From: Prochloraceae cyanobacterium
Lineage (GTDB): Bacteria > Cyanobacteriota > Cyanobacteriia > Cyanobacteriales > JASJDA01
Length of the DNA: 64,000 bases
Direction: 5' to 3'
NCBI GenBank assembly: GCA_030065755.1
Contig: JASJDA010000002.1
Coordinates: 27,122-91,121, forward strand
A model generated the notes under the pieces. The model was given only the letters and a program-made list of their open reading frames with translations. It was not told where the DNA came from and ran no database searches. How positions within the stretch are numbered: the stretch's first letter is position 1; each line of letters opens with the position of its first letter. Shown one piece after another: positions 1 to 64,000 of the stretch. A program made the position numbers and the translations under genes.

Positions 1-2648
1 CCTGTCAGGGTTTTGAGTTCTTCGCCTGTTTCTAAATTCCAAAGTTTAATAGTTTTATCAGCACTGCCGGAAGCAAAGAGTTTTTCTTTAGGGCTAAAAC
101 TGACACTCCAAACTGCTCCCTGATGTCCATGCCAAACCCTTTGTCGATCCCCCTGCTGATTCCATAGGCGGATCGCACCATCATTAGAACTGGTAAGCAA
201 ATATTTTCCATCAGGACTGAACTTAACGCACCAAACAGGAACTTGCTCGGCTGAAAATTGAGCTAGCTCTTTACCTTCTAAGTTCCACAGATGAATACTC
301 CCGCCAGTGGAGGCAGTAGCAAGATATTGACCGTTAGGGCTGAAATCGACACTCCTAAGTGCACTTTGTGGATGCTCTGGAAATTTTACTTTTTGATGAC
401 CTTGAAGATCCCATAAACAAACAGTTCCGTCGTCTGATGCAGTCGTAAAAAACTTTCCGTCGGGGCTAAAGTTCAATCCCCAGATCCAGTTGTGATGTCC
501 CTTGCAGATAATTGATAATTTGTCCTGCAAGTCCCACAAGCGAGCTGTACTGTCTTGGGACCCACTGGCAAGGAATTTACCATCGGGGCTGAAAGCAAGG
601 CTACAGACGGCCCCTTGATGACCTTCTAATTTGCCTGTCTCTTGAATTTTGTCCATGATTTGCTGGAGGACATTCCTTAGAGGATCTGTAGGGTAATCCT
701 GCGGCAGCAAATCGTCCGTAATATAGTTTTTTAGCTTTTCTCCAGCCCATACAATCCTCTCTAATCCATCTAATTGCGAAATATCGAGGAATTCTTGCCA
801 TGCTTGGGTATCTACCTGACTCAAATTTTGTATAGCTTCAAGTTTGTTACGATTTCTGTTTTTCCAGTAGTCATTGTGCCACTCTAGAATGACCGGAGCG
901 AGTAGATCGTGAAAGATTTCATAGCATAAGAGGTTGGGATTGTCCTTAGAGATAACCGGATTTAGGAGACGTTGTTTGACCATTTCTTCTAGCACAGGTC
1001 GGAGTTCTTTTTCCTCAATCTCTGCTCGCACGGCTAAATCCTCAAAGGGATAGGCAATTTTAGTGCCTCTAGGAGTTACTAAATAGTTAACAAATTTAGC
1101 GACCACGTTTACCCATTTAGGATTGGCATTTTTAGATAGCTCTTCCATTTTTTCCTTGAAGTAGTTCTTGAGAACTGCTTTTGCCCCTCCCAATTTCTCT
1201 AATGTTTCCAAACGCAGTTGGCGGGATTTTTTGTTCATTTCTACTTCCCACAAGCGTTGCATCAGCACTTGCAGGTAAGAAGATTGAAATGTTCTCGGCT
1301 TAGATAAAGTTATTGTCTCCTCATCCCTACTCCCATGTCTATTCTGATGCCAGGTTTCGAGGGCAATTTCTTCTAGGATGCGCTCGACTAGTGCTGGCTC
1401 GATACCAATTTTTCGCTCCTGAGGTTGGCGATTGTAGACCTTATAGATAGGATTGAGGATCGCGTCGCAGGCGGACTGCTCGTCGAGAGGCTCAAGCTCT
1501 AATCGGTTATCTAGGATGTTAGGGATCGCAACTTTAAAGCGATCGAGTTTAGCTATCCAATCCTCGCGTATCGAGATGAGGAAATTAACCCCTAGTCCAA
1601 GACAGTTAACTGCCTTGGGAAACTCTATCTCGAACGTTCCTTCTGCCTCTTCTGGTTGGGCATGGTACAGGAAATACTCCTCAAACTGATCCAAAATGAT
1701 AAACAGTGTCCCGTCTTCTCCTTCTTCACCGAGGAACTTTGTACACACCTGTCTCCAGATGCGATGCAGAATGATACGCAAATTCCAGAAGCTAGGGCTA
1801 TATCCTAGAAACCAGAGTTTGCGGTCAGAGCTTCGAAGTTGACCAAAAAGGTTGGCGGAAAGTAGCTTGTCAATATTTTTATTGGTTAAGTAATCAATAA
1901 AATCGTCTTCGGCAACAGTAAATTTTTCTTCACCTTGAACACTTTTAACTCCCCCATAAAGTTTGACGATCACTGGACGCTCTTGGGGTAAATTCTTTTC
2001 ATACTCCTTGGGATCGACAATAGGAGTAATTTGACCTTCGGCAAAAGACATATACTCGAATTTACCCCCCTCTTCATTGCCAATAAACGCTACTAGATAG
2101 AAAGGTTGTTGCGCGTCTATAAATGCCTGTTCCAGAACACTGTCCAAACAGGTGGTCACTATTAGGGGATAAGGAGGAGCATAGCGCTTTTTCCGCAGAA
2201 TGCTAGGCAGTTTTGCCAAGAATTTGTGAACTGAGTTGGGTTGATAAGACGATGGTAGTTTTACAATGTCTTCAAGCATTAGCTCAAGGGTACCTGGAGC
2301 AGATATAGCCAGGTATTGGGAGACCTCGGTGAGAGCTATCCTCGTAATAGCATCTCTGTTTATGGGACATTCTGAGGGCAAATCTTGTACTGCTTCAGAG
2401 CATAGAGGACAAGTAATATGCTCAATATAGCGATGTTCTGATTTCTTCGCTAAGTAAACAGCCAGCTCAAAACGACTGGGAGGATAGTTACCCTCTTTCC
2501 AGTCAACAGGTTGTCCATTAGGTTTTCTTGGACGACCACAAAGGTTAACATCTGAACTAAGAACGGGAACGATCGTTCCTTGCGTAATAGCGTCAACTAC
2601 TAACTTGTAGTGTCCTCTATCGACAGAGTGAGCAGGATCGGAAATCAT
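1..2648 (-). CDS. SIR2-like domain / STAND-like helical region / WD40-repeat protein (partial; C-terminus lies beyond position 1)
   Basis: Absent from the ORF track because no stop codon lies in the window. Manual minus-strand translation from ATG ~2648 (GAGGAGG 8 nt upstream) stays open to position 1. N-terminus: MISDPAHSVDRGHYKLVVDAITQGTIVPVLSSDVNLCG, PLIVTTCLDSVLEQAF, VIVKLYGGV, LWFLGYSPSFWNLRIIL (SIR2_2/ThsA-like layout). Then LFIILDQFEEYF (Walker-B-like). The last ~200 aa are WD40 blades (GHQGAVCSLAFSPDGKFLASGSQDSTARLWDL ... ASGSADKTIKLWNLETGEELKTLTG). Confidence 0.75.
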   Translation of the reverse strand, partial: MISDPAHSVDRGHYKLVVDAITQGTIVPVLSSDVNLCGRPRKPNGQPVDWKEGNYPPSRFELAVYLAKKSEHRYIEHITCPLCSEAVQDLPSECPINRDAITRIALTEVSQYLAISAPGTLELMLEDIVKLPSSYQPNSVHKFLAKLPSILRKKRYAPPYPLIVTTCLDSVLEQAFIDAQQPFYLVAFIGNEEGGKFEYMSFAEGQITPIVDPKEYEKNLPQERPVIVKLYGGVKSVQGEEKFTVAEDDFIDYLTNKNIDKLLSANLFGQLRSSDRKLWFLGYSPSFWNLRIILHRIWRQVCTKFLGEEGEDGTLFIILDQFEEYFLYHAQPEEAEGTFEIEFPKAVNCLGLGVNFLISIREDWIAKLDRFKVAIPNILDNRLELEPLDEQSACDAILNPIYKVYNRQPQERKIGIEPALVERILEEIALETWHQNRHGSRDEETITLSKPRTFQSSYLQVLMQRLWEVEMNKKSRQLRLETLEKLGGAKAVLKNYFKEKMEELSKNANPKWVNVVAKFVNYLVTPRGTKIAYPFEDLAVRAEIEEKELRPVLEEMVKQRLLNPVISKDNPNLLCYEIFHDLLAPVILEWHNDYWKNRNRNKLEAIQNLSQVDTQAWQEFLDISQLDGLERIVWAGEKLKNYITDDLLPQDYPTDPLRNVLQQIMDKIQETGKLEGHQGAVCSLAFSPDGKFLASGSQDSTARLWDLQDKLSIICKGHHNWIWGLNFSPDGKFFTTASDDGTVCLWDLQGHQKVKFPEHPQSALRSVDFSPNGQYLATASTGGSIHLWNLEGKELAQFSAEQVPVWCVKFSPDGKYLLTSSNDGAIRLWNQQGDRQRVWHGHQGAVWSVSFSPKEKLFASGSADKTIKLWNLETGEELKTLT

Positions 2649-3084
2649 CTTAACTTACCTCCTCAAGCTAATTTCTCGCTATCCAAAAGGCATTTTGACG
2701 AAATACACTTGGGCCTAACAACACTTTGCAGAAGTAGAATTACCGCTTTTGAGGTTAAAATTATTGGCACCAAACAGTGACTAAGCAAGAAATTGTATCT
2801 TCACAGTTTGGTCGAACACCTCACAGCAGAGCATTCTGGTAAAAGTTACCTCGTCTTGATAGAGATAATTTTGAGGGGTTTTTCAGACAGTTTTCTGCTT
2901 AATTCCTTAAGATTTCCAACTTGCTCCCATAGATCGAGATTGCTTTCACCCTGCTCAGCAATTGGACTGAGCCAAAAATGTCATTCCAACTTTCTAACTT
3001 TCCTACCTTAATTGTATTAAGGGATGAAGATTTAACCATAATTAGGATGGGTCAAAATTAATATTTCTTTGCAGAGAGTCAAGA

Positions 3085-4260
3085 TTAACGCTTCTTAAGA
3101 CGTAAAGAAACATGAATAATATTTTTCAAGGAAGCAGAAATATCTGAATGTTCCCCTTCAGATATTACCTTAAAAATAGACAAAGACCCAGGATAGAAAA
3201 TGGGGCATACTTGGTCTGTAAACAGACAGGAAAAAATTGCTAGTTCTTCAAGTAAATATTTACGGCACATTTCTCCATAAAAATTGAAGGAATTGTTCTG
3301 CTCATTTAGGTGAATGTGGCGATTGACAAACTCCCTAGAAAATGATTGAATTGATTTGGCAAATCTTTCATTTTTGGCAAACAAATCTTGTAATTGTTCG
3401 TAGTAATTTTCATATTCTTTCAATTGTTTGACTTCAGAGCAATAGACAAACTGAAAATTACAGGCATCGGCATGGCATCGAAAGACAGTCATTTCAGTAT
3501 TGATATACTCTTTACCCATTAAAATTGCCTGAGTTAGTGCTTGTTTTTCGTTTAGTCCCCGATCGATTTGCAGAGTAATCCGATGTAAGCTATCCCCCAC
3601 CAGGACGATACACTTTTGAAAACGATTCGCTATCCAATCCGCGATCGCCACTAATTTGGCAGTTGAAAAGTTAGGATTTTGCAAACTGATTCCCAAGAAA
3701 CAACTATTGTAATTTTCTAGATGCTGTCGAGCATTTGAGGGAGAAACCTTGTCGATCAATACTCGATATCTTGACTTTGTGGGGATTGTTCTTTTCTCAT
3801 TAACCTTTAATAATCTCCGAAAATCGGCCCACTCCATTGTTAATAAATTTCTATAAGAATCCAGATATAACTTTATCTCTCGATTGTCTTCCAAATCCCT
3901 GGCTAATAGGACATCTACACCATAAATCTCTCCCATCGGCAGAATTGTACCTAATTCACAATCGGGAAAGAATTTCTCAACTTCTGATGAGTCAAGCAAT
4001 CTAACTTGTCGTGTCCCTAAATCTTGTCGTAGGGACTCAATATCGATGGTTAGACTAGCAGGCAAAACAGCCATCACTATTTGAGAATTGTCAATTTCTA
4101 GAAATACCGCTTCTACTAACTCCATCCCTAACATATTTTTATAGTTTTCCAACTCTTGGAGAGTATGGGCAGGTGAATAGCTAGTAACTATGTATTTCAC
4201 CTTATGGCTGTCTAGAAGTTCTTGAAGTCTTGGCATTTGCATAGGACAGAAAAGAAGCAC
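3085..4260 (-). CDS. YbaK/ProX-type tRNA-editing domain fused to a cyclodipeptide synthase (CDPS)
   Basis: ORF track, 391 aa. N-terminal ~150 aa carry a tRNA_edit-like signature (VMAVLPASLTIDIESLRQDLG ... FFPDCELGTILPMGEIYGVDVLL). C-terminal ~225 aa carry CDPS landmarks: CFLGISLQNPNFS (cf. AlbC LIGISAGNSYFS), RKYLLEELAIF (cf. AlbC NYVLAEAPLF), PIFYPGS (cf. AlbC LCYHID). The true start may be Met7/Met9 (~4242/4236). Confidence 0.8.
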   Translation of the reverse strand: MLLFCPMQMPRLQELLDSHKVKYIVTSYSPAHTLQELENYKNMLGMELVEAVFLEIDNSQIVMAVLPASLTIDIESLRQDLGTRQVRLLDSSEVEKFFPDCELGTILPMGEIYGVDVLLARDLEDNREIKLYLDSYRNLLTMEWADFRRLLKVNEKRTIPTKSRYRVLIDKVSPSNARQHLENYNSCFLGISLQNPNFSTAKLVAIADWIANRFQKCIVLVGDSLHRITLQIDRGLNEKQALTQAILMGKEYINTEMTVFRCHADACNFQFVYCSEVKQLKEYENYYEQLQDLFAKNERFAKSIQSFSREFVNRHIHLNEQNNSFNFYGEMCRKYLLEELAIFSCLFTDQVCPIFYPGSLSIFKVISEGEHSDISASLKNIIHVSLRLKKR

Positions 4261-4786
4261 TGTTATATACTATGAAGATAAAACTAACTCCCAAAGAGCG
4301 CGGGTGTGTCATTGAATAATATAGTCTATCTCTTGACAAAAGTTAGAATCAAATAAATTAATCCATAGTGCATGATTTAAATTAGTTTGATTTGTACAAT
4401 AACCAAGAGTTTTCTGATGTAGATATCAAATTATTTGTCTTGAAGTGAGATTAAATCTTTCAATATAAGACCTATTGTGAGTACCAGATGCAAAATCTTT
4501 TTCCGTTCCTTTTATCCAGAATTTTGCTACAGTTGTAAGCTTTCTTTTAAACCTTTTCTTTACTATTTGTAGGTATACATAATTGATAGATTGCATATTT
4601 CTCGATCGCTTACAAAGAGGAAAATCCGATCTATCTTAGCAAACCCTTATCCTATATAAACTTCTTTCATGTAATGCTCTTACATATTTTTTTTGTCCCT
4701 CGCCCTCTCAACTGTATTAGTTTGTAGGGACTACCGCCATTCAAACTCGTTAACCCAACGAAACTTTAAATGAGGAAATTAAAACC

Positions 4787-5923
4787 ATGAGTAACTTAGA
4801 AGCCTTAACTAAACCCAAAACCTCTCAACCCAAACTTCTGGCCCTCGATGGTGGCGGTATTCGCGGTATTATCACCGTGGAAGTTTTAGCTGAAATAGAA
4901 AAAATCCTGCAAAAAGATCTGGGGCAAGATGACAGTTTTGTCTTAGCCGATTACTTTGACTATATTGCTGGCACTAGTACGGGAGCCTTTATTGCTGCTT
5001 GTTTATCTTGGGGAATGGGTGTAAATGAGATCCGCAAGTTTTACATTTATAGTGGCAAACGGATGTTTGATAAAGCTAGCATATTCAAAGCATTAAAATA
5101 CAAATATAAAGATAAACAACTGACAAAGCAACTTAAATCGATATTTGGAGAGGAAACTCTTGGAAGCGAACGACTTAAAACATTACTGATGATGGTACTG
5201 AGAAATGCCACTACAGATTCTCCTTGGCCCATTTCAAATAACCCTCATGCTAAATATAACCAGCGTAGTCAAGAAGAAGGTGGTAACCTGTATTTCCCTT
5301 TGTGGCAACTTGTGCGTGCCAGCACCGCAGCTCCTACTTTTTTCTCTCCTGAAGTAATTGATATTAATGATGGAGAACCTTTTGTATTTGTCGACGGTGG
5401 CGTTACTTCTTTCAACAACCCTGCTTTTCAACTATTTTTGATGGCAACGACTGAACCCTACCACCTAAATTGGGATGTAGGTGAAGAGAAAATGCTTTTA
5501 GTTTCTGTCGGCACAGGTATGACTCCTGAGGCCAACAAAAATCTTGAGCCAGATGAAATGAATTTAATTTACAACGTTAAATCTGTTCCTGCTGCTTTAA
5601 TGTATGCTTCTCAAGTTCAGCAAGATTTCCTTTGCCGAGTGTTTGGTAAATGTCTTGCTGGAGATCCTATCGATCGCGAAATTGGGGACATGATCGGCAA
5701 AAAAGCACCAGGAAATTCAAAGCTATTTACTTATGTTCGTTATAATGCTGAACTGTCTCGGGCTGGATTAGATGAGTTGGGTTTAAAAGATATTCAAGAA
5801 AAAAAAGTCCAAGCCATGGATTCGGTGGAACATATCGACCAACTCCAGAAAGTTGGAAGAGCGATCGCAGACCAAAAAGTCAAAGAGGATCACTTTAAAG
5901 GTTTTCTAGTAAGACATAAATAA
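4787..5923 (+). CDS. patatin-like phospholipase
   Basis: LALDGGGIRG (oxyanion hole), AGTSTGAF (GXSXG nucleophile) and FVFVDGGV (Asp-Gly-Gly) occur in canonical order. 378 aa. Confidence 0.85.
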   Translation: MSNLEALTKPKTSQPKLLALDGGGIRGIITVEVLAEIEKILQKDLGQDDSFVLADYFDYIAGTSTGAFIAACLSWGMGVNEIRKFYIYSGKRMFDKASIFKALKYKYKDKQLTKQLKSIFGEETLGSERLKTLLMMVLRNATTDSPWPISNNPHAKYNQRSQEEGGNLYFPLWQLVRASTAAPTFFSPEVIDINDGEPFVFVDGGVTSFNNPAFQLFLMATTEPYHLNWDVGEEKMLLVSVGTGMTPEANKNLEPDEMNLIYNVKSVPAALMYASQVQQDFLCRVFGKCLAGDPIDREIGDMIGKKAPGNSKLFTYVRYNAELSRAGLDELGLKDIQEKKVQAMDSVEHIDQLQKVGRAIADQKVKEDHFKGFLVRHK

Positions 5924-6062
5924 TACCAATTTGAAAAAGTAACTAAAGACCTAGTTTATCCGTTACACTACGCCCGACTGGGACAAGCTTAAGGGCATCA
6001 TAAAGGTAAAGACCACGCAACAATTATCGAACTGTTGAGCCAGTTGTTGCCATAACAGCAAT

Positions 6063-6764
6063 CTATTTTACACTCCCAGCCAACTTATTTAGTAGTGCTT
6101 CAAATAGCCTCATACCATCTGTGTTTCCCAGTATTGGGTCTGAAGCTCTTTCTGGATGAGGCATCATACCTAAAACATTGCCTGTTTTATTAGTAATTCC
6201 AGCAATATTATTGAGAGAGCCATTGGGGTTAGCTCGAGCGCTAATTTCACCAGCAGAGCTACAATAGCGAAATGCTACTTGACCCTCGTCCTCTAAAGCT
6301 TTGAGAGTATCGCTATCGGCGTAGTAACGACCCTCTCCGTGAGCTATGGGTAAAGTAATTATCTCTCCTTTAGAATAAGATTTAGTCCAAAGTAGATCGC
6401 TTGTTTCTATTTTTAGCGGAACGCGATCGCAAATAAAATGCAAACCAGAATTGCGAATTAACGATCCAGGTAATAGTCCTACTTCTGTTAGCACTTGGAA
6501 ACCGTTACAAATACCTAGAAGGTATTTTCCTGCTTTTGCGTGTTCGACAACACTTTTGATTATGGGAGAAAAACGAGCGATCGCGCCACATCTGAGATAA
6601 TCTCCGTAGCTAAACCCGCCAGGAAGAATTATTACATCTACATCCCCTATATCTGTTTCTTGATGCCAAATCATGCGAGTGGGTTGTTGGAGTAATCCAC
6701 CTGTTACTAGGGCTACATCTCGATCGCAGTTTGACCCAGGAAAAACAATAATTCCAAATTTCAT
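6063..6764 (-). CDS. purQ: phosphoribosylformylglycinamidine synthase subunit PurQ (glutaminase)
   Basis: [16 protein letters not shown]..., [25 protein letters not shown] (catalytic Cys), MMPHPER. 233 aa, directly downstream of purS. Confidence 0.9.
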
Positions 6765-6770
6765 ATCACA

Positions 6771-7031
6771 TTACGATAATTTTGTCAACTCAAAGCAATA
6801 ATTTTCAATAACTGGATTTGCCAAAAGTCGATCGCACATTTGATGTAGCTTTTCTTTGGCGTTTGCTTCATCTGTCGCCGTGAGTCTCATTTCGATATAT
6901 TTACCAATTCTTACTTCTTCTACTTCTGGATAACCTAATTGCTTGAGTCCAGATTCTACGGCGACTCCAGCAGGATCTAGTACTGAAGGTCGGAGAGTGA
7001 CGTAAATACGAGAGTGATATTTTTCAGACAT
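6771..7031 (-). CDS. purS: phosphoribosylformylglycinamidine synthase subunit PurS
   Basis: 86 aa. Sequence VTLRPSVLDPAGVAVESGLKQLGY...ANPVIENYCFEL is typical of PurS, and it lies 6 nt upstream of purQ. Confidence 0.85.
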   Translation of the reverse strand: MSEKYHSRIYVTLRPSVLDPAGVAVESGLKQLGYPEVEEVRIGKYIEMRLTATDEANAKEKLHQMCDRLLANPVIENYCFELTKLS

Positions 7032-7130
7032 TCGATTTTGGCTAATTAATCGCGAGCCTATTCGATTTTAAACCTTTACTAGTTAAATTAACACTAGATT
7101 TCGTAGCAATTGGCTTAAAGAGATTGGTTA

Positions 7131-7298
7131 AAAGGGAACAGGGAATAGGGAACGGTCAACAGTAAAATTGATTGATATTTTCACGCACTTTTTTCTGTTC
7201 CTTCCAGCTATCCGAATTTAAAACTCCTACCTCTAAAGGTAGTCCCCAATCAGTTGGAGTTTAAATAATCCCCGCGATCGTCCCCGTTGCCCTTTTCC
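7131..7298. repeat. diverged member of the hairpin-core repeat family with GGGAACN heptamer arms
   Basis: Left arm gggaacagggaatagggaacgg and right arm cgtccccgttgcccttttcc are inverted. The core aaaactcctacctctaaaggtag...gtttaaat resembles the core of the 154-bp element at 9441 and 27565. Confidence 0.5.
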
Positions 7299-7323
7299 AG
7301 ACAATTGCTGCCTTGTTTATCGC

Positions 7324-9252
7324 TTAAATTCGGATAGTACCCCCGTCAAATAAAGGTACGGTCATAGTAAAATTCTCGCCATAAGTAAGTTTTTGCTCTT
7401 CTAAAATACCGATAGCGATCTTTTCTCCGAGGCGCAGAGATTCGATATAATCCGTAAAGTAGTGTACTCCTGCCCAGTTACGACCGATCGAAATATTAGC
7501 TGCAATTTTATTTAGTTCTCCTTCAACAGTTAAAGGTTCTGCGATCGTGACCTGATTCAATCCATTACCATTTTCATTGGGTTCGTAGGCAATATATCGC
7601 TCTTCTTGTTTGCCGAAATTAAGTTCAAAGCCGCTATCGAAAAATGCTTTGAGCATGGTAACGCAAGCCCCAGCTACTGTTGCGTGTCCCGCACCATAAC
7701 TGGGATGCATTGGCGAACCTTCTGGAAAAGCCATAGGTAAGAAGTAATTATTTACGCCATTATCATCATCGTCATCGTCGTCATCGTCATCATCATCATC
7801 ATTATTACTACTATTTTGAGAAAGATTGTATTCTGCAACTAGATCCAACAAACTTTTATCTCCCAATAATTTCTCGTCTAAAGCCTCAACTAGCTTAGCG
7901 AGGGGTTTTAGTTCGCGATCGGTACCAATGCCTTTTTTATAGCGATCGATTAAACCAGCTAATGCCTCTGGTCGCAAGCGACGATGAACGTTAAACTTTT
8001 GATAGCGGACGGCTTTTAAGGCCCTAGTAGCTACTTCGCAGACTAAACTTAAAATCTGGGGAGCGCCAAATTGAGCAAAACCTTGCTGTTTGTCTTCTAC
8101 ATCTGGTTTTTGGAAAGGAATACCAGGATCGAAAGGGACTCCCATTCCCAACATAATCAAACAAGCATTGAGATAAGCTTCATAAAGCGCGTCGTAGTGT
8201 ACGTAAGTAGCTACATCTCTCGGAGTAGTAATAAAGCGATATTCATCGCCAACATAACTTTCAAGTCCGCGCAGGTCTGCACCATTCTGAACGTCCAACC
8301 AAGTCTCAAAATTGGTCATATAGTCCTGCGAAGGAGTAGCAACGCGGACTTTTTGATCGATCCGAATCGAACCATAGGTAATTAAACCGTCTTTTTGCTC
8401 TCGATCGCTGTTGTTGCTATTTATTCCTTCATTACCAATTAGCAAAAATTGAGATAGATAAGGGCCTTTTTGGTCTCCAGGTGCAATACCTCGAAAGATA
8501 TTTTGTCTTGTCACTGGCGGTCGATGACGCGCCCTTTCTAGATCGCTGAGTTCGCAACATTCCGAAGCAAACCAATTGCGACCCATAATTTTGACATTAT
8601 TTAAGATCGTAATTGCCTCTTGAACGGTTACTGGCAATTCCGTCTCATATTGTTCTCCTTCAACTGAAGAGTCTCGTAGTTGAGAAAAATGAATTTCTCT
8701 GAGTAAGGCTTGAAGATATAGTTCGGCTATTTCTGCCGCAAGTTCGACACTATCTATAGTTGGTGCCGGCGGCATAGTGACGGCTTGTGCGTCTGGCCCT
8801 TCTAAATCGAATGTTAATCCAGCACCAGCACTTTCCCAAGCACGCAGTTTTGCACCTCTGCCATCTTCAGCTTGTTTGGCTATTTCAGATTGCCAAAATT
8901 CTTGACGATTTTCAGTATCGCAAGTTATTTGTTGTTTACTCAAACAACCCGATTCTTTAGGTAGAGCGGCTGGCCCTAATGGAGTTTTCGCAAAATCTTT
9001 GGGGTCTCCCGATTGTATGCCTAAAACAAATTGCTGGTAGTCAGCGCTGTTTAATAGTAAACCAGTTTCTGGGTCGTGGGGCAAACCTTTAGTAAAATTA
9101 GCAATGTAGCTGGGTTCGTTGTTGTTCTCCCCTTTTGAACGGCGATACTTATATTCTTCTCCATTGCTTTTCTGTACTGCATGCGATCGATTTGCGGCAA
9201 TTTCAGCAGCATTATTTCTAATTTGTTGGGCTTGCTGTCTCCGATTCATCAT
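7324..9252 (-). CDS. vanadium-dependent haloperoxidase-like protein (PAP2 superfamily) with poly-Asp insert
   Basis: 642 aa. Motifs in order: KFNVHRRLRPE (K-x7-RP as in algal bromoperoxidases), PSYGAGHATVAGACVTMLKAFF (PSGH-type), GRNWAGVHYFTD (R-x5-H-x3-D). A run of 13 Asp is encoded at ~7762-7800. Confidence 0.7.
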   Translation of the reverse strand: MMNRRQQAQQIRNNAAEIAANRSHAVQKSNGEEYKYRRSKGENNNEPSYIANFTKGLPHDPETGLLLNSADYQQFVLGIQSGDPKDFAKTPLGPAALPKESGCLSKQQITCDTENRQEFWQSEIAKQAEDGRGAKLRAWESAGAGLTFDLEGPDAQAVTMPPAPTIDSVELAAEIAELYLQALLREIHFSQLRDSSVEGEQYETELPVTVQEAITILNNVKIMGRNWFASECCELSDLERARHRPPVTRQNIFRGIAPGDQKGPYLSQFLLIGNEGINSNNSDREQKDGLITYGSIRIDQKVRVATPSQDYMTNFETWLDVQNGADLRGLESYVGDEYRFITTPRDVATYVHYDALYEAYLNACLIMLGMGVPFDPGIPFQKPDVEDKQQGFAQFGAPQILSLVCEVATRALKAVRYQKFNVHRRLRPEALAGLIDRYKKGIGTDRELKPLAKLVEALDEKLLGDKSLLDLVAEYNLSQNSSNNDDDDDDDDDDDDDNGVNNYFLPMAFPEGSPMHPSYGAGHATVAGACVTMLKAFFDSGFELNFGKQEERYIAYEPNENGNGLNQVTIAEPLTVEGELNKIAANISIGRNWAGVHYFTDYIESLRLGEKIAIGILEEQKLTYGENFTMTVPLFDGGTIRI

Positions 9253-9440
9253 GAAGATAAATATCCTTAAATTTTTAAGTGCAACTCTTTTTTAGGCTTC
9301 TCTATATTTATTCTTTTGCTTTCAGATCTTTTCCGTAAAAAGAATATTTTTGTAATATTTGTTTATAAAAATCAAATGCAGGCGATCGAGATAAAAAATT
9401 AGCTTCGATCGAGCGTCCAACCTAACAACGGGAGTCGATT

Positions 9441-9594
9441 TTAACAGTTATCAGTGAACAGTTACCAGTTATCAGTTATGTGTTATCCCTGGGATCAAAA
9501 GTCCCCTACCTCTATAGGTAGAACGTCTCTCTCGTGGTTTAAATCCATGAGGGAGACCTGATAACTGATAACTGATAACTGGTAACTGTTTTAA
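9441..9594. mobile_element. 154-bp MITE-like element, copy 1 (TTAA-flanked, CTGATAA heptamer arms)
   Basis: Identical except 1 nt to 27565-27718. Termini aacagttatcag / ctggtaactgtt are inverted. Internal hairpin ctacctctataggtag. ttaa is present at both ends. Confidence 0.75.
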
Positions 9595-9648
9595 TTCTGC
9601 ATTGGTTTGAGGTTGACTCCCTAAATATTTAAAACTACCGAAGAGAAA

Positions 9649-10662
9649 TTATTCGTCAGAATAGCGCTTTTTAATATCTTCTAGATCTAAATCCACATTA
9701 GCAACATCGCCGTTTTGACTTTCTCCAATCACCGATCGCATCCCTTCTATGGTAGATAAGATGCTGCGAGGATCTAGAAACATTACTTTGCTGCTTTCGC
9801 TGCTACCAATAGTTTTACCCATTTCTAGATAATTTTGGGTCATGATAAACTGAAGGGCTTCTGTTGCTTTAGGATTGGTATTTAGTTTCTGGGTGACAAT
9901 CTCCATTGCTTCAGCAGTTGCTCCTGCTTTAAGGATTTGTTCAGTGCGTTGTGCTTCAGCTTTAAGTACAATTGCCTGTTTTTCTGCTTCAGCTTCGAGA
10001 ATCGCTGCTTTTTTGCGCGCTTCTGCTTCTAAAACTCTGGCTTGTGCTTGACCTTCTGCTGCGTTAATTGCAGAGTCTCTTTCTCCTTCTGAAGTTAATA
10101 TTGCTGCCCTTTTTCTCCTTTCTGCCGCCATTTGCAATTCCATGGAGTCTTGGACGGCTTTTGAAGGCATAATATCGCGCAATTCTACCCTAGTTATTTT
10201 TACGCCCCAAGGGTCGGTAGCAATATCTAGTTCTCTGAGCAGAATTTCATTAATTTCAGTGCGAGCAGTAAAAGTTTCGTCGAGTTCCAGTTTGCCCATT
10301 TCCGAGCGAATTTGAGTCAAAACCAAATTTTCGATCGCTATTTGCAGATTTTCTACCTTGTAATAGGCTTTATACATATCCATAATCCGCCAATAGACTA
10401 CTGCATCTACACTAATGGCAACGTTATCGCGGGTAATGCACGATTGAGCTGGCACGTCAAAAACTTTTTCGCGGGTGGTGTCTCTATAGACTACCTTATC
10501 AATGAAAGGAACTGTAAAATTTAGCCCTGGTTGAAGAGTCTTTTTATAACTTCCTAGAGTTTCTATTAAATATTCATTTTTTTCATTGACAATTTTGACC
10601 GAACCTGTTATGGCAGAGCCACCAAAGACTAATAATATTATCCAGAGAAAGGGAGTTTCCAT
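9649..10662 (-). CDS. SPFH/band-7 (stomatin/prohibitin-like) membrane protein
   Basis: The ORF track lists 9649..10719. I prefer the start at Met20 ([17 protein letters not shown] helix), which avoids overlap with nfeD. Band-7 core VDAVVYWRI...; Ala/Glu-rich coiled coil. Confidence 0.85.
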
Positions 10663-10687
10663 TTTGAATTGTCTTGTTACTGTGTAG

Positions 10688-11119
10688 TTAACAATTGAGC
10701 AAATTTTGCGGTAAGACAACTAGAGTATTACCTTCGCGCCTAATGACATGCACTTTTTCTCCAGGGGCGATCGTCTGGTATTCATTTTCGCACTTTGCTC
10801 GCCAGGAATTGCCTTCATAGAGAACTCTACCAGTATCACCTGGAGGAATTTCTGTTAAAGTTTCTGCAAAGTTATCGTCGCCTAAATTAGAGATTCTTCG
10901 CTTGGGGGTAAACAAACGTCGCGAGAGTATTATCAATAAAGTAGACAATAGTAGCCACAGAACGATTTGTAAAGAAGTCTGAGGCAATAATATTGAGATC
11001 GCAGCTACCAAAAAAGCGCTTATCCCCATCATAAAAGAAACAAAAGCGGTGGGGAAAACAAATTCCATTAGACAAAGAATTGACCCAGCGATCGACCAGA
11101 GAAGAGTGGGACTCAGCAT
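10688..11119 (-). CDS. NfeD-family membrane protein
   Basis: 143 aa with three N-terminal TM helices and a C-terminal OB-like [15 protein letters not shown]...[13 protein letters not shown]. Classic nfeD-stomatin gene pair. Confidence 0.8.
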
Positions 11120-11319
11120 ATGTGGGACAGCAAAAGTGAGATAGAGACCTCGCCAAAGTAGTTCAATCTACCTTCTATGATAGCCTTTGTCCCAATCTAT
11201 TAAGAGAGTTGAGTTAAAACAGTTAATGTTGGGGACATTACTATGCAAGAATATTTAGGGTTGCCTAGAAAGCTTTAACCAAGGTTGAAAAAATAGTATC
11301 GAGAGAGAACCAAAATTAT

Positions 11320-11541
11320 ATGAAAATTGGCGATCGCGTTCGCGTTATTAAATCTGTTGTCGTTTATCACCATCCAGAACATAAAAAAGAACCTTTCGAC
11401 ATTAAAGGAATGGAAGGAGAAATAATGGGAATTATTACAGAATGGGAAGGAAGGCCTGTAAGCGCCAATTTCCCAATTAGGGTTAAGTTTAGTAAAAAAT
11501 TTAACGCCCACTTTCGACAAGACGAAGTCGAAACAATTTAG
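11320..11541 (+). CDS. ftrV: ferredoxin-thioredoxin reductase variable subunit
   Basis: 73 aa. MKIGDRVRVIKSVVVYHHPEHK...GMEGEI...FPIRVKF matches the FtrV family pattern. Confidence 0.7.
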   Translation: MKIGDRVRVIKSVVVYHHPEHKKEPFDIKGMEGEIMGIITEWEGRPVSANFPIRVKFSKKFNAHFRQDEVETI

Positions 11542-11611
11542 TCGCCCAACCCTTACCTAGGAGGTCGATCGAGATTTATAGTGGAAAAAACGATCCCGAG
11601 GGCAGTAGACT

Positions 11612-12811
11612 ATGGTCAAATCAATATCTATACTCGGCTCCACTGGCTCAATTGGTACTCAGACCCTAGATATTGTCAGTCAATATCCAGACCAATTTCG
11701 CGTAGTTGGATTAGCCGCAGGCAATAACATAGAGCGGCTAGCAGAGCAAATTCGGCAGTTTCAACCAGAAATTGCCGCTACTTATTATGAAGAAAAATTA
11801 CCTCAATTAAAAGAAGCACTAGCCGATCTGCCTGAACTGCCAATTCTCTTAGCAGGTGCTGAAGGAGTAGCAGAAGTTGCCCGTTACGGCGACTCAGAAT
11901 CAGTAGTAACGGGAATAGTAGGTTGTGCTGGGTTGCTGCCAACCATAGCCGCGATCGAAGCAGGTAAAGATATTGCCCTAGCCAATAAAGAAACCTTAAT
12001 TGCTGCAGGACCAGTAGTATTGCCGTTAATAGAAAAACACGGTAACAAATTACTACCAGCAGATTCAGAACATTCAGCCATTTTTCAGTGCCTTCAAGGA
12101 GTACCCGATGGAGGTTTGCGCCGAATTATACTCACTGCTTCAGGAGGAGCTTTTCGCGATTTACCCGTAGAAAAATTAAGCTCGGTGAAGGTAGAAGATG
12201 CTCTCAAACATCCTAATTGGTCCATGGGCAAGAAAATTACTATAGACTCCGCCACTTTGATGAATAAGGGTCTAGAAGTAATCGAAGCTCACTATCTCTT
12301 CGGTCTAGATTACGATCGCATTGATATTGTCATTCACCCTCAGAGTATCATTCACTCTCTCATTGAGGTACAAGATACTTCAGTGTTAGCCCAATTAGGT
12401 TGGCCAGATATGCGCTTGCCCTTACTATACGCTCTTTCTTGGCCAGAGCGCATATATACGGATTGGGAACAGTTAGATTTAGTCAAGGCTGGTAGTTTGA
12501 CTTTTAGAGAACCAGACCATCAAAAATATCCTTGTATGAATTTAGCTTATGCTGCTGGGAGAGCAGGAGGTTGTATGCCTGCAGTACTAAACGCAGCAAA
12601 CGAGCAAGCAGTGGCACTCTTTATAGAAGAAAAAATTAAATTTTTAGATATTCCTCATTTAATTGAGAAAGCTTGTGAGGGTTTTTCAGGTCAAAATATC
12701 CAGAATCCTAGTTTAGATGACATTTTAGAAGCCGATCGCTGGTCGAGAGAGGCGATCGTCAAAGCTAGCGAGCAATTAGACCGAAAAGACAGCCTAATTT
12801 CTTTGAGTTAA
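11612..12811 (+). CDS. dxr: 1-deoxy-D-xylulose 5-phosphate reductoisomerase
   Basis: [16 protein letters not shown] (NADPH site), [42 protein letters not shown]. Confidence 0.95.
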
Positions 12812-12935
12812 TTTTCTTCAAAACCAAGTAAATCTTATAGTCTATACTTGTTTTATTGAACTAGAGGTATTTGCGGCAAACAAATAAAGCGCTAAGCTTG
12901 ATTAAGTTCAATATAGAAGAGCTGACGAGCTTCCA

Positions 12936-13802
12936 ATGGCAAATGCGGAACACGTTAATATACTCCTCCGTAAAGGAATAAGAGACTGGAATAAGTGGAG
13001 AAAAAAATACCGCAATATAATTCCAGACCTTAGCGAAGCTGACTTAAGTAACAGTGAAATCTGGAAAGCAGATTTAACTGGTGTCAATCTCACCAAAGCC
13101 AGACTGCGTTACACAGATCTAAATAATTCAGACCTGAGTAATGCAGAACTTTGGCAAGCAGATTTGACGGGGGCATACTTATGGAAGGCATCTCTTCAAG
13201 ATGCCTACCTCTCTAGTGCGAATTTGACCAAAGCTAACCTGAGAGAAACAAGTTTAGTTAGAGCTCAGGCGCTAGGTACAAATTTTGAGGGTGCAACTCT
13301 AACAGGAGCCTGCATAGAAGACTGGAATATCAATGGTGAAACTAACCTTAAAGACTTGATTTGCGATTTCGTTTATCTCAAAGATAAGGAACAGGAACGC
13401 TGTCCTACCGAGGGCAACTTTTCCCCAGGAGAGTTTGCCAAGCTTTTTGAGAGAACTTCTAAAACTGTCGATCTAGTTTTCCGCAATGGTATTGATTGGC
13501 GAGCCTTTCTCTCCTCATTCCAAAAGCTACAGGTAGAACTCAACAGTAACGAATTACTTATTCAAGCTCTAGAAAACAAAAACGATGGCGCTCTCTTAAT
13601 CAAGTTAAACATTCCTACTAATGCTAATCAAGAAGCAGTTGAGCAATACATAAAGAAAGAATACCAACTAGAATTACAGATGGTAAACCAAGAATATCGC
13701 GAAAAATTAAATGCCAAAGACGAACAGTTAGCAATATATCGTCAACAAAGTATGGATCTGATGGAAATTGCTACGATCGTCGCTAATGCTCTGGCTTTGT
13801 AA
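12936..13802 (+). CDS. pentapeptide-repeat protein with C-terminal coiled coil
   Basis: The N-terminal half consists of A(D/N)LXX pentapeptides (ADLSNSEIWKADLTGVNLTKARLRYTDLNNSDLSNAELWQADLTGAYL...). Confidence 0.8.
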   Translation: MANAEHVNILLRKGIRDWNKWRKKYRNIIPDLSEADLSNSEIWKADLTGVNLTKARLRYTDLNNSDLSNAELWQADLTGAYLWKASLQDAYLSSANLTKANLRETSLVRAQALGTNFEGATLTGACIEDWNINGETNLKDLICDFVYLKDKEQERCPTEGNFSPGEFAKLFERTSKTVDLVFRNGIDWRAFLSSFQKLQVELNSNELLIQALENKNDGALLIKLNIPTNANQEAVEQYIKKEYQLELQMVNQEYREKLNAKDEQLAIYRQQSMDLMEIATIVANALAL

Positions 13803-14000
13803 TTTGGCACGCAAGGAAGGCAAGAACTAGAAAAGCATAGGACTCGGGCATTCTATATTATGCCCTCCTAGTTAATTTGTGATTGACAACAAGATATTGC
13901 TTTCGAGCAATTTTTTTTTGAGTGTAAACAAATCCAAACACGATCGCCTACTGCGCAGAAGCAATTGGTACAGTGAAAGTGAATCTAGGAGCAAATACTT

Positions 14001-16433
14001 ATGGTCACTGTTGCAAACGAAAGTAAGACAAACACCACAAGAGAAACATCCCCGATCCTCTGGTTTGAAGAGGTAAGAACTTCTGATGTTAATTTGGTCG
14101 GGGGCAAAAATTCTTCTCTGGGAGAAATGCTCCAACAATTAAAGCCTGAAGGAGTGAACGTCCCCAATGGTTTCGCTACTACTGCTTATGCCTACCGCTA
14201 TTTTATTGAGTCGGCTAATTTAGAAGCAAAACTGCGCGACATATTTGCCGATTTAAATATTGACGACGTAAATAATTTACAGGAGCGTGGAAGACAAGCT
14301 CGTTCTCTAATTTTAAATACCCCTTTCCCCCAAGATTTAACTGACGCGATCGCCTCTTCATACGAAAAACTTTGCCAACTCTACAGCAAAGAAACAGACG
14401 TAGCAGTTCGATCGAGCGCTACCGCAGAAGATTTACCAGAGGCTAGTTTCGCAGGTCAGCAAGAAACCTATCTCAACGTTCGAGGAATTAAAGCTGTCTT
14501 AGAAGCAACTCATAAATGCTTCGCTTCTTTATTTACCGATCGCGCTATTTCCTATCGGGAAAACAATGGTTTCGATCACTTACAAGTCGCTCTCTCAGTT
14601 GGCATACAAAAAATGGTACGCTCTGACTTAGCTACTGCTGGAGTCACTTTCTCGATCGATACTGAAACAGGGTTTAAAAATGCTGTTTTTATCACCGCAG
14701 CCTACGGTTTAGGAGAAAATGTAGTTCAAGGTACTGTAAATCCCGACGAGTACGTAGTATTTAAACCTACTCTAGCAAAAGGCTACCGTCCAATCCTCAA
14801 AAAACGGCTCGGTAGCAAACAGCTTAAAATGATCTACGATCGCGGTGGGTCGAAACTGACCAAAAATATCAACGTAACAGAAGCAGACAGGGAAAAATTT
14901 TGTCTTTCTGACGAAGAAATTTTGCAACTAGCAAAATGGGCAATTAAAATCGAAGACCACTACTCGAAGGTACGGGGGACATATACCCCAATGGATATAG
15001 AATGGGCAAAAGATGGAATAACAGGAGAACTGTTTGTAGTCCAAGCTAGACCGGAAACAGTACAATCTCAAAAAAGTAGCACCATTCTCAAAACTTATCA
15101 ACTACAAGAAAAGAGCGAAGTATTAGCAACAGGTCGCAGTGTAGGAGAAGCGATCGGCTCGGGAATAGCTCGCGTCATAACAGATGTAAGCAAAATACAC
15201 CTGTTCAAACCAGGAGAAGTATTAATTACCAAACGCACCGACCCCGACTGGGAACCGATCATGAAAAAAGCCAGCGCGATCGTTACCGATCGAGGGGGAC
15301 GCACTTGTCACGCAGCAATCATCGCCAGGGAAATGGGAATTCCCGCGATCGTCGGCTGCGGTAATGCTACAGGACAAGTAAAAACGGGTACGGACGTAAC
15401 AATTTGCTGCGCTGAAGGAGAAGAAGGGAAGGTTTATTCGGGTTTACTACCTTTTGAGGTCAAAGAAACCCCTCTGGAAAAATTACCCAGCACCCGCACC
15501 AAAATCTTAATGAATGTTGGCAATCCCCAACAAGCATTTTCTTCAGCAAGTATACCCTGCGATGGGGTGGGTTTGGCTCGTTTGGAGTTTATTATCGCCA
15601 ACCACATTCAAACACATCCACTGGCTTTGATTCATTTCGATCGACTAGAAGACGAATCTGTTAAAGCTAAAATTGCTGAATTAACAAAACACTACGAAGA
15701 CAAACCCCAGTTTTTTGTCGATAAGCTAGCTAGGGGAGTAGGGACAATCGGGGCTGCTTTCTATCCCAAACCAGTAATTGTTCGTCTCTCCGATTTTAAA
15801 ACTAACGAATACGCCAATCTCTTGGGGGGTAAGCAGTTTGAACCCCAAGAAGAAAACCCCATGTTGGGTTGGCGCGGTGCATCGCGTTACTACGATCCTA
15901 AATACCGCGAAGCTTTCGCCCTCGAATGTGCTGCCATCAAACGAGTACGAGACGAAATGGGTTTAACTAACGTTATTCCTATGATTCCTTTCTGTCGCAC
16001 CCCAGATGAAGGGCGACAAGTGTTAGCAGAAATGGCAAAACACGGCTTAGAAAGGGGCGTAAATGGTTTAGAAGTGTATGTAATGTGCGAGTTACCGAGT
16101 AATGTTATTTTGGCAGACCAATTTAGCCAAGTATTTGACGGGTTTTCCATTGGTTCTAACGATTTGACTCAGCTTACTTTAGGTCTCGATCGCGATTCTG
16201 CTTTGGTAGCCCATTTATTTGACGAACGCAACGAAGGAGTAAAACGCACGGTCAAGTTGGCTATAGAAACCGTCAAAAGATCGGGGCGCAAAATAGGTAT
16301 TTGCGGTCAAGCCCCTAGCGATTATCCCGAGTTTGCTAAGTTTTTAGTAGAGTTGGATATTGATTCTATTAGTCTCAATCCCGATTCTGTTCTCAAAACT
16401 CTTTTGATGGTGGCAGAAGTAGAAAATCAATAG
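14001..16433 (+). CDS. ppsA: phosphoenolpyruvate synthase
   Basis: 810 aa. VGGKNSSLGEM, SATAEDLPEASFAGQQETYLN, GGRTCHAAIIAREMGIPAIVG (phospho-His), C-terminal PEP-utilizer TIM barrel GSNDLTQLTLG. Confidence 0.95.
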   Translation: MVTVANESKTNTTRETSPILWFEEVRTSDVNLVGGKNSSLGEMLQQLKPEGVNVPNGFATTAYAYRYFIESANLEAKLRDIFADLNIDDVNNLQERGRQARSLILNTPFPQDLTDAIASSYEKLCQLYSKETDVAVRSSATAEDLPEASFAGQQETYLNVRGIKAVLEATHKCFASLFTDRAISYRENNGFDHLQVALSVGIQKMVRSDLATAGVTFSIDTETGFKNAVFITAAYGLGENVVQGTVNPDEYVVFKPTLAKGYRPILKKRLGSKQLKMIYDRGGSKLTKNINVTEADREKFCLSDEEILQLAKWAIKIEDHYSKVRGTYTPMDIEWAKDGITGELFVVQARPETVQSQKSSTILKTYQLQEKSEVLATGRSVGEAIGSGIARVITDVSKIHLFKPGEVLITKRTDPDWEPIMKKASAIVTDRGGRTCHAAIIAREMGIPAIVGCGNATGQVKTGTDVTICCAEGEEGKVYSGLLPFEVKETPLEKLPSTRTKILMNVGNPQQAFSSASIPCDGVGLARLEFIIANHIQTHPLALIHFDRLEDESVKAKIAELTKHYEDKPQFFVDKLARGVGTIGAAFYPKPVIVRLSDFKTNEYANLLGGKQFEPQEENPMLGWRGASRYYDPKYREAFALECAAIKRVRDEMGLTNVIPMIPFCRTPDEGRQVLAEMAKHGLERGVNGLEVYVMCELPSNVILADQFSQVFDGFSIGSNDLTQLTLGLDRDSALVAHLFDERNEGVKRTVKLAIETVKRSGRKIGICGQAPSDYPEFAKFLVELDIDSISLNPDSVLKTLLMVAEVENQ

Positions 16434-16841
16434 ATTTGCTGTTGGTTATTTGCTATTTGTTTATCACTCTTTCGGGATAAAAGAACATAAAAAATCTTGC
16501 GCAGTTTTAGTAGATTTAGCGAGCATCCGAAGCAATAGCTGGAGTTGGTGAGAAGCCTACGCTGTATACGTTAGTATCAGCGTAGGAGTATGTCACGATT
16601 CCAAACCTCACGATCTGGGTTTCTGTTTCTTTCTCGTTGTAGTAGTTTTTCGCAACTACCTTTTAACGCTATGGTTATCAGGCCTTATGTACCTTGCGCC
16701 AAAGAGATGAAAAGATAAACATACCCAAAAATAAAAAAAATATTAAATTACTTTACAAATTTTTACAAATCCCTTAACATATATAACAACAGGCGAAAAA
16801 CCTGATTATCATAAAAAAACATAACCGCAATCATACGCACC

Positions 16842-17924
16842 ATGACAACTACATTACAACAGCGCGAAAGTGCTTCCCTATGGGAACAGTTTTGCCAGTG
16901 GGTAACCAGCACCAACAACCGTTTATACGTAGGTTGGTTCGGCGTTCTGATGATCCCTACTCTCTTAACTGCAACCACTTGCTTCATCATCGCCTTCATC
17001 GCTGCTCCTCCAGTAGACATCGACGGTATCCGCGAGCCTGTAGCTGGTTCCTTATTATACGGAAACAACATCATCTCTGGTGCTGTTGTACCTTCTTCCA
17101 ACGCGATCGGCCTTCACTTCTACCCCATCTGGGAAGCTGCTTCCTTAGATGAGTGGTTATACAACGGTGGTCCTTACCAGCTAGTAATTTTCCACTTCTT
17201 GATCGGAGTCTTCTGCTACCTCGGTCGTCAGTGGGAACTTTCTTACCGCTTGGGAATGCGTCCTTGGATCTGTGTTGCTTACAGCGCACCAGTATCTGCA
17301 GCTACCGCAGTCTTCTTGATCTATCCTCTAGGTCAAGGTTCCTTCTCTGACGGAATGCCTCTCGGTATCTCTGGAACCTTCAACTTCATGTTCGTGTTCC
17401 AAGCAGAGCACAACATCTTAATGCACCCCTTCCACATGTTGGGAGTAGCAGGTGTATTCGGCGGCGCATTATTCTCTGCAATGCACGGTTCTCTAGTAAC
17501 TTCTTCTTTAGTACGTGAAACTACTGAAACCGAATCACAAAACTACGGTTACAAATTCGGACAAGAAGAAGAAACCTACAACATCGTAGCAGCACACGGA
17601 TACTTCGGTCGCTTAATCTTCCAATACGCGTCCTTCAACAACAGCCGTTCCTTGCACTTCTTCCTAGCTGCATGGCCAGTAGTAGGAATCTGGTTCACCG
17701 CTTTAGGTATCAGCACCATGGCGTTCAACCTCAACGGATTCAACTTCAACCAGTCCATCCTTGATTCTCAAGGTCGTGTCATCAACACCTGGGCTGACAT
17801 CCTCAACCGCGCTAACCTCGGATTTGAAGTAATGCACGAGCGTAACGCACACAACTTCCCCTTAGACCTAGCTAGCAACGAAGCAACTCCAGTTGCTCTA
17901 ACTGCTCCTTCCATCGAAGGCTAA
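16842..17924 (+). CDS. psbA: photosystem II D1 protein
   Basis: 360 aa. [40 protein letters not shown].... Gln at the position before WELSYRLG, a residue used to distinguish D1 isoforms. C-terminal extension present. Confidence 0.98.
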
Positions 17925-17950
17925 TAGTCTAAAGCTTAGTTAAATAAAAA

Positions 17951-17973
17951 GCCTCCCAATTGGGAGGCTTTTT
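17951..17973 (+). terminator. rho-independent terminator of psbA
   Basis: gcctccc-aatt-gggaggc followed by ttttt, 27 nt after the psbA stop codon. Confidence 0.85.
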
Positions 17974-18113
17974 AGTTTTTCATTGGTTCATCTATTATCA
18001 ATAAGCTTAATTTGATGACAATAGCTTGAAATTAAAGTGTTTTATTCCGCTTCGATCGCCTTTTCAGTGGTTGTCGATCGAAGCGCAAAAGTGCATTCAG
18101 TTTATTAAACTAC

Positions 18114-19766
18114 TCAGCTATGCATGTAAGATTGGAGATGATTCAAAATTTCGCAATAAATTTCACTATTGACTCGCTCGCCCCTTCGGCCGTCCTCTAA
18201 CCTAATATCATCTACATAGTAGTTCAGGCTAAATTTCAGAAAAATTTCCGTACTGCCGTGAAAATTCTGTTCCATTCGGACATGTGGATCGTGACATCTG
18301 CTTCTGGCTTGTTTAAATCTGGTTCGCAGCCAATGTACTAATTCTTTTAGGTAATCATCCAGACGGGTTTCAATACGTTCTGGATTCAATATCTGTTGCA
18401 ATAAGCGTTTTAACCGCTTTTTCAACAGCTCAATCTGATATTCCCATATTTTAGGTAGAATATATTGATCTTCATCAACTATATTTGAATCTTGCAACCC
18501 AATCCGATACCATTTTCTAATTAGGCGAATTAAAGACTTTGGAGAATTTGTTTCTTCAAGCTGAATTAGCTGATAACGCTTGCGCTTAGAAAAGAGGTGT
18601 CTTTTATCCCATTTTTCAACCGCGACAAATTCTAGCCCTACTAGATCGAGAATATTTTGATATTCGTACTTTATTGTTTCAATCTCATCTCGCTCCAATC
18701 CGCCCTTTTCTAGAAATTGCAGGGTGAGAACTAAAGCTTCAAGGTTTTCTTCAATTTCTTCAAGTTTCAAGTTAACTTCTTGTTCTGCGATCAGTCTTTT
18801 GCGTCCATTTTCCTTTTTGGCACGAAAACATTTTCCAGTCTCTTCCCAATTGAAATATTTGTCTAAATACTTTAATTTAGTCTCGAGATCTCCTATGGTA
18901 TCGGGATGTGCCAAGATAATTTCTTCCATCGTTTGATAACATAAGTTTAAATCGCAATTAGATGGAAATGTAATCGGCACTGAGTAATAAATTGGTGCAA
19001 GCGGACGGCTAACATTAACAATTTTTTGTGCTTGTAAGATGCTATTGGGTATATAAGCTACTGTATGACTTTCAAATTGGTAAATTTGGGTGACACGCAA
19101 ACCGATCTTTTGCAAAATGCCTAAATTACCATTATCTAAACGCAGTACATCACCAAACTGAAAGGGAGTGTCAATCAGGAGTACGATACCACTGAAGAAG
19201 TTGGCAAGAATATCTTTAGTAGCAAAACCAATAATAAAGCTTGCCCCCCCCAACGCAACCCAAATTCCGCTTAAATTGATGCCCAAGGAGAGTTGCAGAA
19301 TCAAAGCTAGACTAATTAGTGTAATTAATACAGGAGTCACAGTTTCTAATAAAGGAAACAAGACGTTATCCCACATAATTTCAGTATTCTCTGCCCATTT
19401 CTTGAGGTAATAGAAGACAACCTGAGTAAATAATTGCCACAACCAGTAGCTTACCGAAATAATAATTGCGGTTATGAGAATGGGATTAAGCCATGTCAAA
19501 TCTAAATCAGAGTTTAAATTAGCAATTGCGATTTTAAAGCTACTCAAAATAAACACAATTAGCACTGAATCGGCAGATACATTAAGAGTAACCAGAGCAA
19601 TATCTCTTTCAAATTTCCGAAAGATGCTGCGTAGAATATAGAATAAAAATCCATATAGCAAGATTGTTCCAATAATTGTAAAAGCTAGGCTTTTCAGCAC
19701 AAACATTACTGGCTCTATGTTTGTAAAGAAAAAAGGCATATTAAGGAGTTTTAAATCGATCGTCAA
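18114..19766 (-). CDS. mechanosensitive ion channel (MscS) family protein with long C-terminal extension
   Basis: Multiple N-terminal TM helices. MscS core ILANFFSGIVLLIDTPFQFGDVLRLDNGNLGILQKIGLRVTQI. The start codon is uncertain. Confidence 0.8.
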   Translation of the reverse strand: MTIDLKLLNMPFFFTNIEPVMFVLKSLAFTIIGTILLYGFLFYILRSIFRKFERDIALVTLNVSADSVLIVFILSSFKIAIANLNSDLDLTWLNPILITAIIISVSYWLWQLFTQVVFYYLKKWAENTEIMWDNVLFPLLETVTPVLITLISLALILQLSLGINLSGIWVALGGASFIIGFATKDILANFFSGIVLLIDTPFQFGDVLRLDNGNLGILQKIGLRVTQIYQFESHTVAYIPNSILQAQKIVNVSRPLAPIYYSVPITFPSNCDLNLCYQTMEEIILAHPDTIGDLETKLKYLDKYFNWEETGKCFRAKKENGRKRLIAEQEVNLKLEEIEENLEALVLTLQFLEKGGLERDEIETIKYEYQNILDLVGLEFVAVEKWDKRHLFSKRKRYQLIQLEETNSPKSLIRLIRKWYRIGLQDSNIVDEDQYILPKIWEYQIELLKKRLKRLLQQILNPERIETRLDDYLKELVHWLRTRFKQARSRCHDPHVRMEQNFHGSTEIFLKFSLNYYVDDIRLEDGRRGERVNSEIYCEILNHLQSYMHS

Positions 19767-19944
19767 CGAAAATTAAACTTGTTATGTTCGATTAATTTAT
19801 CATTTTTAGAAGGTTTTTGAAAAGTTTTATTTGAAAGCGTTTGCCTACGGCGCTTCCTTGACGACTAGTGACTGATTATTGGTCAATTTTCTGAGCATCA
19901 GGTCAATCATCATTGCCACATAAATAAAGAGACTGAGATCGGGG

Positions 19945-20310
19945 CTACTCAATTTCTAGCTTCAAACTAGGCAAGAATTTCTGTAAATTTTTCAAAGATT
20001 TACCCTGCCAAGGTATTTCATTTGAACCTAAAACCACCAATTGAATTCCTTTCTTTTTCCGCAACCCCAGAACAAATTTTGAAAGCATACTGATACCAGA
20101 ACTATTGAGAAATTCTAATTTTCTTAAGTTCAAAGTCATTTGCTCTGGTTTGGAGTCAGCAATCTTATTTAATAGATCGGTGATGGGTGCATATTCTTTA
20201 GGACCTCCCAGGCTTAACAACCCTATAAAATCAACCGTGCTTGACTCTGGGTCGTATTGCACTGTGTAATCTTTGTCTTTAATTTCTTCAATTGCCATCG
20301 TTGTTAGCAT
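19945..20310 (-). CDS. STAS-like anti-sigma-antagonist-type protein (RsbV/SpoIIAA-like)
   Basis: 121 aa. LRKLEFLNSSGISMLSKFV resembles the phosphorylatable Ser loop of STAS proteins. Last gene of the three-gene cluster. Confidence 0.6.
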   Translation of the reverse strand: MLTTMAIEEIKDKDYTVQYDPESSTVDFIGLLSLGGPKEYAPITDLLNKIADSKPEQMTLNLRKLEFLNSSGISMLSKFVLGLRKKKGIQLVVLGSNEIPWQGKSLKNLQKFLPSLKLEIE

Positions 20311-20357
20311 TGCTCCTTAGATTAGAAATTAGCTCGATTGATGGATGTCAATGAATA

Positions 20358-20960
20358 CTATACTGTTAACTGCGCCATTGTAGTTACAGTATGGATTTGA
20401 GGCTCTGTACTGAGTGGTTCAAATTTCCAGCCTAGTTTAGCTGAGTAATCATTAATCATGGTCAAAAAACCTAATCCAGATGCTTCAGAATCTTCTTCTA
20501 GACTTTTCTCGACTTGGGTAACGTATAATTCTTCTGGATCGGATGCTAATAGTTGTGTTAAAAAAGCTTGGAATTTGTCTATTCCTTGAGGATTAACAGT
20601 ATTAGTCACGAACAAGACGACTGTAACCGAGCCATTTTCTAGCTCTATATCTTCTATAAAGTAAATGCAGAATTTGACCTTAAACTTACTCTCTCGATCG
20701 TTAAATTTCATCGCATTTTCTAACAACTCATTAGCAATGTAAGTAATAGAGCCTTTACTTTCTTTGATTCGGCGATCGCCATCGGGATTGTCGTCGTCTA
20801 CTGGTAAAAAAGTCGAGCAATAATCAGCTATAAATTGAGCAGATAAACGATTGTTCGACCATCTTTTTCTAATAGAATGAGCCGTAGGACTAAAGATCAT
20901 TTCTAAAGAATCAAGTTCGGGAGGAAATTCTTCGATGTAATCTCCAAATACTTTTTGCAT
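20358..20960 (-). CDS. HATPase-like (RsbW/SpoIIAB-type) regulator
   Basis: 200 aa. N-box-like ANELLENAMKF and G-box-like SGLGFLTM. Lies between the PP2C-containing giant gene and the STAS gene. Confidence 0.6.
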   Translation of the reverse strand: MQKVFGDYIEEFPPELDSLEMIFSPTAHSIRKRWSNNRLSAQFIADYCSTFLPVDDDNPDGDRRIKESKGSITYIANELLENAMKFNDRESKFKVKFCIYFIEDIELENGSVTVVLFVTNTVNPQGIDKFQAFLTQLLASDPEELYVTQVEKSLEEDSEASGLGFLTMINDYSAKLGWKFEPLSTEPQIHTVTTMAQLTV

Positions 20961-20986
20961 TGTTATTTAAACCTCTTAACTTAAAT

Positions 20987-23900
20987 TTATTGCTGTTTTA
21001 GTATCACCAAAGTAATATCATCAAATACTTTTTGTTTGCCAATAAATTCTCTGAGATCGTCAATAACTGCTTGTTTAATCTCTTGGGCGCTAAACTGCCA
21101 ATTTTGACTAATAACCTCACAGAGTCTATCCATCCCGTATTGTTTTTTCTCCAAATCGAAAGCTTCGGGGATGCCATCAGTATACAGAACTACCCCATCA
21201 CCAGGATGTAACTCAACCACAGTGCGATCGATAAAATCAGCAATATCGTCATCTAGACCGATGGGTAAGCCTAAATCCATTGTGTCAATGCGTTCGATAT
21301 GACCTCCAGCACGGACTACAAGGGTTTCTTCATGTTGTCCGCTGATGCTAACTTTCCCCTCTGAGTAGTTCAGAATGGCTAAGGTTAGATTTTTATCAGA
21401 GTTCATCCGTTGCACGTTGCGATAGATCGTGCGGTTTAGGGTATCTAAGAACCTGACAGGATCGTACTCGCGAATTTCTTGCAAGGTACGCACTGCGGTT
21501 TGGGTCATCAGCATTAAGAGACCACTTTCTAAACCGTGCCCTGTTACGTCGCCAATGCCCAGAGTAATAATGCCATCCATCTGCAGCACGTCATAGTAGT
21601 CTCCGCCTATTTCATCTGCTGGTTCCATAAATCCAGCGATATCCAGACCGTCAACGCTTTCCAATTCTTCAGGTTTGGGCAAAATCATTTGTTGAATCTG
21701 TCGAGCTATGTCGAGTTCTGCCCCCAGGCGCAAGTTTTCGATCTTGAGTTTTTCATTGAGTTGGGTGATTTCGGCGTTAGCAGCAGCCAGTTGGGTGGTG
21801 CGTTCGGCGACTTTATCTTCTAGGGTTTGATAGAAGCGAGCATTTTTGATAGATATTGCTGCTTGGGTGGTGATGAGTTTGAGGACTTGAATGTGGTCTG
21901 AGGTAAAAGCTTCTGTGGTGAGGTTATTTTCGAGGTAGAGAATGCCGAGTAGTTCTCCCTGATTGAGAATAGAGGTGCAGAAGAGACTTTTAGGTTGCTT
22001 TTGAATGAGATATGGGTCTCCCGTAAAGGTCTTGTCTTGTTCGACGTTGTTGAGGAGCAGAGGCTGTTGAGTTCGTTTGACGGTGTTGATAATGGTACTG
22101 GGTAAAGTGTCGATTCGATCGAGAGAAGTGGTGAATATGTGACAGTCGCTGTTATCGCATTGGGCGACGACTTCCCAAGTACCGGAGTTGTTTAAAATTA
22201 AAACTACTGTATCGGCTCCAGCATTTTCGATGACGACGTGCATCAATTTAGAGAGCAAGGCATTGATTTCGATTTCCCCAGAGAGAGCTTGGGAGGCTTT
22301 GATAGCGCAGGCGAGATCGAAAACGGAGCTAGTGGTTGTAACTGTGCCGAGGTGTTGGGGAGAGGTTAGGGGATTGCTAAAATTGAGGGAGGATTGGGGT
22401 TGTTGGAGGATGGGGGTAAGGAGTTGAGGATATTTTTGTTCGAGTTGGTTGACCTTGGCTTTGGCTCCCCAACGGGCATAGCAATAGTAAGCTTCCTGCA
22501 TATAGGCAGCAGCTACTTTTTCTTTACCCCAAGCTAGGTAGAATTTGGCGACTAATTCGTTGGCTAAAGCTTCTTCTTGGATGTAGCCATTTTCTTTGGC
22601 TCCGGCAATGGCGCGATCGTACATTTCGATCGCTTCTAGTTTTTCTCCCAAAACTCGATTTTGCTCGGCCTCGACCAGATAAAATTTATGGAGATGATTC
22701 ATCGGGGCATGGCGGGCCCAAATTCTCATTTTTTCTCGATCGGCAGCTATTTTTGCCAAAATTTTATCTTGCTCGGATTTGGCGACACGGGGATAGATTG
22801 CCAATCGGGTCAGAGAATCGTATAAATGAAAGACTGGAACGGCAAGCGCTGCTGTTACCGTGCCTAAATACTCTGCGGCTCGATCGCTATGGGTTAGAGC
22901 TAGATCGAACTCCTCAAATAGATAGCAAAGGATAAGTTTATTTAAGTACAAATAGTGCAGTCCGTACCCGTTATTATTTGCTAAATAAATCGGTAGCAAT
23001 CGCTCTTCATCGATCGCCTCCCCAACTAAACGAGAGGGATTGTCAGACTTGCCCGTCAAATTCAAAGCTGTCTGCCGAGTCACTTCAACTAAATTGACTC
23101 CCATGTTTTGCTGAAGTCGCTCTAGATCTTGACTCCAAATCTTCATTTCCCGTTCGAGAGAGGTGAGTTCCTTGCCTGTAAACAGGGAATACTGACAGAT
23201 TTTGAATGCCGTATAGCCAGCCCATTCAAACTCTCCCGATTCTACCCCGCATTGATATCCCCACCGCAGAGGATCGAGTACTTTTCGGGCGTGGTCTTTC
23301 CAATGAAGGAGGAAGCCTTCAACCATATCCAATGTCCGAGCCTGAATCGCTTGGGCGTTAAATTTGTCAAGCAAACTCAAGGCTAATTTGCCAAATTGAT
23401 AGCCAGATTCAATGTCGCCGATCGTCCCGCACAGAATAACGCCGTAAACCCCATAAGCAAAAGCCGACCAAGGAGAATTTCCGTATTGGACGGACAATTT
23501 TACTTTTTCTAAGACCAGGAGCGGCATGAGGTCGGGAATAGATACGTAAACTGGAGCGAATAAACTCGATAAAACGCTCATTGTTGCCAATTTATGAGGA
23601 TCGGTCATTTCTGGCAAGTCGATCGCCGCTGAAGGGTTCTTCCCCGTCGAAGTTGACATGACTTCCTTCAATCCGCGCTGAAGATCTGACGGTTTCGGAC
23701 GTTCGGGAAAATTTGTTCCTAAAAGTTTTAGGGCTTGCAATCCAATTTCGATCCCTTCCTGCAACCTGTTTTGCGAAGCATAGGCTGTAATTTTAATTTC
23801 ATAAATTTTAACTTTTTCAAGAGTTGTTTCTGCCTGTTTCAAGACAACGTCTGCCCAGATTTCCATTTGCTCGAAGTTGCCGTTTAGGTACGCTACTTCT

Positions 23901-26311
23901 GTAGCTAATTTGTAGAGCGATAGGGTGAGGTCGTATTGATTCTGCCAACAATCGATGTCTAGAAGTTCTATTCCTACGGTTAAATAGGTTTTGGCAGCCC
24001 CATAAGCTGTAGCAACTTTGGCTTTCCGTCCAGCGATTAAATTTAATCGAGCGAGTTCTTCTCGGTCTGTCAGCTGAGGAATTAATTCTACTGCCATATT
24101 TAATTGATTGACAATATCAAAAATTTTCTCTTCTTGCTCTGCTTCTGGGGTATTCCTTAAAAGAAGTCTGCCAATTTTGAGGTGAGTGGACTGTTTCTGA
24201 GATTCAGGAATGAGAAAATAGGCAGCTTGTTGAACGCGATCGTGCAAAAAACGGTAACTGACTGAAACCGATCCGGTCTCTGTTTCCTTGTTTGGTTCTC
24301 CTTGGAAAAACTTATAGGTTTCAGTTTCGGGAATAACCAATCCCTCTGGCAAAGCTTGCCATAAATACCTGGCTACTTCCTCTTGGGTTTCCTCACATAC
24401 GATCGCCAAGGTCTCTAAATCAAATCGATTGCCAATGCAAGCTGCTAGTTTTAATACTTTCTGAGTCTCCTCTGGCAGTTTATGCAACCTTCCCACCATG
24501 AATTCCACCACATCTTCGGTGAGAGCCAACTGACGGACTTTCGGCAGATTCCACAGCCAATATCCTACCTCAGCATCAAATCGAATACACTTCTCCTCGT
24601 GCAATCCTTGCAAAAATTGAGTCGTAAAAAATGGATTGCCCTGTGTCTTTTGATAGACTAATTCAGATAATGGCGTAGCGACTTTTACCGAACACTGCAA
24701 GGTATCGGCAATCAAACGAGTAATATCTATATCCCCCAAAGGGGTAAGGGTAAGAGTATTGAGCTTCGATCCCTGTTTCTGAATTTCCTTCAGCGTCAGC
24801 ATTAACGGATGGGCGGGAAATACCTCATTATCCCGATAGGCTCCCAACATCAGTAAATAACCCGCTGCCGATTCGTCCATCAACAACTTCAGTAGATTTA
24901 ACGAAGCCGAATCTACCCACTGCAAGTCGTCGAGAAAAATGACGAGAGGATGCTCTTTGGTGGTGAAGATACGAACAAACTTGCCAAACAACAAATTGAA
25001 GCGATTCTGTGCTGCACTGCCAGAGAATTCTGGTACGGCTGGCTGTTTGCCAATGATGCGTTCGAGTTCTGGAATTACCTCGATTAGTATTTGACCATTT
25101 TCCCCCAGAGCTTCGAGGATTTTCGTTTTCCAGGTGGCTAGTTGGGCATCTGACTCCCCCAGCAATTGCCCCATTAAGTCTCGGAAGGCTTGCACGAAAG
25201 CTGAAAAGGGAATGTTCCGATTAAACTGGTCAAATTTACCTTGAATGAAATAGCCTCGCTGTCGGACAATGGGTTTGTGAACTTCGTTAACAACAGCAGT
25301 CTTGCCAATTCCTGAAAACCCAGCCACCAGCATTATTTCTGTTGTACCATTGGCAACCCGCCAGAAGGCATCTAGCAGGGTTTGCACTTCAGTTTCCCGT
25401 CCGTAGAGTTTTTCGGGAATCATGAAGCGATCGCACAAATCCCTCTCCCCAAGCTGGAAAGAGTTTATTTCTCCTTTGGCTTGCAACTGTTGCCAACATC
25501 GCTCTAGATCGTGCTTCAAACCCAAGGCGCTCTGATAGCGATGTTCGGCATTCTTCTCCATTAACTTGAGAACGATCGCCCGTAACACGTCCGGAACTGC
25601 TGACTGGGCAATGCTCGCAGGAAATTCTGCCGATCGGGCAATATGGCAATGCACCAACTCCATCGGATCCCTACTTGTAAAGGGTAAGGTTCCCGTCAGA
25701 AGTTCAAAAAATGTCACTCCTAGGCAATAGAAATCCGTGCGGTAGTCTATCCCTCGGTTCATGCGTCCAGTTTGCTCTGGAGATATGTAGGCAAGAGACC
25801 CTTCCAGGAGATTTGGGTTGGTGAGTTGCTGCTGCTCTTTGGGCAGCAAACTGGAGATACTAAAGTCGATCAGTTTTACCAAGCGGGTTTCGGGGTGGAT
25901 GAGGATGTTGCTTGGTTTGATGTCTTTGTGAATGATGCGCTTTTGGATGAGGTAATGCAAAACTTCGCTCAGTTGAGTGGCAATTGCCAAGAATTCGCTG
26001 AGAGAACGGGGGGACTTTTGCCAATAGTCCCAGAGGGGGATCTCACCTTCATCCTTCATTACCAGAGCATAACCATTACCATAGTTTTCTAGGGCCAGGG
26101 GTTGAACGATCGTGGGATGTTCCAGAAGACGGGCGATCGAGTATTGGTTGCGGAATTGGACTAACTCATTGACGTTGGGGTGGGGGTTGCGTAGAATTTT
26201 GACGATCGCGGGTTGCCGATCTATAGTTCGGATGGCTCGATAAACAAGGGTGTTGGTTCCAACATAGATTTGGTTAGTTTCTTGATAATTAGGAAGGTTA
26301 AGCATCTTCAA
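20987..26311 (-). CDS. multidomain Ser/Thr kinase - AAA ATPase - TPR - GAF - PP2C (SpoIIE/RsbU-type) phosphatase
   Basis: 1774 aa. HKDIKPSNIL and SPEQ (kinase), VAGFSGIGKTAVVNE (P-loop), long helical-repeat region, GAF (LGILYLEN), coiled coil, C-terminal GDVTGHGLESGLLM ... LYTDGIPEA (PP2C/SpoIIE). Confidence 0.85.
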   Translation of the reverse strand: MKMLNLPNYQETNQIYVGTNTLVYRAIRTIDRQPAIVKILRNPHPNVNELVQFRNQYSIARLLEHPTIVQPLALENYGNGYALVMKDEGEIPLWDYWQKSPRSLSEFLAIATQLSEVLHYLIQKRIIHKDIKPSNILIHPETRLVKLIDFSISSLLPKEQQQLTNPNLLEGSLAYISPEQTGRMNRGIDYRTDFYCLGVTFFELLTGTLPFTSRDPMELVHCHIARSAEFPASIAQSAVPDVLRAIVLKLMEKNAEHRYQSALGLKHDLERCWQQLQAKGEINSFQLGERDLCDRFMIPEKLYGRETEVQTLLDAFWRVANGTTEIMLVAGFSGIGKTAVVNEVHKPIVRQRGYFIQGKFDQFNRNIPFSAFVQAFRDLMGQLLGESDAQLATWKTKILEALGENGQILIEVIPELERIIGKQPAVPEFSGSAAQNRFNLLFGKFVRIFTTKEHPLVIFLDDLQWVDSASLNLLKLLMDESAAGYLLMLGAYRDNEVFPAHPLMLTLKEIQKQGSKLNTLTLTPLGDIDITRLIADTLQCSVKVATPLSELVYQKTQGNPFFTTQFLQGLHEEKCIRFDAEVGYWLWNLPKVRQLALTEDVVEFMVGRLHKLPEETQKVLKLAACIGNRFDLETLAIVCEETQEEVARYLWQALPEGLVIPETETYKFFQGEPNKETETGSVSVSYRFLHDRVQQAAYFLIPESQKQSTHLKIGRLLLRNTPEAEQEEKIFDIVNQLNMAVELIPQLTDREELARLNLIAGRKAKVATAYGAAKTYLTVGIELLDIDCWQNQYDLTLSLYKLATEVAYLNGNFEQMEIWADVVLKQAETTLEKVKIYEIKITAYASQNRLQEGIEIGLQALKLLGTNFPERPKPSDLQRGLKEVMSTSTGKNPSAAIDLPEMTDPHKLATMSVLSSLFAPVYVSIPDLMPLLVLEKVKLSVQYGNSPWSAFAYGVYGVILCGTIGDIESGYQFGKLALSLLDKFNAQAIQARTLDMVEGFLLHWKDHARKVLDPLRWGYQCGVESGEFEWAGYTAFKICQYSLFTGKELTSLEREMKIWSQDLERLQQNMGVNLVEVTRQTALNLTGKSDNPSRLVGEAIDEERLLPIYLANNNGYGLHYLYLNKLILCYLFEEFDLALTHSDRAAEYLGTVTAALAVPVFHLYDSLTRLAIYPRVAKSEQDKILAKIAADREKMRIWARHAPMNHLHKFYLVEAEQNRVLGEKLEAIEMYDRAIAGAKENGYIQEEALANELVAKFYLAWGKEKVAAAYMQEAYYCYARWGAKAKVNQLEQKYPQLLTPILQQPQSSLNFSNPLTSPQHLGTVTTTSSVFDLACAIKASQALSGEIEINALLSKLMHVVIENAGADTVVLILNNSGTWEVVAQCDNSDCHIFTTSLDRIDTLPSTIINTVKRTQQPLLLNNVEQDKTFTGDPYLIQKQPKSLFCTSILNQGELLGILYLENNLTTEAFTSDHIQVLKLITTQAAISIKNARFYQTLEDKVAERTTQLAAANAEITQLNEKLKIENLRLGAELDIARQIQQMILPKPEELESVDGLDIAGFMEPADEIGGDYYDVLQMDGIITLGIGDVTGHGLESGLLMLMTQTAVRTLQEIREYDPVRFLDTLNRTIYRNVQRMNSDKNLTLAILNYSEGKVSISGQHEETLVVRAGGHIERIDTMDLGLPIGLDDDIADFIDRTVVELHPGDGVVLYTDGIPEAFDLEKKQYGMDRLCEVISQNWQFSAQEIKQAVIDDLREFIGKQKVFDDITLVILKQQ

Positions 26312-26872
26312 TCTGGGTAAATTAGACCAGAGGTCTCGTAATCGGCAGATTGGGAGGTTACATGGAGTTAAACTCGTCCCACGTCATTTATTTCTGGGAT
26401 TTCGCCTCGATCGCTACGCGCACCACGGCGTGTTCTTGATTGTCTATTGTTTATGGATACTAACACTAAATTCAGTTAGTCTAAACCAAAGTTACCAATT
26501 TATTGGATGACAAACTAAAATAACTTGGTGGTTAGAAGGAGCAAAAAAAGAATACTATTTTGGGAAAAGCTCAAAGCTAAATATGGCTTAAAAACTCAGT
26601 AAACCAAGATTTAAAGCAGTTATTAAAAGAAGTTTGAGAGATTTTAAAGTTTAGATTTAGTCAGTGAAAAACTTATGAAAGATAATTACTTGAAGTCTGT
26701 CAAGGGAAAGATAGGTCAAGATAAAACATACGAGCCAATATCATATTTAATAAACAAAGTTTAATTAGTAAGGAATTTTTTGAGTGGGGAAAACTAAAAA
26801 AAGGTTTAAAAAAATAGGAAATATGCTGTATATTATAAAATAAATTTATCCAAGGGTTAACTAAGGGATTCG

Positions 26873-27568
26873 TTGGAAAAATTACTGGCAACAGACGACA
26901 AGAAAAGCAATATGTCAAATCAAGAACCAGAATCTCAACTGATTACTCGCCTAGAAGTGATAGAAAAACAAATACAAACATTGCAATCCCAGCTAAATCC
27001 TCGACTAGAAGCGATCGAGCAACAACTGCAAAACTTCTCTAACGGATCGGATTTGTCAGAAAGAATCACTAACTTAGAAAAAAAACTAGTTCTGGTAGGA
27101 GATATTTATCGTTACACAAAATTAGAGGAACTACTAGCAGCAGGTAATTTTAGAGAGGCTGACTGGGAAACCATAAGAATTATTCAGGAAATATCAGGAA
27201 AAGAAGATTTAGAATCTATTACTCCTCAAGATATCAAAAATTTTCCCTGTCACGAACTAAAAGTTATCGATCGGCTTTGGTTGACCTACAGCAAAGAAAG
27301 GTTTGGTTTCAGCATCCAAGCAAATATATATCAAAGCGTGGGGGGTAGCTTAGAAACAACTATAGTACAAGACAAGCAAGTCTTAATTGAGTTTGGCGAG
27401 CGAGTAGGATGGCGAGAAGGGAAAACGTGGAAGAAATGCGACAATCTAAGTTATACCCTATCTGACCCTGTAGGCTGTCATCCATCCAGGTGGTGGAATT
27501 CCCCCTTTGGTTCAAAGATGACTAATTACTTTTTCGCTCGGCTGATGAATTGCGAATTGTCTGGTTAA
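26873..27568 (+). CDS. GUN4-like domain protein with N-terminal coiled coil
   Basis: IDRLWLTYSKERFGFSIQANIYQSVGG is the GUN4-family signature. The N-terminus has duplicated RLEVIEKQIQ/RLEAIEQQLQ. An alternative ATG start lies at ~26912. Confidence 0.7.
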   Translation: MEKLLATDDKKSNMSNQEPESQLITRLEVIEKQIQTLQSQLNPRLEAIEQQLQNFSNGSDLSERITNLEKKLVLVGDIYRYTKLEELLAAGNFREADWETIRIIQEISGKEDLESITPQDIKNFPCHELKVIDRLWLTYSKERFGFSIQANIYQSVGGSLETTIVQDKQVLIEFGERVGWREGKTWKKCDNLSYTLSDPVGCHPSRWWNSPFGSKMTNYFFARLMNCELSG

Positions 27569-27718
27569 CAGTTATCAGTGAACAGTTACCAGTTATCAGT
27601 TATGTGTTATCCCTGGGATTAAAAGTCCCCTACCTCTATAGGTAGAACGTCTCTCTCGTGGTTTAAATCCATGAGGGAGACCTGATAACTGATAACTGAT
27701 AACTGGTAACTGTTTTAA
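27565..27718. mobile_element. 154-bp MITE-like element, copy 2
   Basis: 153/154 identical to 9441-9594. Its first ttaa overlaps the TAA stop codon of the GUN4-like gene. Confidence 0.75.
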
Positions 27719-27819
27719 CAAAAAAATAGCCCTTTGGCAGTATTGTTTCTGCTACGATCTTGTCCTATTTTTTTTGTTAAAAGATAGAAAAAGATTCTTT
27801 TAGAGAAGATGAGAATTCA

Positions 27820-29517
27820 ATGGCTAAACCCGTACTGCTAACCATAGACGACGATCGAGAAGTTTTACAAGTCATAGCTCGCGATTTGCGCAAGGAGTAT
27901 GGTTCTAATTTTCGCGTAATGCGTGCTGATTCTGGTGCCACAGCCTTAGAAACCCTCAAAAAACTAAGATTAGGTAACGAGACAGTTGCCTTATTTCTGG
28001 TAGATCAAAGAATGCCCCAGATGAGTGGCGTAGACTTCTTAGAAGAAGCCATACAAGTATTTCCAGAAGCAAAACGGGTTTTATTGACTGCATATAGCGA
28101 CACCAATGCTGCTATTCGCGCCATTAACAACACCAAAATTGATTATTACCTGCTCAAGCCATGGGATCCCCCAGAAGAAAAACTCTATCCCATACTGGAC
28201 GACTTACTAGACGACTGGCTTGCTGGCTTTCGTTCTCCCTTTGAAGGCATTAGAATCATAGGCGATCGCTGGTCGCCCCATTCCCATCAAGTTAAAGATT
28301 TTCTCGCTCGCCAACAAATCCCCTATCGTTGGTTAGATATCGAAAAAGAAGCACGAGCAGAAGAATTAATTAGCTACGCTGGAAAACAACAGCCACAACT
28401 ACCCCTAGTAGTTTTTTCCGACGGCTACTGTCTAGAGCGACCCAGCAACGTCCAAATAGCCGAAAAGATTGGTTTAAAGACCCAAGCAGAAAAACCCTTC
28501 TACGACTTAATTATCGTCGGTGCAGGACCTGCTGGACTAGCGAGTGCCGTTTACGGTGCTTCCGAGGGATTGCGTACCTTATTAATCGAACGAAATGCTC
28601 CAGGAGGACAAGCAGGAACCAGTTCCCGCATTGAAAACTACCTCGGTTTCCCTACAGGGTTAAGCGGAGACGATTTAGCCCGTCGCGCAGTAGTGCAAGC
28701 ACAACGTCTGGGAGCAGAAATTCTCTCTCCCCAAGAAGTAAGCGGAATTCGCATCCAAGATAATTATCGGATCGTTGAATTGAAAAATGGCGAAGAAATT
28801 GGCTGTCATGCTGTAATTTTAGCCTTAGGAGTATCCTGGCGCCGACTTAAAGTACCAGGAATCGATCGCTTAAATGGAGCAGGAGTTTATTACGGTGCTG
28901 CCAAAACAGAAGCTTTATCCTGCGCTAACGAACACGTTTACGTGGTTGGAGGAGCTAATTCTGCTGGTCAAGGAGCGATGTATTTTTCTAAGTATGCCAG
29001 TCAAGTAACTATGTTAGTGCGAGGGGATTCTTTAACTAAAAGTATGTCCCAATACCTCATCGACCAAATCGAAGCAACCCCCAATATTGACGTTAGAGTG
29101 CATACCAGCGTCATTGAAGCCAAAGGAGACAACAATCTCGAAGCCCTGGTTATCGAAAATTCCCGCACCGGAGAAATAGAAACTGTTTCAACTAATGCTT
29201 TATTTATTTTTATTGGTGCTGTTCCCCATACTGATTGGTTAGAAGGTCTGATAGAGAGAGACGATCGAGGCTTTGTTTTAACAGGACAAGATTTGCCGAG
29301 AGTCGATCGCCTTCAAGCACAACGGGATCGCTGCTCCGAAAACCGCCCCAAAGGATGGACTTTAGAGCGCGCTCCTTATCTATTGGAAACCAATGTTCCT
29401 GGTATTTTTGCTGTTGGCGACGTGCGTCACGATTCGATCAAACGAGTTGCTTCTAGTGTAGGTGAAGGCTCTATTTGCGTCCGTTTCGTTCATCAATATC
29501 TATCCGAGGTGTTTTGA
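27820..29517 (+). CDS. response-regulator receiver fused to a thioredoxin-reductase-like flavoprotein (no CxxC)
   Basis: Receiver domain (LLTIDDD...LFLVDQRMPQMSG...LKPW). Then DLIIVGAGPAGLASA and VVGGANSAGQ dinucleotide sites and GIFAVGDV. The canonical CATC redox motif is replaced by AAKTEALSC. Confidence 0.85.
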   Translation: MAKPVLLTIDDDREVLQVIARDLRKEYGSNFRVMRADSGATALETLKKLRLGNETVALFLVDQRMPQMSGVDFLEEAIQVFPEAKRVLLTAYSDTNAAIRAINNTKIDYYLLKPWDPPEEKLYPILDDLLDDWLAGFRSPFEGIRIIGDRWSPHSHQVKDFLARQQIPYRWLDIEKEARAEELISYAGKQQPQLPLVVFSDGYCLERPSNVQIAEKIGLKTQAEKPFYDLIIVGAGPAGLASAVYGASEGLRTLLIERNAPGGQAGTSSRIENYLGFPTGLSGDDLARRAVVQAQRLGAEILSPQEVSGIRIQDNYRIVELKNGEEIGCHAVILALGVSWRRLKVPGIDRLNGAGVYYGAAKTEALSCANEHVYVVGGANSAGQGAMYFSKYASQVTMLVRGDSLTKSMSQYLIDQIEATPNIDVRVHTSVIEAKGDNNLEALVIENSRTGEIETVSTNALFIFIGAVPHTDWLEGLIERDDRGFVLTGQDLPRVDRLQAQRDRCSENRPKGWTLERAPYLLETNVPGIFAVGDVRHDSIKRVASSVGEGSICVRFVHQYLSEVF

Positions 29518-30872
29518 CACTCTCCTGAATAGAATTCAGGAGATTCTTGGCTCAACGACAAAACTTACCCTGACAGCTTCTCAGCAGCCAAGATAGAGGT
29601 TTCGTCTCCCCAAGCTTTAAATCCCGTATGCCCTACGGTACTCAATCCAATTAAGAGTATGTTTTTGGCTGCGTTCTTGTCTCTGTCTAAAATGCAGCCA
29701 CATTTACATTTATGGGTTCTCGTGCATAGTGTTTTAGTTACTTTTGCTCCACACTCAGAACAATTAACCGAAGTGTATTGTGGTGGAACAGCAACAGTTA
29801 TCTTACCAAACTTATACCCGAAATACTCTAACCATACTCTAAATTGATACCAACCCACGTCAGTGATTGACTTGGCAAGATGATGATTTTTGACCATATT
29901 GGCAATTCTTAAGTCTTCATAGGCGACTACATCGTTAGATGTGATTACGCACCGTGCCAATTTCACGGCATGGTCTTGACGCTGCCTACTTATCTTAAGA
30001 TGTTTGATGGCATATCTTTTTCTTGCTTTATGGTAGTTATTAGACTGAGGTTTTTTACCTTTGACATATTTTTTAGACTGGCGCCGATTCAAGCGATTGA
30101 GAGCTTTTTCTCCTTGACGATAAAATCTGGGATTCTCAATTTGATTGCCCTTGTCGTCCGTATAAAAGTGATTCAGCCCAACGTCTAAGCCAATTTCTGA
30201 GTAGGATGGCTCTATTTTTTCCTTAATATCTACATCAACTAAAAACTGACCATAATAACCGTCAGCACGTCGGACTATTCGCACTCTTTTAATTTGTTTT
30301 TCCTTGTACCAAAGTAGATTGCGAGTGCCTTTTAGCTTAACTTTGCCAATACCTTTCTGGTCAGAAAAAGTGATGTATTTTCTATCTTCTGATAACTTCC
30401 AGCCAGTAGTTTTATACTCTACTGAGCGAGAATGTTTGCGAAATTTAGGAAATCCTTTCTTGCCAGGAATATTCTTTTTGCAGTTGCTATAAAAACGAGA
30501 TATAGCGGCCCAAGCTCTGTCAGCACTTGATTGACGTGCCATAGAGTTTAATTGAGCAGCAAAAGGAAATTGAGCAGCTAAAACCTTGCAATATGCACTC
30601 AAGTCATATTTGCCCACTCCAATGTTATCCATCCAATAGCGCAAAGCTTTGTTGCGAATAAATTGAGCAGTTCTAATTGCTTCATCCATTGCCAAACACT
30701 GTTTATGCTTGGCGTATATCTTCATTTCTAAAACTAGCATATTCTTATGCTAGGATATTAGCGTAAGAATATCAAGCCATATCTATAATGGAGACTGCGG
30801 ATAAATCCCCTATCTCGTTTTCATCTCCGAAATTCTATTTCGGAGCTTTCAACTGCGTTCAACTTCCGTAAT
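29514..30872 (-). mobile_element. IS200/IS605-family tnpB-only element (approximate ends)
   Basis: Right-end hairpin tctcctgaat-tcta-ttcaggaga followed by gtgtcaa, abutting the stop codon of the upstream gene. Left-end hairpin ctccgaaat-agaa-tttcggag at ~30825-30850. No tnpA. Confidence 0.65.
29565..30740 (-). CDS. tnpB: TnpB (IS605 OrfB-type RNA-guided nuclease family)
   Basis: 391 aa. IGLDVGLNHFYTD (RuvC-I Asp), VAYEDL (RuvC-II Glu), zinc finger CSECGAKV...CKCGCILDRDKNAAKNIL (RuvC-III Asp). Confidence 0.9.
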   Translation of the reverse strand: MLVLEMKIYAKHKQCLAMDEAIRTAQFIRNKALRYWMDNIGVGKYDLSAYCKVLAAQFPFAAQLNSMARQSSADRAWAAISRFYSNCKKNIPGKKGFPKFRKHSRSVEYKTTGWKLSEDRKYITFSDQKGIGKVKLKGTRNLLWYKEKQIKRVRIVRRADGYYGQFLVDVDIKEKIEPSYSEIGLDVGLNHFYTDDKGNQIENPRFYRQGEKALNRLNRRQSKKYVKGKKPQSNNYHKARKRYAIKHLKISRQRQDHAVKLARCVITSNDVVAYEDLRIANMVKNHHLAKSITDVGWYQFRVWLEYFGYKFGKITVAVPPQYTSVNCSECGAKVTKTLCTRTHKCKCGCILDRDKNAAKNILLIGLSTVGHTGFKAWGDETSILAAEKLSG

Positions 30873-30875
30873 TGT

Positions 30876-30995
30876 TTGGCTGTTGGCTATTTGCTGTTGG
30901 CTATTTGCTGTTGGCTGTTGGCTTTTGGCTGTTGGCTATTCTCCCCTGCTCCCCTGCTCCCCTGCTCCCCTGCTCCCCCTCTCCCCCTCCCCCTA
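30876..30995. repeat. tandem heptanucleotide (STRR-like) repeat block
   Basis: TTGGCTG/TTGCTGT heptamers followed by CCCCTGCT/CTCCCC repeats. The reverse complement of the same repeat types occurs at 54428-54590. Confidence 0.8.
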
Positions 30996-31002
30996 ATAAC
31001 CT

Positions 31003-32397
31003 TTAACGAGGAATTGGCAAGCAAACTGTAAACGCTGTCAAACCAGGCTTAGATTCAAAGGAAATCGTTCCTTGATGGCGGTTTTCTAGGATCCGTCTCA
31101 CTAAATCTAATCCCAGTCCCGAGCCTTTACCTACTCCTTTAGTTGTATAAAATGGTTCAAAAATACGGGATTGAACTTCTGGGGGAATACCTGCACCGGA
31201 GTCAGCAACTTCAACGCGGACGTATTTGTTATCGACACAGGTGGTTATTTCTAGGATGCCTTTTCCCGCCATCGCGTCAATAGCATTGTCGATTAAGTTG
31301 GTCCAGACTTGATTGAGTTCGCTACCGTAGGCCAGGATTTTTGGTATGTTGGCAGCGTAGGAGCGACGCACTTCAATTCCCTGCTTGATTTTATAGGAAA
31401 AAAGTCGCAAAGTATCTTCTAGCCCTTCATGCACGTCAACTACTTGCTGAACCCCGCGATCGAGGTGAGAATAAGATTTCATTGACTGTACCAGTTGTGA
31501 AATCCTTTCTGCTCCTCGCAAGCCGCTTTTAATAGTAGACATGACGTCAAAAGAAAGGGCGAGCCAGCGCAAGCCTTGATCTCTGAGTTCTGTGGGATCC
31601 TCTTTCCAACGGTCTGTCAGTTTTTGGAGAGTTTCGACTTCAATTCCTGCAGATGCTAGAGGTTCGGCTAAATTCCAAGCATTCTCCACTCCATAGTCTT
31701 CTAACCATTCGAGGAGTTCTTCCTCTCGATCGCTCAGAGCAACCAGGTCGATGCTGTTGTTAATTATGGCATTGTAGCCAGCCTCGCGAACTTGTTTCCA
31801 TTGTTGAGTATGTTCTTCTTCTACATTGCGCTGACCGTAAACCAAATTCATCCGCTCTAGTTCCTGCAGGGCTGGCATAACGTCTCTAAGAGAGCGAACC
31901 AAAGCTGCAGCGGGATTATTGAGTTCGTGGGCTAAACCTGCTGCGAGAGTTCCCAAGGCTGCCATTTTTTCTCGATTGCGCAAAAAAGATTCTAAACCTC
32001 GCAACCTGCGTTCGACAACTCTGAAAATCGTACGCTCGAAATCTCGACATTCGTGGAGTAATTCGAGGAAGTCTTCTCCAGATATTTCGTAAATTATACA
32101 ATCGGTTAGGGCTCGCAAAGTAACTGGAACTAATTCGTCTGTAAGAATCTGAATCTCCCCAAAGAAAGCTGGAGCCACGTTTTTTCCAATGGGTATTTCC
32201 AAGCCTTCACTCTGGCGAGTTATACCAATTTCACCCGAAATTAGGATATAGAAACCCCCATTAGGATCGCCTTCATTAAACAGAGTTTCTCCATTGGATA
32301 TCTGAATTTTTCTGGCGCGATCGCATATCCAATCCAGCCGATTTGAAGGCAGCTTTTGGAATAGTTCTAACTTTAAAAGTTCTTTTACGCAAAGCAC
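31003..32397 (-). CDS. cyclic-nucleotide-binding-domain histidine kinase, paralog 1
   Basis: 464 aa. cNMP-binding fold (FNEGDPNGGFYILISGEIGI...FFGEIQIL), H-box AGLAHELNNPAAAL, N-box NLIDNAIDAM, G-boxes DSGAGIP, GKGSGLGL. No TM segments. Confidence 0.85.
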   Translation of the reverse strand: MLCVKELLKLELFQKLPSNRLDWICDRARKIQISNGETLFNEGDPNGGFYILISGEIGITRQSEGLEIPIGKNVAPAFFGEIQILTDELVPVTLRALTDCIIYEISGEDFLELLHECRDFERTIFRVVERRLRGLESFLRNREKMAALGTLAAGLAHELNNPAAALVRSLRDVMPALQELERMNLVYGQRNVEEEHTQQWKQVREAGYNAIINNSIDLVALSDREEELLEWLEDYGVENAWNLAEPLASAGIEVETLQKLTDRWKEDPTELRDQGLRWLALSFDVMSTIKSGLRGAERISQLVQSMKSYSHLDRGVQQVVDVHEGLEDTLRLFSYKIKQGIEVRRSYAANIPKILAYGSELNQVWTNLIDNAIDAMAGKGILEITTCVDNKYVRVEVADSGAGIPPEVQSRIFEPFYTTKGVGKGSGLGLDLVRRILENRHQGTISFESKPGLTAFTVCLPIPR

Positions 32398-32492
32398 GAC
32401 TATTTTTAATAATATTTATAGCTCTACTACGATTAAAACACTTCCAGACCACCTGGAGAGGTTAATGCCAAAATCTAACTATTAAAACACTC

Positions 32493-32888
32493 TCAAGCAG
32501 AAATAATTGGCTCCCCATAAGGAATAAATTGAGGGTCGCGAGTGATAATAGTCAGTTGTTCTAACTTTGCTTGTGCCACTAACATGCGATCGAAAGGATC
32601 TTTATGGTATTGAGGAAGTACGCCTGCTGCAATAACGTGTTCTATGGTAATGGGAAGGGATTGAAAAGCATTGACCACAATTGCTGATGCTAGGTCATCA
32701 GGAGCGACTAGCTTTCCAATTGCTTTTTTGATTGCTATCTCCCAGGCAGAAACTGCACTGACAAAAATCAAGTTTTCCCCATTGGCGATCGCATTTCTAG
32801 CTTCATTAGTTAGAGTTGGATTATCGCTTAACCACCACAAAAGAGTATGGGTGTCAAGAAGAAATTTCATTTTCTTTTTCTTCTCCAT
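32493..32888 (-). CDS. vapC: PIN-domain toxin VapC
   Basis: MKFLLDTHTLLWW...SAVSAWEIAIK...ITRDPQF is a typical PIN/VapC pattern. The start is more likely Met7 (~32870). Confidence 0.8.
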   Translation of the reverse strand: MEKKKKMKFLLDTHTLLWWLSDNPTLTNEARNAIANGENLIFVSAVSAWEIAIKKAIGKLVAPDDLASAIVVNAFQSLPITIEHVIAAGVLPQYHKDPFDRMLVAQAKLEQLTIITRDPQFIPYGEPIISA

Positions 32889-33114
32889 AAAAACTATTTA
32901 ATATCTCTTTAGGAAGAGAGTCGAAGTCATTAGTCATTTCCACTTGACCTTTCCACAATCCAGGTGTTCTTTCTTTTGTAGGTTTTGAGTAGGGAATAAG
33001 CTTTACTATGGGTTTTCCAGCCTTAGAAATGATTACTTCTTCTCCGGCAAGCACGCTCTCAATTAGTTTAGAAAGATTGGTTTTTGCTTCATGAATATTT
33101 GCTATTTTCATCAT
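32854..33114 (-). CDS. Phd/YefM-type antitoxin
   Basis: 86 aa. MKIANIHEAKTNLSKLIESVLAGEEVIISKAGKPIVKLIPY. Overlaps the vapC start. Confidence 0.75.
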   Translation of the reverse strand: MMKIANIHEAKTNLSKLIESVLAGEEVIISKAGKPIVKLIPYSKPTKERTPGLWKGQVEMTNDFDSLPKEILNSFYGEEKENEISS

Positions 33115-33246
33115 TTACCAAAAGAGCAATTAATTAGCTTAGCTAAGTTTAGCTAATTAATTTACCATTTACAACATCAAAAGTTTAGTTAAATTGTTTA
33201 GAATATCGAACTACAATAGTATTACAAACAGCAAAACTAACTTCAA

Positions 33247-33750
33247 ATGACTTCAAACGGGTCAAATACAAAATCTGCCATGCCAGGAAATGGGGCAATT
33301 GTAACCCTACGGGAAATAACCAGAGAAACTGTCAGGACAATCACCGATTTGGAGGTGTCCGATCGTCAAAAACATTTCGTAACGTCTAACGCGGTGTCAA
33401 TTGCTCAAGCTTATTTCGATCGAGAAAGAGCTTGGTTTCGGGCTATATATGCTGACGAGATTCCGATCGGCTTCCTCATGCTGGATGACGACCCAGTTAA
33501 AGAAGAATATTTTCTCTGGCGTTTTATGATTGATGCTCGCTTTCAGGGACGTGGATTTGGCAAACGCGCCTTAGAATTGCTAATCGAACACGTCAAGACC
33601 CGTCCTGGGGCAAAATGTTTGTTAACCAGTTGCGTGCCTGGGAAAGACAGTCCCTGCCAATTTTATGAAAAAATGGGATTTATATTTACAAGGGATTTAG
33701 AAGAGGATAGCGAATTACTAATGTGTCTCGATTTTCGCTCTCAGTGTTAA
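33247..33750 (+). CDS. GNAT-family N-acetyltransferase
   Basis: 167 aa. RFMIDARFQGRGFGKRALELLIEHV is the acetyl-CoA-binding Q/RxxGxG/A motif. Confidence 0.8.
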   Translation: MTSNGSNTKSAMPGNGAIVTLREITRETVRTITDLEVSDRQKHFVTSNAVSIAQAYFDRERAWFRAIYADEIPIGFLMLDDDPVKEEYFLWRFMIDARFQGRGFGKRALELLIEHVKTRPGAKCLLTSCVPGKDSPCQFYEKMGFIFTRDLEEDSELLMCLDFRSQC

Positions 33751-33755
33751 TTAAC

Positions 33756-35162
33756 CTAACTTGCAGTTTGAGAAACAATTGGCAAACAAACCAGAAAAGT
33801 TGTTTTACCAGGCTTAGATTCAAAGGAAATTGTTCCTCGATGGCGATTTTCTACGATCCGCTTAACTGCATCTAATCCCAGTCCAGAGCCTTTACCTACT
33901 CCTTTAGTTGTATAAAATGGTTCAAAAATACGCCATTGAATCTCTGGGGGAATACCTGCACCAGAGTCAGTAACTTCAATGCGGACGTATTTGTTATCAA
34001 CACAGGTAGTTATTTCCAGAATGCCTTTTCCCGCCATCGCATCAATAGCATTGTCGATTAAATTAGTCCAGACTTGATTGAGTTCGCTACCGTAGGCAAG
34101 GATTTTTGGTATGTTGGCAGCGTAGGAGCGACGTACTTCAATTCCTTGCTTGATTTTATAAGAAAAAAGTCGCAAAGTGTCTTCTAGACCTTCATGCACG
34201 TCAACTACTTGCTGAACACCGCGATCGAGATGAGAATAAGATTTCATCGAGTGTACCAGTTGTGAAATCCTTTCTGCTCCTCGCAAGCCACTTTTAATAG
34301 TAGACATAACGTCAAAAGAAAGGGCAAGCCAGCGCAAGCCTTGATCTCTGAGTTCTGTAGGATCTTCTTTCCAACGGTCTGTCAGTCGTTGGAGGGTTTC
34401 GACTTCAATTCCTGCAGACGCTATAGGTTCGGCTAAATTCCAAGGTTTCTCAACTTCATAATCTTCTAACCATTCGAGGAGTTCTTCCTCTCGATCGCTC
34501 AGAGTAACCAGGTCGATGCTATTGTTAATTATGGCATTGTAGCCAGCTTCGCGAACTTCTTGCCATTCTTGGATATGCTCTTGTTCTACATTGCGCTGAC
34601 CTGCTAATAAATTCATGCGCTCTAATTCCTGTAGGGCAGGCATGACTTCTCTAAGAGCGCGAACTAAAGCTGCAGCTGGATTGTTGAGTTCGTGGGCTAA
34701 ACCTGCTGCTAGAGTCCCCAAGGCTGCCATTTTTTCCCGATTGCGCAAAAAAGATTCTAAAACTCTCAGCCTGCGTTCGACAACTCGAAATACTATACGC
34801 TCGAAATCGCGACATTCGTGGAGTAATTCGCGAAAATCGTTTTCAGATATTTCATAGAAGCAACAATCACATAGAGCGCGCAGATTTACTGGGATTGATT
34901 CGTCGCTCAGAATCTGAATCTCCCCAAAGAAAGCTGGAGCTTGATATTGCTCGACAGGCATTTCTATTCCTTCACTGTGCCGCGTTACGCCAATTTTTCC
35001 AGAAATCAAGATAAAAAAACCTTCTACACGATCGCCTTCATTGAGAAGGGTTTCTCCTTTTGATAGCTTGATTTCTTTGGCGCGATCGCACACCCAATTA
35101 AGCCGACTCGGAGGCAGTTTTTGAAATGGTTCTAACTTTAGAAGTTCTTTTACGCAAAGCAC
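33756..35162 (-). CDS. cyclic-nucleotide-binding-domain histidine kinase, paralog 2
   Basis: 468 aa, colinear with 31003..32397. A ~134-aa stretch (TDRWKEDP...NKYVR) differs at one residue, whereas the N-terminal cNMP domain is much more diverged. Confidence 0.85.
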   Translation of the reverse strand: MLCVKELLKLEPFQKLPPSRLNWVCDRAKEIKLSKGETLLNEGDRVEGFFILISGKIGVTRHSEGIEMPVEQYQAPAFFGEIQILSDESIPVNLRALCDCCFYEISENDFRELLHECRDFERIVFRVVERRLRVLESFLRNREKMAALGTLAAGLAHELNNPAAALVRALREVMPALQELERMNLLAGQRNVEQEHIQEWQEVREAGYNAIINNSIDLVTLSDREEELLEWLEDYEVEKPWNLAEPIASAGIEVETLQRLTDRWKEDPTELRDQGLRWLALSFDVMSTIKSGLRGAERISQLVHSMKSYSHLDRGVQQVVDVHEGLEDTLRLFSYKIKQGIEVRRSYAANIPKILAYGSELNQVWTNLIDNAIDAMAGKGILEITTCVDNKYVRIEVTDSGAGIPPEIQWRIFEPFYTTKGVGKGSGLGLDAVKRIVENRHRGTISFESKPGKTTFLVCLPIVSQTAS

Positions 35163-35393
35163 AGTAGTTTTTAGTACAAATTTTCAGTCACACCCAATAT
35201 TAAGATATTATTTGTTCGATATATTTGTCCGAATCGTCGGCAAAAATCAATTTGAACCTTAAAATATCTCGATCGAATTGGTAATTTCCTACAGAATCTA
35301 CTAGTGCTATCGAGCAACCCCTGAATTTTTCAGTTATTGATTATCGATCGTTTTTACAATAACCAATAACTAAAAGCAGATCTCTAATATTAA

Positions 35394-35714
35394 TTAAGCT
35401 TCGGCTATTGTTTGACTGACATTACTTCCTGTCGAGCTACTGACCGATCGGGAAACAGTAGATTCTTCCTCTACAGGAGCAAATTCAATATGATTGAATA
35501 GAGTAGTTACAAAAGCAAACAGCAAGAAAGGTAGAGACAAAACTAAAATAATCCCTACGGTCGCCAAGGCATAAATTTGGCGGGTGCTACTCCACAGAGC
35601 CAAAGTAGTAGCTAAGCTGATGAATATAACAATTAACCAAACAATGATTTGACCGTAGATATCGCCAAAAGTAAGATTGCAAACCATGCGATATCTTTGT
35701 ATTTCTTTATCCAT
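35394..35714 (-). CDS. hypothetical small membrane protein
   Basis: 106 aa with two clear hydrophobic helices (IIVWLIVIFISLATTLALW, ALATVGIILVLSLPFLLFAFV). No recognisable family. Confidence 0.45.
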   Translation of the reverse strand: MDKEIQRYRMVCNLTFGDIYGQIIVWLIVIFISLATTLALWSSTRQIYALATVGIILVLSLPFLLFAFVTTLFNHIEFAPVEEESTVSRSVSSSTGSNVSQTIAEA

Positions 35715-35941
35715 TAGTGTCCCTTAATTAATCTATTACTGTTTTTTAGATTAAGCTGAAGTATTGGTTAGGAGCGGTATCTCAATATTTTTTTTCACAA
35801 AAATTGCAACATCAATTTACAATCCTTACCTTATCGAAACTATAAATCCTTTGGAAATTCTTGATTTTTCAGAATTTTATTCTAGCTTGTATAGCCTAAA
35901 TAAAAACGGCAACTATATAACTTCAGGAGACTATTTTTAAG

Positions 35942-36562
35942 GTGGAAGGGAATTCTATTATTAAAGATCGCGATTACACCCTAATTATTGACAAAAGTGG
36001 CAGTATGTCTACTGCCGATCGACCTGGGGAACAAACTCGTTGGGATGCTGCCAAAGAATCTACCCTAGCACTAGCCAGAACCTGCGAAGAGAATGACCCA
36101 GATGGTATTACAGTTTATCTGTTTTCCGGACGCTTTGTTAGATACGACAATGTGACTTCAGATAAGGTCACCAAGATCTATCAAGAAAATGAGCCAATGG
36201 GTCGTACCGATCTCGCCAGCGTCCTACAGGATGCTTTGGACAACTATTTTCAGCGTAAGGCTCAAGGTATGGCTAAACCAAATGGAGAGACAATTTTAGT
36301 CATTACCGACGGAGAACCAGACGATCGCAAAGCGGTGATGCGCGCTATTATCGAGGCGACTAATCAAATTGAGCGAGATGACGAACTCGGAATTTCTTTG
36401 ATACAAGTAGGAAAAGACAAACATGCTACTGAGTTTCTCAAAGCACTAGACGATCTACTGCAAGATGCTGGAGCTAAGTTCGATATTGTCGATACAATTA
36501 CTATCGATCAAATGGCGGATAAACCTTTAGCTGAAGTCTTGCTCAATGCACTCATAGATTAA
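35942..36562 (+). CDS. von Willebrand factor A (TerY-like) domain protein
   Basis: GTG start. MIDAS motif LIIDKSGSM, later ILVITDGEPDD. 206 aa. Confidence 0.75.
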   Translation: MEGNSIIKDRDYTLIIDKSGSMSTADRPGEQTRWDAAKESTLALARTCEENDPDGITVYLFSGRFVRYDNVTSDKVTKIYQENEPMGRTDLASVLQDALDNYFQRKAQGMAKPNGETILVITDGEPDDRKAVMRAIIEATNQIERDDELGISLIQVGKDKHATEFLKALDDLLQDAGAKFDIVDTITIDQMADKPLAEVLLNALID

Positions 36563-36580
36563 CGGGAAATCTCCCATTAA

Positions 36581-36653
36581 GGGGAACGGGGAATAGGGAA
36601 CGGGGAACAGTGAATTGTTTGGAGGAAGATCTAGACCTTTCCCTTTTCCCTCC
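36581..36653. repeat. heptamer-arm hairpin (GGGAACG repeats)
   Basis: ggggaacggggaatagggaacggggaaca ... cctttcccttttccctcc. Inverted heptamer arms immediately after the vWA gene stop codon. Confidence 0.7.
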
Positions 36654-36683
36654 GAGCCTTTCACCGAGATCGGAGAAGTGTAA

Positions 36684-36711
36684 TTGGAAAATTACTAAAG
36701 TAATTTTCCAA
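36684..36711. promoter_or_regulatory. perfect 12-bp inverted repeat upstream of ldpA
   Basis: ttggaaaattac-taaa-gtaattttccaa, ~150 nt upstream of the ldpA start. Could be an operator or a terminator-like hairpin (no U tract). Confidence 0.35.
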
Positions 36712-36863
36712 CAGATGTTAAAGTAGTGCAAAATTATTGTATTTGGTATAGTATGTATACTACACTAAAAATAGTAAGATCCAACTAGTAAGATAAAGGC
36801 ATATGCAAGTATTAATCCGATAAAAATCTTTCAATTTTCGCCAACAAACATTAACATTTAAGA

Positions 36864-38033
36864 GTGAGAAAGCAGCAGTGTCCTTTAAATTCTTTAAGAG
36901 AAGGTAACTGGTTTAAGCTAATCTGCGGAGCCAGTTTTCAACACCTACCGGCTATTCGCAGTCTTGCATTAGTATATGCCCTAGCTGGTGCCGACTGTAT
37001 AGATGTAGCTGCCGATCGAGCGGTAATAACAGCAGTAAAAGAGGCTTTAACCACAGCCAAAAAGTTGGCAGAAACAAAAAATACAGGAGAATTTAATTGG
37101 CAAGGTCTGCCGTGGTTAATGGTAAGTTTGAATGATGGAGAAGACCCTCATTTCCGTAAAGCCGAATTTGAGGCACAAAAATGCCCTGCAAACTGCTCGG
37201 CTCCCTGCGAAAAGATCTGCCCAGCAGGAGCGATAAAGACCAATTTTACAGGCGAAAATTTTTCAGGGATTATAGCCGATCGCTGTTACGGTTGCGGGAG
37301 ATGTTTACCTGTTTGTCCGGTACAAATAATTGAAACTCGCTCTTACGTATCAAAAAAAGAAGCGATCGTTCCTTTAATTGCACAAAACCAGATTGATGCC
37401 ATAGAAATTCACACCCGTGTTGGTAATAGAGAAGGTTTTAAAAATCTCTGGGAAGCGATCGCTCCCGTGTCAGATCGACTCAAATTATTATCAATCAGTT
37501 GTGGAGACGATCCAAATTTAATTGAATACCTAAAATCCCTCTATGAAATTATCAATCCCATATCAATTCCTTTAATTTGGCAGACAGACGGTCGTCCCAT
37601 GAGTGGAGATTTAGGAATTGGTACCACCAGAGCATCCGTTAGATTGGCTCAAAAAGTCTTAGCTGCTGGCTTACCAGGATACGTTCAGCTAGCGGGAGGT
37701 ACGAATCATCATACTACAGTCAGGCTAAGAGCTGCTGGAATGCTCAACGACGGCGATCGGCTAGATAAACCAAAACATCCCTTTGTATCGGGAGTTGCTT
37801 ATGGCAGCTACGCTCGCTCTCTGCTCTCACCAATTTTAGAAAAATTAGAGAGAGTCGATGGAGAAAATTTAAATGCCCAAATCCAAGCAATACGGGGACT
37901 AGAAGACTGTCAGGACTTGCTATCTTCGGCTCTTCAATTAGCTTATTCCCTAGTTTCTCAGCTCAAAAATAACGCTAAAAGTTGCTTTTTACCCGAAGAC
38001 TCAGGTACAACACAACTAATAAATAGCGATTAA
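36864..38033 (+). CDS. ldpA: LdpA-like iron-sulfur protein (light-dependent period)
   Basis: GNWFKLICGASFQHLPAIRSLALVYALAGADCIDVAAD plus two 4Fe-4S motifs (CPANCSAPCEKICP, CYGCGRCLPVCP). Family call is from memory. Confidence 0.6.
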   Translation: MRKQQCPLNSLREGNWFKLICGASFQHLPAIRSLALVYALAGADCIDVAADRAVITAVKEALTTAKKLAETKNTGEFNWQGLPWLMVSLNDGEDPHFRKAEFEAQKCPANCSAPCEKICPAGAIKTNFTGENFSGIIADRCYGCGRCLPVCPVQIIETRSYVSKKEAIVPLIAQNQIDAIEIHTRVGNREGFKNLWEAIAPVSDRLKLLSISCGDDPNLIEYLKSLYEIINPISIPLIWQTDGRPMSGDLGIGTTRASVRLAQKVLAAGLPGYVQLAGGTNHHTTVRLRAAGMLNDGDRLDKPKHPFVSGVAYGSYARSLLSPILEKLERVDGENLNAQIQAIRGLEDCQDLLSSALQLAYSLVSQLKNNAKSCFLPEDSGTTQLINSD

Positions 38034-38055
38034 TAATTGACTGAATAGATCGTAT

Positions 38056-39876
38056 ATGGAACAACTCCAACCGAGCGCTCCTTTAAAAAAACAAGCTTTA
38101 TCCCCAGAAAAATTCCCATTAACGCAGGAGACCATCCCACCACCACCAAGAATGCAGAAAGTCACAGACGATTTGAATAAATTGCTAGAAATTTTGCCCC
38201 AACAAATTCGAGCAAAAATAGAAGAACATCCAAAACGCGATCGCCTAGTAGAAGTAGTTATGGATGTAGGAAGAAACCCAGAGGCTCGCTTCCCAGATGA
38301 AGTATGCTACTTAGGAGAACAACTAGTATCTAAACAGGATATAGATTATAGCATAGAAAAAGTTAGTAACTTCAGTGGGGATAACCGAGCAGGTATCGAA
38401 CGCACCCTACACAGAATTAGCGCTATTCGCAATCGTACCGGAGAAATAATTGGTCTGACCTGTCGCGTCGGTCGAGCAGTTTTCGGCACTATAGTAGGAA
38501 TTCGCGACTTAATAGAAACAGGGAAAAGTTTACTTCTACTCGGTCGTCCAGGAGTCGGAAAAACTACAGCATTACGAGAAATTGCCAGAGTATTAGCCGA
38601 CGATTTTCACAAAAGAGTAGTAATTATTGACACTTCCAATGAAATTGCTGGAGATGGGGACATACCCCACCCTGCTATTGGTCGCGCTAGAAGAATGCAA
38701 GTTGCTCGTCCAGAATTACAGCATCAAGTGATGATTGAGGCAGTGGAAAACCACATGCCAGAAGTAATAGTTATTGACGAAATCGGTACGGAATTAGAAG
38801 CCTTAGCCGCTCGGACTATTGCTGAAAGAGGAGTACAACTAGTAGGTACAGCTCACGGCAATCGTCTGGAAAACCTGATTAAAAATCCCACTCTATCTGA
38901 CTTAGTAGGGGGAATTCAAGCAGTAACTCTAGGAGATGAAGAAGCCAGACGCAGAGGCTCCCAGAAGACCGTTTTAGAGCGCAAAGCACCCCCTACCTTT
39001 GAAATGGCCATAGAAATGCAGGAGCGTCAGCGCTGGGCAATTCACGAAGATGTTTCCCATACTGTCGATCGATTGTTGCGGGGACAAGAACCCGCGTTGC
39101 AAGTAAGGACGGTTAAAGAAGACGGAGAAGTCGAGATTACTCAAGAAATGCCACAGCGATCGGCAACTGCTTCAGGAGCCAGAACTACTTTATCTCAAAC
39201 TCCTGCTAGACCAGTAGGTTGGAGAGCTTCAGGACGAATGACTCCTCTCTCGCCAATAGGAGATCTGTCCGATCGCGATCGAGAGTCAGATTTCGAGCAG
39301 ATGCTCGCTCGTTCTTGGCATCAAGAAGACGAGTTGGATAAAATGCGCGTACCAGGACCAAATGGGGAAGATTTACCCGTTTACATCTATCCCTATGGTA
39401 TAGGTCGCTCTCAGATACAGCAGACGATCGAAATTCTCAATCTTCCCGTGGTCTTGACAAAAGACATGAGTAGTGCTGATGCGGTGTTAGCTCTGCGATC
39501 GCACGCTAAAAATCATCCCAAACTGCGACATATTGCCAGGGCGCGTCAAATTCCGATTCACGTCATCAAATCTGGTTCTATTCCTCAAATTACTCGCGGA
39601 TTGCGCCGAATTTTAAACATAGACGACCCCAAATTGCCAGAAGCGGCTGACTTACGTCTATTTGTCCAAGATGGTACGGACGACGAAATTGAGGCACTAG
39701 AAGAAGCCAGATTAGCTGTAGAACAAATAGTAATTCCCAAAGGACAACCAGTAGAATTATTACCGCGATCGCCCAAAGTCCGCAAAATGCAACACGAATT
39801 GGTCGAACACTATCGTCTCAATTCTGATAGTTTCGGCGAAGAACCTAACCGCAGACTGCGCATTTATCCCGCTTAA
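38056..39876 (+). CDS. Ycf45/SpoIIIAA-like AAA ATPase with C-terminal R3H-type region
   Basis: LLLGRPGVGKTTALREI (Walker A), VIVIDEIG (Walker B), GVQLVGTAHG. 606 aa. Confidence 0.7.
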   Translation: MEQLQPSAPLKKQALSPEKFPLTQETIPPPPRMQKVTDDLNKLLEILPQQIRAKIEEHPKRDRLVEVVMDVGRNPEARFPDEVCYLGEQLVSKQDIDYSIEKVSNFSGDNRAGIERTLHRISAIRNRTGEIIGLTCRVGRAVFGTIVGIRDLIETGKSLLLLGRPGVGKTTALREIARVLADDFHKRVVIIDTSNEIAGDGDIPHPAIGRARRMQVARPELQHQVMIEAVENHMPEVIVIDEIGTELEALAARTIAERGVQLVGTAHGNRLENLIKNPTLSDLVGGIQAVTLGDEEARRRGSQKTVLERKAPPTFEMAIEMQERQRWAIHEDVSHTVDRLLRGQEPALQVRTVKEDGEVEITQEMPQRSATASGARTTLSQTPARPVGWRASGRMTPLSPIGDLSDRDRESDFEQMLARSWHQEDELDKMRVPGPNGEDLPVYIYPYGIGRSQIQQTIEILNLPVVLTKDMSSADAVLALRSHAKNHPKLRHIARARQIPIHVIKSGSIPQITRGLRRILNIDDPKLPEAADLRLFVQDGTDDEIEALEEARLAVEQIVIPKGQPVELLPRSPKVRKMQHELVEHYRLNSDSFGEEPNRRLRIYPA

Positions 39877-39945
39877 AGTAAGTTCTCTAACCAATAAGCA
39901 AAAAAATTTGGTAGCCTATCCTAATAGCGATCGGAAAATAGCAGC

Positions 39946-41109
39946 GTGGACATTCAAATTGGTCGAGGTAAAACGGCTCGTCGAGCCTATGGAATCGATG
40001 AAATTGCACTGGTACCTGGAGCAAGAACCCTAGATCCAACTCTTGCAGATACTAGCTGGGAAATAGGTAAAATTAAGCGAGAAATTCCCATTATCGCTAG
40101 TGCTATGGACGGCGTAGTTGACGTAAAAATGGCAGCGTTGCTCTCAGAACTTGGAGCAATGGGAGTTTTGAATTTAGAAGGCATCCAAACTCGCTATGCC
40201 GATCCAGAACCAGTTTTAAATAAAATTGCCACAGTGGGCAAGTCAGAATTTGTCGGACTGATGCAAGAATTATATGCCGAACCAATTAAATCAGAATTGA
40301 TTCAAAAAAGGATCGGACAAATTAAGGAACGAGGAGGTATTGCGGCAGTTAGTTTGACTCCTGCTGCCGCCTTAAAATATGGGGAAGTGGTAGCATCTGC
40401 AGCTCCAGATATATTATTTGTTCAAGCAACAGTTGTTTCTACCGCTCACCTGTCTCCTGGATCGTCAACGCCCCTAGATTTAGTAGAATTTTGCCAGCAA
40501 ATGCCTATGCCAGTGGTTTTAGGCAATTGCGTTACTTATGAAGTGACTCTAAATCTAATGAAGTCTGGCGCTGCAGGTATTTTAGTAGGTATTGGCCCTG
40601 GTGCTGCTTGTACTTCTCGCGGCGTTTTAGGAGTTGGCGTACCGCAAGCAACTGCGATCGCTGACTGCGCTGCTGCCAGAGAAGATTATTACGCTCAAAC
40701 AGGCAAATACGTTCCCGTAATTGCTGATGGTGGTATCGTTACCGGAGGAGATATTTGTAAGTGTATTGCTTGCGGTGCTGATGCGGTAATGATTGGTTCT
40801 CCCATTGCTAGAGCTAGTGAAGCACCAGGAAAAGATTATCATTGGGGTATGGCTACCCCTAGCCCTGTTTTACCTCGCGGAACTCGCATTAATGTGGGTA
40901 CCACGGGGACAATTAGGGAAATTCTAGTTGGTCCTGCTAAGCTCGATGACGGAACTCACAACCTTTTGGGCGCTCTCAAAACTAGCATGGGAACTTTAGG
41001 AGCTAAAAATCTCAAAGAGATGCAACAAGTAGAAGTTATTATTGCCCCCTCTTTGCTCACTGAGGGAAAAGTCTATCAGAAAGCACAACAATTGGGTATG
41101 GGCAAGTAA
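39946..41109 (+). CDS. GuaB3-type IMP dehydrogenase-related protein
   Basis: GTG start, 387 aa. IMPDH/GMPR barrel without CBS insert (IIASAMDGV..., [28 protein letters not shown]). Confidence 0.8.
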
Positions 41110-41116
41110 TTGGTGA

Positions 41117-41229
41117 GTTCAGGGGTTTGAGGTCAGAAGTTAAATTATTATAATTAACTTAGATACTGAAGTATTTTGTTTTCTCGGTTTAACCTAAACC
41201 TCTGACTTCTGACCCCTGACCTCTGACCC
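41117..41229. repeat. heptamer-arm hairpin (CTGACCT repeats)
   Basis: gttcaggggtttgaggtcagaagt ... acttctgacccctgacctctgaccc, with inverted arms around an AT-rich loop, lying between convergent genes. Confidence 0.7.
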
Positions 41230-41260
41230 AACTAAAAAGGAAATTGCTATTAGTTTATCT

Positions 41261-41797
41261 TCAGAGGGCACCTCTATATCTTCTGCCTCGTCTTTCTCTT
41301 CGCCTTTGCATTAGTTCTGTAAATTTTTGGCGTTGTTCTGCAGTCATTATTTGCCGCATTTCTAGCATACTTTCAAAGCGTAATTTGCTTATCTCTTGTT
41401 GGAGTTCTAGATATTCTCGGTGCTTAGCTCTTATTGCTGATTCTGTTGCCGTCCCAGCCATCAGATTTCTCAGCTCTTCCCGTGTCGATTTCATTTTTTC
41501 CCGAACTGGAGAAAGTTTCGAGCGATATTTTTGCCGAATTTCTCTCATCTGATTCTGTTGCTCTTCAGTAAGACCGAGTTCTTCAATAAATCTGCCCCTA
41601 CGTCTTTCCCATCTCGGTTTGTCTCTCTCTGTCTGGTTTTGTGCTAAGTTTGGGCTTTCTCGTTCAGCGGAAGAGTAAGTGTTTTGGTTTGACGAAAGAT
41701 TTGCTCGCACTAAATTAACATTGACAAGATGAATAGCACCAATGGCAGCAACAACAGAAAGATAACGAAATAACATGATAATTACCTCTTTAAACAA
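41261..41797 (-). CDS. Spy/CpxP-family periplasmic protein (LTXXQ motifs)
   Basis: Signal-like N-terminus. LGLTEEQQNQMREIRQKY and MTAEQRQKFTELMQ are LTXXQ repeats. Last gene of the ECF operon. Confidence 0.65.
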   Translation of the reverse strand: MFKEVIIMLFRYLSVVAAIGAIHLVNVNLVRANLSSNQNTYSSAERESPNLAQNQTERDKPRWERRRGRFIEELGLTEEQQNQMREIRQKYRSKLSPVREKMKSTREELRNLMAGTATESAIRAKHREYLELQQEISKLRFESMLEMRQIMTAEQRQKFTELMQRRRERRGRRYRGAL

Positions 41798-41799
41798 CT

Positions 41800-42186
41800 T
41801 TATTTTTCAAATTCTGTTTCATCTAGAGAATCTTGTGTATCTCGATCGCCTAAAATAAGCCAATCTGTTTCGGGACTCTCAATAGGAGAAGAAAAAGACT
41901 CGTTACCGATCGCTCCATCCCAGCTATTGACCATAAATATTTCTAGTTCAGCAGTAGTAGTTGAAGGGGTGAAGAACCGATATCCTAATAAAGATACTAG
42001 AAGAGCCCCAACTGTAACTGAAGCTAAATGCAGCAGCGAATAACGCTTTCGCTCTACCGCAACAGGTTGAGAATCGATCGATTCCATTAACTGTTGTTCG
42101 AGATTTACTGTCTCTTGGGGAGCAATCGGACGATATTGCTTGAGAAATTTAACTAAACGTTTGTCATCTGGGTCAAACTCAGTCAT
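41800..42186 (-). CDS. putative anti-sigma factor (single-pass membrane protein)
   Basis: 128 aa, one TM helix (LLHLASVTVGALLVSLLGY). Its start overlaps the stop codon of the ECF sigma gene by 4 nt. Confidence 0.55.
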   Translation of the reverse strand: MTEFDPDDKRLVKFLKQYRPIAPQETVNLEQQLMESIDSQPVAVERKRYSLLHLASVTVGALLVSLLGYRFFTPSTTTAELEIFMVNSWDGAIGNESFSSPIESPETDWLILGDRDTQDSLDETEFEK

Positions 42187-42800
42187 AATGAAGCTCCTTG
42201 TTCCTGAAGAAATTTTCTAATCGCTTTGCGAGCGTGAAAAAGACGAGATTTAACCGTACCTAAAGGTATATTTAAAATTTCGGCTATTTCCTTTTGTGCC
42301 ACGTCCTCTAAATCGTGCAATACTAAAACTGCCCGATGTTCTAGACTTAGATTTTGCAATCCTCGCTGCACTAGGTCTTGATAGTGTAACTGCATTAAGT
42401 CAGGAGAATCTTGAGGTCGCGAAGCGCAATCGCTGGCAAAATGTTCTTCACGAGCAAGCTCTACTGAAAAAATTTCTGCCTCTTGTTTTTGTCTCCATCG
42501 CCTACTCTTAGCTAAATGTCGCCGTCGATCGCTTGCTACGTTCCAGGTTATGCGATATATCCATGTAGCAAAATAAGAAGCTTCTCGCAGTTTAGGCAAT
42601 CCTTTCCAGACTCTCAGAAAAACTTCTTGCTCTAGATCGTCCAATAAATATTCTCCACAAAGCTGGTAGAGAGTCGATCTGACTCGCTTGTGATAGCGTC
42701 GATAGAGTTCGCCAAAGGAAGAGCGATCGCCCTGCTGAGTCAGCAGTACTAGCTGTGTATCTGGAGTCTCAGCTCGATCGTCCTTTAACACCTTTATCAT
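42183..42800 (-). CDS. ECF-type RNA polymerase sigma factor
   Basis: Region 2 (FGELYRRYHKRVRSTLYQL...EQEVFLRVWKGL...TWIYRITWNVASD) and region 4 (VLVLHDLEDVAQKEIAEILNIPLGTVKSRLFHAR). Confidence 0.85.
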   Translation of the reverse strand: MIKVLKDDRAETPDTQLVLLTQQGDRSSFGELYRRYHKRVRSTLYQLCGEYLLDDLEQEVFLRVWKGLPKLREASYFATWIYRITWNVASDRRRHLAKSRRWRQKQEAEIFSVELAREEHFASDCASRPQDSPDLMQLHYQDLVQRGLQNLSLEHRAVLVLHDLEDVAQKEIAEILNIPLGTVKSRLFHARKAIRKFLQEQGASL

Positions 42801-43413
42801 TTCTCTCCCATGTTTATGTGTTCTTATAGACCTGGGGAAGACAAAAAAGGTTTATATCTAATTTGAGAAATTTTTACCGAGACTTTTAGTAATTACTAAC
42901 GGGAGCAACGCGATCGAGCTGGATTTGACCCAGCAGGCGATCGCGGATGGCACAAGCATTCTGACTCTAGTTGATTGACTAGCAAAAAATCGCAAAGTTC
43001 ATATTCTACACCAAACAATTTTAAGGAAAGAATGAGCCTTTAAGCGAACGTCCGTGCAGACTTCAAAAAAGAAATCGGCTATAAAGTTAAAAACCCTCGT
43101 TCTGTGTTGAGTTTACTGTTTATTAAGCTCTCATTACCAAAAGGGGCTTCTACTATTTATACTCCCATACCTGGAACTACTATTGTTGCTCCAACTAATT
43201 AAGTAATTGTGCCCTTAGATTTAATTGGATTATTGGCAACTCTCAGCACTATTGCTGCTGGACTAGTTGGCATTATGATAACTTTATGGTTATTTCATAA
43301 AGTTATCAGATAGAAATAGATAAATTATCAACATATATTGAAAAATCTGTCTTTTTTACTAACTCCTTGTTGATCTTTTCTAGATTCTGTTTTCTTGCTC
43401 AGAGGTAAAAATC

Positions 43414-44610
43414 GTGTCTGTTTCCTCATCTTCTAGAATCATACGTCAAACTGGCATTTATGGTCTTCTTGTGGTGACTAACGTGGCTCTAACTTTGGGT
43501 TTATTGAAAGTATTTCCTCAACTTTTACCCGACAATCGCTCACAAGTTGCTCCCCATACTTTAGTTTTGCCCGATAATAAGCAACATCCTAACTTCGTAA
43601 CTGCAGCAGTGAATAAAGTAGGTGAAGCAGTAGTGAGGATCGATATTGAACGTACTGTTAGGACTAATGTGGAGATTCCTTTCTTTAAAAATCCTTTTTT
43701 CCGTGATTTTTTTGGTGAAGGTATCCTACCTCGAATCCCCAAAGAATACCAGCAGCTCGAGCAGGGGTCTGGATTTATTATTGACAGTAATGGAATTATT
43801 CTCACTAATGCCCACGTGGTTAGTGGTGCAGAGGAAGTCATCGTCACACTGAAAGACGGACGAACTTTTCAAGGAGTTATTCAAGGAATTGACGAGCCTT
43901 CAGACTTGGCAGTAGTAAAAATTAGAGGAAAAAATTTGCCCTTTACCTCTTTAGGGGATTCGAGTCAGTTACAAGTTGGAGACTGGGCGATCGCCGTTGG
44001 CAACCCTTTGGGTCTCGATAATACCGTCACTTTCGGCATTATTAGCTCCCTCAATCGTTCTAGCTTTGAAATTGGCATTCCCGACACGCGTCTCGATTTT
44101 ATTCAAACTGATACCTCTATAAATCCTGGTAATTCTGGAGGACCTTTGTTAAACCGTAAGGGAGAAGTAATTGGGATTAATACCGCTATTCTGGCTGACG
44201 CAGAAGGGATTGGTTTTGCCATTCCCATCAATAAAGCTAAAGCTATTAAAGACCAATTGGCTCGCGGGGAAAATATCCCTCATCCTTATATTGGTATTCG
44301 CATGTTAAGTTTAACTCCCGAAATTGCCCAACAATTGAATCAACCTCCTAATTATTTTGGCCGAGTTCCTCAAATCAAAGGAATATTAGTGGTGCAGGTA
44401 GTTCCTGATAGTCCGGCTGCTGTTGCGGGGTTACTTCGGGGTGATGTGATTACTTTAATTAAAGGAACTGAGATTGAAACTGCCGAACAGCTACAAAATT
44501 TAGTTGAAGAAAGTCAAATTGGCAAACCATTGACTATGACTATCAGACGGGGAGAACAAACTCTAGAGCTTTCTGTTACTCCTCAAGAGTTACAAAAAAA
44601 GACCAATTAA
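43414..44610 (+). CDS. HtrA/DegP-family serine protease with PDZ domain
   Basis: ILTNAHVV (His), DLAVVKI (Asp), TSINPGNSGGPLL (Ser), C-terminal PDZ (GILVVQVVPDSPAAVAGLLRGDVI). Confidence 0.9.
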   Translation: MSVSSSSRIIRQTGIYGLLVVTNVALTLGLLKVFPQLLPDNRSQVAPHTLVLPDNKQHPNFVTAAVNKVGEAVVRIDIERTVRTNVEIPFFKNPFFRDFFGEGILPRIPKEYQQLEQGSGFIIDSNGIILTNAHVVSGAEEVIVTLKDGRTFQGVIQGIDEPSDLAVVKIRGKNLPFTSLGDSSQLQVGDWAIAVGNPLGLDNTVTFGIISSLNRSSFEIGIPDTRLDFIQTDTSINPGNSGGPLLNRKGEVIGINTAILADAEGIGFAIPINKAKAIKDQLARGENIPHPYIGIRMLSLTPEIAQQLNQPPNYFGRVPQIKGILVVQVVPDSPAAVAGLLRGDVITLIKGTEIETAEQLQNLVEESQIGKPLTMTIRRGEQTLELSVTPQELQKKTN

Positions 44611-44809
44611 ATAAATAATCTACAAAGCTAAGTAATACAAGCATTATATCTGATTTTTACTTTAATAACTGTTTAAGTCCCGTTAGTAATTACTAACTTC
44701 AAAGGAAGCGAGTTGACGGCGCGGATTAAACCAAAGCCTGCGTTAGACTAATAAGTGCGCTACTTGGTCATAAAATCTTGTAGATTCGGCTAGCAATAGG
44801 ACAATATCT

Positions 44810-46279
44810 ATGCCCCCAACCTTACTACTCTCAAGAGAATTACCTACTTTAGAATATACTTCCACCCGCGATCGCTTTGATTCTACCTGGGAAGATCCTC
44901 TCTCCACTCTCCTGGGATTAGGACGGGCTGCTGGTGCTGATTTTATTGAATTTTTCTTAGAAAGAGTTAATTATATCAATTGTTTAGCAGAAGACGATAA
45001 AATAACTAGCATAACTCCCCGTTTGTCAACTGGAGCAGGAGTAAGAGTATTTAAAGGCAAAGCTGACTGTTATGTCAGTACTAACGACCTCTCTTTTAAT
45101 GGACTTAAAGCAGCCTTAGAAAAGGGTTTATCTATTCTGGGACTGCAATTACCAGCCCCTAATTCCTTCGTTCCAGAAATTAACCTAGAATTATTGAGGG
45201 ATTACGCTACAGCTAAAGGCAAAGAAATTTGGCTGCCAGAGTGCAGTTCGATGCGGGAAATGGGAGACATTCTCCTGGCTGCTAATGACAAACTAGAGCA
45301 AAAAGCTGATAAAGTACAATCTCGACGTGCTGTATATTTCCGCGACTGGCAAGAAGTTTTAGTGGCATCTAGTGACGGCACTTTTGCTAGAGATATTCGT
45401 CTGACTCAGTCTGTTGGTTACAATATTTTGTGTGCCGACGGCGCTAATCGTTCTTCAATTAGCAAGCGAGTTGGCAGCACTAGCAATCCTAATTTCTTGC
45501 GCCAATGGGATTACGAAACAGATGCAGCAGAAGTAGCTGAATCTTCGGGTAAAATGCTCTATGCAGATTACGTAGAATCTGGCACTTACCCCATCGTCAT
45601 GGCTAACTCGTTCGGTGGGGTAATCTTCCACGAAGCTTGCGGCCATTTGTTAGAAACTACTCAAATTGAAAAGAAAACTACTCCCTTTATCGATAAAAAA
45701 GGCGAAAAAATTGCTCACGAAAATTTGACCGCTTGGGATGAAGGACTCACAGATAAAGCCTTTGGTACTGTGGACATGGATGATGAAGGAATGCCAGTGC
45801 AAAGAACTCTGTTAATTGAAAATGGCATTCTCAAAAATTTCTTAGCCGATCGCGCTGGTTCATTACGCACCGGACACCCCCGCACTGGAAGCGGTCGCCG
45901 TCAAAGCTATACTTTTGCTGCTGCTTCTAGGATGCGCAATACCTATATTGCTCCTGGAGACTATTCGACAGAGGATATCTTTAACTCGATCGACAAGGGT
46001 ATTTATTGTAAAAAGATGGGTGGCGGTAGTGTTGGCGCTACTGGAGAGTTTAACTTTGCTGTAGAAGAGGCTTATTTAATCGAAAATGGCAAGTTAACCA
46101 AACCACTAAAAGGAGCTACCTTAATCGGAGAAGCTAAAGAAATTATGAATAAGATTTCTATGTGTTCTCAAGATCTCGGTTTAGCACCTGGTTTTTGCGG
46201 TTCTGTTAGTGGCAGCATTTACGTTACTGTCGGACAACCTCACATTAAAGTAGATTCGATTACTGTTGGCGGACGTTAA
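44810..46279 (+). CDS. tldD: TldD-family metalloprotease
   Basis: 489 aa. HEACGHLLE zinc motif and C-terminal GGSV...GEFNF pattern. Confidence 0.85.
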
Positions 46280-46328
46280 AACAATATCCGTTATTTTTTA
46301 TCTTCTTCCCGCGAGAAGACCCACGCTT

Positions 46329-46478
46329 TCAGCGTGCGGATGAATCGCGGGGCAGCCCTTTAATAAAATCTCTAATAACTTCAGTCATAGTGATTTGTTG
46401 CTTTTTTGCATATTTTTCAAGCTTTTCGTATTCAAGATCGTTAAGTCGAATATTTACTTGTTTTGTTCTTTTTGGCAT
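46329..46478 (-). CDS. small ribbon-helix-helix (MobC/CopG-fold) protein, possibly truncated
   Basis: MPKRTKQVNIRLNDLEYEKLEKYAKKQQITMTEVIRDFI is an RHH pattern. The last codons are encoded by a GC-rich nested hairpin (46306-46345), suggesting a disrupted 3' end. Confidence 0.55.
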   Translation of the reverse strand: MPKRTKQVNIRLNDLEYEKLEKYAKKQQITMTEVIRDFIKGLPRDSSAR

Positions 46479-46799
46479 CTTGACTATTGTATAGCATTGG
46501 CTATACAATAACAATAACACAAAAGCAACTCACTATAAGTTAGACCGCTTATCGGCGGTATAAAAGCAAGATGTACGAAAGGCTAGGAGTTGGGCTGATG
46601 AACGGAGGCTCGAACAACCTCTTAAAAAACCTATGGACTCGATAGAGTACCGAACACCAGCAAATCAAATAACTATAAATTAAACGCTGTAGCGGGGGGC
46701 ACTCGCAAACAGGATAAAAGTACGCTTGGGAAGATATAACCGCTGGGGATTTAATGCTGTTGGTTCAATGCTTGCACCTTTTAGGTAAAGGCGTTTGGT

Positions 46800-46915
46800 T
46801 GCAGGGTGAGGGTTACGCCTCCTTTAAATTTTTAAGTTAAATCGTTGAACCAAGAACCTCGCCGATAAGTTAAGGATTTTTAGGAATCCCCCGACTCCGT
46901 CCGAGAGGATGTCAA
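46800..46915 (+). mobile_element. orphan IS200/IS605 (TnpB-type) right end / omega-RNA-like remnant
   Basis: ggtgagggtta...ggaatcccccgactccgtccgagaggatgtcaa parallels the 3' end of the tnpB at 49396 (agtgagggtta...gagaatctaagacc...ggtcttagagtacgtcaa) and the tnpB at 29565 (agaatctcctgaat...ttcaggagagtgtcaa). No tnpB ORF is attached. Confidence 0.5.
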
Positions 46916-47019
46916 TTTGTCAGCACAAAGGTGTTGACTTTTTTTTTGTTTTACATTTAAACGTGGAAAGGGAGACATCATCTTGATGCTGTAAATAGCT
47001 ATAAACAAGATCGAGCTTT

Positions 47020-48522
47020 TCACCGAATCTTCATAATACCCATCATGCCTAAATCCTCGTGGTCGAGGATATGGCAGTGATAAACAGTTTTGCCTGTAAA
47101 ATCTTGAAACCGAATGCGAATGCGAACTGTTTCGCCTCTACGAACTAATACCGTATCTCGCCAAGCAGGTAAGGATTCCGATCGACCGTTACGACTAATA
47201 ACTTGAAAAGAATTGACGTGAACGTGGAAAGGATGATCCATTACCCCAGTATTGGTTATTTCCCAATCCTCTACCGTATCTAGTCGTACTTGGGTATTAA
47301 TGAGCTCGCCACTATAAGGTTCACCATTAATTAGAAATGCCATTCCCACAGCAGGAGTCATGCCGTGATTGAGTTCAAAATGTCTCACTTGCATAGGTTC
47401 TGGCAATGCAGGGATAGAAGTAATTTTATTGGGGAGATCGATCGATTTGACAGAAGATTCGTAGTTAACCGTTGCTAAAGCTATGGTCGCATTGCGGTCA
47501 TTTCTGTCCATCATGCCTCTATCGCACATCATACCGCCACCCATCATGCCTCTACCGCACATCATACCACCACCCATCATGCCCATACCACCTCGATCGT
47601 AGGGTAAATTGAGTAAGCGATATTGTCCTGGTTGGCGATCGCCTTTTACTAAAACATCGGCTCGTTGTCCTGGTGTCAGCAGTAACTCACTAACTTCTAT
47701 TGGTTCGTTCAAGGAATTTCCGTCAGTAGCAATCTGATAAAAAGGATGATTTTCTAAAGAAAGTCGATAAAAACGGGAAGTAGAACCATTAAGAATTCTT
47801 AATCGCAATAATCCGTTAGCAGGTAAAGAAAAACTAGGATTTATTTGACCGTTTACTGCGATTAAATCTCCTTCTCGCCCCATCATTAGAGACATATGCC
47901 CCGAATCCATTGGTCTACCATAATTATCTAAAGCAAAGTCTTGCAGTACCAAAAACTCTTCTTTTGCTGCTTTTATTTCGGGAATTTCGTCTAACTCGCC
48001 CCGCACGATAAATAAACCCGCTAACCCTCCAAATAACTGCTCCGCTACTAAGCCGTGCAGGTGGGGATGATACCAAAATGTTCCTTCTGCTTGATTTTTG
48101 GCCAGATCGAATTCATAAGTAAACTTTTCACCTGGATTAATACGCAGAAAAACGTTATCCGCTTTTCCTGTAGGCGGAATGTGCAATCCATGATAGTGAA
48201 GGTTAGTAGGTTGAGAGAGATTATTAGTAAAATGAATGCGAACTTTATCCCCTGGTTTAGCTTCTAAACGGGGTGCAGGAATGTGTCCGTTGTAGGTTAA
48301 TAAATATGCCCGTTTTCCCCCCAAATTAACAGGACTTTCTGATGCTTCTAAGTCTAATTCTAATAACCCGTTGCTGCTGTGATGGAGTTTAGATAAATCT
48401 AGTGGTGAATTTGATGACCCTTGACTGTAACTAGCCCGTCTTTGCGTATAACTAGCAAAAATAGCAGACCCAGCACCAGCAGCACTTAAGACAAGAAACT
48501 GGCGACGATTAATTTTAGCCAT
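47020..48522 (-). CDS. multicopper oxidase (copper-resistance CopA/CueO-like) with Tat signal and Met-rich insert
   Basis: MAKINRRQFLVLSAAGAG (twin-Arg), HYHGLH, WYHPHLHG, HPFHVHVNSF, HCHILDHEDLGMMG copper sites. GGMGMMGGGMMCGRGMMGGGMMCDRGMM insert. Confidence 0.9.
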   Translation of the reverse strand: MAKINRRQFLVLSAAGAGSAIFASYTQRRASYSQGSSNSPLDLSKLHHSSNGLLELDLEASESPVNLGGKRAYLLTYNGHIPAPRLEAKPGDKVRIHFTNNLSQPTNLHYHGLHIPPTGKADNVFLRINPGEKFTYEFDLAKNQAEGTFWYHPHLHGLVAEQLFGGLAGLFIVRGELDEIPEIKAAKEEFLVLQDFALDNYGRPMDSGHMSLMMGREGDLIAVNGQINPSFSLPANGLLRLRILNGSTSRFYRLSLENHPFYQIATDGNSLNEPIEVSELLLTPGQRADVLVKGDRQPGQYRLLNLPYDRGGMGMMGGGMMCGRGMMGGGMMCDRGMMDRNDRNATIALATVNYESSVKSIDLPNKITSIPALPEPMQVRHFELNHGMTPAVGMAFLINGEPYSGELINTQVRLDTVEDWEITNTGVMDHPFHVHVNSFQVISRNGRSESLPAWRDTVLVRRGETVRIRIRFQDFTGKTVYHCHILDHEDLGMMGIMKIR

Positions 48523-48539
48523 GATTCATTTTGTTTGTA

Positions 48540-49118
48540 TCAATAAGATTGATATTCTTTAAATATTTGGACTTCTCCCTTATTGTTAAATGCCAATACT
48601 TGAAATGGTTGTTTCATATCTCTTGCTTCCATTCCTGGCGTTCCCAAAGGCATTCCTGGTACGGCTAAACCAGCTAATTTGGGTTTTTCTTTCAGAAAAC
48701 GTTTGATGTCATCGGCAGGAATATGACCTTCGATCGCGTAACCATCAATAATAGTTGTGTGACAAGCTGCTAGTTGGGGAGGTACATTATATTTCTGCTT
48801 GATGGCTTCGATTTGCTCGGTTTTGATATCTTTGACTTTAAAGCCGTGTTTTTCAGCGTGTTCGATCCACACTCCACAGCAGCCACAGTTAGGACTGCGA
48901 TATACGGTCATTTCTTTTGTTCCTGAATAGGATGGCTCTGTTTCTTCGTCCCAAACGCTAACGAAGCTAGCTGTCTTAGTATCTTTAGCGATCGAATTCT
49001 GGTTACTGGCAGTTTGATTTTCAGCGATAGTCCAACTGAAGTAAATTGCTCCTCCGATCGCACTAGCGATCGCAATTGAAGTAAAGATTATTTTAGGTAA
49101 GAGTTTTGACATTATCAA
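48540..49118 (-). CDS. DUF411-type metal-binding protein (copper-resistance associated)
   Basis: Signal/TM N-terminus. SPNCGCCGVWIEHAEKHGFKV and GLAVPGMPLGTPGME are typical of DUF411. Adjacent to the multicopper oxidase. Confidence 0.65.
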   Translation of the reverse strand: MIMSKLLPKIIFTSIAIASAIGGAIYFSWTIAENQTASNQNSIAKDTKTASFVSVWDEETEPSYSGTKEMTVYRSPNCGCCGVWIEHAEKHGFKVKDIKTEQIEAIKQKYNVPPQLAACHTTIIDGYAIEGHIPADDIKRFLKEKPKLAGLAVPGMPLGTPGMEARDMKQPFQVLAFNNKGEVQIFKEYQSY

Positions 49119-49299
49119 TTCAACTCATAACTAATTATTTATTAGACTTCTATCTTAAACTCTCTAGTCGGGTGTAGAGTCAAGAGCGACAATGTTTAGA
49201 AAAAAGCGATCGTTTAAGCAACCAGATCGTTACCAAAACGAAGATCTCAACAAAAGTGATTTTTGCAACCACAGCTCTTGATAGCAGGAACAGCAATTG

Positions 49300-50692
49300 C
49301 TGCCCCATCACAAAGGGGAATTTCGCGCCTCCAATTATAGGTTTACAAAATAAACTAATTCCGCTAAAATAACAACTATCTAGCGGAATATTTGAATGCT
49401 TTTGACTCAAACGGTTCGATTGAAACTGAATAGTACCGAAAAAGATATTTTGACTAATTTGTGTCATTTGTCCAAAAATTTGTTCAATGTGGGACTCTAC
49501 ACTGTGCGTCAATACTTCTTTGCCGAGGGAAAATATCTCAGTTATGAGTCTAATTATCATCTGTGCAAAGAGAACAAAAACTATCAACTCTTGGCTACAG
49601 ATTGCGGGCAACAAACGCTTAAATACGTAGACAGGTGTTTTAAAGCATTTTTTAAGTTGCTCTCGATGAAGAAAGAAGGAATATATCACGAAAAGATTAA
49701 TCTTCCGAGATACTTGCCTAAAGATGGACACTTTCCTTTGATTATTCCCATCAGAGCCAGGCATAATTTTGCTAAAGATAACTGGAAGTTTAAAATTCCC
49801 ACATCTCGTCAATTCACGAGAGAAAACGGTTCTGTCTACATAAGCGTACCTCCGAATTTGAGGGAGTATCGAATTAAGGAAATCCGAATATTGCCCAAAC
49901 AAAGAGGTAAGTTTTTGGATGTTGCATTTGTTTATGAGTCTATTGACGAACAAGTAAGTGTTAGCAATGATGATGCAATATCAATAGATCTCGGACTTAA
50001 TAACCTTGCTACCGTAGTTAGCTCTACCTCGGAATCTTTTATCATTGATGGATGTTGGCTTAAGTCTAAAAACCAATGGTTTAACAAGCGTCGATCTCAA
50101 CTGGTCTCCCACAAAGACAAACAAGGTATTAAACACTTGACTAAGCAAGAAGCTTGGTTGTCTTACCGTCGAAAAAACCAAGTAAGTAATTACTTGAATA
50201 AAGCTGCTAGATACATAATTAACTTTTGCCTCAATAGAAAGATTGGGACGATTGTTGTGGGTTACAACCCGACTCTTAAACAAGAGACTAATATGGGCAA
50301 ACGTAACAATCAAAACTTTGTTCAAATTCCAATCTTTACCATTCGCTCCAAGCTGAAAAGCCTCTGTGAGCGATATGGGTTCAACTATGTAGAGCAAGAG
50401 GAGTCTTATACTTCCAAAGCTTCGAGTGTTGACCGCGATGATATTCCTCTATACAACGCCGATAACCCCGTTAAGCCCACTTTTTCTGGCAGACGAATAA
50501 AACGCGGGTTGTATAAAACTAAGACTGGTCATTTGATTAATGCTGATTGCAATGGAAGTTTAAACATTGGTCTTAAAAGTAAGCACGAAGCTTTTAGCCG
50601 AGTGTCTAGGGTCTGTTTGACGCAGCCAGTGAGGGTTAATGTCCTCCGAGAATCTAAGACCATAGCACCAGCTTGGTCTTAGAGTACGTCAA
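49300..50692 (+). mobile_element. IS200/IS605-family tnpB-only element (left boundary uncertain)
   Basis: Left-end hairpin aattccgcta...tagcggaat at ~49357-49389 just before the tnpB ATG. Right-end hairpin taagacc...ggtctta then gagtacgtcaa ending ~50692. No tnpA. Confidence 0.6.
49396..50682 (+). CDS. tnpB: TnpB-like protein lacking the usual zinc-finger cysteines
   Basis: 428 aa. ISIDLGLNNLATV (RuvC-I), VVGYNPTLKQE (RuvC-II), INADCNGSLNIGLK (RuvC-III). The segment YTSKASSVDRDD...SGRRIKRGLYKTKTGHLINAD has no CxxC pairs. Confidence 0.8.
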   Translation: MLLTQTVRLKLNSTEKDILTNLCHLSKNLFNVGLYTVRQYFFAEGKYLSYESNYHLCKENKNYQLLATDCGQQTLKYVDRCFKAFFKLLSMKKEGIYHEKINLPRYLPKDGHFPLIIPIRARHNFAKDNWKFKIPTSRQFTRENGSVYISVPPNLREYRIKEIRILPKQRGKFLDVAFVYESIDEQVSVSNDDAISIDLGLNNLATVVSSTSESFIIDGCWLKSKNQWFNKRRSQLVSHKDKQGIKHLTKQEAWLSYRRKNQVSNYLNKAARYIINFCLNRKIGTIVVGYNPTLKQETNMGKRNNQNFVQIPIFTIRSKLKSLCERYGFNYVEQEESYTSKASSVDRDDIPLYNADNPVKPTFSGRRIKRGLYKTKTGHLINADCNGSLNIGLKSKHEAFSRVSRVCLTQPVRVNVLRESKTIAPAWS

Positions 50693-50747
50693 CTTTGCTT
50701 AAAATAGAAAAGAATTGGTCTCGAATTCTCTAGTTGAAAGCGAAACT

Positions 50748-51299
50748 ATGATAAGACTTAAAATAAACGGTCAGTTGCAAACGCTGAATGTCGAGCCACG
50801 AGTGACTTTGTTAGATGCCCTACGAGAAAACCTGGGATTAACTGGAAGCAAGAAAGGTTGCGATCGCGGGCAATGCGGAGCTTGTACTGTACTGATCGAC
50901 GGGCAAAGAGTATATTCTTGCCTCACTTTAGCGATAATGCAAGAAGGTAAAGAAATTACGACGATCGAAGGTTTAGCAACTGGGGATAATTTGCATCCAG
51001 TGCAAGCAGCTTTTATTGATAATGATGGCTTTCAATGTGGTTATTGTACTCCAGGTCAAATATGCGCTTCGGTTGCCTTATTAGATGAAGTTAAAAACGG
51101 TTCTGTTAGTTACGTTACCCCAGATCTAACTAGCGCGCCTCAATTAGCTTCTCTATCAGAGGCGGAAATAAAAGAGAGACTGAGCGGCAATTTGTGTCGT
51201 TGCAGTGCATATAACGGTATCGTCGCCGCAGTGCAGCAAGCTAGCGGACAAAACCCTCCTTCGCCTGCTGCTTCTAATCTTGGAACAGAGGTAAGTTAA
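50748..51299 (+). CDS. xanthine dehydrogenase-family (2Fe-2S)-binding small subunit
   Basis: CDRGQCGACTVLIDG, CGYCTPGQI, CRCSAY. I prefer the ATG at 50748 (MIRLKINGQ) over the TTG at 50715 in the ORF track. Confidence 0.85.
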   Translation: MIRLKINGQLQTLNVEPRVTLLDALRENLGLTGSKKGCDRGQCGACTVLIDGQRVYSCLTLAIMQEGKEITTIEGLATGDNLHPVQAAFIDNDGFQCGYCTPGQICASVALLDEVKNGSVSYVTPDLTSAPQLASLSEAEIKERLSGNLCRCSAYNGIVAAVQQASGQNPPSPAASNLGTEVS

Positions 51300-52294
51300 T
51301 GAACAATTTTGCTTACGTTCGTGCCAATTCGGTTGAAGATGCCGTAAGTAGGGCTAGCCAAGATAGCAACGTCATGTATATCGCAGGGGGAACCAATCTA
51401 GTCGATCGCATGAAAGGCTTTTTAGACGAGCCATCCCAACTTGTTGACGTATCTCGTTTGGCGATGAAAAAAATCGAACGAACTCAAGAAGGAGGCTTAA
51501 AAATTGGCGCGTTAGTAACAAATACAGACCTAGCAGGTTGTGCCGAAGTGCGAAGCAATTATCCCATGCTCAGCAGATCGATTTTAGCTGGAGCTTCCCA
51601 ACAAATACGCAATATGGCAACAGTAGGGGGAAATTTGATGCAGCGCACCCGTTGTCCCTATTATTACGATACTGCTTTTGCTTGCAACAAACGCCAGCCA
51701 AATACTGGTTGTCCTGCGGCAACTGGAATTAATCGCACTCACGCTATATTAGGAGCTAGTGAAAGCTGCGTGGCTGTTAATCCCTCGGATATGTGCGTCG
51801 CCTTGGCTGCATTGGATGCCGAGGTTAAAGTTCGAGGAGTGGCAGGAGAGCGCCAAATTCCTTTTGTAGACTTCCATCGTCTGCCAGGGAATACTCCCAA
51901 TCGCGATACAAATTTAGAACCTGGAGAATTGATTACAGCAGTAATTTTGCCTCCAGTATCTTTTGCGAAATCGGGAGTTTATCTCAAACTGCGAGATCGA
52001 GCTTCCTATGCCTTTGCTTTAATATCAGTAGCTGCGGCTTTAGAACTATCGGGAGAACAAATTAAAAACGCTCGAGTGGCATTGGGTGGAGTAGCTCACA
52101 AACCTTGGCGCGCCACTGAAGCCGAAGAGTTTTTAAAGGGCAAGAGGGCTGATAAATCTACCTTTTCACAAGCAGCAGAAATTGCACTTAAAGATGCCAA
52201 ACCCCTCGCTCATAACCAATTCAAAGTAAAACTGTCTAAACGGGCAATTTCTCGCGCTCTAAGCGTTTCAGCTCGAGGAGGAGGTGTAGTATGA
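51299..52294 (+). CDS. xanthine dehydrogenase-family FAD-binding subunit
   Basis: YIAGGTNLVDRMK, ATVGGNLMQRTRC. 331 aa. Start overlaps the small-subunit stop codon. Confidence 0.85.
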   Translation: MNNFAYVRANSVEDAVSRASQDSNVMYIAGGTNLVDRMKGFLDEPSQLVDVSRLAMKKIERTQEGGLKIGALVTNTDLAGCAEVRSNYPMLSRSILAGASQQIRNMATVGGNLMQRTRCPYYYDTAFACNKRQPNTGCPAATGINRTHAILGASESCVAVNPSDMCVALAALDAEVKVRGVAGERQIPFVDFHRLPGNTPNRDTNLEPGELITAVILPPVSFAKSGVYLKLRDRASYAFALISVAAALELSGEQIKNARVALGGVAHKPWRATEAEEFLKGKRADKSTFSQAAEIALKDAKPLAHNQFKVKLSKRAISRALSVSARGGGVV

Positions 52295-54413
52295 ATCAGA
52301 TTATCGGTACTTCAGTTAGTCGTAAAGACGGACGAGCTAAAGTTACGGGAGAAGCAACTTACGGAGCAGAACATCAAGTTGAGGAACTGGTTCACGGGTA
52401 TTTAGTAACTGCAACGATCGCCAACGGCATTATTAGCAACATCGATACCAGCTCCGCAGAGCGAGCGCCTGGTGTAATTAAAGTTTTTACTCATAAAAAC
52501 CCGCCAGAAGTCTTTAAACCCCGTAATGACTTCATAAATTCCAAAATTTACGAAGCGCGGCTGCCTTTATCGGACGATCGCGTCCATTATGCAGGACAAA
52601 TTGTTGGCTTAGTGGTGGCAGATACTTTTGAAAGAGCGCGGGATGCAGCAGCACAAGTCAAAATTGAATACGAAACTCAACCCCCACAAATTGACCCCAA
52701 AAAAGCGAGTTATAAAAAAGCTCCTAGTTTTCTTGGAGAAGATTTAGAGTATCAAGAAGGGACGTTCGAGACAGGGGATTTTTCAGGATCGAATACTGCG
52801 GCAACGGTAGAAGCAACCTACACTACCGAAGTAGAACTTCACGCGCCTATGGAACCCCACGCTCTGGTTGCTAATTGGGAAAATAAAGATTCGGTAACGG
52901 TTTACGAACCGACTCAGTGGGTGAGAGGGTCTCAGAGCACTTATGCCGATTTGTTCGGTCTTCCTCTCGATCGGGTTCGCATCATAAGTCCTTATATTGG
53001 CGGCGGATTTGGGTCAAAAGCATTTCCTTGGCCTCACGGCGTTCTTTGCGTCGCTGCCGAAGAGAAATTCAACGTCCTCTCAAAGTGGTTCTCTCCCGTC
53101 GTCAAATGACAGCCAATAGCGGACATCGATCGCAAACCGAACAAACTATCCGTTTAGCAGCCAAAGCCGATGGTAAATTAGAGGCGATCGAACATACAGC
53201 CAAATCTTGCACTTCTGCAGTTGAAGTTTTTCCCGAACCCTGTACTGGCATCACTTCTATCATGTACGCTGCCCCTAATATGAGACTAAAACAAGAGCTA
53301 GGAGTCCTCAACGTCGGTACGCCTACTTTTATGCGAGCACCAGGGGAAAATCCAGGGCTGTTTGCTCTCGAGTCAGCTATGGATGAGTTAGCCTGGGAAT
53401 TGAAGATAGATCCTGTAGAACTGCGTTTGAAAAATGAAACAAAGGAACATCAGCGCAGAAAACTGCCATTCTCAGAGAAATATTTTGCTGAGTGTTTAAA
53501 AATAGGAGCAGAAAAGTTTGGCTGGAGTCAGCGCCAAATGCAACCGCGCTCCGTCCAGCAAGGAGATCTTTTAGTTGGTTGGGGAATGGCAGGATCCAGC
53601 TTTCCGGCTTTACGCGGCAGAGCTGAAGCTAAAGTCCGCCTGCTTCCCGATGAAACCGCTCGTGTTTTAACATCAGCCAACGACATGGGAACGGGAGCTT
53701 ATACCGTAATAGCAATGACTGCGGCTGAAACTCTAGGTTTGCCCGTTGAAAAAGTCAAAGTAGAATTAGGCGATTCGATTTTGCCAAATGGCGGCATGGC
53801 TGGCGGTTCTCAAATGACTGCGTCTCTTACTCCTGCAGTTTTAGCTGCTTGTCAGAAGGTTCTTCAAACAGCGAACGCTCAAAATGCTAAGGAAGCTTTT
53901 ACCAACCTACACGCTTCAGGACTAGACGCATATGAAGCTAGTGCTACTTCTGCTCCAGGTCAAGAAGGCAAAAACTTTGCTTTTAACTCTTGGGGAGCGC
54001 ATTTCTGTGAAGTGACTGTGGATGAGGAAATTGCTCGCTTGCGGTTAACTCGTTGGCTTTCGGTGATGAATGTCGGACGAGTCCTCAGCGCCAAAACGGC
54101 AGCTTCTCAGATTCGCGGGGGTGTAATTATGGGCATCGGACAGGCTTTAATGGAAGAATGTAATTTCGATCCAGCTAGCGCCTATCCTGTAGTTTACGAT
54201 TTAGCAACCTATCACTTCCCTGCACACGCTGATATTCCTCGCATTGAAGTCGCTTTTGTCGGCGAGCCAGACCTCAATTTTAATCCGATGGGTGCCCGTG
54301 GAGTTGGCGAAATCGGGATTACAGGGGTATCGGCAGCGATCGCTAACGCCGTCTATCATGCTACTGGCAAGCGCATCCGCAGTTTACCAATTACTCCAGA
54401 TAAATTAATTTAA
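52291..54413 (+). pseudogene. xanthine dehydrogenase-family molybdopterin-binding large subunit, split by a -1 frame change
   Basis: Two overlapping ORFs (52291..53109 and 52917..54413, frame offset -1) together give one colinear large subunit. Homology switches frame at the A-run ~53065-53067 (..VLCVAAEE | IQRPLKVVLSRRQM..). Confidence 0.8.
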
Positions 54414-54427
54414 AAGGGAATAAGCAA

Positions 54428-54590
54428 TGGGGAGAGGGGGAGAGGGGGAGATGGGGGAGTGTGGGGAGATGGGGCTAACAGCAAATAGCAAACAGCAAAC
54501 AGCAAATAGCCAACAGCCAACAGCCAACAGCCAACAGCAACTCGCTCGTCTCTGAAAAATATTACTGTTCCCCGTTCCCCGTTCCCTGTT
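54428..54590. repeat. tandem heptanucleotide repeat block
   Basis: GGGGAGA/GGGGAGT, CAGCAAA/CAGCCAA and GTTCCCC heptamers. Inverse of the block at 30876-30995. Confidence 0.8.
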
Positions 54591-54596
54591 AATTAA

Positions 54597-55784
54597 TTGA
54601 TAAGGAAAAAAGCGATCGTGCATGAATTAGAAGCAATAGTTTTGGCAAATGAAGACAGTATTAAAAAGGGTGAAACTACTTACCTCGCTACTATAGTTAA
54701 TACTTTTGGTTCTACTTACCGCCAACAAGGTGCCAAAATGTTAATTACAGAAAAAGGGGAAATGGTAGGAACTCTGAGCGGTGGTTGCGTAGAAAATGAT
54801 ATTTTTCAATATACTAAACAAATAGAGAACGAACCTCTTTTAATCCATTACGATGCCACAAAAGAAGAAGAAGATTTTACTTGGGGCTTTGGATTGGGTT
54901 GTAATGGGGCAATTAAAATATTACTAGAAAAACTCGAAATATCCAATTCCTTATCTCCTTTGAATTTAATCGCTCAATGTCTAAAAATTCGAAAAATAGG
55001 CGCGATCGCTACTATTTTTAATCTAGAAGGGTCGAGGGATTTAAAAATTGGCTCTCGTTTTATTCTTTATCCCGACGATACCTCTTACACCAATATTGAA
55101 AATCTAGCTTTAAAAGAAGCGATCGAAAATGACACTATTACTGCTAAAAATACTCAACTCTCAACCGTCAATAAATACCAACTATCATCGGGTAGCGTAA
55201 CAGTCTTTATTGAAGTTATTAAACCTCCCACTTCCTTAATTATTTTTGGTGCGGGTCGAGATGCTTTACCTGTAGTAGAAATAGCTAAAACAATAGGCTG
55301 GCAAGTGAGTGTCATTGATTGTCGAGCGCAAGAAGAAACTTATCGAAGATTTGCTCGAGCAGATAAAATTACTCTCACTTGTCGCTCCACGATCGGCCAA
55401 CAAATCTCAGTAGATAAAAATACTGTTGCGGTGGTTATGACTCACAATTATTTCGACGATCGAGATATTATTAAATTTCTCCTGCCGACTTCAATTCCCT
55501 ATTTAGGTGTGATGGGTTCAAAAAATCGAATCGATAAGATAATACAGGAGCTAAATCATCCTAAAATTCAATTAGAAAAGTTGTACAGTCCGATCGGTTT
55601 AGATATTGGAGCTGAAACTCCAACCGAAATCGCTAGCGCAATCGTTGCTGAGATTCAAGCCGTCTTAACTAAACGTAATGCAGGCTTTTTAAAATATCGT
55701 TCTCAACCTCTTCATGAAAGATACAGTGTTCGAGAAAAGCAGGTTAAAACTAGAGACAAGGTTTTGACATTTGAACAAAAGTAA
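54597..55784 (+). CDS. XdhC/CoxI-family molybdenum-cofactor insertion accessory protein
   Basis: LATIVNTFGSTYRQQGAKMLI...GTLSGGCVEND and Rossmann-like LIIFGAGRDALPV. The start codon is uncertain (TTG 54597 or GTG ~54618). Confidence 0.8.
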   Translation: MIRKKAIVHELEAIVLANEDSIKKGETTYLATIVNTFGSTYRQQGAKMLITEKGEMVGTLSGGCVENDIFQYTKQIENEPLLIHYDATKEEEDFTWGFGLGCNGAIKILLEKLEISNSLSPLNLIAQCLKIRKIGAIATIFNLEGSRDLKIGSRFILYPDDTSYTNIENLALKEAIENDTITAKNTQLSTVNKYQLSSGSVTVFIEVIKPPTSLIIFGAGRDALPVVEIAKTIGWQVSVIDCRAQEETYRRFARADKITLTCRSTIGQQISVDKNTVAVVMTHNYFDDRDIIKFLLPTSIPYLGVMGSKNRIDKIIQELNHPKIQLEKLYSPIGLDIGAETPTEIASAIVAEIQAVLTKRNAGFLKYRSQPLHERYSVREKQVKTRDKVLTFEQK

Positions 55785-55878
55785 GAGTGAAAATAATTCT
55801 ATAGCTGCTATTATTCTTGCTGCTGGCGCATCAAAACGGATGGGTCAACCAAAACAATTACTACCATTAATTAATTAG
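55771..55878 (+). pseudogene. 5' fragment of a MobA/MocA-like nucleotidyltransferase gene
   Basis: Manual translation gives ..SENNSIAAIILAAGASKRMGQPKQLLPLIN then stop. This is only the N-terminal LAAGxSxRMG motif (~35 codons); the rest is replaced by repeats. Confidence 0.6.
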
Positions 55879-55965
55879 ATACTACTGAATAGTGTTTGCG
55901 AATAGTAATTAAGTTTGAAACAAGTGTTATACCAATTTCCTAAATGTTTGCTACATATCTTTTTA

Positions 55966-56012
55966 CTCCCCCTCTTCCCACACTCCCCACACTTCCCACC
56001 CTCCCCACACTC
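55966..56012. repeat. heptanucleotide repeat block (CCCCACA/CTCCCCA)
   Basis: ctccccctcttcccacactccccacacttcccaccctccccacactc. Confidence 0.7.
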
Positions 56013-56049
56013 AAGAGCGAAAATTATTTGTAGCAAAGACAAATTAAAT

Positions 56050-56102
56050 TGGTATTAGGCGGGGGATTGAACCCACCGATAACGCTCAAACCCTAACTAT
56101 CG
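56050..56102 (-). other. tRNA-like 3' fragment (T-arm, acceptor strand, CCA)
   Basis: The minus strand reads ..ggtgg-gttcaat-ccccc-gcctaat-a-cca: a T-arm-like hairpin (one mismatch), 7-nt acceptor strand, discriminator and CCA. No matching 5' acceptor strand lies upstream. Confidence 0.3.
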
Positions 56103-56164
56103 TTTTTACAACAAGTAGAAAAGTAGAAGAGATCCACTTTTCAATACTTTGTTAAATTTCGTCT

Positions 56165-56983
56165 CTATTTCCAAGCTTTGACATACAAATTATTAGCATC
56201 TTGCCACACTCCTCGCTTTTCAATCAATTGTTCGACAGTTTTCTTATATTCAACTTGTAATAGTTGTTTTTGTGCTTCAGATAAATTCAATAATGGATTC
56301 CCCCTGGGATAAAAATCCCGTTCAATCCGCGTAGCTCCATCTTGACAATTCTTAGCAATGTTGTATCTATATTGATAGCTATCAATAGTAATATCTTTAA
56401 AACCAGAATTCTGTAAAATAGTATGGCATTTTTCAGGAGTCCAGAGAGGTCTGAGGATATGGGGTAAATCAATACCAAATAAATCCTGACATACTTTAAC
56501 TTTAATTGCTGCCAAGTAAGAAGTTCGATCGGGGGTAGTAAAAGCAAAACCTCCCCCAAGTTTTAGCCAGTCATAGCATTTATTAATAATTACGGGAATA
56601 TCAGTGATATAAACAAGTGCCGAACAACAAAAAATAAGATCGAATTGCTCACTTTTAAAATTAATTGACTCTACATCTGCTTCAATCAATTCCAGATTAT
56701 CTATTTTTTCGGTTACGATCTTATTTTTGGCTTGAGCCAACATTCCTGGAGACATATCTACCCCAATTACAGAACCTTGAGGAGCAACTGCTTTCGCTGC
56801 GGGAATTGCAACTAAACCCGTACCTGTAGCCAAATCGAGAATCGTTTGCCCCGATCGGACAACAACATACTCTAATAAGCGTTTGGCTTCTCTCATATGA
56901 CTGTCTCCTTCTCGATCGTAAGCAGTTCTACCATTAAAAAAATCGATTACTTTTTGTTTATACTCTTCTGGCATTTTTTTCAC
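56165..56983 (-). CDS. class I SAM-dependent methyltransferase
   Basis: ILDLATGTGLVAIPAAK (motif I), IGVDMSPGML, DLIFCCSAL. 272 aa. Confidence 0.8.
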   Translation of the reverse strand: MKKMPEEYKQKVIDFFNGRTAYDREGDSHMREAKRLLEYVVVRSGQTILDLATGTGLVAIPAAKAVAPQGSVIGVDMSPGMLAQAKNKIVTEKIDNLELIEADVESINFKSEQFDLIFCCSALVYITDIPVIINKCYDWLKLGGGFAFTTPDRTSYLAAIKVKVCQDLFGIDLPHILRPLWTPEKCHTILQNSGFKDITIDSYQYRYNIAKNCQDGATRIERDFYPRGNPLLNLSEAQKQLLQVEYKKTVEQLIEKRGVWQDANNLYVKAWK

Positions 56984-57099
56984 CTAATTATATTATTTAG
57001 TTGAATAATTACTACTACTCATAAAGTCAAGACAGCCAAGATAAATAGAGACATAGAACCTATTTACAATAAAATAAAGAGCGATTGGTTAATTAGAAC

Positions 57100-58440
57100 A
57101 TGCCGAAAGTAGAAGAAATAGCAAAGCTAGCAGAAAGCAGCGCGCGTCAACTTGGTATAAGCAAATATGACATTTACGGTTCCTCTGTAGATGAAAATAG
57201 CGTACAAGTAGACCTAGGCGAACCAAAACAGGTTAAAGCATCGAATCGATCGAGTGTCATCGTGCGAGTATGGAACGAAGATAACACTATGGGGGTAACT
57301 TCCACCACCGATGTAGACTCCCAAGGAATAGAATTAGCACTGAAGACAGCACTAGAAGCAAGTTCGTTTGGGGTAAAAGAACACGTACCCGATTTTAGCC
57401 CTGAAGCGAAAGCGAAGACTGCTGATGTATCGGCAGATAAAGCCAGTGCAGCACCAGTATCTACTTTAATAGAAAAGACGATCGGGGCAGAAAAACAGCT
57501 GCTCGAAGCGCACCCAGCGATCGCCTCCGTACCTTATAACGGGATGGCGCAAAGAGATGTCGAGCGCTTCTATATCAACAGCGAGGGTGCAATAAGACAA
57601 GAAGGGCGATCCTATGCTTCAATTTTTTTATACACTAAAACCTCAGAGGAAGGACAAAAACCTCGCAGCGCAGGTGCATATAAAGTCAGTCGCTCTCTAG
57701 AAAATTTAGATGTAAAAGGCTGTATTAATGAAGCAGCAGAGAAAACCATCAGCCACTTAAACTACAAACCGATCGCATCTGGCAAATATACAGTTGTTTT
57801 CTCACCAGAAGCTTTCCTGAGTTTATTAGGAGCATTTTCTAATCTGTTTAACGCTCAGAATATTCTCGACAAACAAAGTTTGTCTACCCCAGAATCATTA
57901 GGGGAACAAATAGCTTCTCCTTTATTATCTGTTGTCGATGACGCTTTGCATCCAGATAACGTCTCAGCAGAAACATTTGATGGAGAGGGGACTCCTACCC
58001 GCAGCATCGAATTAATTAAAAACGGAGTACTTGCTAACTTTTTGCACAGTAGCGTTACAGCTAAACGAATGAATGCTCAGCCTACGGGTAATGCTAATAT
58101 TGGCGCTAAAGTAACAGTAAGTCCCAATTTTTATCATGTTTTTCGTGGGGAATCTGCATCTCAAGAATATAGTTTAGAGACTGCGGAAAAAGTAATTTTA
58201 ATTGACGACGTTCAAGCGTTACACGCGGGTGTAAATTCTTTACAAGGTTCTTTTTCTTTACCCTTTGACGGTTGGCTCGTAGAAAAAGACAAACGCACTA
58301 GCATTGACTCAGCTACTGTAGCAGGAGATTTTATGGAGGTGTTGAAGTCAATTATTTTTGTAGAAAAAGAAGCGGAAGTAACTCCAGGGGGAATTTGTCC
58401 GAGAATTTGGGTTGAAGGACTCTCAATTACTGGAGAATAA
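57100..58440 (+). CDS. pmbA: PmbA/TldE-family protein
   Basis: 446 aa, TldD/PmbA fold without the HExxxH motif. C-terminal LHAGVNSLQGSFSLPFDGW pattern. Confidence 0.75.
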   Translation: MPKVEEIAKLAESSARQLGISKYDIYGSSVDENSVQVDLGEPKQVKASNRSSVIVRVWNEDNTMGVTSTTDVDSQGIELALKTALEASSFGVKEHVPDFSPEAKAKTADVSADKASAAPVSTLIEKTIGAEKQLLEAHPAIASVPYNGMAQRDVERFYINSEGAIRQEGRSYASIFLYTKTSEEGQKPRSAGAYKVSRSLENLDVKGCINEAAEKTISHLNYKPIASGKYTVVFSPEAFLSLLGAFSNLFNAQNILDKQSLSTPESLGEQIASPLLSVVDDALHPDNVSAETFDGEGTPTRSIELIKNGVLANFLHSSVTAKRMNAQPTGNANIGAKVTVSPNFYHVFRGESASQEYSLETAEKVILIDDVQALHAGVNSLQGSFSLPFDGWLVEKDKRTSIDSATVAGDFMEVLKSIIFVEKEAEVTPGGICPRIWVEGLSITGE

Positions 58441-58503
58441 TTTTGAATCTTTGAAGCGTCGGAAAATCCCTTCGTCGTCTAGACGAAGGGATTAGTTCGT
58501 TAT

Positions 58504-58878
58504 CTAAATATAAACGCGATTGCCTCTTTGGTCTATATAAAAATGACGACCGCCAACATCTAGAAAAACTGGGCGACTTCTTCGATTTAGATAAGTACGA
58601 CTACCTCTTTGTTTTCGATAAATACGACTGCGGTTTTGATTTAGATAAATACGACGACCTATTCGATTCAAATAAAAACGACGACCCCATCGATCTATAG
58701 AAATTCGACGACCTTGAGGGATAACTTTATCAGAATCTTCTTTAAGCGAACTACTTAAAATACTATTTGTTTGAGTATTTTGAGCTAATACTGGAGCTGA
58801 AAATACCGTTAGAAAACAAATAATTAACCATCCTATTGAATGAGAAACACCAATCAATCTAAGAAGGTTGACATTCAT
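58504..58878 (-). CDS. small secreted Arg/Tyr-rich protein with ~9-aa tandem repeats
   Basis: Signal peptide (LIICFLTVFSAPVLAQ). Then WGRRFYLNR/IGRRIYLNQ/NRSRIYRKQ/RGSRTYLNR/RSRPVFLDV/GGRHFYIDQ/RGNRVYI. Confidence 0.5.
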   Translation of the reverse strand: MNVNLLRLIGVSHSIGWLIICFLTVFSAPVLAQNTQTNSILSSSLKEDSDKVIPQGRRISIDRWGRRFYLNRIGRRIYLNQNRSRIYRKQRGSRTYLNRRSRPVFLDVGGRHFYIDQRGNRVYI

Positions 58879-59192
58879 CTTTATTGCTTATAGCACTTTT
58901 TCCTAGAAGATTACCTATCAATAGAAATGTTTCATACAGTAGGTCATTTTGTCAAGCTTTTTTATTGTTCTGGTCTTCCACCCTATTACAAAGGCGCTGG
59001 GCGCGTTTCTTCAATTCCTAGCTAAGTTAAGTTTAGAGCGGTCGCGATCGCATTGTTTGTATTACGAACACAATACATTGATTTCAGACATATGAGTATG
59101 TCTTGCCATTAGCTATTTTGCTGTTAGATTGTTCGATTTTTTGGACTTAATTATCAATATAGGGTCAATTAAATATTATCAAATTCAGGAGA

Positions 59193-60089
59193 ATGCAGAT
59201 GTCTGATGAGAAGATTTCTATCGCCGTGGCTGGTCATACGAATTCTGGTAAGACTACTTTAATTAGAAGTTTGATGAAGAGTAATGTCGGAACAATAGGA
59301 GACAGAGCGAATGTAACAAAGTTCTCAGAAGAAAACTGTCATGATGGTCTGCAGGCTACTTTCATCGACTGCCCTGGATTTACAAAAGCGAGTGATTTAT
59401 TGAAGTATATCAAGCTTAAAAAAGAGAAACCTGACCTCTTATCCCAAATTGCATCTGTCTTTAATCCCGATAAATTTGTATATGACGAACGCGCAATTAA
59501 TGCTATCAAAAATAGTGATGTGGTATTTTATCTTGCTAATCTTGAGACTATACCAGAAGACGATCATGATGAAGAAATTGAGCTTATTAGATCCGTTCAT
59601 AATAAGATAATCGGGATTGGAAATAAGAGTCGAAAAAGAGGAAAAAAGGAAGTCGATGAGAAACTTTCGGGGCGGATACACCAGTGGGAAAGCTTTTTTA
59701 GAAAAAATGAAATTCTGAATTTTATTATGTTTGATACCTTCTGGGACAATCCCTCTAAGATTATCTCCATCTACGGTTTTGTTAAGGAATTACTGAGTGA
59801 CAATGAGAGGAAAGCCTATGTGTTTGACCAAGGTCTAAAACGGTATTATGAGAGACAAATTGCTATCTTTAAGGAGTCATCTGATTTATTGGCTGAGTGT
59901 GTTATAAAATGTCGGGAAATTAAAAAATCTGCGGATGAGAGTAAGAAAAGCAGAACCTCCCTGCAGGAGGAGGCTAAAAAAGAATTAGAATCTACTTTCA
60001 AAAATTTTGTTAAAGACATTGAAAAGGGAGCATCCCATTTTGGCAACTATAAAGAAAAAGCAAAAAGTAGTTGCGGGGATACCGCGTAG
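59193..60089 (+). CDS. P-loop GTPase-like protein, 3' end replaced by IS terminal repeat
   Basis: AVAGHTNSGKTTLIRSL (G1), FIDCPGF (G3). From ~60026 the reading frame runs into the IS inverted repeat (..GASHFGNYKEKAKSSCGDTA stop). Confidence 0.65.
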   Translation: MQMSDEKISIAVAGHTNSGKTTLIRSLMKSNVGTIGDRANVTKFSEENCHDGLQATFIDCPGFTKASDLLKYIKLKKEKPDLLSQIASVFNPDKFVYDERAINAIKNSDVVFYLANLETIPEDDHDEEIELIRSVHNKIIGIGNKSRKRGKKEVDEKLSGRIHQWESFFRKNEILNFIMFDTFWDNPSKIISIYGFVKELLSDNERKAYVFDQGLKRYYERQIAIFKESSDLLAECVIKCREIKKSADESKKSRTSLQEEAKKELESTFKNFVKDIEKGASHFGNYKEKAKSSCGDTA

Positions 60090-60228
60090 TGGTATCCCCG
60101 CCCCCTCTCCTACTAAACCGTTTAGTTTGAAAACCAAGGGACTCACCGACAGCAGCAACTGTTTTTGAAGGCACGTGGCGAGCGAGAGGATTGAGCAAGT
60201 ACTATAAAAAGGTACAACTAAAAAGAAT

Positions 60229-61409
60229 TTGATTGTGACCCCATCAGAAAAACTTGAACTTGAAGCTTGCCTAAAAAGAGTTGGAGAAATTCTTTATAAT
60301 AATAGTGATACAGACCGTATAGAAAATCTAGAAGATATCGAAACTACTGTCAGAGAAAAACTTTTAGAACACGTTAGTCCCCAAATAACCTTTTTTTTAT
60401 CGAAAAAAAGACAGGAACTAGAAGAGGAAAAAAAAGAACAATAAAAAGCTGTTTAGGAAAACTTAGAATTACTAAAAAACAAGCAGATAAATTGGGACTA
60501 GACCCTTATACTCGTTATAGTCCTCTATTAGAAAAATGCTCTTTTCTTTTAAGTGCTAATGAATCGTATCACAATGTAGAAAAAGACTTTTCAGTCTTAA
60601 CAGGAATAAAAATCAGTCATTCAACTTGCCAAAGAAAAGTTGTCAAAAAAAAGTGGGAATTACCTGATGTCAAACAAAAAGTTTCTGAGGTAACGAATAA
60701 TTCATTTTTATTAAGGAACCCTTTTACGATAACTCTTCTGCTTCGTTGATAACTTAACTACTATAGAAGGGTTCCTTAATAAAAATAATTTTCTTCCGTA
60801 AGTGTTGATGGTGGAAATATCAGGTTAAGAAGCAAGAAAAAAGGGGAGAAAAGTTTTTGGAAACAATATAAAACAGCTCGTTTACAAGGCATTTATTATG
60901 GGGCTTTTTATCAAGATAATTTATCTTTAACTGATTGGATTAATAGTCAAAAATTAACAAAACCCTTATATTGCTTGGGAGATGGACATGATGGTATATG
61001 GAATATTATAGCAGAAATCGGAGATAAAAAACATCGGATTGAAATTCTTGACTGGTATCATTTAATGGAAAACTTACATAAAATTGAGACAAAAAATTAT
61101 CATATTCTTCAATTAAAAGCATATCTTTGGTTTGGTCAAGTTGAAGAAACTATTAATTATTTGAATAAGCTAAAACCAATAGGTGGCAGTAACTTTTGTA
61201 TCTATCTCAGAAAACATCAAACAAAAATTATTAATTATCACTATTTTCAATGGCAAAAAATTTCTTCAATAGGTAGCGGTGCTGTTGAAACAGCAGTAAA
61301 ACAAATAAGCCATAGAGTTAAATTGCCTGGTGCGCAGTGGAAAGAAGAAAATGTCCCCCAGATTTTACAACTTCGTTCTAGCTATTTAAACGGTAAATTT
61401 GCTATTTAA
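60229..61409 (+). pseudogene. ISKra4-like transposase, interrupted (frame change at A7 run ~60403-60409 and 90-bp MITE insertion)
   Basis: Three ORF-track fragments (60229..60444, 60492..60749, 60975..61409). Manual joining gives a continuous ..FFLSKK|KTGTRRGKKRTIKSCLGKLRITKKQADKLGLDPYTRY.. and ..KVSEVTNN[MITE]FSSVSVDGGNIRLRSKKKGEKSFWKQYKTARLQG..GDGHDGIWNII..ILDWYHLMENLHK. Confidence 0.7.
60701..60790. mobile_element. ~85-bp MITE (TIR tttttattaaggaaccc) inserted in the transposase gene
   Basis: Inverted ends tttttattaaggaaccctt / aagggttccttaataaaaa. Flanked by ataatt on both sides. Insertion plus duplication is 90 bp, so the downstream frame is preserved. Confidence 0.7.
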
Positions 61410-61794
61410 AACCTTGAAATTTGACTACTAAATAATTTAATTTAGTTCTTTAATTATAATAGTTTTCATTTCTCGGTCGCGAAGCGCTGCGAGCCTCGCA
61501 GTTCGGAGTTTTAATTTATCGCTCGCGGTTTCCATTTATCGCTCGCCGCCGTCAAAAACAGTTATTGCTGTGCCTCCGCAGTGCGTGTCGGCACAGCCCC
61601 CCTGAGTTAAAACTAAACGGTTTAGTCGTAGAGGGGCGGGGATACCGCTACGCGGCATCCCCGCAACTACTTTTTCTTTATAGTTTCCAAAATGGGATGT
61701 TCCCGATTTAAAGCCATTTTTAAGTCGTTATCACCTTGAGCGGCCTGTCTATATCCCAAAAATTTAACTAGATCGGTGTTACGATTTGGCTCTG

Positions 61795-62245
61795 GCGAGA
61801 GATGTTTTTATTTTTATTAAGGAACCCCTTTTACGATAACTTACTTGCGAGAGATGTAGTTATTTTTAATAAGGAAGTCCTTTTACGATAACTTACTTGC
61901 GAGAGATGTAGTTATTTTTAATAAGGAAGTCCTTTTACGATAACTTTCTTGCTTCGTTTATAACTTGACTACTATGAGGACTTCCTTATTAAAAATGAAC
62001 TCATTGCAGTGCGATCGTTTATAACTTAATTGCTGATGAGGACGAGAGGTGTTTTTATTTTTATTAGGGAAGTCCTTTACGATAACTTAAATACTTCGTT
62101 TATAGGTTAACTGCAATATGAGGACTTCCCTAATAAAAATGAACTTTTTGTCGGACGTTCCTTATTAAAAATGAACTTTTTGTCGGACGTTCCCTAATAA
62201 AAATGAACTTTTTGTCGGACCTTCCGCGCTTAAAAATAATATTTT
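61795..62245. repeat. cluster of nested and partial copies of the same MITE family
   Basis: Three consecutive left halves (gcgagagatgt..tttttaataaggaagtccttttacgataactt), two complete copies, then three consecutive right halves (ttcc[ct]ta[at]taaaaatgaactttttgtcggac). Confidence 0.7.
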
Positions 62246-62377
62246 CGTGATTCGGTTGGCACCCGAAGATAACCGCACTCAAACAGTTACAGTAATAGCA
62301 CCAGTATTGGAAAAAATAGCCCCATGGCTGGGTGTAGCTGTAACTCATTTCTTGCCATAACAATAGATTATAAGCGA

Positions 62378-62704
62378 GCGCTTATCTCAGAAGGCAAGGG
62401 ATGCAATCGAAGTACGAAGTATTTGGACTAAACAGTATAGTTTTAAAAAAGGCGATCGCTCGGAATAACATAGTGAAACTTTTTCACGCGTGTTCGACAA
62501 CGTGAATGCGCACCGCTACGCGGTTCCCAAAGGGATCGAGCGATAAAGCTGAAAGTAGCGAAGCAAGACAGTATGGTTGGGATTGTGACTGGCGATCTGG
62601 CAAGCCAGATCCGCTCTTCGGCGCGCTTATTGGGGTAGGCAAGGGATGCAATGGAAGTACGGAATATTCATACTGAACAGTATAGTTTAAAAAGGGGCGA
62701 GCGG
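62378..62704. repeat. pair of ~85-bp direct repeats flanking a ~160-bp spacer
   Basis: 62378-62462 and 62623-62704 share gcgcttat..aggcaagggatgcaat[cg]gaagtacg[ag]a[ag]tatt..act[ag]aacagtatagttt(t)aaaaa. Confidence 0.65.
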
Positions 62705-63135
62705 AAAAAATCAGTATGACTACTGTTGTTGAACATTAGCTATAAAGATCTTCTTGATTTATACGGAAATTCTAATAAGTCGATTTTATTCACACCAGTT
62801 TTATACCTTGAACTTAGTATCTGTTCTCCTTAAACCAGTCAGGCGGCTGGTTATTTTTGTTGCGAAGAACTTCACAATAAGCCAGACCGCCCATTTCCTC
62901 GGCTTCTAATGTAGCTATTACCAACATTGCGAGTCTACTGACCTTAAGCAATATTTAGGTTGAAAAACTGAGGTATTGAGACTATCGTTGATGATGAAAA
63001 TAATAGCTATTGACCAAGCAGTTAAGGCAAATGTTTGATATAAGAGAGTGATGTAATTTGACTGAAAATTCCTCAAGGATTGGCCAAATTTTAGCTGGGT
63101 TTTAGAAGCATTAGTAGACATCTGATTATTTTTTT

Positions 63136-63252
63136 GACGAGAGATGTTTTTATTTTTATACAGGGAACCCTTTTTCTTGTAGTTATGTCCCTTCGCTATT
63201 AAGTTATCGGTATAGAAGGGTTCCCTGTATAAAAATGAACTTTTTGTTTGAC
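63136..63252. mobile_element. MITE family member with different core
   Basis: gacgagagatgtttttatttttatacagggaaccc ... gggttccctgtataaaaatgaactttttgtttgac. Same termini as the 61795-62245 copies. Confidence 0.65.
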
Positions 63253-63598
63253 TTGGCAGTAGATCTTCGAGCGGCTTGATTCTTTCTTATAATTAAACTT
63301 CTCTGAGATTTTGTCAGTAAGAAAAAGTATGAAAAAGTAGGGAGAAATCTAATCAAATACTTAAAATTGATTGATAAGCGCTGGCTAAGTTTTTTTTGCC
63401 TGTAGGAATGCTATCTCAGTAAAAAAAACTGTACTGTTTAGTTTAAAGCTGAAGAACGTGCGTGAAACTTTTTCTGTCAGTTAAACCTCGAGATTCTCTA
63501 GAAAAAAGACTTATTATCAAGCCAATTAACTTAATAATAAGTTTTGTATACTAAACTATAGTTTTTAACTGAGATTCAAGGATATAGGATAACGTAAC

Positions 63599-64000
63599 TT
63601 GAAACCTTTAACCGCAGCCCAAAAAGAACTCTACGATTATTTAGTAGCGCACATCGACAAGTTTCAATATTCTCCGACAATCAGGGAAATGATGCGGGCA
63701 ATGCATCTTAGCTCCCCAGCTCCCATTCAAGCGCGCTTAGGACGTCTGCGAAGCAAAGGTTATATTGATTGGGAAGAGGGTCAAGCGCGAACATTTAAGA
63801 TTATTCCAATGACTCAAAAAGGATTACCAGTCTGCGGAGCGCACCGCTACGCGGATCTCTTTCGAGATCGCTGCAGGGGGTTTGGTAGAACCTTTCACTT
63901 CAGTAAACTCTTTCTTAGATTTACCTAGCTTATTGAATAAGCCAGATTTTTTCGTCCTAAGAGTGAATGATGAAAGTATGAAAGGAGATTTTATTGCAGT
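63599..64000 (+). pseudogene. lexA: LexA repressor gene with +1 frame disruption (3' end beyond window)
   Basis: The N-terminal winged helix MKPLTAAQKELYDYLVAHIDKFQYSPTIREMMRAMHLSSPAPIQARLGRLRSKGYIDWEEGQARTFKI matches cyanobacterial LexA. After GLPV the ORF-track frame turns to nonsense, while the +1 frame from ~63864 reads EIAAGGLVEPFTSVNSFLDLPSLLNKPDFFVLRVNDESMKGDFIA (LexA cleavage-site and S24 peptidase region). Confidence 0.8.

Follow-up and report, generated by a model that had tools for sequence, protein, structure and literature searches.

The solved enzyme most closely related to the cyclodipeptide synthase (CDPS) described here is BcmA (PDB 9J61), an XYP-subfamily cyclo(L-Ile-L-Leu) synthase of the bicyclomycin pathway, whose product is given as cyclo(Leu-Ile/Val) (PMC11580168). 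The YbaK/ProX proteins of the INS superfamily are trans-editing aminoacyl-tRNA deacylases, and among them Legionella lpg1207 (PDB 3OP6) is the closest structure to the domain that precedes our CDPS. Avs, bNACHT and the nSTAND1 group that Kaur et al. 2021 (PMC8195603) named are NLR-like prokaryotic conflict systems in which a STAND NTPase carrying C-terminal repeat sensors (WD40) is combined with effectors of the TIR, SIR2 or nuclease type; they are enriched in cyanobacteria. Thoeris brings TIR (ThsB) and SIR2-SLOG (ThsA) proteins together at one locus, and CBASS can employ CapV, a cGAMP-activated patatin phospholipase.

In the present study, a 64,000-nucleotide stretch of DNA from Prochloraceae cyanobacterium (the window) was analysed. 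We favour, with a probability of about 60%, the reading that a conserved conflict cassette of three genes survives here in a decayed copy, next to a patatin gene unrelated to it, and that the CDPS acts as an output of the cassette, either downstream or in parallel. The initial annotation had seen here a SIR2-WD40 gene, a CDPS-YbaK fusion and a patatin gene as one possible signalling island, and this interpretation is partly supported. Open reading frames and Pfam confirmed the three genes and their positions, the divergent arrangement of the CDPS and patatin genes, and the housekeeping boundary on the right, which is formed on the minus strand (6063-7031) by purQ (6063-6764) and purS (6771-7031), whose products exactly match PurQ MDJ0712697.1 and PurS MDJ0712698.1 of a Prochloraceae cyanobacterium MAG.

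The two spacers are indeed lower in GC than the whole window (0.411). The spacer that separates the SIR2 remnant from the CDPS gene (2649-3084, 436 bp, GC 0.376) aligned with a related locus, L063, at both ends only; it yielded no conserved element, promoter and terminator matches were at chance level, and a check for direct repeats returned a single short, two-copy repeat. The divergent CDPS/patatin intergenic region (4261-4786, 526 bp, GC 0.316) is 100% identical to that of a second relative, L062, and was found to hold no repeats, RNA family or TPR-S gene remnant. Rfam gave no credible match over positions 1-7400.

The YbaK-CDPS fusion

The fusion gene is intact (3085-4260, minus strand) and its true start is likely the ATG at 4242 (MQMPRL...). 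The protein matches tRNA_edit/YbaK at aa 30-150 (Pfam, E 4e-12) and the CDPS family (Pfam, E 2e-12; NCBIfam TIGR04539, 97 bits with a cutoff of 45), and 63 homologues were found. An AlphaFold2 model (pLDDT 87, pTM 0.87) was compared by Foldseek, using the target-normalised TM-score (TMt), and reached 0.93 to BcmA 9j61, 0.86 to lpg1207 3op6 and 0.68 to YbaK 1dbu; both folds were confirmed on this predicted structure.

The XYP-type CDPS domain (3088-3735, minus strand) is 37-38% identical to BcmA (phmmer 166 bits), and its S192, Y335, E339 and Y356-P357 match the catalytic Ser, Tyr, Glu and Tyr-Pro of that enzyme (PMC11580168). Seven of the eight P1 pocket residues are identical to those of BcmA and the changes in P2 are conservative. 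In the wider family, the catalytic S, Y, E and Y are kept in all 26 aligned members, and the pockets are mostly conserved, hydrophobic and BcmA-like. Since all catalytic residues and BcmA-like pockets are present, the enzyme is predicted to join Leu-tRNA with Ile-, Val- or Leu-tRNA and to release a cyclo(Leu-X) diketopiperazine. Unlike BcmA, however, it carries the N-terminal YbaK-like domain, has no bicyclomycin tailoring oxygenases nearby, and belongs to an NLR-like conflict operon and not to a biosynthetic cluster.

The YbaK/ProX-like domain (3766-4242, minus strand) retains the conserved GxxPPFG loop, but differs from the known deacylases in being joined to a CDPS and in having Glu in place of their strictly conserved catalytic Lys (LVEAV, aligned to LAKTV of 3op6). 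Wherever the YbaK domain of a SIR2-linked fusion can be scored, this site is E or D; in a racemase-linked clade it is K. In a library of 1.84e9 representative proteins, K was kept in 131 of the 150 best-scoring YbaK relatives; E or D occurred in 11 of these 150, all of which were proteins of CDPS-fusion length or fragments. With the deacylase Lys lost, this YbaK domain is less likely to edit tRNA than to bind something, be it a partner protein, a ligand or the 3' end of a tRNA.

A deletion in the SIR2-like and STAND genes

The open reading frame at 3-2648 (minus strand), which leaves the window at its left edge, had been taken for a SIR2-WD40 gene. Its SIR2_2 (aa 162-299, E 8e-10) and WD40 (E 1e-58) domains were recovered by Pfam, but it is not a natural single gene. 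In L063, a 77%-identical relative, two separate intact genes occupy this position, and 1105 bp of that locus (L063 2809-3913) are absent from the window, as read from the MAG assembly. Lost with this segment are residues 306-522 of SIR2-TIR, the spacer between the two genes and residues 1-133 of STAND, Walker A motif GISGVGKSS included. The two remnants are left joined in frame at 1751-1752, a position given by blastn breakpoints and by the sequence across the junction (TGGAGA followed by CAGGTGTG). To its right lies the remnant of the SIR2-TIR gene (1752-2648, minus strand; aa 1-299), a degenerate SIR2-like domain without its C-terminal end and with the entire TIR gone; the TIR of L063 has its catalytic Glu. 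These 299 residues run into nSTAND1 from just upstream of Walker B (FIILDQFEE, aa 316), and no Walker A motif is present in the open reading frame. The NTPase remainder (792-1721, minus strand; PF20703, E 2e-16), comprising Walker B onward with the helical and winged-helix region, covers aa 310-619 and only profile positions 115-373 of 379. It is followed by five WD40 repeats from aa 661, a presumed beta-propeller sensor cut by the window edge (3-668, minus strand). In L062, the SIR2-TIR gene is broken by a TnpB IS element about 30 nt beyond the junction of the window.

The SIR2-like domain reads TTCLD for TTNYD and KLYG for KLHG. In an alignment and a PDB profile search, its Cys falls where KomC and the 7uxt protein have the catalytic Asn, and its Tyr falls on their catalytic His (H146 in KomC). 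None of the 14 aligned SIR2 domains has this His, which is replaced by Tyr or Asn, and in the TIR-fused type the Asn is changed to Cys in addition. A domain without the catalytic His is not a ThsA-like NADase, and the suggestion that the SIR2 protein serves as such an effector is not supported. The locus resembles Thoeris in bringing TIR and SIR2-type domains together, and the TIR part of the cassette matches the PADLOC ThsB model (5e-15). Unlike Thoeris, however, the two domains share a single protein, and the cassette has a STAND-WD40 sensor and no SLOG or other signal-receptor domain. It also departs from Avs, bNACHT and the nSTAND1 systems: its effector lies on a separate polypeptide with the degenerate SIR2-like module, its NTPase clade is nSTAND1 and not NACHT or Avs, and its conserved third gene is a tRNA-dependent CDPS, which neither of the two Kaur papers mentions. 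The window copy further differs from these systems in lacking Walker A. As TIR and Walker A are both lost, its sensor/effector arm is most likely non-functional and, judged by its sequence, this copy of the cassette is probably dead; only the CDPS and patatin genes are intact in the window.

Conservation of the cassette and the role of the CDPS

The fusion, a SIR2-like gene and an nSTAND1-WD40 gene were found on the same strand in 23 distinct loci, drawn in part from contigs with precomputed Pfam annotation and from metagenomes. The hosts are Nostocales, Synechococcus, Prochloraceae, Leptolyngbyaceae and unidentified metagenome hosts; CDPS identity falls as low as 33%, the flanking genes vary and the GC content of the loci spans 0.40-0.63. 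All eight cyanobacterial species genomes with a CDPS homologue have SIR2 and STAND alongside, and in seven of them the fusion is intact (the YbaK part is missing in L008). Only two fixed gene orders occur; in type A, the CDPS is the first gene and most intergenic gaps measure 27-55 nt. A conserved neighbourhood in 23 loci, in two gene orders and varied contexts, indicates that CDPS, SIR2 and STAND-WD40 are a functional unit. The refutation named in the initial annotation, that co-localisation of the orthologues is never seen in other genomes, does not apply to these three. We found no published description of this cassette in the literature, and PADLOC returned domain-level matches only and holds no model for it.

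The genes might instead be accidental neighbours in a variable island, with the CDPS an ordinary secondary-metabolite enzyme hitch-hiking with a defence pair. The locus is recombinogenic, as identity between the window and L062 drops from 100% (purQ to mid-CDPS) to about 88% beyond mid-CDPS; the IS insertion in L062, the further TIR-STAND gene abutting the L008 cassette and the standalone fusions of Methylococcaceae point the same way. Nevertheless, three genes on one strand recur with mostly short gaps while flanks and hosts differ. In a neighbour-joining tree the linked fusions group together as a single clade whose sister group is the standalone CDPSs of BcmA type, and their divergence tracks that of the partners (Spearman about 0.7 between the CDPS, SIR2 and STAND pairwise-identity matrices). 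Furthermore, the clade-specific change of Lys to Glu/Asp goes with linkage, and no tailoring enzymes (P450s, 2-oxoglutarate oxygenases) adjoin any fusion in the Pfam gene lists. Mere adjacency, which the initial annotation had offered as its alternative, is thus quite improbable for these three genes.

The CDPS had been proposed as the signal generator of the system. As its substrates are charged tRNAs, its output would report infection or translation shut-off, and a cyclodipeptide whose rise activates, or whose fall releases, the SIR2/TIR-STAND module could control this module and/or the patatin. The tight and widespread linkage, the leading position of the CDPS in type A loci, the three loci with an adjoining patatin, and the invariant catalytic residues with mostly conserved pockets, which suggest that a specific product matters, are in keeping with this proposal. 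However, at least four lineages (Rippkaea PCC 8801, Microcystis and two metagenomic ones) have the SIR2-TIR and STAND-WD40 pair but no CDPS, so that the CDPS cannot be an obligate signal generator of the core and, from gene content, is an accessory add-on to it. In addition, STAND-WD40 proteins are already sensors, the SIR2, STAND and patatin proteins have no recognisable small-molecule receptor domain, and the patatin is usually absent and has a partner of its own. We therefore regard an upstream role as unlikely. The fusion can also function without the STAND pair, since in Methylococcaceae (L009/L077 and L010) its Glu/Asp type stands alone among housekeeping genes.

A third possibility is that the CDPS is itself a toxic effector that, once activated, drains Leu-, Ile- or Val-tRNA until translation stops, and so aborts infection alongside NAD+ depletion. 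In L067-type loci, TIR and MPE (calcineurin-like metallophosphoesterase) are both absent and the CDPS is the sole obvious non-NTPase enzyme; moreover, the retained YbaK fold and GxxPPFG loop could deliver or gate aminoacyl-tRNA. CDPSs expressed in E. coli are not known to be generally toxic, which counts against a killing role. A CDPS does consume two charged tRNAs per turnover (PMC11580168). Overexpression of CDPSs in E. coli is routine, with no toxicity reported; PMC11580168 relies on whole-cell assays. The mostly conserved, hydrophobic pockets and the invariant cyclisation Tyr favour a role for the product over mere deacylation, and the gene has stayed intact after loss of the regulator in two strains with a disrupted SIR2-TIR gene, the window and L062; its dN/dS there, 0.28-0.33, fits a recent pseudogene and a functional gene equally. 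A toxic role is accordingly very improbable.

The patatin gene and a proposed mode of action

The patatin-like phospholipase gene (4787-5923, plus strand; Pfam Patatin, E 8e-25) has intact DGGGIRG, GTSTG (catalytic Ser) and DGG (catalytic Asp) motifs. It shares the Ser-Asp dyad of CapV, its N-terminal half is CapV-like (CapV 8zr9, 71 bits), and it matches the PADLOC CBASS-type phospholipase effector (PDLC00758, 7e-47). It differs from CapV in that it resembles plant patatin 1oxw just as closely, falls below the NCBIfam CBASS_lipase cutoff (120 bits, cutoff 200), and has orthologues that pair with DUF4071/TPR-S proteins; no CD-NTase-type cyclase domain was found in the scanned ORFs of 1-11 kb. 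The expected linkage with the CDPS is weak for this gene, which adjoins 3 of the 23 cassettes (window, L062, L005) and is missing from 20, while most of its about 8000 close homologues come from genomes without such a CDPS. Its recurrent partner is a DUF4071/TPR-S protein (L005; Rhizobium plasmid CP050566). Thus, it probably lies outside the CDPS system; most likely it is an effector orphaned from another module, made up of patatin and DUF4071/TPR-S, that shares the island; for this gene, accidental adjacency is probably right. A looser functional link may exist, since patatin lies near the SIR2-TIR/STAND pair in three lineages (window, L005, Microcystis).

An intact cassette (as in L063, L064 and L005) comprises three same-strand genes, namely the fusion, a SIR2-like protein with a variable effector (TIR, MPE or none), and an nSTAND1 NTPase with WD40 repeats at its C terminus. 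The SIR2-effector and STAND-WD40 pair is the core and also occurs alone. On the model of APAF-1, Avs and the NLR-like proteins of bacteria, the WD40 propeller may bind an invader-derived ligand, upon which the NTPase would oligomerise and switch on the partner TIR (NADase) or phosphoesterase, with the degenerate SIR2-like domain as a putative constant coupling module. We prefer to see the CDPS as an enzymatic output that acts downstream of the activated complex or in parallel with it, and not as its obligate upstream trigger. As far as gene content tells, a tRNA-using CDPS of this family is almost always encoded beside an NLR-like sensor and a SIR2/TIR partner, and its selected function may be a diffusible cyclodipeptide, possibly a signal or alarm.

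The cassette around the CDPS gene

ORF listing and translation confirmed the three genes that the initial annotation had placed at the left end of the window. Gene 1 (minus strand, starting at 2648 and running past the left window edge) encodes at least 882 amino acids with a SIR2_2 domain (aa 162-299), an nSTAND1 domain and WD40 repeats. Gene 2 (3085-4260, minus strand) is a YbaK/tRNA_edit domain fused to a cyclodipeptide synthase (CDPS), with 97 bits against TIGR04539 (cutoff 45), and gene 3 (4787-5923, plus strand) encodes a patatin-like phospholipase; the CDPS and patatin genes are thus divergent, as had been described. The two AT-rich spacers (GC 0.376 at 2649-3084 and 0.316 at 4261-4786, against 0.411 for the whole window) and the right-hand boundary formed by purQ and purS were also recovered. 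An Rfam search of 1-7400 at a permissive threshold gave a single chance-level snoRNA match within the SIR2 coding region, promoter and terminator scans gave matches at or under shuffle expectation, and the two spacers contained just one short two-copy direct repeat, probably due to chance. Elsewhere in the window, a 642-aa ORF (7324-9252, minus strand) with no Pfam match carries 13 consecutive Asp residues, and a 1774-aa multidomain signalling protein (20987-26311, minus strand) combines a Ser/Thr kinase, an AAA_16 ATPase, GAF and a SpoIIE/PP2C phosphatase.

Among 5.8 billion proteins, the YbaK-CDPS fusion has only 63 clusters of homologues, most of them from cyanobacteria. Loci were gathered by a one-genome-per-species scan, a JGI metagenome scan and exact-protein look-ups with precomputed Pfam annotation, and all of them were searched by tblastn and custom HMMs. 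The proposed conservation of the CDPS with the SIR2 and WD40 partner was found: in 23 distinct loci (window included) the fusion adjoins a SIR2-like gene and an nSTAND1-WD40 gene, with the three genes on one strand in every case. Two architectures occur. Type A has the order YbaK-CDPS, SIR2-TIR, STAND-WD40 and is found in the window lineage, Synechococcus and metagenome contigs of GC 0.49-0.63, with gaps of 27-55 nt between genes in most loci. Type B has a SIR2-like gene, with or without a fused calcineurin-like metallophosphoesterase (MPE), then STAND-WD40 (sometimes in tandem) and YbaK-CDPS, and is found in Nostoc, Anabaena, Amazonocrinis and Leptolyngbyaceae; the assembly containing the closest relative of the window (L062) also has a second locus, of type B. 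Beside the fusion, the cassette has an effector domain that varies between loci and a sensor architecture of the STAND-WD40 kind.

The linkage persists down to 33-35% CDPS identity with the window protein, and the flanks vary locus by locus. The CDPS, SIR2 and STAND domains are correlated in their pairwise identities (Spearman about 0.7), and neighbour-joining places the linked fusions in a single clade, whose sister group consists of standalone BcmA-like CDPSs. The exceptions are the Methylococcaceae fusions (L009/L077, L010), which stand alone amid housekeeping genes, a weakly YbaK-like Symploca protein outside the linked clade, and a separate fusion clade adjoining an Asp/Glu racemase without SIR2 or STAND. 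The cassette is a conserved operon-like unit with an apparently active CDPS. Intact copies are available in culture, in Nostoc sp. NIES-4103 (type B, around NIES4103_66510), Nostoc paludosum FACHB-159, Anabaena sp. WFMT and Synechococcus sp. Tobar12-5m-g (type A, NZ_JAGQBB010000008). No YbaK-CDPS fusion was found in IMG/VR viral contigs or PLSDB plasmids, which gives no evidence for a phage- or plasmid-borne cassette.

Several observations were made at individual loci. The separate clade (L071, L072, L086, L091) keeps the catalytic Lys of YbaK and has SIR2 or STAND in none of its four loci; in L071 and L072, where upstream sequence is annotated, the fusion comes directly after the racemase gene and before a 194-aa unknown ORF. 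This clade may represent a distinct metabolic use of the fusion, perhaps with D-amino acids. Type B loci always include a gene for a conserved, predicted membrane-spanning protein of some 170 aa that has no Pfam match; it is present in every Nostocales-type (MPE-SIR2) cassette (L001 11459-11980; L007 2961-3473; also L003, L004, L002, L006 and L065), either ahead of the MPE-SIR2 gene or past the CDPS, and three type B loci have a trypsin-like peptidase upstream as well. In a Synechococcus MAG (L008 1-4416) the CDPS has lost its YbaK part (284-aa ORF) and is abutted by an 815-aa TIR-STAND gene on the opposite strand, further evidence of a variable conflict island. Three standalone BcmA-like CDPS genes lie in tandem in Prochloraceae cyanobacterium PL24a_bin.78 (L030 10001-13886). 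The WD40 region of an Anabaena STAND protein (L001 8501-9797) has 123-bp tandem arrays with 76-78% matches between repeats; no tandem repeats were found in the WD40 region of the window or in L063, a 77%-identical relative with intact genes.

The patatin gene and the broken copy in the window

The initial annotation had also counted the patatin among the possible targets of the CDPS. The neighbourhood data do not bear this out, as just three loci (window, L062 and L005) have the patatin beside the cassette. The catalytic motifs of the patatin are preserved, and its family is very large: about 8000 matches fall under 1e-20, with identities of 63-80% in different phyla. The L005 copy overlaps a gene of the TPR-S/MAP3K_TRAF_bd family (previously named DUF4071), and a 52% orthologue on a Rhizobium plasmid is followed by a DUF4071 protein. 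Because adjacency to the cassette is rare and the partners elsewhere are of the DUF4071/TPR-S kind, we read the patatin as the probable effector of a separate module, orphaned in the window. Its identification as the CBASS lipase CapV was rejected: it scores 120 bits against CBASS_lipase, under the curated cutoff of 200, it is as close to plant patatin as to CapV, and no CD-NTase-type cyclase domain, as CBASS would have, was present in the scanned ORFs of 1-11 kb. In Microcystis aeruginosa (L113-L118), a 67% patatin orthologue is two genes from a convergent SIR2-TIR and nSTAND1-WD40 pair without CDPS, a GHL10 gene lying between them. Patatin and the SIR2-TIR/STAND pair thus share an island in a third lineage as well, and a looser association at this level exists.

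The copy of the cassette in the window is damaged. Window 2661-1752 aligns to L063 1881-2808 and window 1751-1 to L063 3914-5667, so that 1105 bp are missing relative to this intact relative, with the junction sequence TGGAGA/CAGGTGTG (slash at the deletion point). The deletion has taken out residues 306-522 of the SIR2-TIR protein (all of the TIR and the last part of the SIR2-like domain), the spacer and STAND residues 1-133, in which the Walker A motif of L063 (GISGVGKSS) falls. What remains as gene 1 is an open, in-frame fusion, with a SIR2_2 match (PF13289, E 8e-10) limited to profile positions 2-107 of 141, as compared with 2e-13 to 2e-16 in intact relatives, and an nSTAND1 match limited to positions 115-373 of 379. 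The WD40 repeats (E 1e-58) give it the C-terminal repeat sensor of STAND NTPases and Walker B (FIILDQFEE) is present, but Walker A, and with it a complete P-loop NTPase domain, is absent. Since nucleotide switching by STAND NTPases requires the P-loop, the window copy is most likely inactive. The remnants have a dN/dS of 0.35-0.56, a range common to recent pseudogenes and functional genes. No traces of the deleted TIR, the STAND N-terminus, a TPR-S partner or the Nostocales membrane protein were found in the window.

In L062, a TnpB element (4763-6233; Cas12f1-like_TNB, IS200/605-type) splits the SIR2-TIR gene about 30 nt past the deletion point of the window, and this gene has thus suffered two different disruptions among close relatives. 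The window has a TnpB of its own (29565-30740, minus strand; 391 aa, OrfB_IS605 and Cas12f1-like TNB), which is 29% identical to that of L062 and is a different IS copy. Identity between window and L062 is 100% from about 6311 (purQ) to about 3512 and then about 88% through the remaining CDPS gene and the SIR2 remnant; this drop suggests a recombination breakpoint within the CDPS gene or a chimeric metagenome contig.

Catalytic state of the cassette domains

CDPSs of the XYP subfamily are recognised by a catalytic Ser (S37 in AlbC), Tyr (Y178), Glu (E182) and a Tyr-Pro pair (Y202-P203). The window protein has all of them, as S192, Y335, E339 and Y356-P357, and in an alignment of 26 family members the first four are invariant and P357 is kept in 25. 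The same residues align to S43, Y185, E189, Y206 and P207 of BcmA (PMC11580168). In the AlphaFold2 model (pLDDT 87) the CDPS part has the class-I aaRS-like Rossmann fold, with a target-normalised TM-score (TMt) of 0.93 to 9j61 in Foldseek and further matches to 5ocd, 5mlq, 3oqv and others at E below 1e-7. The nearest solved structure is that of SsBcmA (9J61), which makes cyclo(Leu-Ile/Val) in the bicyclomycin pathway (PMC11580168). Seven of the eight P1 pocket residues of the window protein are identical to those of BcmA, its changes in P2 are conservative, and pocket positions across the 26 members are variable yet hydrophobic. From the conserved catalytic and pocket residues we infer that two aminoacyl-tRNAs are turned into a 2,5-diketopiperazine and predict the product to be cyclo(Leu-X), with X aliphatic. 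A role as a bicyclomycin-type biosynthetic gene was rejected, since tailoring enzymes adjoin none of the fusion loci.

The N-terminal partner has the YbaK fold (PF04073, E 4e-12; 3op6 at 89 bits), and in the AlphaFold2 model of the fusion (pLDDT 87, pTM 0.87) this part reaches a TMt of 0.86 to lpg1207 (3op6) and 0.68 to YbaK (1dbu). The strictly conserved catalytic Lys (K46 in YbaK) is absent: the window has Glu (LVEAV) aligned to the Lys of LAKTV in 3op6. Every SIR2/STAND-linked fusion with a scorable YbaK domain has Glu or Asp at this site, and the racemase-linked clade has Lys. In a search of 1.84 billion representative proteins, Lys was kept in 131 of the 150 best-scoring YbaK relatives, and the 11 acidic variants among these 150 were fusion-length proteins or fragments. 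The domain in the linked fusions is accordingly predicted to be deacylase-dead. The nearest relatives of this domain in the window also include two proteins with three tandem YbaK-like domains each (P0321, 491 aa; P0322, 448 aa).

In the SIR2-like domain, the window shows TTCLD and KLYG where SIR2-type NADase effectors (ThsA, KomC, DSR-like) have TTNYD and KLHG (KomC H146). When family members were aligned by profile to KomC and to the 7uxt protein, all 14 had Tyr or Asn in place of the catalytic His, and the TIR-fused type had Cys in place of the catalytic Asn. The domain is therefore probably not a canonical NADase. The TIR catalytic Glu is retained in intact relatives, and the type B phosphoesterase resembles the PADLOC CBASS "endonuclease" effector and PDC-S60. 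The cassette also differs from Thoeris, in which a separate TIR protein (ThsB) produces the signal and the effector has a signal-binding domain, e.g. SIR2-SLOG, whereas the cassette relatives have one polypeptide of degenerate SIR2 and TIR without SLOG, and the window is without any TIR. Apparent effector domains such as SIR2 and YbaK can thus be catalytically dead adaptors, which calls for caution in domain-based annotation.

The CDPS as an addition to a STAND core

The SIR2-TIR protein has many full-length homologues. Three that were looked up (41-49% identical), one from Rippkaea orientalis PCC 8801 and the others from two metagenomic or MAG lineages, are followed by an nSTAND1-WD40 gene and have no CDPS; the Microcystis loci show this pair too. 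CDPS-linked SIR2-TIR proteins are not uniformly nearer one another than unlinked ones, with an identity of 36% for the linked L069 and 49% for the unlinked protein P0073. As similarity of the SIR2-TIR protein does not track CDPS linkage, the CDPS must have been acquired or lost on more than one occasion. It is an addition to a SIR2-TIR/STAND-WD40 core.

On the model of APAF-1, Avs and the NLR-like proteins of bacteria, binding of a ligand by the WD40 repeats would lead to NTP-dependent oligomerisation, which would activate the TIR or phosphoesterase through the SIR2-like domain as coupling module. The CDPS would be a downstream or parallel output, with the cyclodipeptide product as its selected function. 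We favour this placement on four grounds: the core occurs without the CDPS; the CDPS persists alongside every effector type; in SIR2-only loci no enzyme other than the CDPS and the NTPase is evident; and the CDPS family has kept its catalytic residues unchanged and its pockets hydrophobic. The initial annotation had proposed the reverse order, with the CDPS as generator of an upstream signal; this is possible, but it is weakened by the CDPS-less cores. A role of the CDPS as a tRNA-draining toxin we consider less likely.

To our knowledge, cyclodipeptide synthases are known only as natural-product enzymes, and all confirmed bacterial immune messengers are nucleotide-derived, i.e. cyclic oligonucleotides, cADPR isomers and His-ADPR. 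The bolder reading of the output is that the fusion is the first immune module making a non-nucleotide messenger from charged tRNAs, with cyclo(Leu-X), produced inside an NLR-like SIR2/TIR-STAND system, as an intracellular second messenger or an intercellular diffusible alarm and the Lys-less YbaK domain as a regulatory or ligand-binding switch. We consider this unlikely as a whole, with perhaps one chance in five. Literature searches turned up no CDPS in a defence context, no account of a YbaK-CDPS fusion and no association of CDPS with nSTAND1. Two surveys of STAND conflict systems by Kaur et al. mention neither CDPS nor YbaK, and both are absent from a 2025 survey of TIR signalling systems. 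PADLOC (v2), suggested at the outset as a check, returned no system-level match and contains no model of the cassette.

The known kind here is the NLR-like STAND system with TIR or nuclease effectors, and what is new is its tRNA-dependent enzymatic accessory. The core itself, a degenerate SIR2-like domain with TIR or MPE together with nSTAND1-WD40, is now defined and is widespread in cyanobacteria. The window holds only a wreck of this system and its value is in the family to which it points. A CDPS clade within an NLR-like operon, in distant hosts and with its fused tRNA-editing domain inactivated in a clade-specific manner, suggests that immunity here either uses a new signalling chemistry or is coupled directly to the pool of charged tRNAs.

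What the first reader, a model, noticed from the sequence alone, without database searches (positions are those of the whole stretch)
3085..4260. Cyclodipeptide synthase fused to a YbaK/ProX-type aminoacyl-tRNA editing domain
Seen: one uninterrupted 391-aa ORF. Residues ~165-391 carry the three CDPS landmarks in the order and spacing I remember for AlbC. These are GISLQNPNFS (Ser-containing pocket loop), KYLLEELAIF (Tyr..Glu) and FYPGS (Tyr-Pro, so XYP-type rather than NYH-type). Residues ~10-150 look like a tRNA_edit (YbaK/ProX) domain (LPASLTIDIESL...FPDCELGTILPMGEIYG). Established: CDPSs divert aminoacyl-tRNAs to make diketopiperazines, and YbaK-type domains bind and hydrolyse aminoacyl-tRNAs. 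Inference: fusing an aa-tRNA-consuming synthase to an aa-tRNA-binding/deacylating module could provide substrate selection, tRNA recruitment or a proofreading gate. I cannot recall this architecture being described. The gene sits in a visibly AT-richer stretch (about 2650-4790) without the usual tailoring enzymes.
Basis: partly seen in the sequence, partly recalled or inferred. Interest (0 to 1): 0.85.

Follow-up and report, generated by a model that had tools for sequence, protein, structure and literature searches.

The report
Editing-domain–cyclodipeptide synthase in an immune-like operon
The gene is a real fusion of a tRNA-editing-type domain, which has lost its catalytic lysine, to an intact cyclic-dipeptide-making enzyme; in cyanobacteria this fusion is the third gene of a conserved operon with NAD-degrading (SIR2/TIR) and NLR-like sensor genes, so it may belong to a cell-defence system rather than an antibiotic pathway.

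Summary
Window 3085-4260 (minus strand) encodes a YbaK-fold domain joined to an XYP-type cyclodipeptide synthase (CDPS). Both domains pass Pfam cut-offs, and the AlphaFold2 model (pLDDT 89.6) matches BcmA (TM 0.93) and Legionella lpg1207 (TM 0.85). All CDPS catalytic residues are kept. The Leu pocket matches cyclo(Leu-Ile/Leu) makers in 7 of 8 residues.

Two things change the interpretation.
1. The catalytic Lys of the YbaK/INS superfamily is a conserved Glu here, and is acidic in 54 of about 79 family members. A proofreading deacylase is therefore unlikely.
2. The gene is not orphan. In 18 other cyanobacterial or metagenomic loci it sits beside a SIR2(-TIR or -calcineurin) gene and an nSTAND1-WD40 NTPase gene. 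None of about 60 stand-alone BcmA-like CDPS loci do.

The window carries these partners too, but an in-frame deletion has fused them, removing the TIR domain and Walker A.

The fusion is rare (about 30 clusters at 50% identity). I found no description of it, or of any link to conflict systems, in the searchable literature. Its role in the operon (signal, small-molecule output or tRNA-consuming effector) is inferred, not shown.

The parts
3085..4242 (-). YbaK-like–CDPS fusion gene (385 aa from ATG 4242, stop at 3085-3087). An alternative upstream GTG at 4260 would give 391 aa.
3793..4242 (-). N-terminal YbaK/ProX-fold domain (residues 1-150 from ATG). The catalytic-Lys position is Glu (codon 4111-4113, GAA). 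The GxxxP loop is kept (Gly 3949-3951, Pro 3937-3939).
   Evidence: Pfam PF04073; 3op6 E 3e-24; profile alignment to YbaK and ProRS INS; Foldseek TM 0.85 to 3op6 and 0.67-0.71 to 1dbu/1dbx; codons
3088..3777 (-). XYP-type CDPS domain. Catalytic Ser192 (3685-3687), Tyr335 (3256-3258), Glu339 (3244-3246) and Tyr356-Pro357 (3190-3195). P1 pocket FGLGCIFI, P2 pocket FEFRGLS.
2649..3084 (-). 436-nt spacer between the CDPS gene and the partner ORF. The first ~160 nt are conserved with L007. GAGGAGG lies just before ATG 2648.
1752..2648 (-). SIR2 domain of the partner gene (matches residues 1-305 of the 522-aa SIR2-TIR of L007 at 73% identity). The C-terminal end of SIR2 and the whole TIR domain are missing.
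1..1751 (-). nSTAND1 NTPase remainder plus WD40 repeats, joined in frame to the SIR2 part. It starts at homolog residue ~134, so Walker A (GISGVGKS at 53-60 in L007) is deleted and Walker B (LFIILDQFEE) is kept. The ORF runs off the window start.
   Evidence: (nSTAND1 profile positions 115-373 only)
4261..4786 (.). AT-rich (~31% GC) divergent intergenic region between the CDPS fusion gene and the patatin gene
4787..5923 (+). Divergent patatin-like phospholipase resembling CBASS-type phospholipase effectors. It is a neighbour, not a conserved member of the block.

Best explanation
The gene encodes an intact, probably active BcmA-like XYP cyclodipeptide synthase. Its pockets predict cyclo(L-Leu-L-Ile/Leu/Val)-type products made from aminoacyl-tRNAs. 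Its N-terminus is a YbaK-fold domain in which the catalytic Lys has become Glu. I read this domain as a non-hydrolytic binding or regulatory module, not a proofreading deacylase. The ligand would be the aminoacyl-adenosine end of a tRNA or a related adenosine-containing molecule.

In cyanobacteria and an uncultured clade, the fusion is the third gene of a conserved, co-directional operon. The other two genes are a SIR2 enzyme (fused to TIR or to a calcineurin-like phosphoesterase) and an effector-less nSTAND1-WD40 NTPase. This is an NLR-like conflict (immunity or programmed-death) system. In that system the CDPS most likely supplies a small-molecule output, or consumes Leu/Ile-tRNA, under control of the system.

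In this window the partner genes were fused by an in-frame deletion that removed TIR and Walker A. The local system is therefore probably disabled, although the CDPS gene is still intact.

Shown: domain identities, residue states, the predicted fold, the gene association and the deletion. Inferred: enzymatic activity, the product, loss of deacylase activity, the function of the N-domain and the role in the operon.
For: Domains and fold: pLDDT 89.6, pTM 0.89; TM 0.93-0.94 to BcmA, 0.85 to 3op6.

Catalytic set: Ser/Tyr/Glu/Tyr-Pro is conserved in 63 of 64 members and in all ~79 alignable fusions.

Product prediction: P1 matches BcmA's Leu pocket in 7 of 8 residues and matches the cLI/cLL group motif FGLGC[IV]F[MF] of Gondry 2018 supplement file 7.

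Lys to Glu: (51 E + 3 D, 11 K + 5 R). The N-domain is still under purifying selection (dN/dS 0.30 against L007, similar to 0.33 for the CDPS domain).

Operon: SIR2 and nSTAND1-WD40 are adjacent in L001/L009, L004, L005, L006, L007, L008, L010-L015, L017, L018, L087, L091, P0043 and P0049. There are two gene orders. Gaps range from a 20-nt overlap to 452 nt, mostly 18-120 nt. Flanking genes differ between loci. None of ~60 stand-alone BcmA-like CDPS loci have these partners.

Regulatory-domain precedent in the same CDPS clade: CDPS-cNMP_binding and REC-containing fusions.

Window deletion.
Against: No experiment exists, and the role in the operon is pure inference. E/D-type fusions in Methylococcaceae (L019-L022, L030, L036) and L016 show no SIR2/nSTAND genes in the available flanks, so the fusion can work alone. 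The loci lie in conflict-gene islands (L014 has TPR-S + patatin; L018 has an extra TIR-nSTAND1), so some adjacency could be an island effect. The reciprocal test (SIR2-TIR to CDPS) was inconclusive because only 3 new full-length hits were found. One system (L018/P0030) has a CDPS without the N-domain. A Glu could in principle support a different hydrolytic chemistry. Gondry 2018 reported that many cyanobacterial XYP CDPSs were inactive in E. coli. PADLOC has no model for the fusion.
Confidence: 0.55

Rival explanations
1. One reading: the YbaK-type domain is an active deacylase that proofreads or gates aminoacyl-tRNA substrates for the CDPS in a stand-alone secondary-metabolite pathway.
For: The fold and the GxxxP loop are kept. 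About 16 family members keep Lys or Arg. One of them, P0058/L089, sits in a bicyclomycin-type cluster with five 2OG oxygenases, a P450 and an MFS transporter. The closest solved N-domain relative, 3op6, keeps the Lys.
Against: In the window protein and in 54 of ~79 members, the Lys is Glu or Asp. By my own knowledge this Lys is essential: K46 in YbaK, K279 in ProRS INS and K45 in ProXp-ala. The window has no tailoring genes, and the neighbours are SIR2 and nSTAND. The TIGR00011 YbaK equivalog scores 22.8 against a cut-off of 153.
Confidence: 0.12
2. The adjacency is coincidental. The fusion is an autonomous cyclodipeptide (signal or metabolite) synthase that merely lands in conflict-gene islands, with no functional link to SIR2 or nSTAND1.
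For: Methylococcaceae and L016 copies stand alone among housekeeping-type genes. The loci carry other unrelated conflict genes. The window's partners are broken while the CDPS gene is intact, with dN/dS ~0.3.
Against: Eighteen other loci, down to ~35% identity, keep the trio. The genes are co-directional with short or overlapping gaps, occur in two different orders, and have unrelated flanking genes. Divergence of the CDPS and nSTAND genes tracks together (77/73%, 54/48%, 51/35%). None of ~60 control loci carry the partners.
Confidence: 0.15
3. The fusion is a toxic effector of the system. Once activated it drains Leu/Ile-tRNA (and ATP through recharging), arresting translation alongside NAD+ depletion by SIR2/TIR.
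For: The catalytic set is fully conserved. The nSTAND1-WD40 protein has no effector domain of its own, since its N-terminus starts directly with the NTPase, so effectors must be encoded separately. By my own knowledge, tRNA-targeting effectors are common in conflict systems.
Against: Characterised CDPSs are expressed in E. coli without reported lethality. They are slow enzymes, which makes them weak toxins. There is no direct evidence.
Confidence: 0.12
4. In this window the whole locus is a decaying remnant and the CDPS fusion gene is no longer functional.
For: The partner genes are fused by a deletion that removes TIR and Walker A. The sister locus L006 has a TnpB element at the same breakpoint. 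A recombination breakpoint lies inside the 3' third of the CDPS gene.
Against: The ORF is intact with all catalytic residues. dN/dS is 0.28 against L006 and 0.31 against L007. The chimeric partner ORF is also still open for at least 882 codons.
Confidence: 0.06

Closest known systems
BcmA (SsBcmA, PDB 9J61; P. aeruginosa CDPS 19), the cyclo(Leu-Ile) synthase of bicyclomycin biosynthesis (XYP subfamily)
   Same: The C-terminal 230 residues are 37-38% identical (E 7e-48, predicted-structure TM 0.93-0.94). Catalytic Ser/Tyr/Glu/Tyr-Pro are the same. The P1 Leu pocket matches in 7 of 8 residues, and P2 is similar (F/E/F/R/G/L/S against F/D/Y/K/G/F/S).
   Different: BcmA is a single-domain protein inside a cluster with five 2OG oxygenases and a P450. 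The window protein has an extra 150-aa N-terminal domain and no tailoring genes, and its neighbours are SIR2 and nSTAND1-WD40.
YbaK / ProXp / ProRS-INS superfamily of aminoacyl-tRNA trans-editing deacylases (PF04073); closest structure lpg1207 of Legionella (PDB 3OP6)
   Same: Same fold (TM 0.85 to 3op6; 0.67-0.71 to H. influenzae YbaK; also matches 1vki and 1vjf). Pfam score is above the cut-off, and the GxxxP loop is conserved.
   Different: The catalytic Lys is replaced by a conserved Glu. The domain is fused to a CDPS. It fails the YbaK_EbsC equivalog model.
NLR-like STAND conflict or defence systems with SIR2/TIR effectors (nSTAND1 clade of Kaur et al. 2021, PMC8195603; Avs-type and Thoeris-type logic)
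   Same: The partner genes encode a SIR2_2 domain, a ThsB-like TIR and an nSTAND1 NTPase with WD40 sensor repeats. The loci sit in conflict-gene islands of multicellular cyanobacteria.
   Different: None of the described systems contains a CDPS or a YbaK-like protein. There is no SLOG, SAVED or CARF signal receptor. In the window itself, TIR and Walker A are deleted.
Known multi-domain CDPSs (for example NYH CDPS 71 fused to a C-terminal P450; methyltransferase or ABC-transporter fusions; Gondry 2018, PMC5816076)
   Same: A CDPS that functions as one domain of a larger protein.
   Different: Those are C-terminal tailoring or transport domains on NYH enzymes. Here an N-terminal tRNA-editing-fold domain sits on an XYP enzyme. 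Relatives in the same clade carry cNMP-binding or receiver domains, meaning regulatory rather than tailoring modules.

Membership tests
Cyclodipeptide synthase (PF16715 / TIGR04539) | Profile-HMM score above the curated cut-off | tested here: met
   PF16715 scores 47.5 bits against 27; TIGR04539 scores 97.3 against 45
Cyclodipeptide synthase (PF16715 / TIGR04539) | Catalytic Ser (AlbC S37), Tyr178, Glu182 and Tyr202 | tested here: met
   Ser192, Tyr335, Glu339 and Tyr356 align with BcmA S43, Y185, E189 and Y206, and are conserved in 63 of 64 members
Cyclodipeptide synthase (PF16715 / TIGR04539) | Rossmann-type fold like class Ic aaRS catalytic domains and solved CDPSs | tested here: met
   AF2 model with pLDDT 89.6; Foldseek TM 0.93-0.94 to 9j61, about 0.8 to 5ocd and 5mlq, and 0.68 to AlbC 3oqv
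Cyclodipeptide synthase (PF16715 / TIGR04539) | Forms cyclodipeptides from two aminoacyl-tRNAs | not testable with these tools
   Needs expression and LC-MS
XYP subfamily of CDPS | Pro (not His) after the Tyr202-equivalent | tested here: met
   Tyr356-Pro357; Pro in 61 of 64 members. The 'X' position is Asn195, as in BcmA N46
cLI/cLL-producing XYP group (Gondry 2018, sheet cLI_cLL) | P1 pocket motif FGLGC[IV]F[MF] | tested here: inconclusive
   The window has FGLGCIFI, so 7 of 8 residues match and the last is Ile instead of Met or Phe. BcmA M204L keeps activity. P2 (FEFRGLS) differs at 3-4 positions
YbaK/ProX/INS aminoacyl-tRNA editing domain (PF04073) | Profile-HMM score above the cut-off, and the YbaK fold | tested here: met
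   46.8 bits against 25.5; TM 0.85 to 3op6 and 0.67-0.71 to 1dbu/1dbx
YbaK/ProX/INS aminoacyl-tRNA editing domain (PF04073) | Conserved catalytic Lys (YbaK K46, ProRS INS K279, ProXp-ala K45; own knowledge) | tested here: not met
   Glu50 (codon 4111-4113) aligns with that Lys in 2dxa, 1dbu, 5znj and 3op6. The family has 51 E, 3 D, 11 K and 5 R at this position
YbaK/ProX/INS aminoacyl-tRNA editing domain (PF04073) | GxxxP substrate-binding loop | tested here: met
   G104-T-I-L-P108; the Pro is invariant in A2
YbaK/ProX/INS aminoacyl-tRNA editing domain (PF04073) | Hydrolyses mischarged tRNA | not testable with these tools
   Needs deacylation assays
Cys-tRNA(Pro) deacylase YbaK_EbsC (TIGR00011 equivalog) | Score at or above the 153.25-bit equivalog cut-off | tested here: not met
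   22.8 bits
nSTAND1-type NLR-like conflict system (partner genes) | Intact STAND NTPase (Walker A and B) with sensor repeats, plus separate or fused effector domains | tested here: not met
   In the window, nSTAND1 profile positions 115-373 only, no Walker A, TIR absent and SIR2 truncated. The feature is met in homologous loci L001, L004, L005, L007, L008, L014 and L087
Thoeris | ThsB TIR signal producer plus ThsA SIR2-SLOG (or Macro/TM) receptor-effector | tested here: not met
   The TIR of homologs is ThsB-like (E 5e-15), but SIR2 is fused to TIR without a SLOG domain. Layout A lacks TIR altogether, and the window lacks TIR
Bicyclomycin-type biosynthetic cluster | CDPS flanked by 2OG-Fe(II) oxygenases, a P450 and a transporter | tested here: not met
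   None in the window. Present only around the distant Lys-type member P0058/L089
CBASS (for the neighbouring patatin) | CD-NTase cyclase next to the phospholipase effector | tested here: not met
   The patatin resembles CBASS phospholipase effectors (E 7e-47), but the adjacent genes are the CDPS fusion and purQ/purS, which I identified from their sequences

The most novel reading that the evidence does not exclude
The YbaK*-CDPS is a new kind of component of prokaryotic NLR-like immunity. An aminoacyl-tRNA-dependent enzyme would make a cyclodipeptide that acts as a signal, alarm or antiviral molecule. Alternatively, its tRNA consumption would report or attack translation. The lysine-less YbaK domain would act as the sensor, for example for a TIR/SIR2-derived 2'/3'-O-substituted adenosine nucleotide, which resembles the aminoacyl-A76 end of tRNA. 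This would link tRNA-dependent peptide chemistry to NAD+-based immune signalling for the first time.
Probability: 0.22. Interest if true: 0.92.

Novelty: new variant of a known kind. Interest (0 to 1): 0.72.

Why it matters
CDPSs are treated as stand-alone scaffolding enzymes of natural-product clusters. YbaK-type domains are treated as translation quality-control factors.

This finding has three consequences:
- The two are fused in a small, conserved family whose N-domain has lost the catalytic lysine. That is a candidate case of an editing fold repurposed for binding or regulation.
- The fusion is embedded in an operon with SIR2/TIR and a STAND-WD40 sensor. These are hallmarks of bacterial innate immunity and programmed cell death in multicellular cyanobacteria.
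- Sister CDPSs are fused to cNMP-binding and receiver domains.

Together these observations suggest a class of signal-regulated cyclodipeptide synthases and a possible role for cyclodipeptides, or for aa-tRNA consumption, in conflict systems. That idea is directly testable with the intact operons listed here. It may also explain why cyanobacterial XYP CDPSs were inactive, and mis-annotated at the N-terminus, in earlier screens.

Tried and rejected
- **Rfam:** a scan of the whole window found no RNA family.
- **Promoters and terminators:** the scan of 2500-4900 found no more sites than in shuffles, so nothing is usable.
- **N-domain word-index search:** only one hit, a 145-aa fragment, so it was uninformative.
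- **Metagenome scan with the SIR2-TIR alignment:** the pattern fell in the TIR motif. Of the 80 loci, 76 were TIR-only, so the reciprocal association test is inconclusive.
- **afdb50 fold library:** not available.
- **Papers on the YbaK catalytic Lys:** two attempts to fetch them failed. The role of that Lys is therefore stated from my own knowledge.
- **Mobile elements:** the plasmid, phage and viral-contig collections contain no fusion.
- **PADLOC:** no model for the fusion.
- **Literature searches:** one broad search (CDPS/STAND/SIR2 with min_terms 2) returned only irrelevant SIR2 papers. The Aravind conflict-system papers do not mention CDPS or YbaK.
- **Strict rule rejected:** I considered 'acidic residue means partner-associated, Lys means BGC'. 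Methylococcaceae E/D-type fusions lack visible partners, so the rule does not hold.
- **Patatin as a fourth member rejected:** it is adjacent only in the window/L006 lineage and, more loosely, in L014.
Full report
**The observation.** The ORF is real and lies on the minus strand at 3085..4260 (391 aa from GTG). Homologs of 383-386 aa align from residue 7, so ATG 4242 is the likely start, giving 385 aa. Pfam finds tRNA_edit PF04073 at residues 30-150 (E 3.8e-12) and CDPS PF16715 at residues 176-343 (E 2.4e-12), both above their curated cut-offs. TIGR04539 (tRNA-dependent cyclodipeptide synthase) scores 97 bits against a cut-off of 45. Among solved structures, the C-terminal part matches BcmA, the cyclo(Leu-Ile) synthase of bicyclomycin biosynthesis (9j61, E 7e-48). 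The N-terminal part matches the 152-aa Legionella protein lpg1207 (3op6, E 3e-24). An AlphaFold2 model built on a 33-sequence alignment is confident (pLDDT 89.6, pTM 0.89). Foldseek gives TM 0.93-0.94 to BcmA, 0.85 to 3op6, and 0.67-0.71 to H. influenzae YbaK. The AT-rich claim holds moderately: the region is 35.7% GC against a window mean of 41.1%, and only 3.7% of equal-sized windows are as low.

**The CDPS domain.** The catalytic residues are Ser192, Tyr335, Glu339 and Tyr356-Pro357. They align with BcmA S43, Y185, E189 and Y206-P207. They are conserved in 63 of 64 family members and in every full-length fusion found by the exhaustive search. The P1 pocket reads FGLGCIFI. BcmA and the cLI/cLL group of Gondry et al. 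2018 have FGLGC[IV]F[MF], and the characterised members of that group make mainly cLI or cLL. P2 reads FEFRGLS. The enzyme is XYP-type and is predicted, not shown, to make cyclo(Leu-Ile/Leu/Val)-like products.

**The N-terminal domain.** A profile of 18 N-domains hits 3op6 (E 1e-36), E. coli YbaK 2dxa (E 1.5e-5), H. influenzae YbaK and a ProRS INS domain. In all of these alignments, the family's conserved Glu ('L[IV]E[AST]V', Glu50 here, codon 4111-4113) sits on the Lys of 'VYKTLLV', 'SFKTLLV', 'IAKTMIF' and 'LAKTVII'. From my own knowledge, this Lys is essential for deacylation in YbaK (K46), ProRS INS (K279) and ProXp-ala (K45). Among about 79 alignable fusion proteins the position is E in 51, D in 3, K in 11 and R in 5, and variable in the rest. 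The GxxxP loop is kept, with an invariant Pro. The domain evolves under purifying selection like the CDPS domain (dN/dS 0.30 and 0.33 against L007). It is therefore functional, but it is unlikely to be a canonical deacylase.

**Genomic context, the main new result.** The ORF listing omits ORFs that run off the window. A tblastn search followed by direct translation showed a frame on the minus strand that starts at ATG 2648, preceded by GAGGAGG, and stays open beyond position 1 for at least 882 codons. It encodes a SIR2 domain, then nSTAND1 profile positions 115-373, then WD40 repeats. In relatives, the fusion gene is adjacent to two separate genes. One is SIR2-TIR (about 520 aa) or calcineurin-like phosphoesterase-SIR2 (718 aa). 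The other is an nSTAND1-WD40 NTPase of about 1100-1300 aa.
- **Layout A** is [Metallophos-SIR2 or SIR2][nSTAND1-WD40][YbaK-CDPS]. It occurs in Nostoc NIES-4103, Nostoc UHCC 0302, Anabaena WFMT, N. paludosum, Amazonocrinis, Nostoc TH1S01, N. parmelioides, a Leptolyngbyaceae MAG and a Prochloraceae MAG.
- **Layout B** is [YbaK-CDPS][SIR2-TIR][nSTAND1-WD40]. It occurs in L007, L008, Synechococcus Tobar12, a Synechococcus MAG, L087, L091, P0043 and P0049.

The genes are co-directional. Gaps range from a 20-nt overlap to 452 nt and are mostly 18-120 nt. Flanking genes differ from locus to locus. None of about 60 loci with stand-alone BcmA-like CDPSs (Streptomyces, Kitasatospora, Vibrio, Photorhabdus, Okeania and others) carry SIR2 or nSTAND. 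The TIR is ThsB-like, and the fusion has no PADLOC model.

**Exceptions.** The Methylococcaceae fusions (E/D-type), Symploca L024 and the second Leptolyngbyaceae copy L016 show no partners in the available flanks. The Lys-type member P0058 sits in a bicyclomycin-like cluster, and the Lys-type member P0060 sits beside an Asp/Glu racemase.

**State of the window's copy.** Compared with L007, the window ORF joins SIR2 residue ~305 ('…ILHRIWRQ') directly to nSTAND residue ~134 ('VCTKFLGEEGEDGTLFIILDQFEE'). The end of SIR2, the whole TIR domain and the Walker A motif (GISGVGKS at 53-60 in L007) are missing, while Walker B is present. The sister contig L006 has a patatin that is 100% identical and a CDPS that is 96% identical. 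Its SIR2 is truncated at the same point by a TnpB element. Identity between the window and L006 drops from about 100% to about 90% inside the 3' third of the CDPS gene, which marks a recombination breakpoint. The local system is therefore probably disabled, although the CDPS gene is intact (dN/dS 0.28-0.31).

**Family size and relatives.** The exhaustive HMM search of 1.84 billion representatives found about 30 full-length fusion clusters at 50% identity. The same CDPS clade contains about 20 clusters with a C-terminal cyclic-nucleotide-binding domain, and two long proteins of which one (P0117) has an N-terminal receiver-domain match. This suggests that ligand-regulated CDPSs are a theme in the clade. 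No plasmid, phage or viral-contig copy was found. CDPS genes are AT-richer than their host loci everywhere, for example 39% against 55% GC in Synechococcus, which is consistent with horizontal spread.

**Literature.** No paper in the searchable library links CDPS to YbaK or editing domains, STAND/SIR2 systems, phage defence or cNMP-binding domains. Aravind's 2010 CDPS survey found only stand-alone proteins. Gondry 2018 lists only C-terminal fusions on NYH enzymes and notes that cyanobacterial XYP enzymes were often inactive in E. coli. Their Nostoc NIES-3756 entry starts inside the YbaK-like domain ('MKYVDFEKLVNPQ'), so the N-domain was hidden by annotation. The nSTAND1 papers do not mention CDPS.

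**Interpretation.** High confidence: this is an intact XYP CDPS fused to a YbaK-fold domain that lacks the catalytic Lys, and it belongs to a conserved three-gene block with SIR2(-TIR) and nSTAND1-WD40. Moderate confidence: the block is a functional NLR-like conflict system, and the N-domain is a binding or regulatory module. Low confidence: the specific role, whether a cyclodipeptide signal or antiviral output, an aa-tRNA-draining effector, or a sensor of TIR/SIR2-derived adenosine nucleotides.

Noticed in passing
window 1-2648 (-): A large ORF runs off the window edge, so it is invisible to the ORF listing. It is SIR2 joined in frame to an nSTAND1 NTPase lacking Walker A, followed by WD40 repeats. 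An apparent deletion chimera of two genes, it lacks the TIR domain.
   Followed up: yes
window 4787-5923 (+); L014 6135-9375: A patatin phospholipase resembling CBASS effectors (PADLOC E 7e-47) has no cyclase nearby. It is 100% identical in L006. In Synechococcus L014, a 48%-identical patatin is paired with a TPR-S sensor protein upstream of the CDPS operon.
   Followed up: partly
window ~3085-3400 compared with L006 ~3140 onward: Identity between the window and sister contig L006 falls from ~100% to ~90% inside the 3' third of the CDPS gene and through the SIR2 part. This is a recombination mosaic typical of variable loci.
   Followed up: partly
L006 4796-5974; window 29565-30740 (-): A TnpB (OrfB_IS605 + Cas12f1-like TNB) element abuts the truncated SIR2 gene in L006, exactly at the window's deletion junction. 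The window has its own TnpB-like ORF ~27 kb away (29% identical).
   Followed up: partly
P0112, P0125, P0189, P0192 and ~15 more; P0115/P0117: BcmA-like CDPSs are fused to C-terminal cyclic-nucleotide-binding domains (~20 clusters at 50% identity). Two ~700-aa proteins carry an extra ~340-aa N-terminal region before the fusion-like part; in P0117 it includes a receiver-domain match (E 5e-5, below Pfam's cut-off). I found no literature on either.
   Followed up: partly
L089 (P0058) 3411-10812: A Lys-retaining, degenerate YbaK-like N-extension sits on a BcmA-type CDPS. The gene lies inside a bicyclomycin-like cluster (five 2OG-Fe(II) oxygenases, a P450 and an MFS transporter) from a metagenome.
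   Followed up: partly
window 2649-3084: The 436-nt spacer between the CDPS and SIR2 genes has a ~160-nt 5' part conserved with L007, while the rest is diverged. It contains a short inverted repeat (GCTCAG…CTGAGC). It may be a regulatory element.
   Followed up: partly
L001, L004, L010, L014, L007, L008, L087: The CDPS fusion genes are always AT-richer than their host locus. The extreme case is Synechococcus Tobar12, at 39% against 55% GC.
   Followed up: partly
Gondry 2018 supplement files 7 and 8 (BAT53543.1, Nostoc sp. NIES-3756): The published CDPS dataset contains a member of this family annotated from an internal Met within the YbaK-like domain. The fusion was therefore overlooked.
   Followed up: partly
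P0153 (491 aa), P0159 (448 aa): These proteins consist of three tandem tRNA_edit (YbaK-like) domains related to the N-domain.
   Followed up: no
window 20987-26311 (-): A 1774-aa signalling protein: Ser/Thr kinase, AAA_16 ATPase, GAF and a SpoIIE phosphatase.
   Followed up: no
window 7324-9252 (-): A 642-aa ORF with a run of 13 Asp residues and no Pfam match at E 1e-5.
   Followed up: no
L030 7676-8149; L036 9408-9881: In Methylocucumis, a 157-aa gene lies just downstream of the fusion gene, on the opposite strand. From its N-terminal sequence and my own knowledge it resembles a TrmL-type tRNA 2'-O-methyltransferase, which acts on tRNA-Leu. It was not scanned, and the adjacency may be coincidental.
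   Followed up: no

Follow-up and report, generated by a model that had tools for sequence, protein, structure and literature searches.

A 25-nt dispersed repeat inserted at a HIP1 site probably breaks the reading frame of lexA in a Prochloraceae cyanobacterium

At the end of the 64,000-nt stretch of DNA analysed here (the window), the two parts of a lexA gene lie in different reading frames, which raises the question of what separates them and whether the separation is real. A TTG-started open reading frame (ORF) at 63599-63928 on the plus strand translates into 109 aa that run through the LexA N-terminal domain up to ...QKGLPVCGA, continue as HRYADLFRDRCRG... / HRYADLFRDRCRGFG... and then reach a stop. 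Residues 1-65 of this ORF match Pfam PF01726 LexA_DNA_bind (E 9.6e-24). The +1 frame is free of stops from 63813 to the window end, and from 63864 to that end it reads EIAAGGLVEPFT...VNDESMKGDFIA, i.e. EIAAGGLVEPFTSVNSFLDLPSLLNKPDFFVLRVNDESMKGDFIA. The AAGG and VNDESM motifs are present, yet they lie in the +1 frame relative to the N-terminal domain, so that the Ala-Gly cleavage site and the S24 peptidase domain are out of frame with it; lexA continues past the window end, and the S24 domain with its Ser/Lys dyad is judged on its in-window start alone. A protein identical to the 109-aa product, P0004, is titled 'MAG: hypothetical protein QNJ54_00805 [Prochloraceae cyanobacterium]' in the database.

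A protein search returned three close orthologues, P0001, P0002 and P0003 (94, 92 and 86% aa identical), each an intact 204-aa LexA with both Pfam domains in one protein. The DNA loci that hold them, contigs L010, L011 and L012, were aligned with the window, and the alignment has a single gap of exactly 25 nt in all three. The orthologues read GGA GCG ATC GCT GCA GG (Gly80-Ala81-Ile82-Ala83-Ala84-Gly85) where the window reads GGA GCG [CACCGCTACGCGGATCTCTTTCGAG] ATC GCT GCA GG. The insert therefore separates codons Ala81 and Ile82, with the Ala84-Gly85 bond three residues further downstream, and divides the gene into the following parts:

63599-63841, plus strand: 5' part of lexA, from the TTG start to codon Ala81 (GCG), including the winged-helix DNA-binding domain.
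63842-63866, plus strand: 25-nt insert CACCGCTACGCGGATCTCTTTCGAG, recognised by the gap against L010, L011 and L012 and by covariance model R1 (described below).
63867-64000, plus strand: 3' part of lexA, shifted to the +1 frame; it encodes Ile82-Ala-Ala84|Gly85... and the first portion of the S24 peptidase domain (VNDESM), and it leaves the window.
63842-63928, plus strand: out-of-frame tail of 28 codons, HRYADLFRDRCRGFGRTFHFSKLFLRFT, in the original lexA frame.
63926-63928, plus strand: premature stop TAA in the original lexA frame.

A shared G leaves the junction ambiguous by 1 nt: it may be GCG|ATCGC (63842-63866) or GC|GATCGC (63841-63865). With 63842-63866 removed in silico, the frame is restored, showing 94.4% identity to P0001 across 125 aa. 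An earlier note on this DNA, made from the letters alone, had described lexA as interrupted immediately before the Ala-Gly motif by an insertion of 3n+1 length, and the alignment to relatives' genes, which carry no extra residues in frame, agrees with it. The limits that it had drawn for the insertion have to be moved: TGC GGA GCG (Cys-Gly-Ala) is native because the orthologues share those codons, and the GAG that had been read as 'E' belongs to the insert. Downstream of the insert, 133 of 134 nt are identical to intact L010. The 5' half of lexA is nearer to L011 and the 3' half is near-identical to L010, and therefore either the contig or L010 is mosaic around the insert.

Several searches around the gene gave no match. 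An Rfam scan of 59-64 kb had no hit above the gathering scores, no terminator-like site was found near lexA, and a search of the protein database with the C-terminal half of LexA returned no ORF from the host metagenome-assembled genome (MAG). The best LexA matches among contigs of GTDB representative genomes have at most 62% identity. Elsewhere in the window, a frameshifted xanthine-dehydrogenase gene has closest homologues that are at most 81% identical.

The position of the insert coincides with an octamer. HIP1, Highly Iterated Palindrome 1, is the most abundant octamer of cyanobacterial genomes, and its function is still under debate after 30 years. Base composition predicts 0.4 HIP1 sites for the window, which holds 29. 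The hinge codons Ala-Ile-Ala of LexA (GCG ATC GCT) make up HIP1, GCGATCGC: the empty site is exactly this octamer in L011, and in L010 (GCGATCAC) and L012 (TCGATCGC) it is a variant with seven of the eight positions. A more distant Prochloraceae MAG, L001, whose LexA is 62% identical, also has GCGATCGC on the same Ala-Ile-Ala codons. In the window the insert sits at GCG|ATCGC with no target duplication, so the octamer is split as follows:

63839-63841, plus strand: GCG, left half of the split HIP1 and last 3 nt of the lexA 5' part.
First 5 nt from 63867, plus strand: ATCGC, right half of the split HIP1 and start of the lexA 3' part.

The insert is a member of a repeat family. The 16-mer GCGCACCGCTACGCGG, which the earlier note had seen to recur near 62508, occurs exactly at 62508 and 63839 and nowhere else in the window, with 0 occurrences expected (100 shuffles). 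Allowing one mismatch, the 12-mer ACCGCTACGCGG occurs four times in the window against 0.06 expected. We built a covariance model, R1, from eleven 24-nt copies of the family; it scores the lexA copy (63839-63871) at 46.2 bits (E 1e-11) and recognises two more copies, making three in the 64-kb window:

62511-62534, plus strand: second copy, 24 nt, CACCGCTACGCGG + TTCCCAAAGGG, intergenic; R1 45.1 bits, E 2.4e-11; flanked by GCG (62508-62510) and ATCGA (62535-62539).
62597-62623, minus strand: third copy, diverged, 27 nt, CGCCGAAGAGCGG + ATCTGGCTTGCCAG; R1 21.5 bits, E 8e-4; flanked by perfect HIP1 halves, GCG (62624-62626) and ATCGC (62592-62596), these too in minus-strand letters.

The third copy had escaped the earlier note. 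A permuted version of the repeat that had been claimed at about 26409-26424 is not recognised by R1 and is probably a chance resemblance. The remaining split-HIP1 sites in the window (GCG-N15-40-ATCGC) revealed no additional repeat family.

Beyond the window, R1 matches of 33-55 bits bring the number of full copies to 24, counting the window, JAAU* metagenome contigs and plasmids of Gloeothece and Synechocystis; altogether the family comprises more than 20 copies of 24-27 nt across several genomes. A metagenome scan with the 16-mer listed mostly chance matches in GC-rich soil contigs, together with at least seven low-GC loci that hold at least eight copies, all with the same structure at GCG...ATCGC-like sites. 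The low-GC loci named are L058, L068, L114 (two copies), L119, L123 and L128, and all of the low-GC loci come from JAAUX/JAAUY assemblies, the same project as L010. Copies in finished plasmids were found by BLAST:

Gloeothece citriformis PCC 7424: copies of 24, 26, 26 and 27 nt in 40 kb.
G. verrucosa PCC 7822: two 26-nt copies.
Synechocystis PCC 6714, 6803, 7338, 7339 and B12: mostly 24-nt copies.

The lexA copy is the sole 25-nt member seen. Nearly all copies share with it the arrangement GCG|insert|ATCGC, and the flanks of all matched copies are GCG/CCG on one side and ATCGC/ATCGA/ATCAC/ATCCC on the other. A scan of viral contigs gave no convincing match, and a literature search on the motif strings found nothing cyanobacterial.

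Family members share a layout of CA-CCGC-nnn-GCGG followed by a variable mini-hairpin, [A/T]TC-y(2-4)-loop(2-4)-r(2-4)-G, whose stem extends into the target's own ATC. In the lexA insert the two modules are:

63842-63854, plus strand: left module, with the mini-hairpin CCGC-TAC-GCGG.
63855-63866, plus strand: right module, ATCTC-TTTC-GAG, pairing onward into the flanking ATC.

The 13-nt left module is the same in the MAG and in Gloeothece, and differs in Synechocystis in the loop alone (GTA, GAA, GCA, AAA). The second stem exists as CTC/GAG, CCC/GGG, CTGC/GCAG and CTGGC/GCCAG, the last two in longer copies, with many different loops. The stems of the family are conserved or compensating and the loops vary freely: when the 24-nt copies are aligned, pairing holds for 98% of the stem cells, compared with 25-50% when the partners are slid, and one stem pair changes from U-A to C-G in three of the 11 sequences. 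The lexA insert is predicted to fold into two hairpins (-10 kcal/mol, z -2.2), and as single-stranded DNA both hairpins are predicted to be closed by the two HIP1 halves.

Copies of the family also lie inside other genes, and what they do there depends on their length. In-frame copies of 24 nt occur in long ORFs that match Pfam MobA_MobL (a relaxase), BPL_LplA_LipB (a BirA-like ligase) and the end of PEP-utilizers_C, and in the ORF of a Gate-domain membrane protein, each outside the matched Pfam domain segments. In Synechocystis PCC 6714, a copy lies within an annotated, intact Cas4/Cas1 gene; the span measures 570 nt there vs 546 nt in six orthologues, whose 8-aa (24-nt) gap coincides exactly with the element. 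In G. verrucosa a 26-nt copy sits between two annotated CDSs, and its excision in silico creates one 229-aa J-domain ORF. Presence/absence polymorphism at orthologous sites is thus seen for lexA, cas4/cas1 and the J-domain gene. Copies of 3n length persist in genes as 8-aa peptide insertions, while copies of other lengths split genes, and the lexA copy, being 3n+1, belongs to the gene-splitting class. The 24-nt copies add eight residues to proteins, and those of other lengths turn genes into cryptic pseudogenes, which receive the label 'hypothetical protein' from annotation pipelines. Conserved motifs of the LexA hinge type are insertion hot spots, since Ala-Ile-Ala can be encoded as GCG ATC GCN; GCG ATC GCC/GCT spell HIP1.

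Part of the repeat is also found in a transposon upstream of lexA, identified by tblastn to annotated ISKra4 transposases:

60012-61718, plus strand: degenerate insertion sequence (IS) of the ISKra4 family.

Each of its long terminal inverted repeats carries the 12-mer ACCGCTACGCGG at the tip of a GGGGAT...ATCCCC hairpin, exactly in the right repeat (61644-61655) and with one mismatch in the left (60082-60093, minus strand), as the earlier note had reported for the core of the 16-mer. This sharing of the 12-mer between the small element and the ISKra4 terminal repeats is non-random.

We conclude, with a probability of about 0.78, that a HIP1-targeting small dispersed repeat of 25 nt has inserted in lexA and shifted its reading frame. 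The earlier note had likewise suggested a tiny dispersed repeat that splits the gene between the DNA-binding domain and the cleavage site, and a family of more than 20 copies at targets of the same type supports that suggestion. The frameshift itself is probably genuine. The 23 ORFs of at least 330 aa in the window (35.8 kb) contain 229 homopolymers of at least 5 nt, 54 of at least 6 and 10 of at least 7, none of them frame-breaking, and therefore indel errors are rare in the contig. Nor can the insert be a local mis-join or a paste from a nearby repeat, since its right module differs from that of the neighbouring copy and has no second occurrence in the window. Lengths of 25-27 nt fall within the natural range of the family, as do 4-nt loops. 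Independent damage to lexA is found in related populations: in L146 the 5' part of the gene is replaced and one extra base lies near the 3' end, and L145 retains the last 250 nt alone, with the frameshift of L146. The extra base of the lexA copy falls within a TTT run in a MAG contig, and so the distinction between 25 and 24 nt depends on one consensus. There is a small chance that the insertion is real and truly 24 nt long, one T of CTCTTTC being a consensus error. Deleting one T opens the frame ...GAHRYADLFEIAAGG... and would give a full-length LexA with HRYADLFE between Ala81 and Ile82 by the cleavage site, which might still work; 24 nt is the commonest length in the family, several genes tolerate such a copy in frame, and the undecayed sequence downstream, with 99% identity to the intact orthologue, also fits a gene that is still functional. 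However, all 229 of the homopolymers counted above are in frame, finished genomes hold 26- and 27-nt copies as well as a gene split by a 26-nt copy, and the 4-nt loop that the lexA copy shows also occurs in a Gloeothece copy. The product of a 24-nt insert would also arise from a genuine 25-nt insert if ribosomes shifted by +1 at CUC-UUU-C (63857-63863), where UUU-C lets tRNA-Phe re-pair on UUC and where the +1 frame is open on both sides, from 63813 to the window end. Such a shift is very improbable, as the sequence arises merely from the random loop of the repeat, is not conserved because the lexA copy is unique and, unlike known +1 sites, has neither a Shine-Dalgarno-like stimulator nor a rare-codon or stop context.

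Two further explanations would remove the small repeat from lexA or give it another origin. The MAG source and the mosaic pattern of the contig or L010 around the insert would be expected of an assembly artefact or strain chimera in which no real lexA allele carries the insert. However, lexA is contiguous on either side, the structure and target of the insert are canonical for the family while its right module has no counterpart in the window, and assemblers do not make 25-nt insertions placed exactly at HIP1, so we consider this explanation far-fetched. The earlier note had offered a transposition footprint as an alternative, in which the 25 nt would be the excision scar of a larger transposon such as an ISKra4-type IS. 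The 12-mer common to both IS terminal repeats speaks for it, as do family copies that adjoin IS ends in L128 and in Gloeothece IS630 copies. Yet the 13-nt left module and its hairpin recur at many HIP1 sites in several genera with a constant architecture, unlike scars, and there is no target duplication; a related ISKra4 copy in G. verrucosa has no 12-mer at its ends, although the ends themselves are not conserved there. Since an excision scar would not recur across genera, the footprint is unneeded and has very little probability. Three other candidates were discarded: an in-frame lineage-specific linker, since the 120 other LexA homologues compared all lack additional residues at the insert position; an intron or intein, for which the insert is too short, and which would not explain why orthologues lack it; and transcriptional slippage, as there are only three T in a row.

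With a genuine 25-nt insertion, the 3n+1 length leaves 81 native residues, followed by 28 missense residues and a stop. On the sequence, the predicted product would have neither the scissile bond nor the S24 domain, which provides dimerisation and the Ser/Lys dyad. The N-terminal domain of E. coli LexA, when isolated, has only weak affinity for operators. The function of LexA in this cyanobacterium would then be lost or cut to that of a weak, non-cleavable, monomeric binder, and the expected phenotype would be a loss or strong weakening of LexA control together with insensitivity to cleavage. The earlier note had predicted either a free-standing DNA-binding domain that cannot be cleaved or an absence of LexA, which is a reasonable expectation. 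The insertion was probably recent because the downstream part of the gene is undecayed. The finding may thus indicate that this organism lost a global regulator recently, within a clade that shows repeated damage to lexA.

How might such a small element move? Its fixed target, the absence of duplication, the filled and empty sites, the conserved stems and its presence in several genera fit a non-autonomous element that is recognised by a protein as a hairpin, and its DNA would presumably be copied in trans. The element has the properties of the IS200/IS605 type in that insertion is target-specific and without duplication and that its ends are predicted hairpins. IS200/IS605 and RAYT enzymes also insert beside a short specific sequence without duplication. 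By analogy with them, the mechanism that we favour, tentatively, is single-strand 'peel and paste' of the HUH/Y1 type, and the candidate enzyme would recognise a short target together with hairpins in single-stranded DNA. The ORFs of the window that were scanned include no Y1 transposase; an intact TnpB gene lies at 49396-50682, with no demonstrable connection to the small element. The main alternative, somewhat less probable, is that a HIP1 site cut at its GATC core would be patched with another copy as the repair template; of the two junctions that the sequence allows, one is GC^GATCGC.

These observations indicate that HIP1-targeted tiny repeats occur outside Nostoc-type cyanobacteria and that they can enter and break protein-coding genes. 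A bolder proposal, which we hold at somewhat less than even odds, is that the family is the smallest site-specific mobile DNA known and is so far undescribed: two mini-hairpins of 24-27 nt that use HIP1 as an integration site and have spread through unicellular cyanobacteria, with 3n copies kept as 8-residue protein inserts and others knocking out genes like lexA. If true, this would provide a direct experimental handle on an enzyme acting at HIP1. Because the element behaves in this way in the tractable Synechocystis, a HIP1-trap experiment and phylogenetic profiling for the enzyme are feasible.

Several known classes of short repeats and mobile elements resemble this family. REP/REPIN sequences (mobilised by RAYT = TnpA-REP, HUH Y1) are likewise short, non-autonomous hairpin repeats with conserved stems and free loops. 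However, REPs are extragenic, usually single palindromes of 20-40 nt or doublets, and cluster around a RAYT gene, whereas the family in lexA has two unequal mini-hairpins, a fixed octamer target and intragenic copies, and no RAYT was seen in the window. It is therefore not a classical REP, given its intragenic copies, its fixed target and the absence of a visible link to RAYT. Like the small repeat, IS200/IS605 elements and PATEs insert on the 3' side of a short specific sequence and make no target duplication, and IS200/IS605 have subterminal hairpins that are recognised as single-stranded DNA, as hairpins are predicted in the small repeat. Their miniature derivatives differ from it in being about 100 nt or longer and in retaining IS ends, and no TnpA(Y1) is linked to the lexA-insert family. 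Cyanobacterial MITEs such as Nezha are also non-autonomous and structured, with filled and empty sites between relatives. They measure 100-400 bp and have IS-matching terminal inverted repeats and target-site duplications, none of which apply here; the family falls outside the MITEs, since its copies lack terminal inverted repeats, make no duplication beyond the 1-nt ambiguity and, at 24-27 nt, are too small for a class whose members exceed about 50 bp. Rickettsia palindromic elements (RPE), which Ogata et al. in 2000 are said to have found in frame within protein genes, are similarly palindromic repeats within ORFs that add a tolerated peptide segment. In contrast, RPE are about 100-150 bp long, have no HIP1-like fixed target and belong to another phylum.

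The small dispersed repeats SDR5 and SDR4-6 of Nostoc punctiforme and its relatives are reported to be likewise very small, dispersed, modular and directed to HIP1, and they too are presumed mobile with no known enzyme. SDR5 is reported to insert between nucleotides 3 and 4 of HIP1 (Elhai et al. 2008, Genome Res 18:1484, as cited in PMC4390886 and PMC5861425), and SDR-like repeats were not found outside the Nostocaceae (PMC5861425). A 2026 preprint describes SDR5 as a 21-nt sequence of 'a few heterocystous cyanobacteria' (bioRxiv 10.64898/2026.06.24.733823). A 50-kb stretch of the N. punctiforme plasmid pNPUN01 gave no R1 match and no SDR5-like split HIP1. The lexA-insert family has the attributes of the SDR5 type, namely a length within 21-27 nt, dispersed copies, insertion at HIP1 3|4 and presence/absence polymorphism. 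SDR5 is described as measuring 21 nt and residing in a few heterocystous hosts, compared with 24-27 nt and unicellular hosts here; the two are set apart by that reported length and by the absence of R1 matches in the 50 kb of pNPUN01, and going by the cited length the family in lexA would not be SDR5 itself. Its occurrence within coding genes, both in frame and gene-breaking, is a further difference from SDR5 as described. Recent literature treats HIP1-directed mini-insertions as restricted to Nostoc, whereas the hosts found here, a Prochloraceae MAG, Gloeothece PCC 7424 and 7822 and Synechocystis strains, lie outside the Nostocaceae and extend such insertions to distant unicellular lineages that include the model Synechocystis.

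The window lexA (63599-64000), which carries a 25-nt copy of the small element at 63842-63866, is closer to one of two orthologues 5′ of the HIP1 site and closer to the other 3′ of it. When it is compared with intact lexA orthologues from two other loci, the part 5′ of the site matches L011 at 228 of 243 positions and L010 at 221 of 243, whereas the part 3′ of the site matches L010 at 133 of 134 positions and L011 at 121 of 134. This mosaic pattern suggests either recombination or a strain chimera in one of the assemblies, and would place the breakpoint close to the HIP1 site. In a related population (ENA ERZ23487931), lexA persists as two remnants, at L145 2907-3236 and L146 87-530. The 5′ part of the gene has been replaced in one remnant, while in the other only the last 250 nt are left, fused behind a pentapeptide-repeat-like leader. 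One additional base near the 3′ end costs both remnants the conserved C-terminus, and the HIP1 site of the L146 remnant is empty.

The intergenic region 5′ of the window lexA (61780-63250) is dense in small repeats. The features of this region and of the sequence just 5′ of lexA are as follows.

61779-61952, tandem 52-nt units
62116-62245, tandem 32-nt units
within 61780-63250, AT-rich hairpins TTTATTTTTATTAGGGAAGTCCT/AGGACTTCC...
62378-62458 and 62623-62703, 81-nt direct repeat
63544-63568, near-palindromic motif ACTnnACnGTaTAGTTT, ~35 nt 5′ of the lexA start (TATACTAAACTATAGTTTTT)

Units of the 81-nt direct repeat lie on either side of the pair of small-element copies in this region. The near-palindromic motif is kept in all three orthologous lexA loci and occurs three more times upstream, at 62427-62446, 62672-62691, and 63428-63447. 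It could be an operator, perhaps a LexA box, or a member of another repeat family.

Further upstream lies a degenerate ISKra4-family insertion sequence (60012-61718) with terminal inverted repeats of ~120 nt. Its transposase is in at least three pieces (ORFs 60229-60444, 60492-60749, and 60975-61409), and a GTPase-like gene (MMR_HSR1; 59193-60089) is truncated at its 3′ end by the insertion sequence. A 28-nt hairpin pair is found inside the insertion sequence (60699-60791), with a recurrence at 61808-61827. The outer end of this element (60024-60043) is identical to AAGGGAGCATCCCATTTT, which flanks the small element in the metagenome contig L128 (JAAUYH010249016.1). L128 contains copies at 369-400 and 3425-3456. 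Each strand of the contig carries the identical element and flanks at positions that mirror those on the other strand, so L128 looks like a perfect inverted duplication of its own sequence, which is probably an assembly artefact. In another metagenome locus (L047, Ga0209628_10297964, 43% GC), five tandem GCGCACC heptamers precede the 16-mer. The motif GATCGCTACGCGCACC (window 26409-26424), which the earlier note described as a permuted version, has no match to the covariance model of the family and is probably a chance resemblance.

Another split gene in the window belongs to a xanthine dehydrogenase/aldehyde oxidase operon.

49396-50682, + strand, intact TnpB of 428 aa (OrfB_IS605 and Cas12f1-like TNB)
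50715-51299, Fer2 gene
51299-52294, FAD gene
52291-54413, + strand, large (molybdopterin) subunit in two overlapping ORFs, shift near 53055-53066
54597-55784, XdhC gene

The MoCoBD_1 profile is divided between the large-subunit ORFs, with positions 12-123 in the first and 115-243 in the second. At the shift the window reads VAA, then GA, then AGA GAA, compared with ...AAAARQLQRP... in homologues. The split looks like a 1-nt deletion, and it involves no small repeat. TnpB lies immediately 5′ of the operon, with no adjoining TnpA.

Family copies also occur on plasmids. In Synechocystis plasmids (L135 2501-2530 and L140) they lie near genes annotated as 'Rpn family recombination-promoting nuclease/putative transposase': in pSYSM of PCC 6803 a copy is 50 nt from an Rpn-annotated gene, and there are several such genes in pSyn7338-2. 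This proximity may point towards the enzyme that mobilises the element, or it may be coincidental, the plasmids being rich in IS. In Gloeothece verrucosa PCC 7822 plasmid Cy782202, a 26-nt copy (L141 1503-1528, about 445,035-445,060) sits between CYAN7822_RS39920 ('hypothetical protein') and CYAN7822_RS32320 ('J domain-containing protein'). Removal of this copy yields a single 229-aa ORF, so a finished genome here holds a split gene that its annotation does not mark as such.
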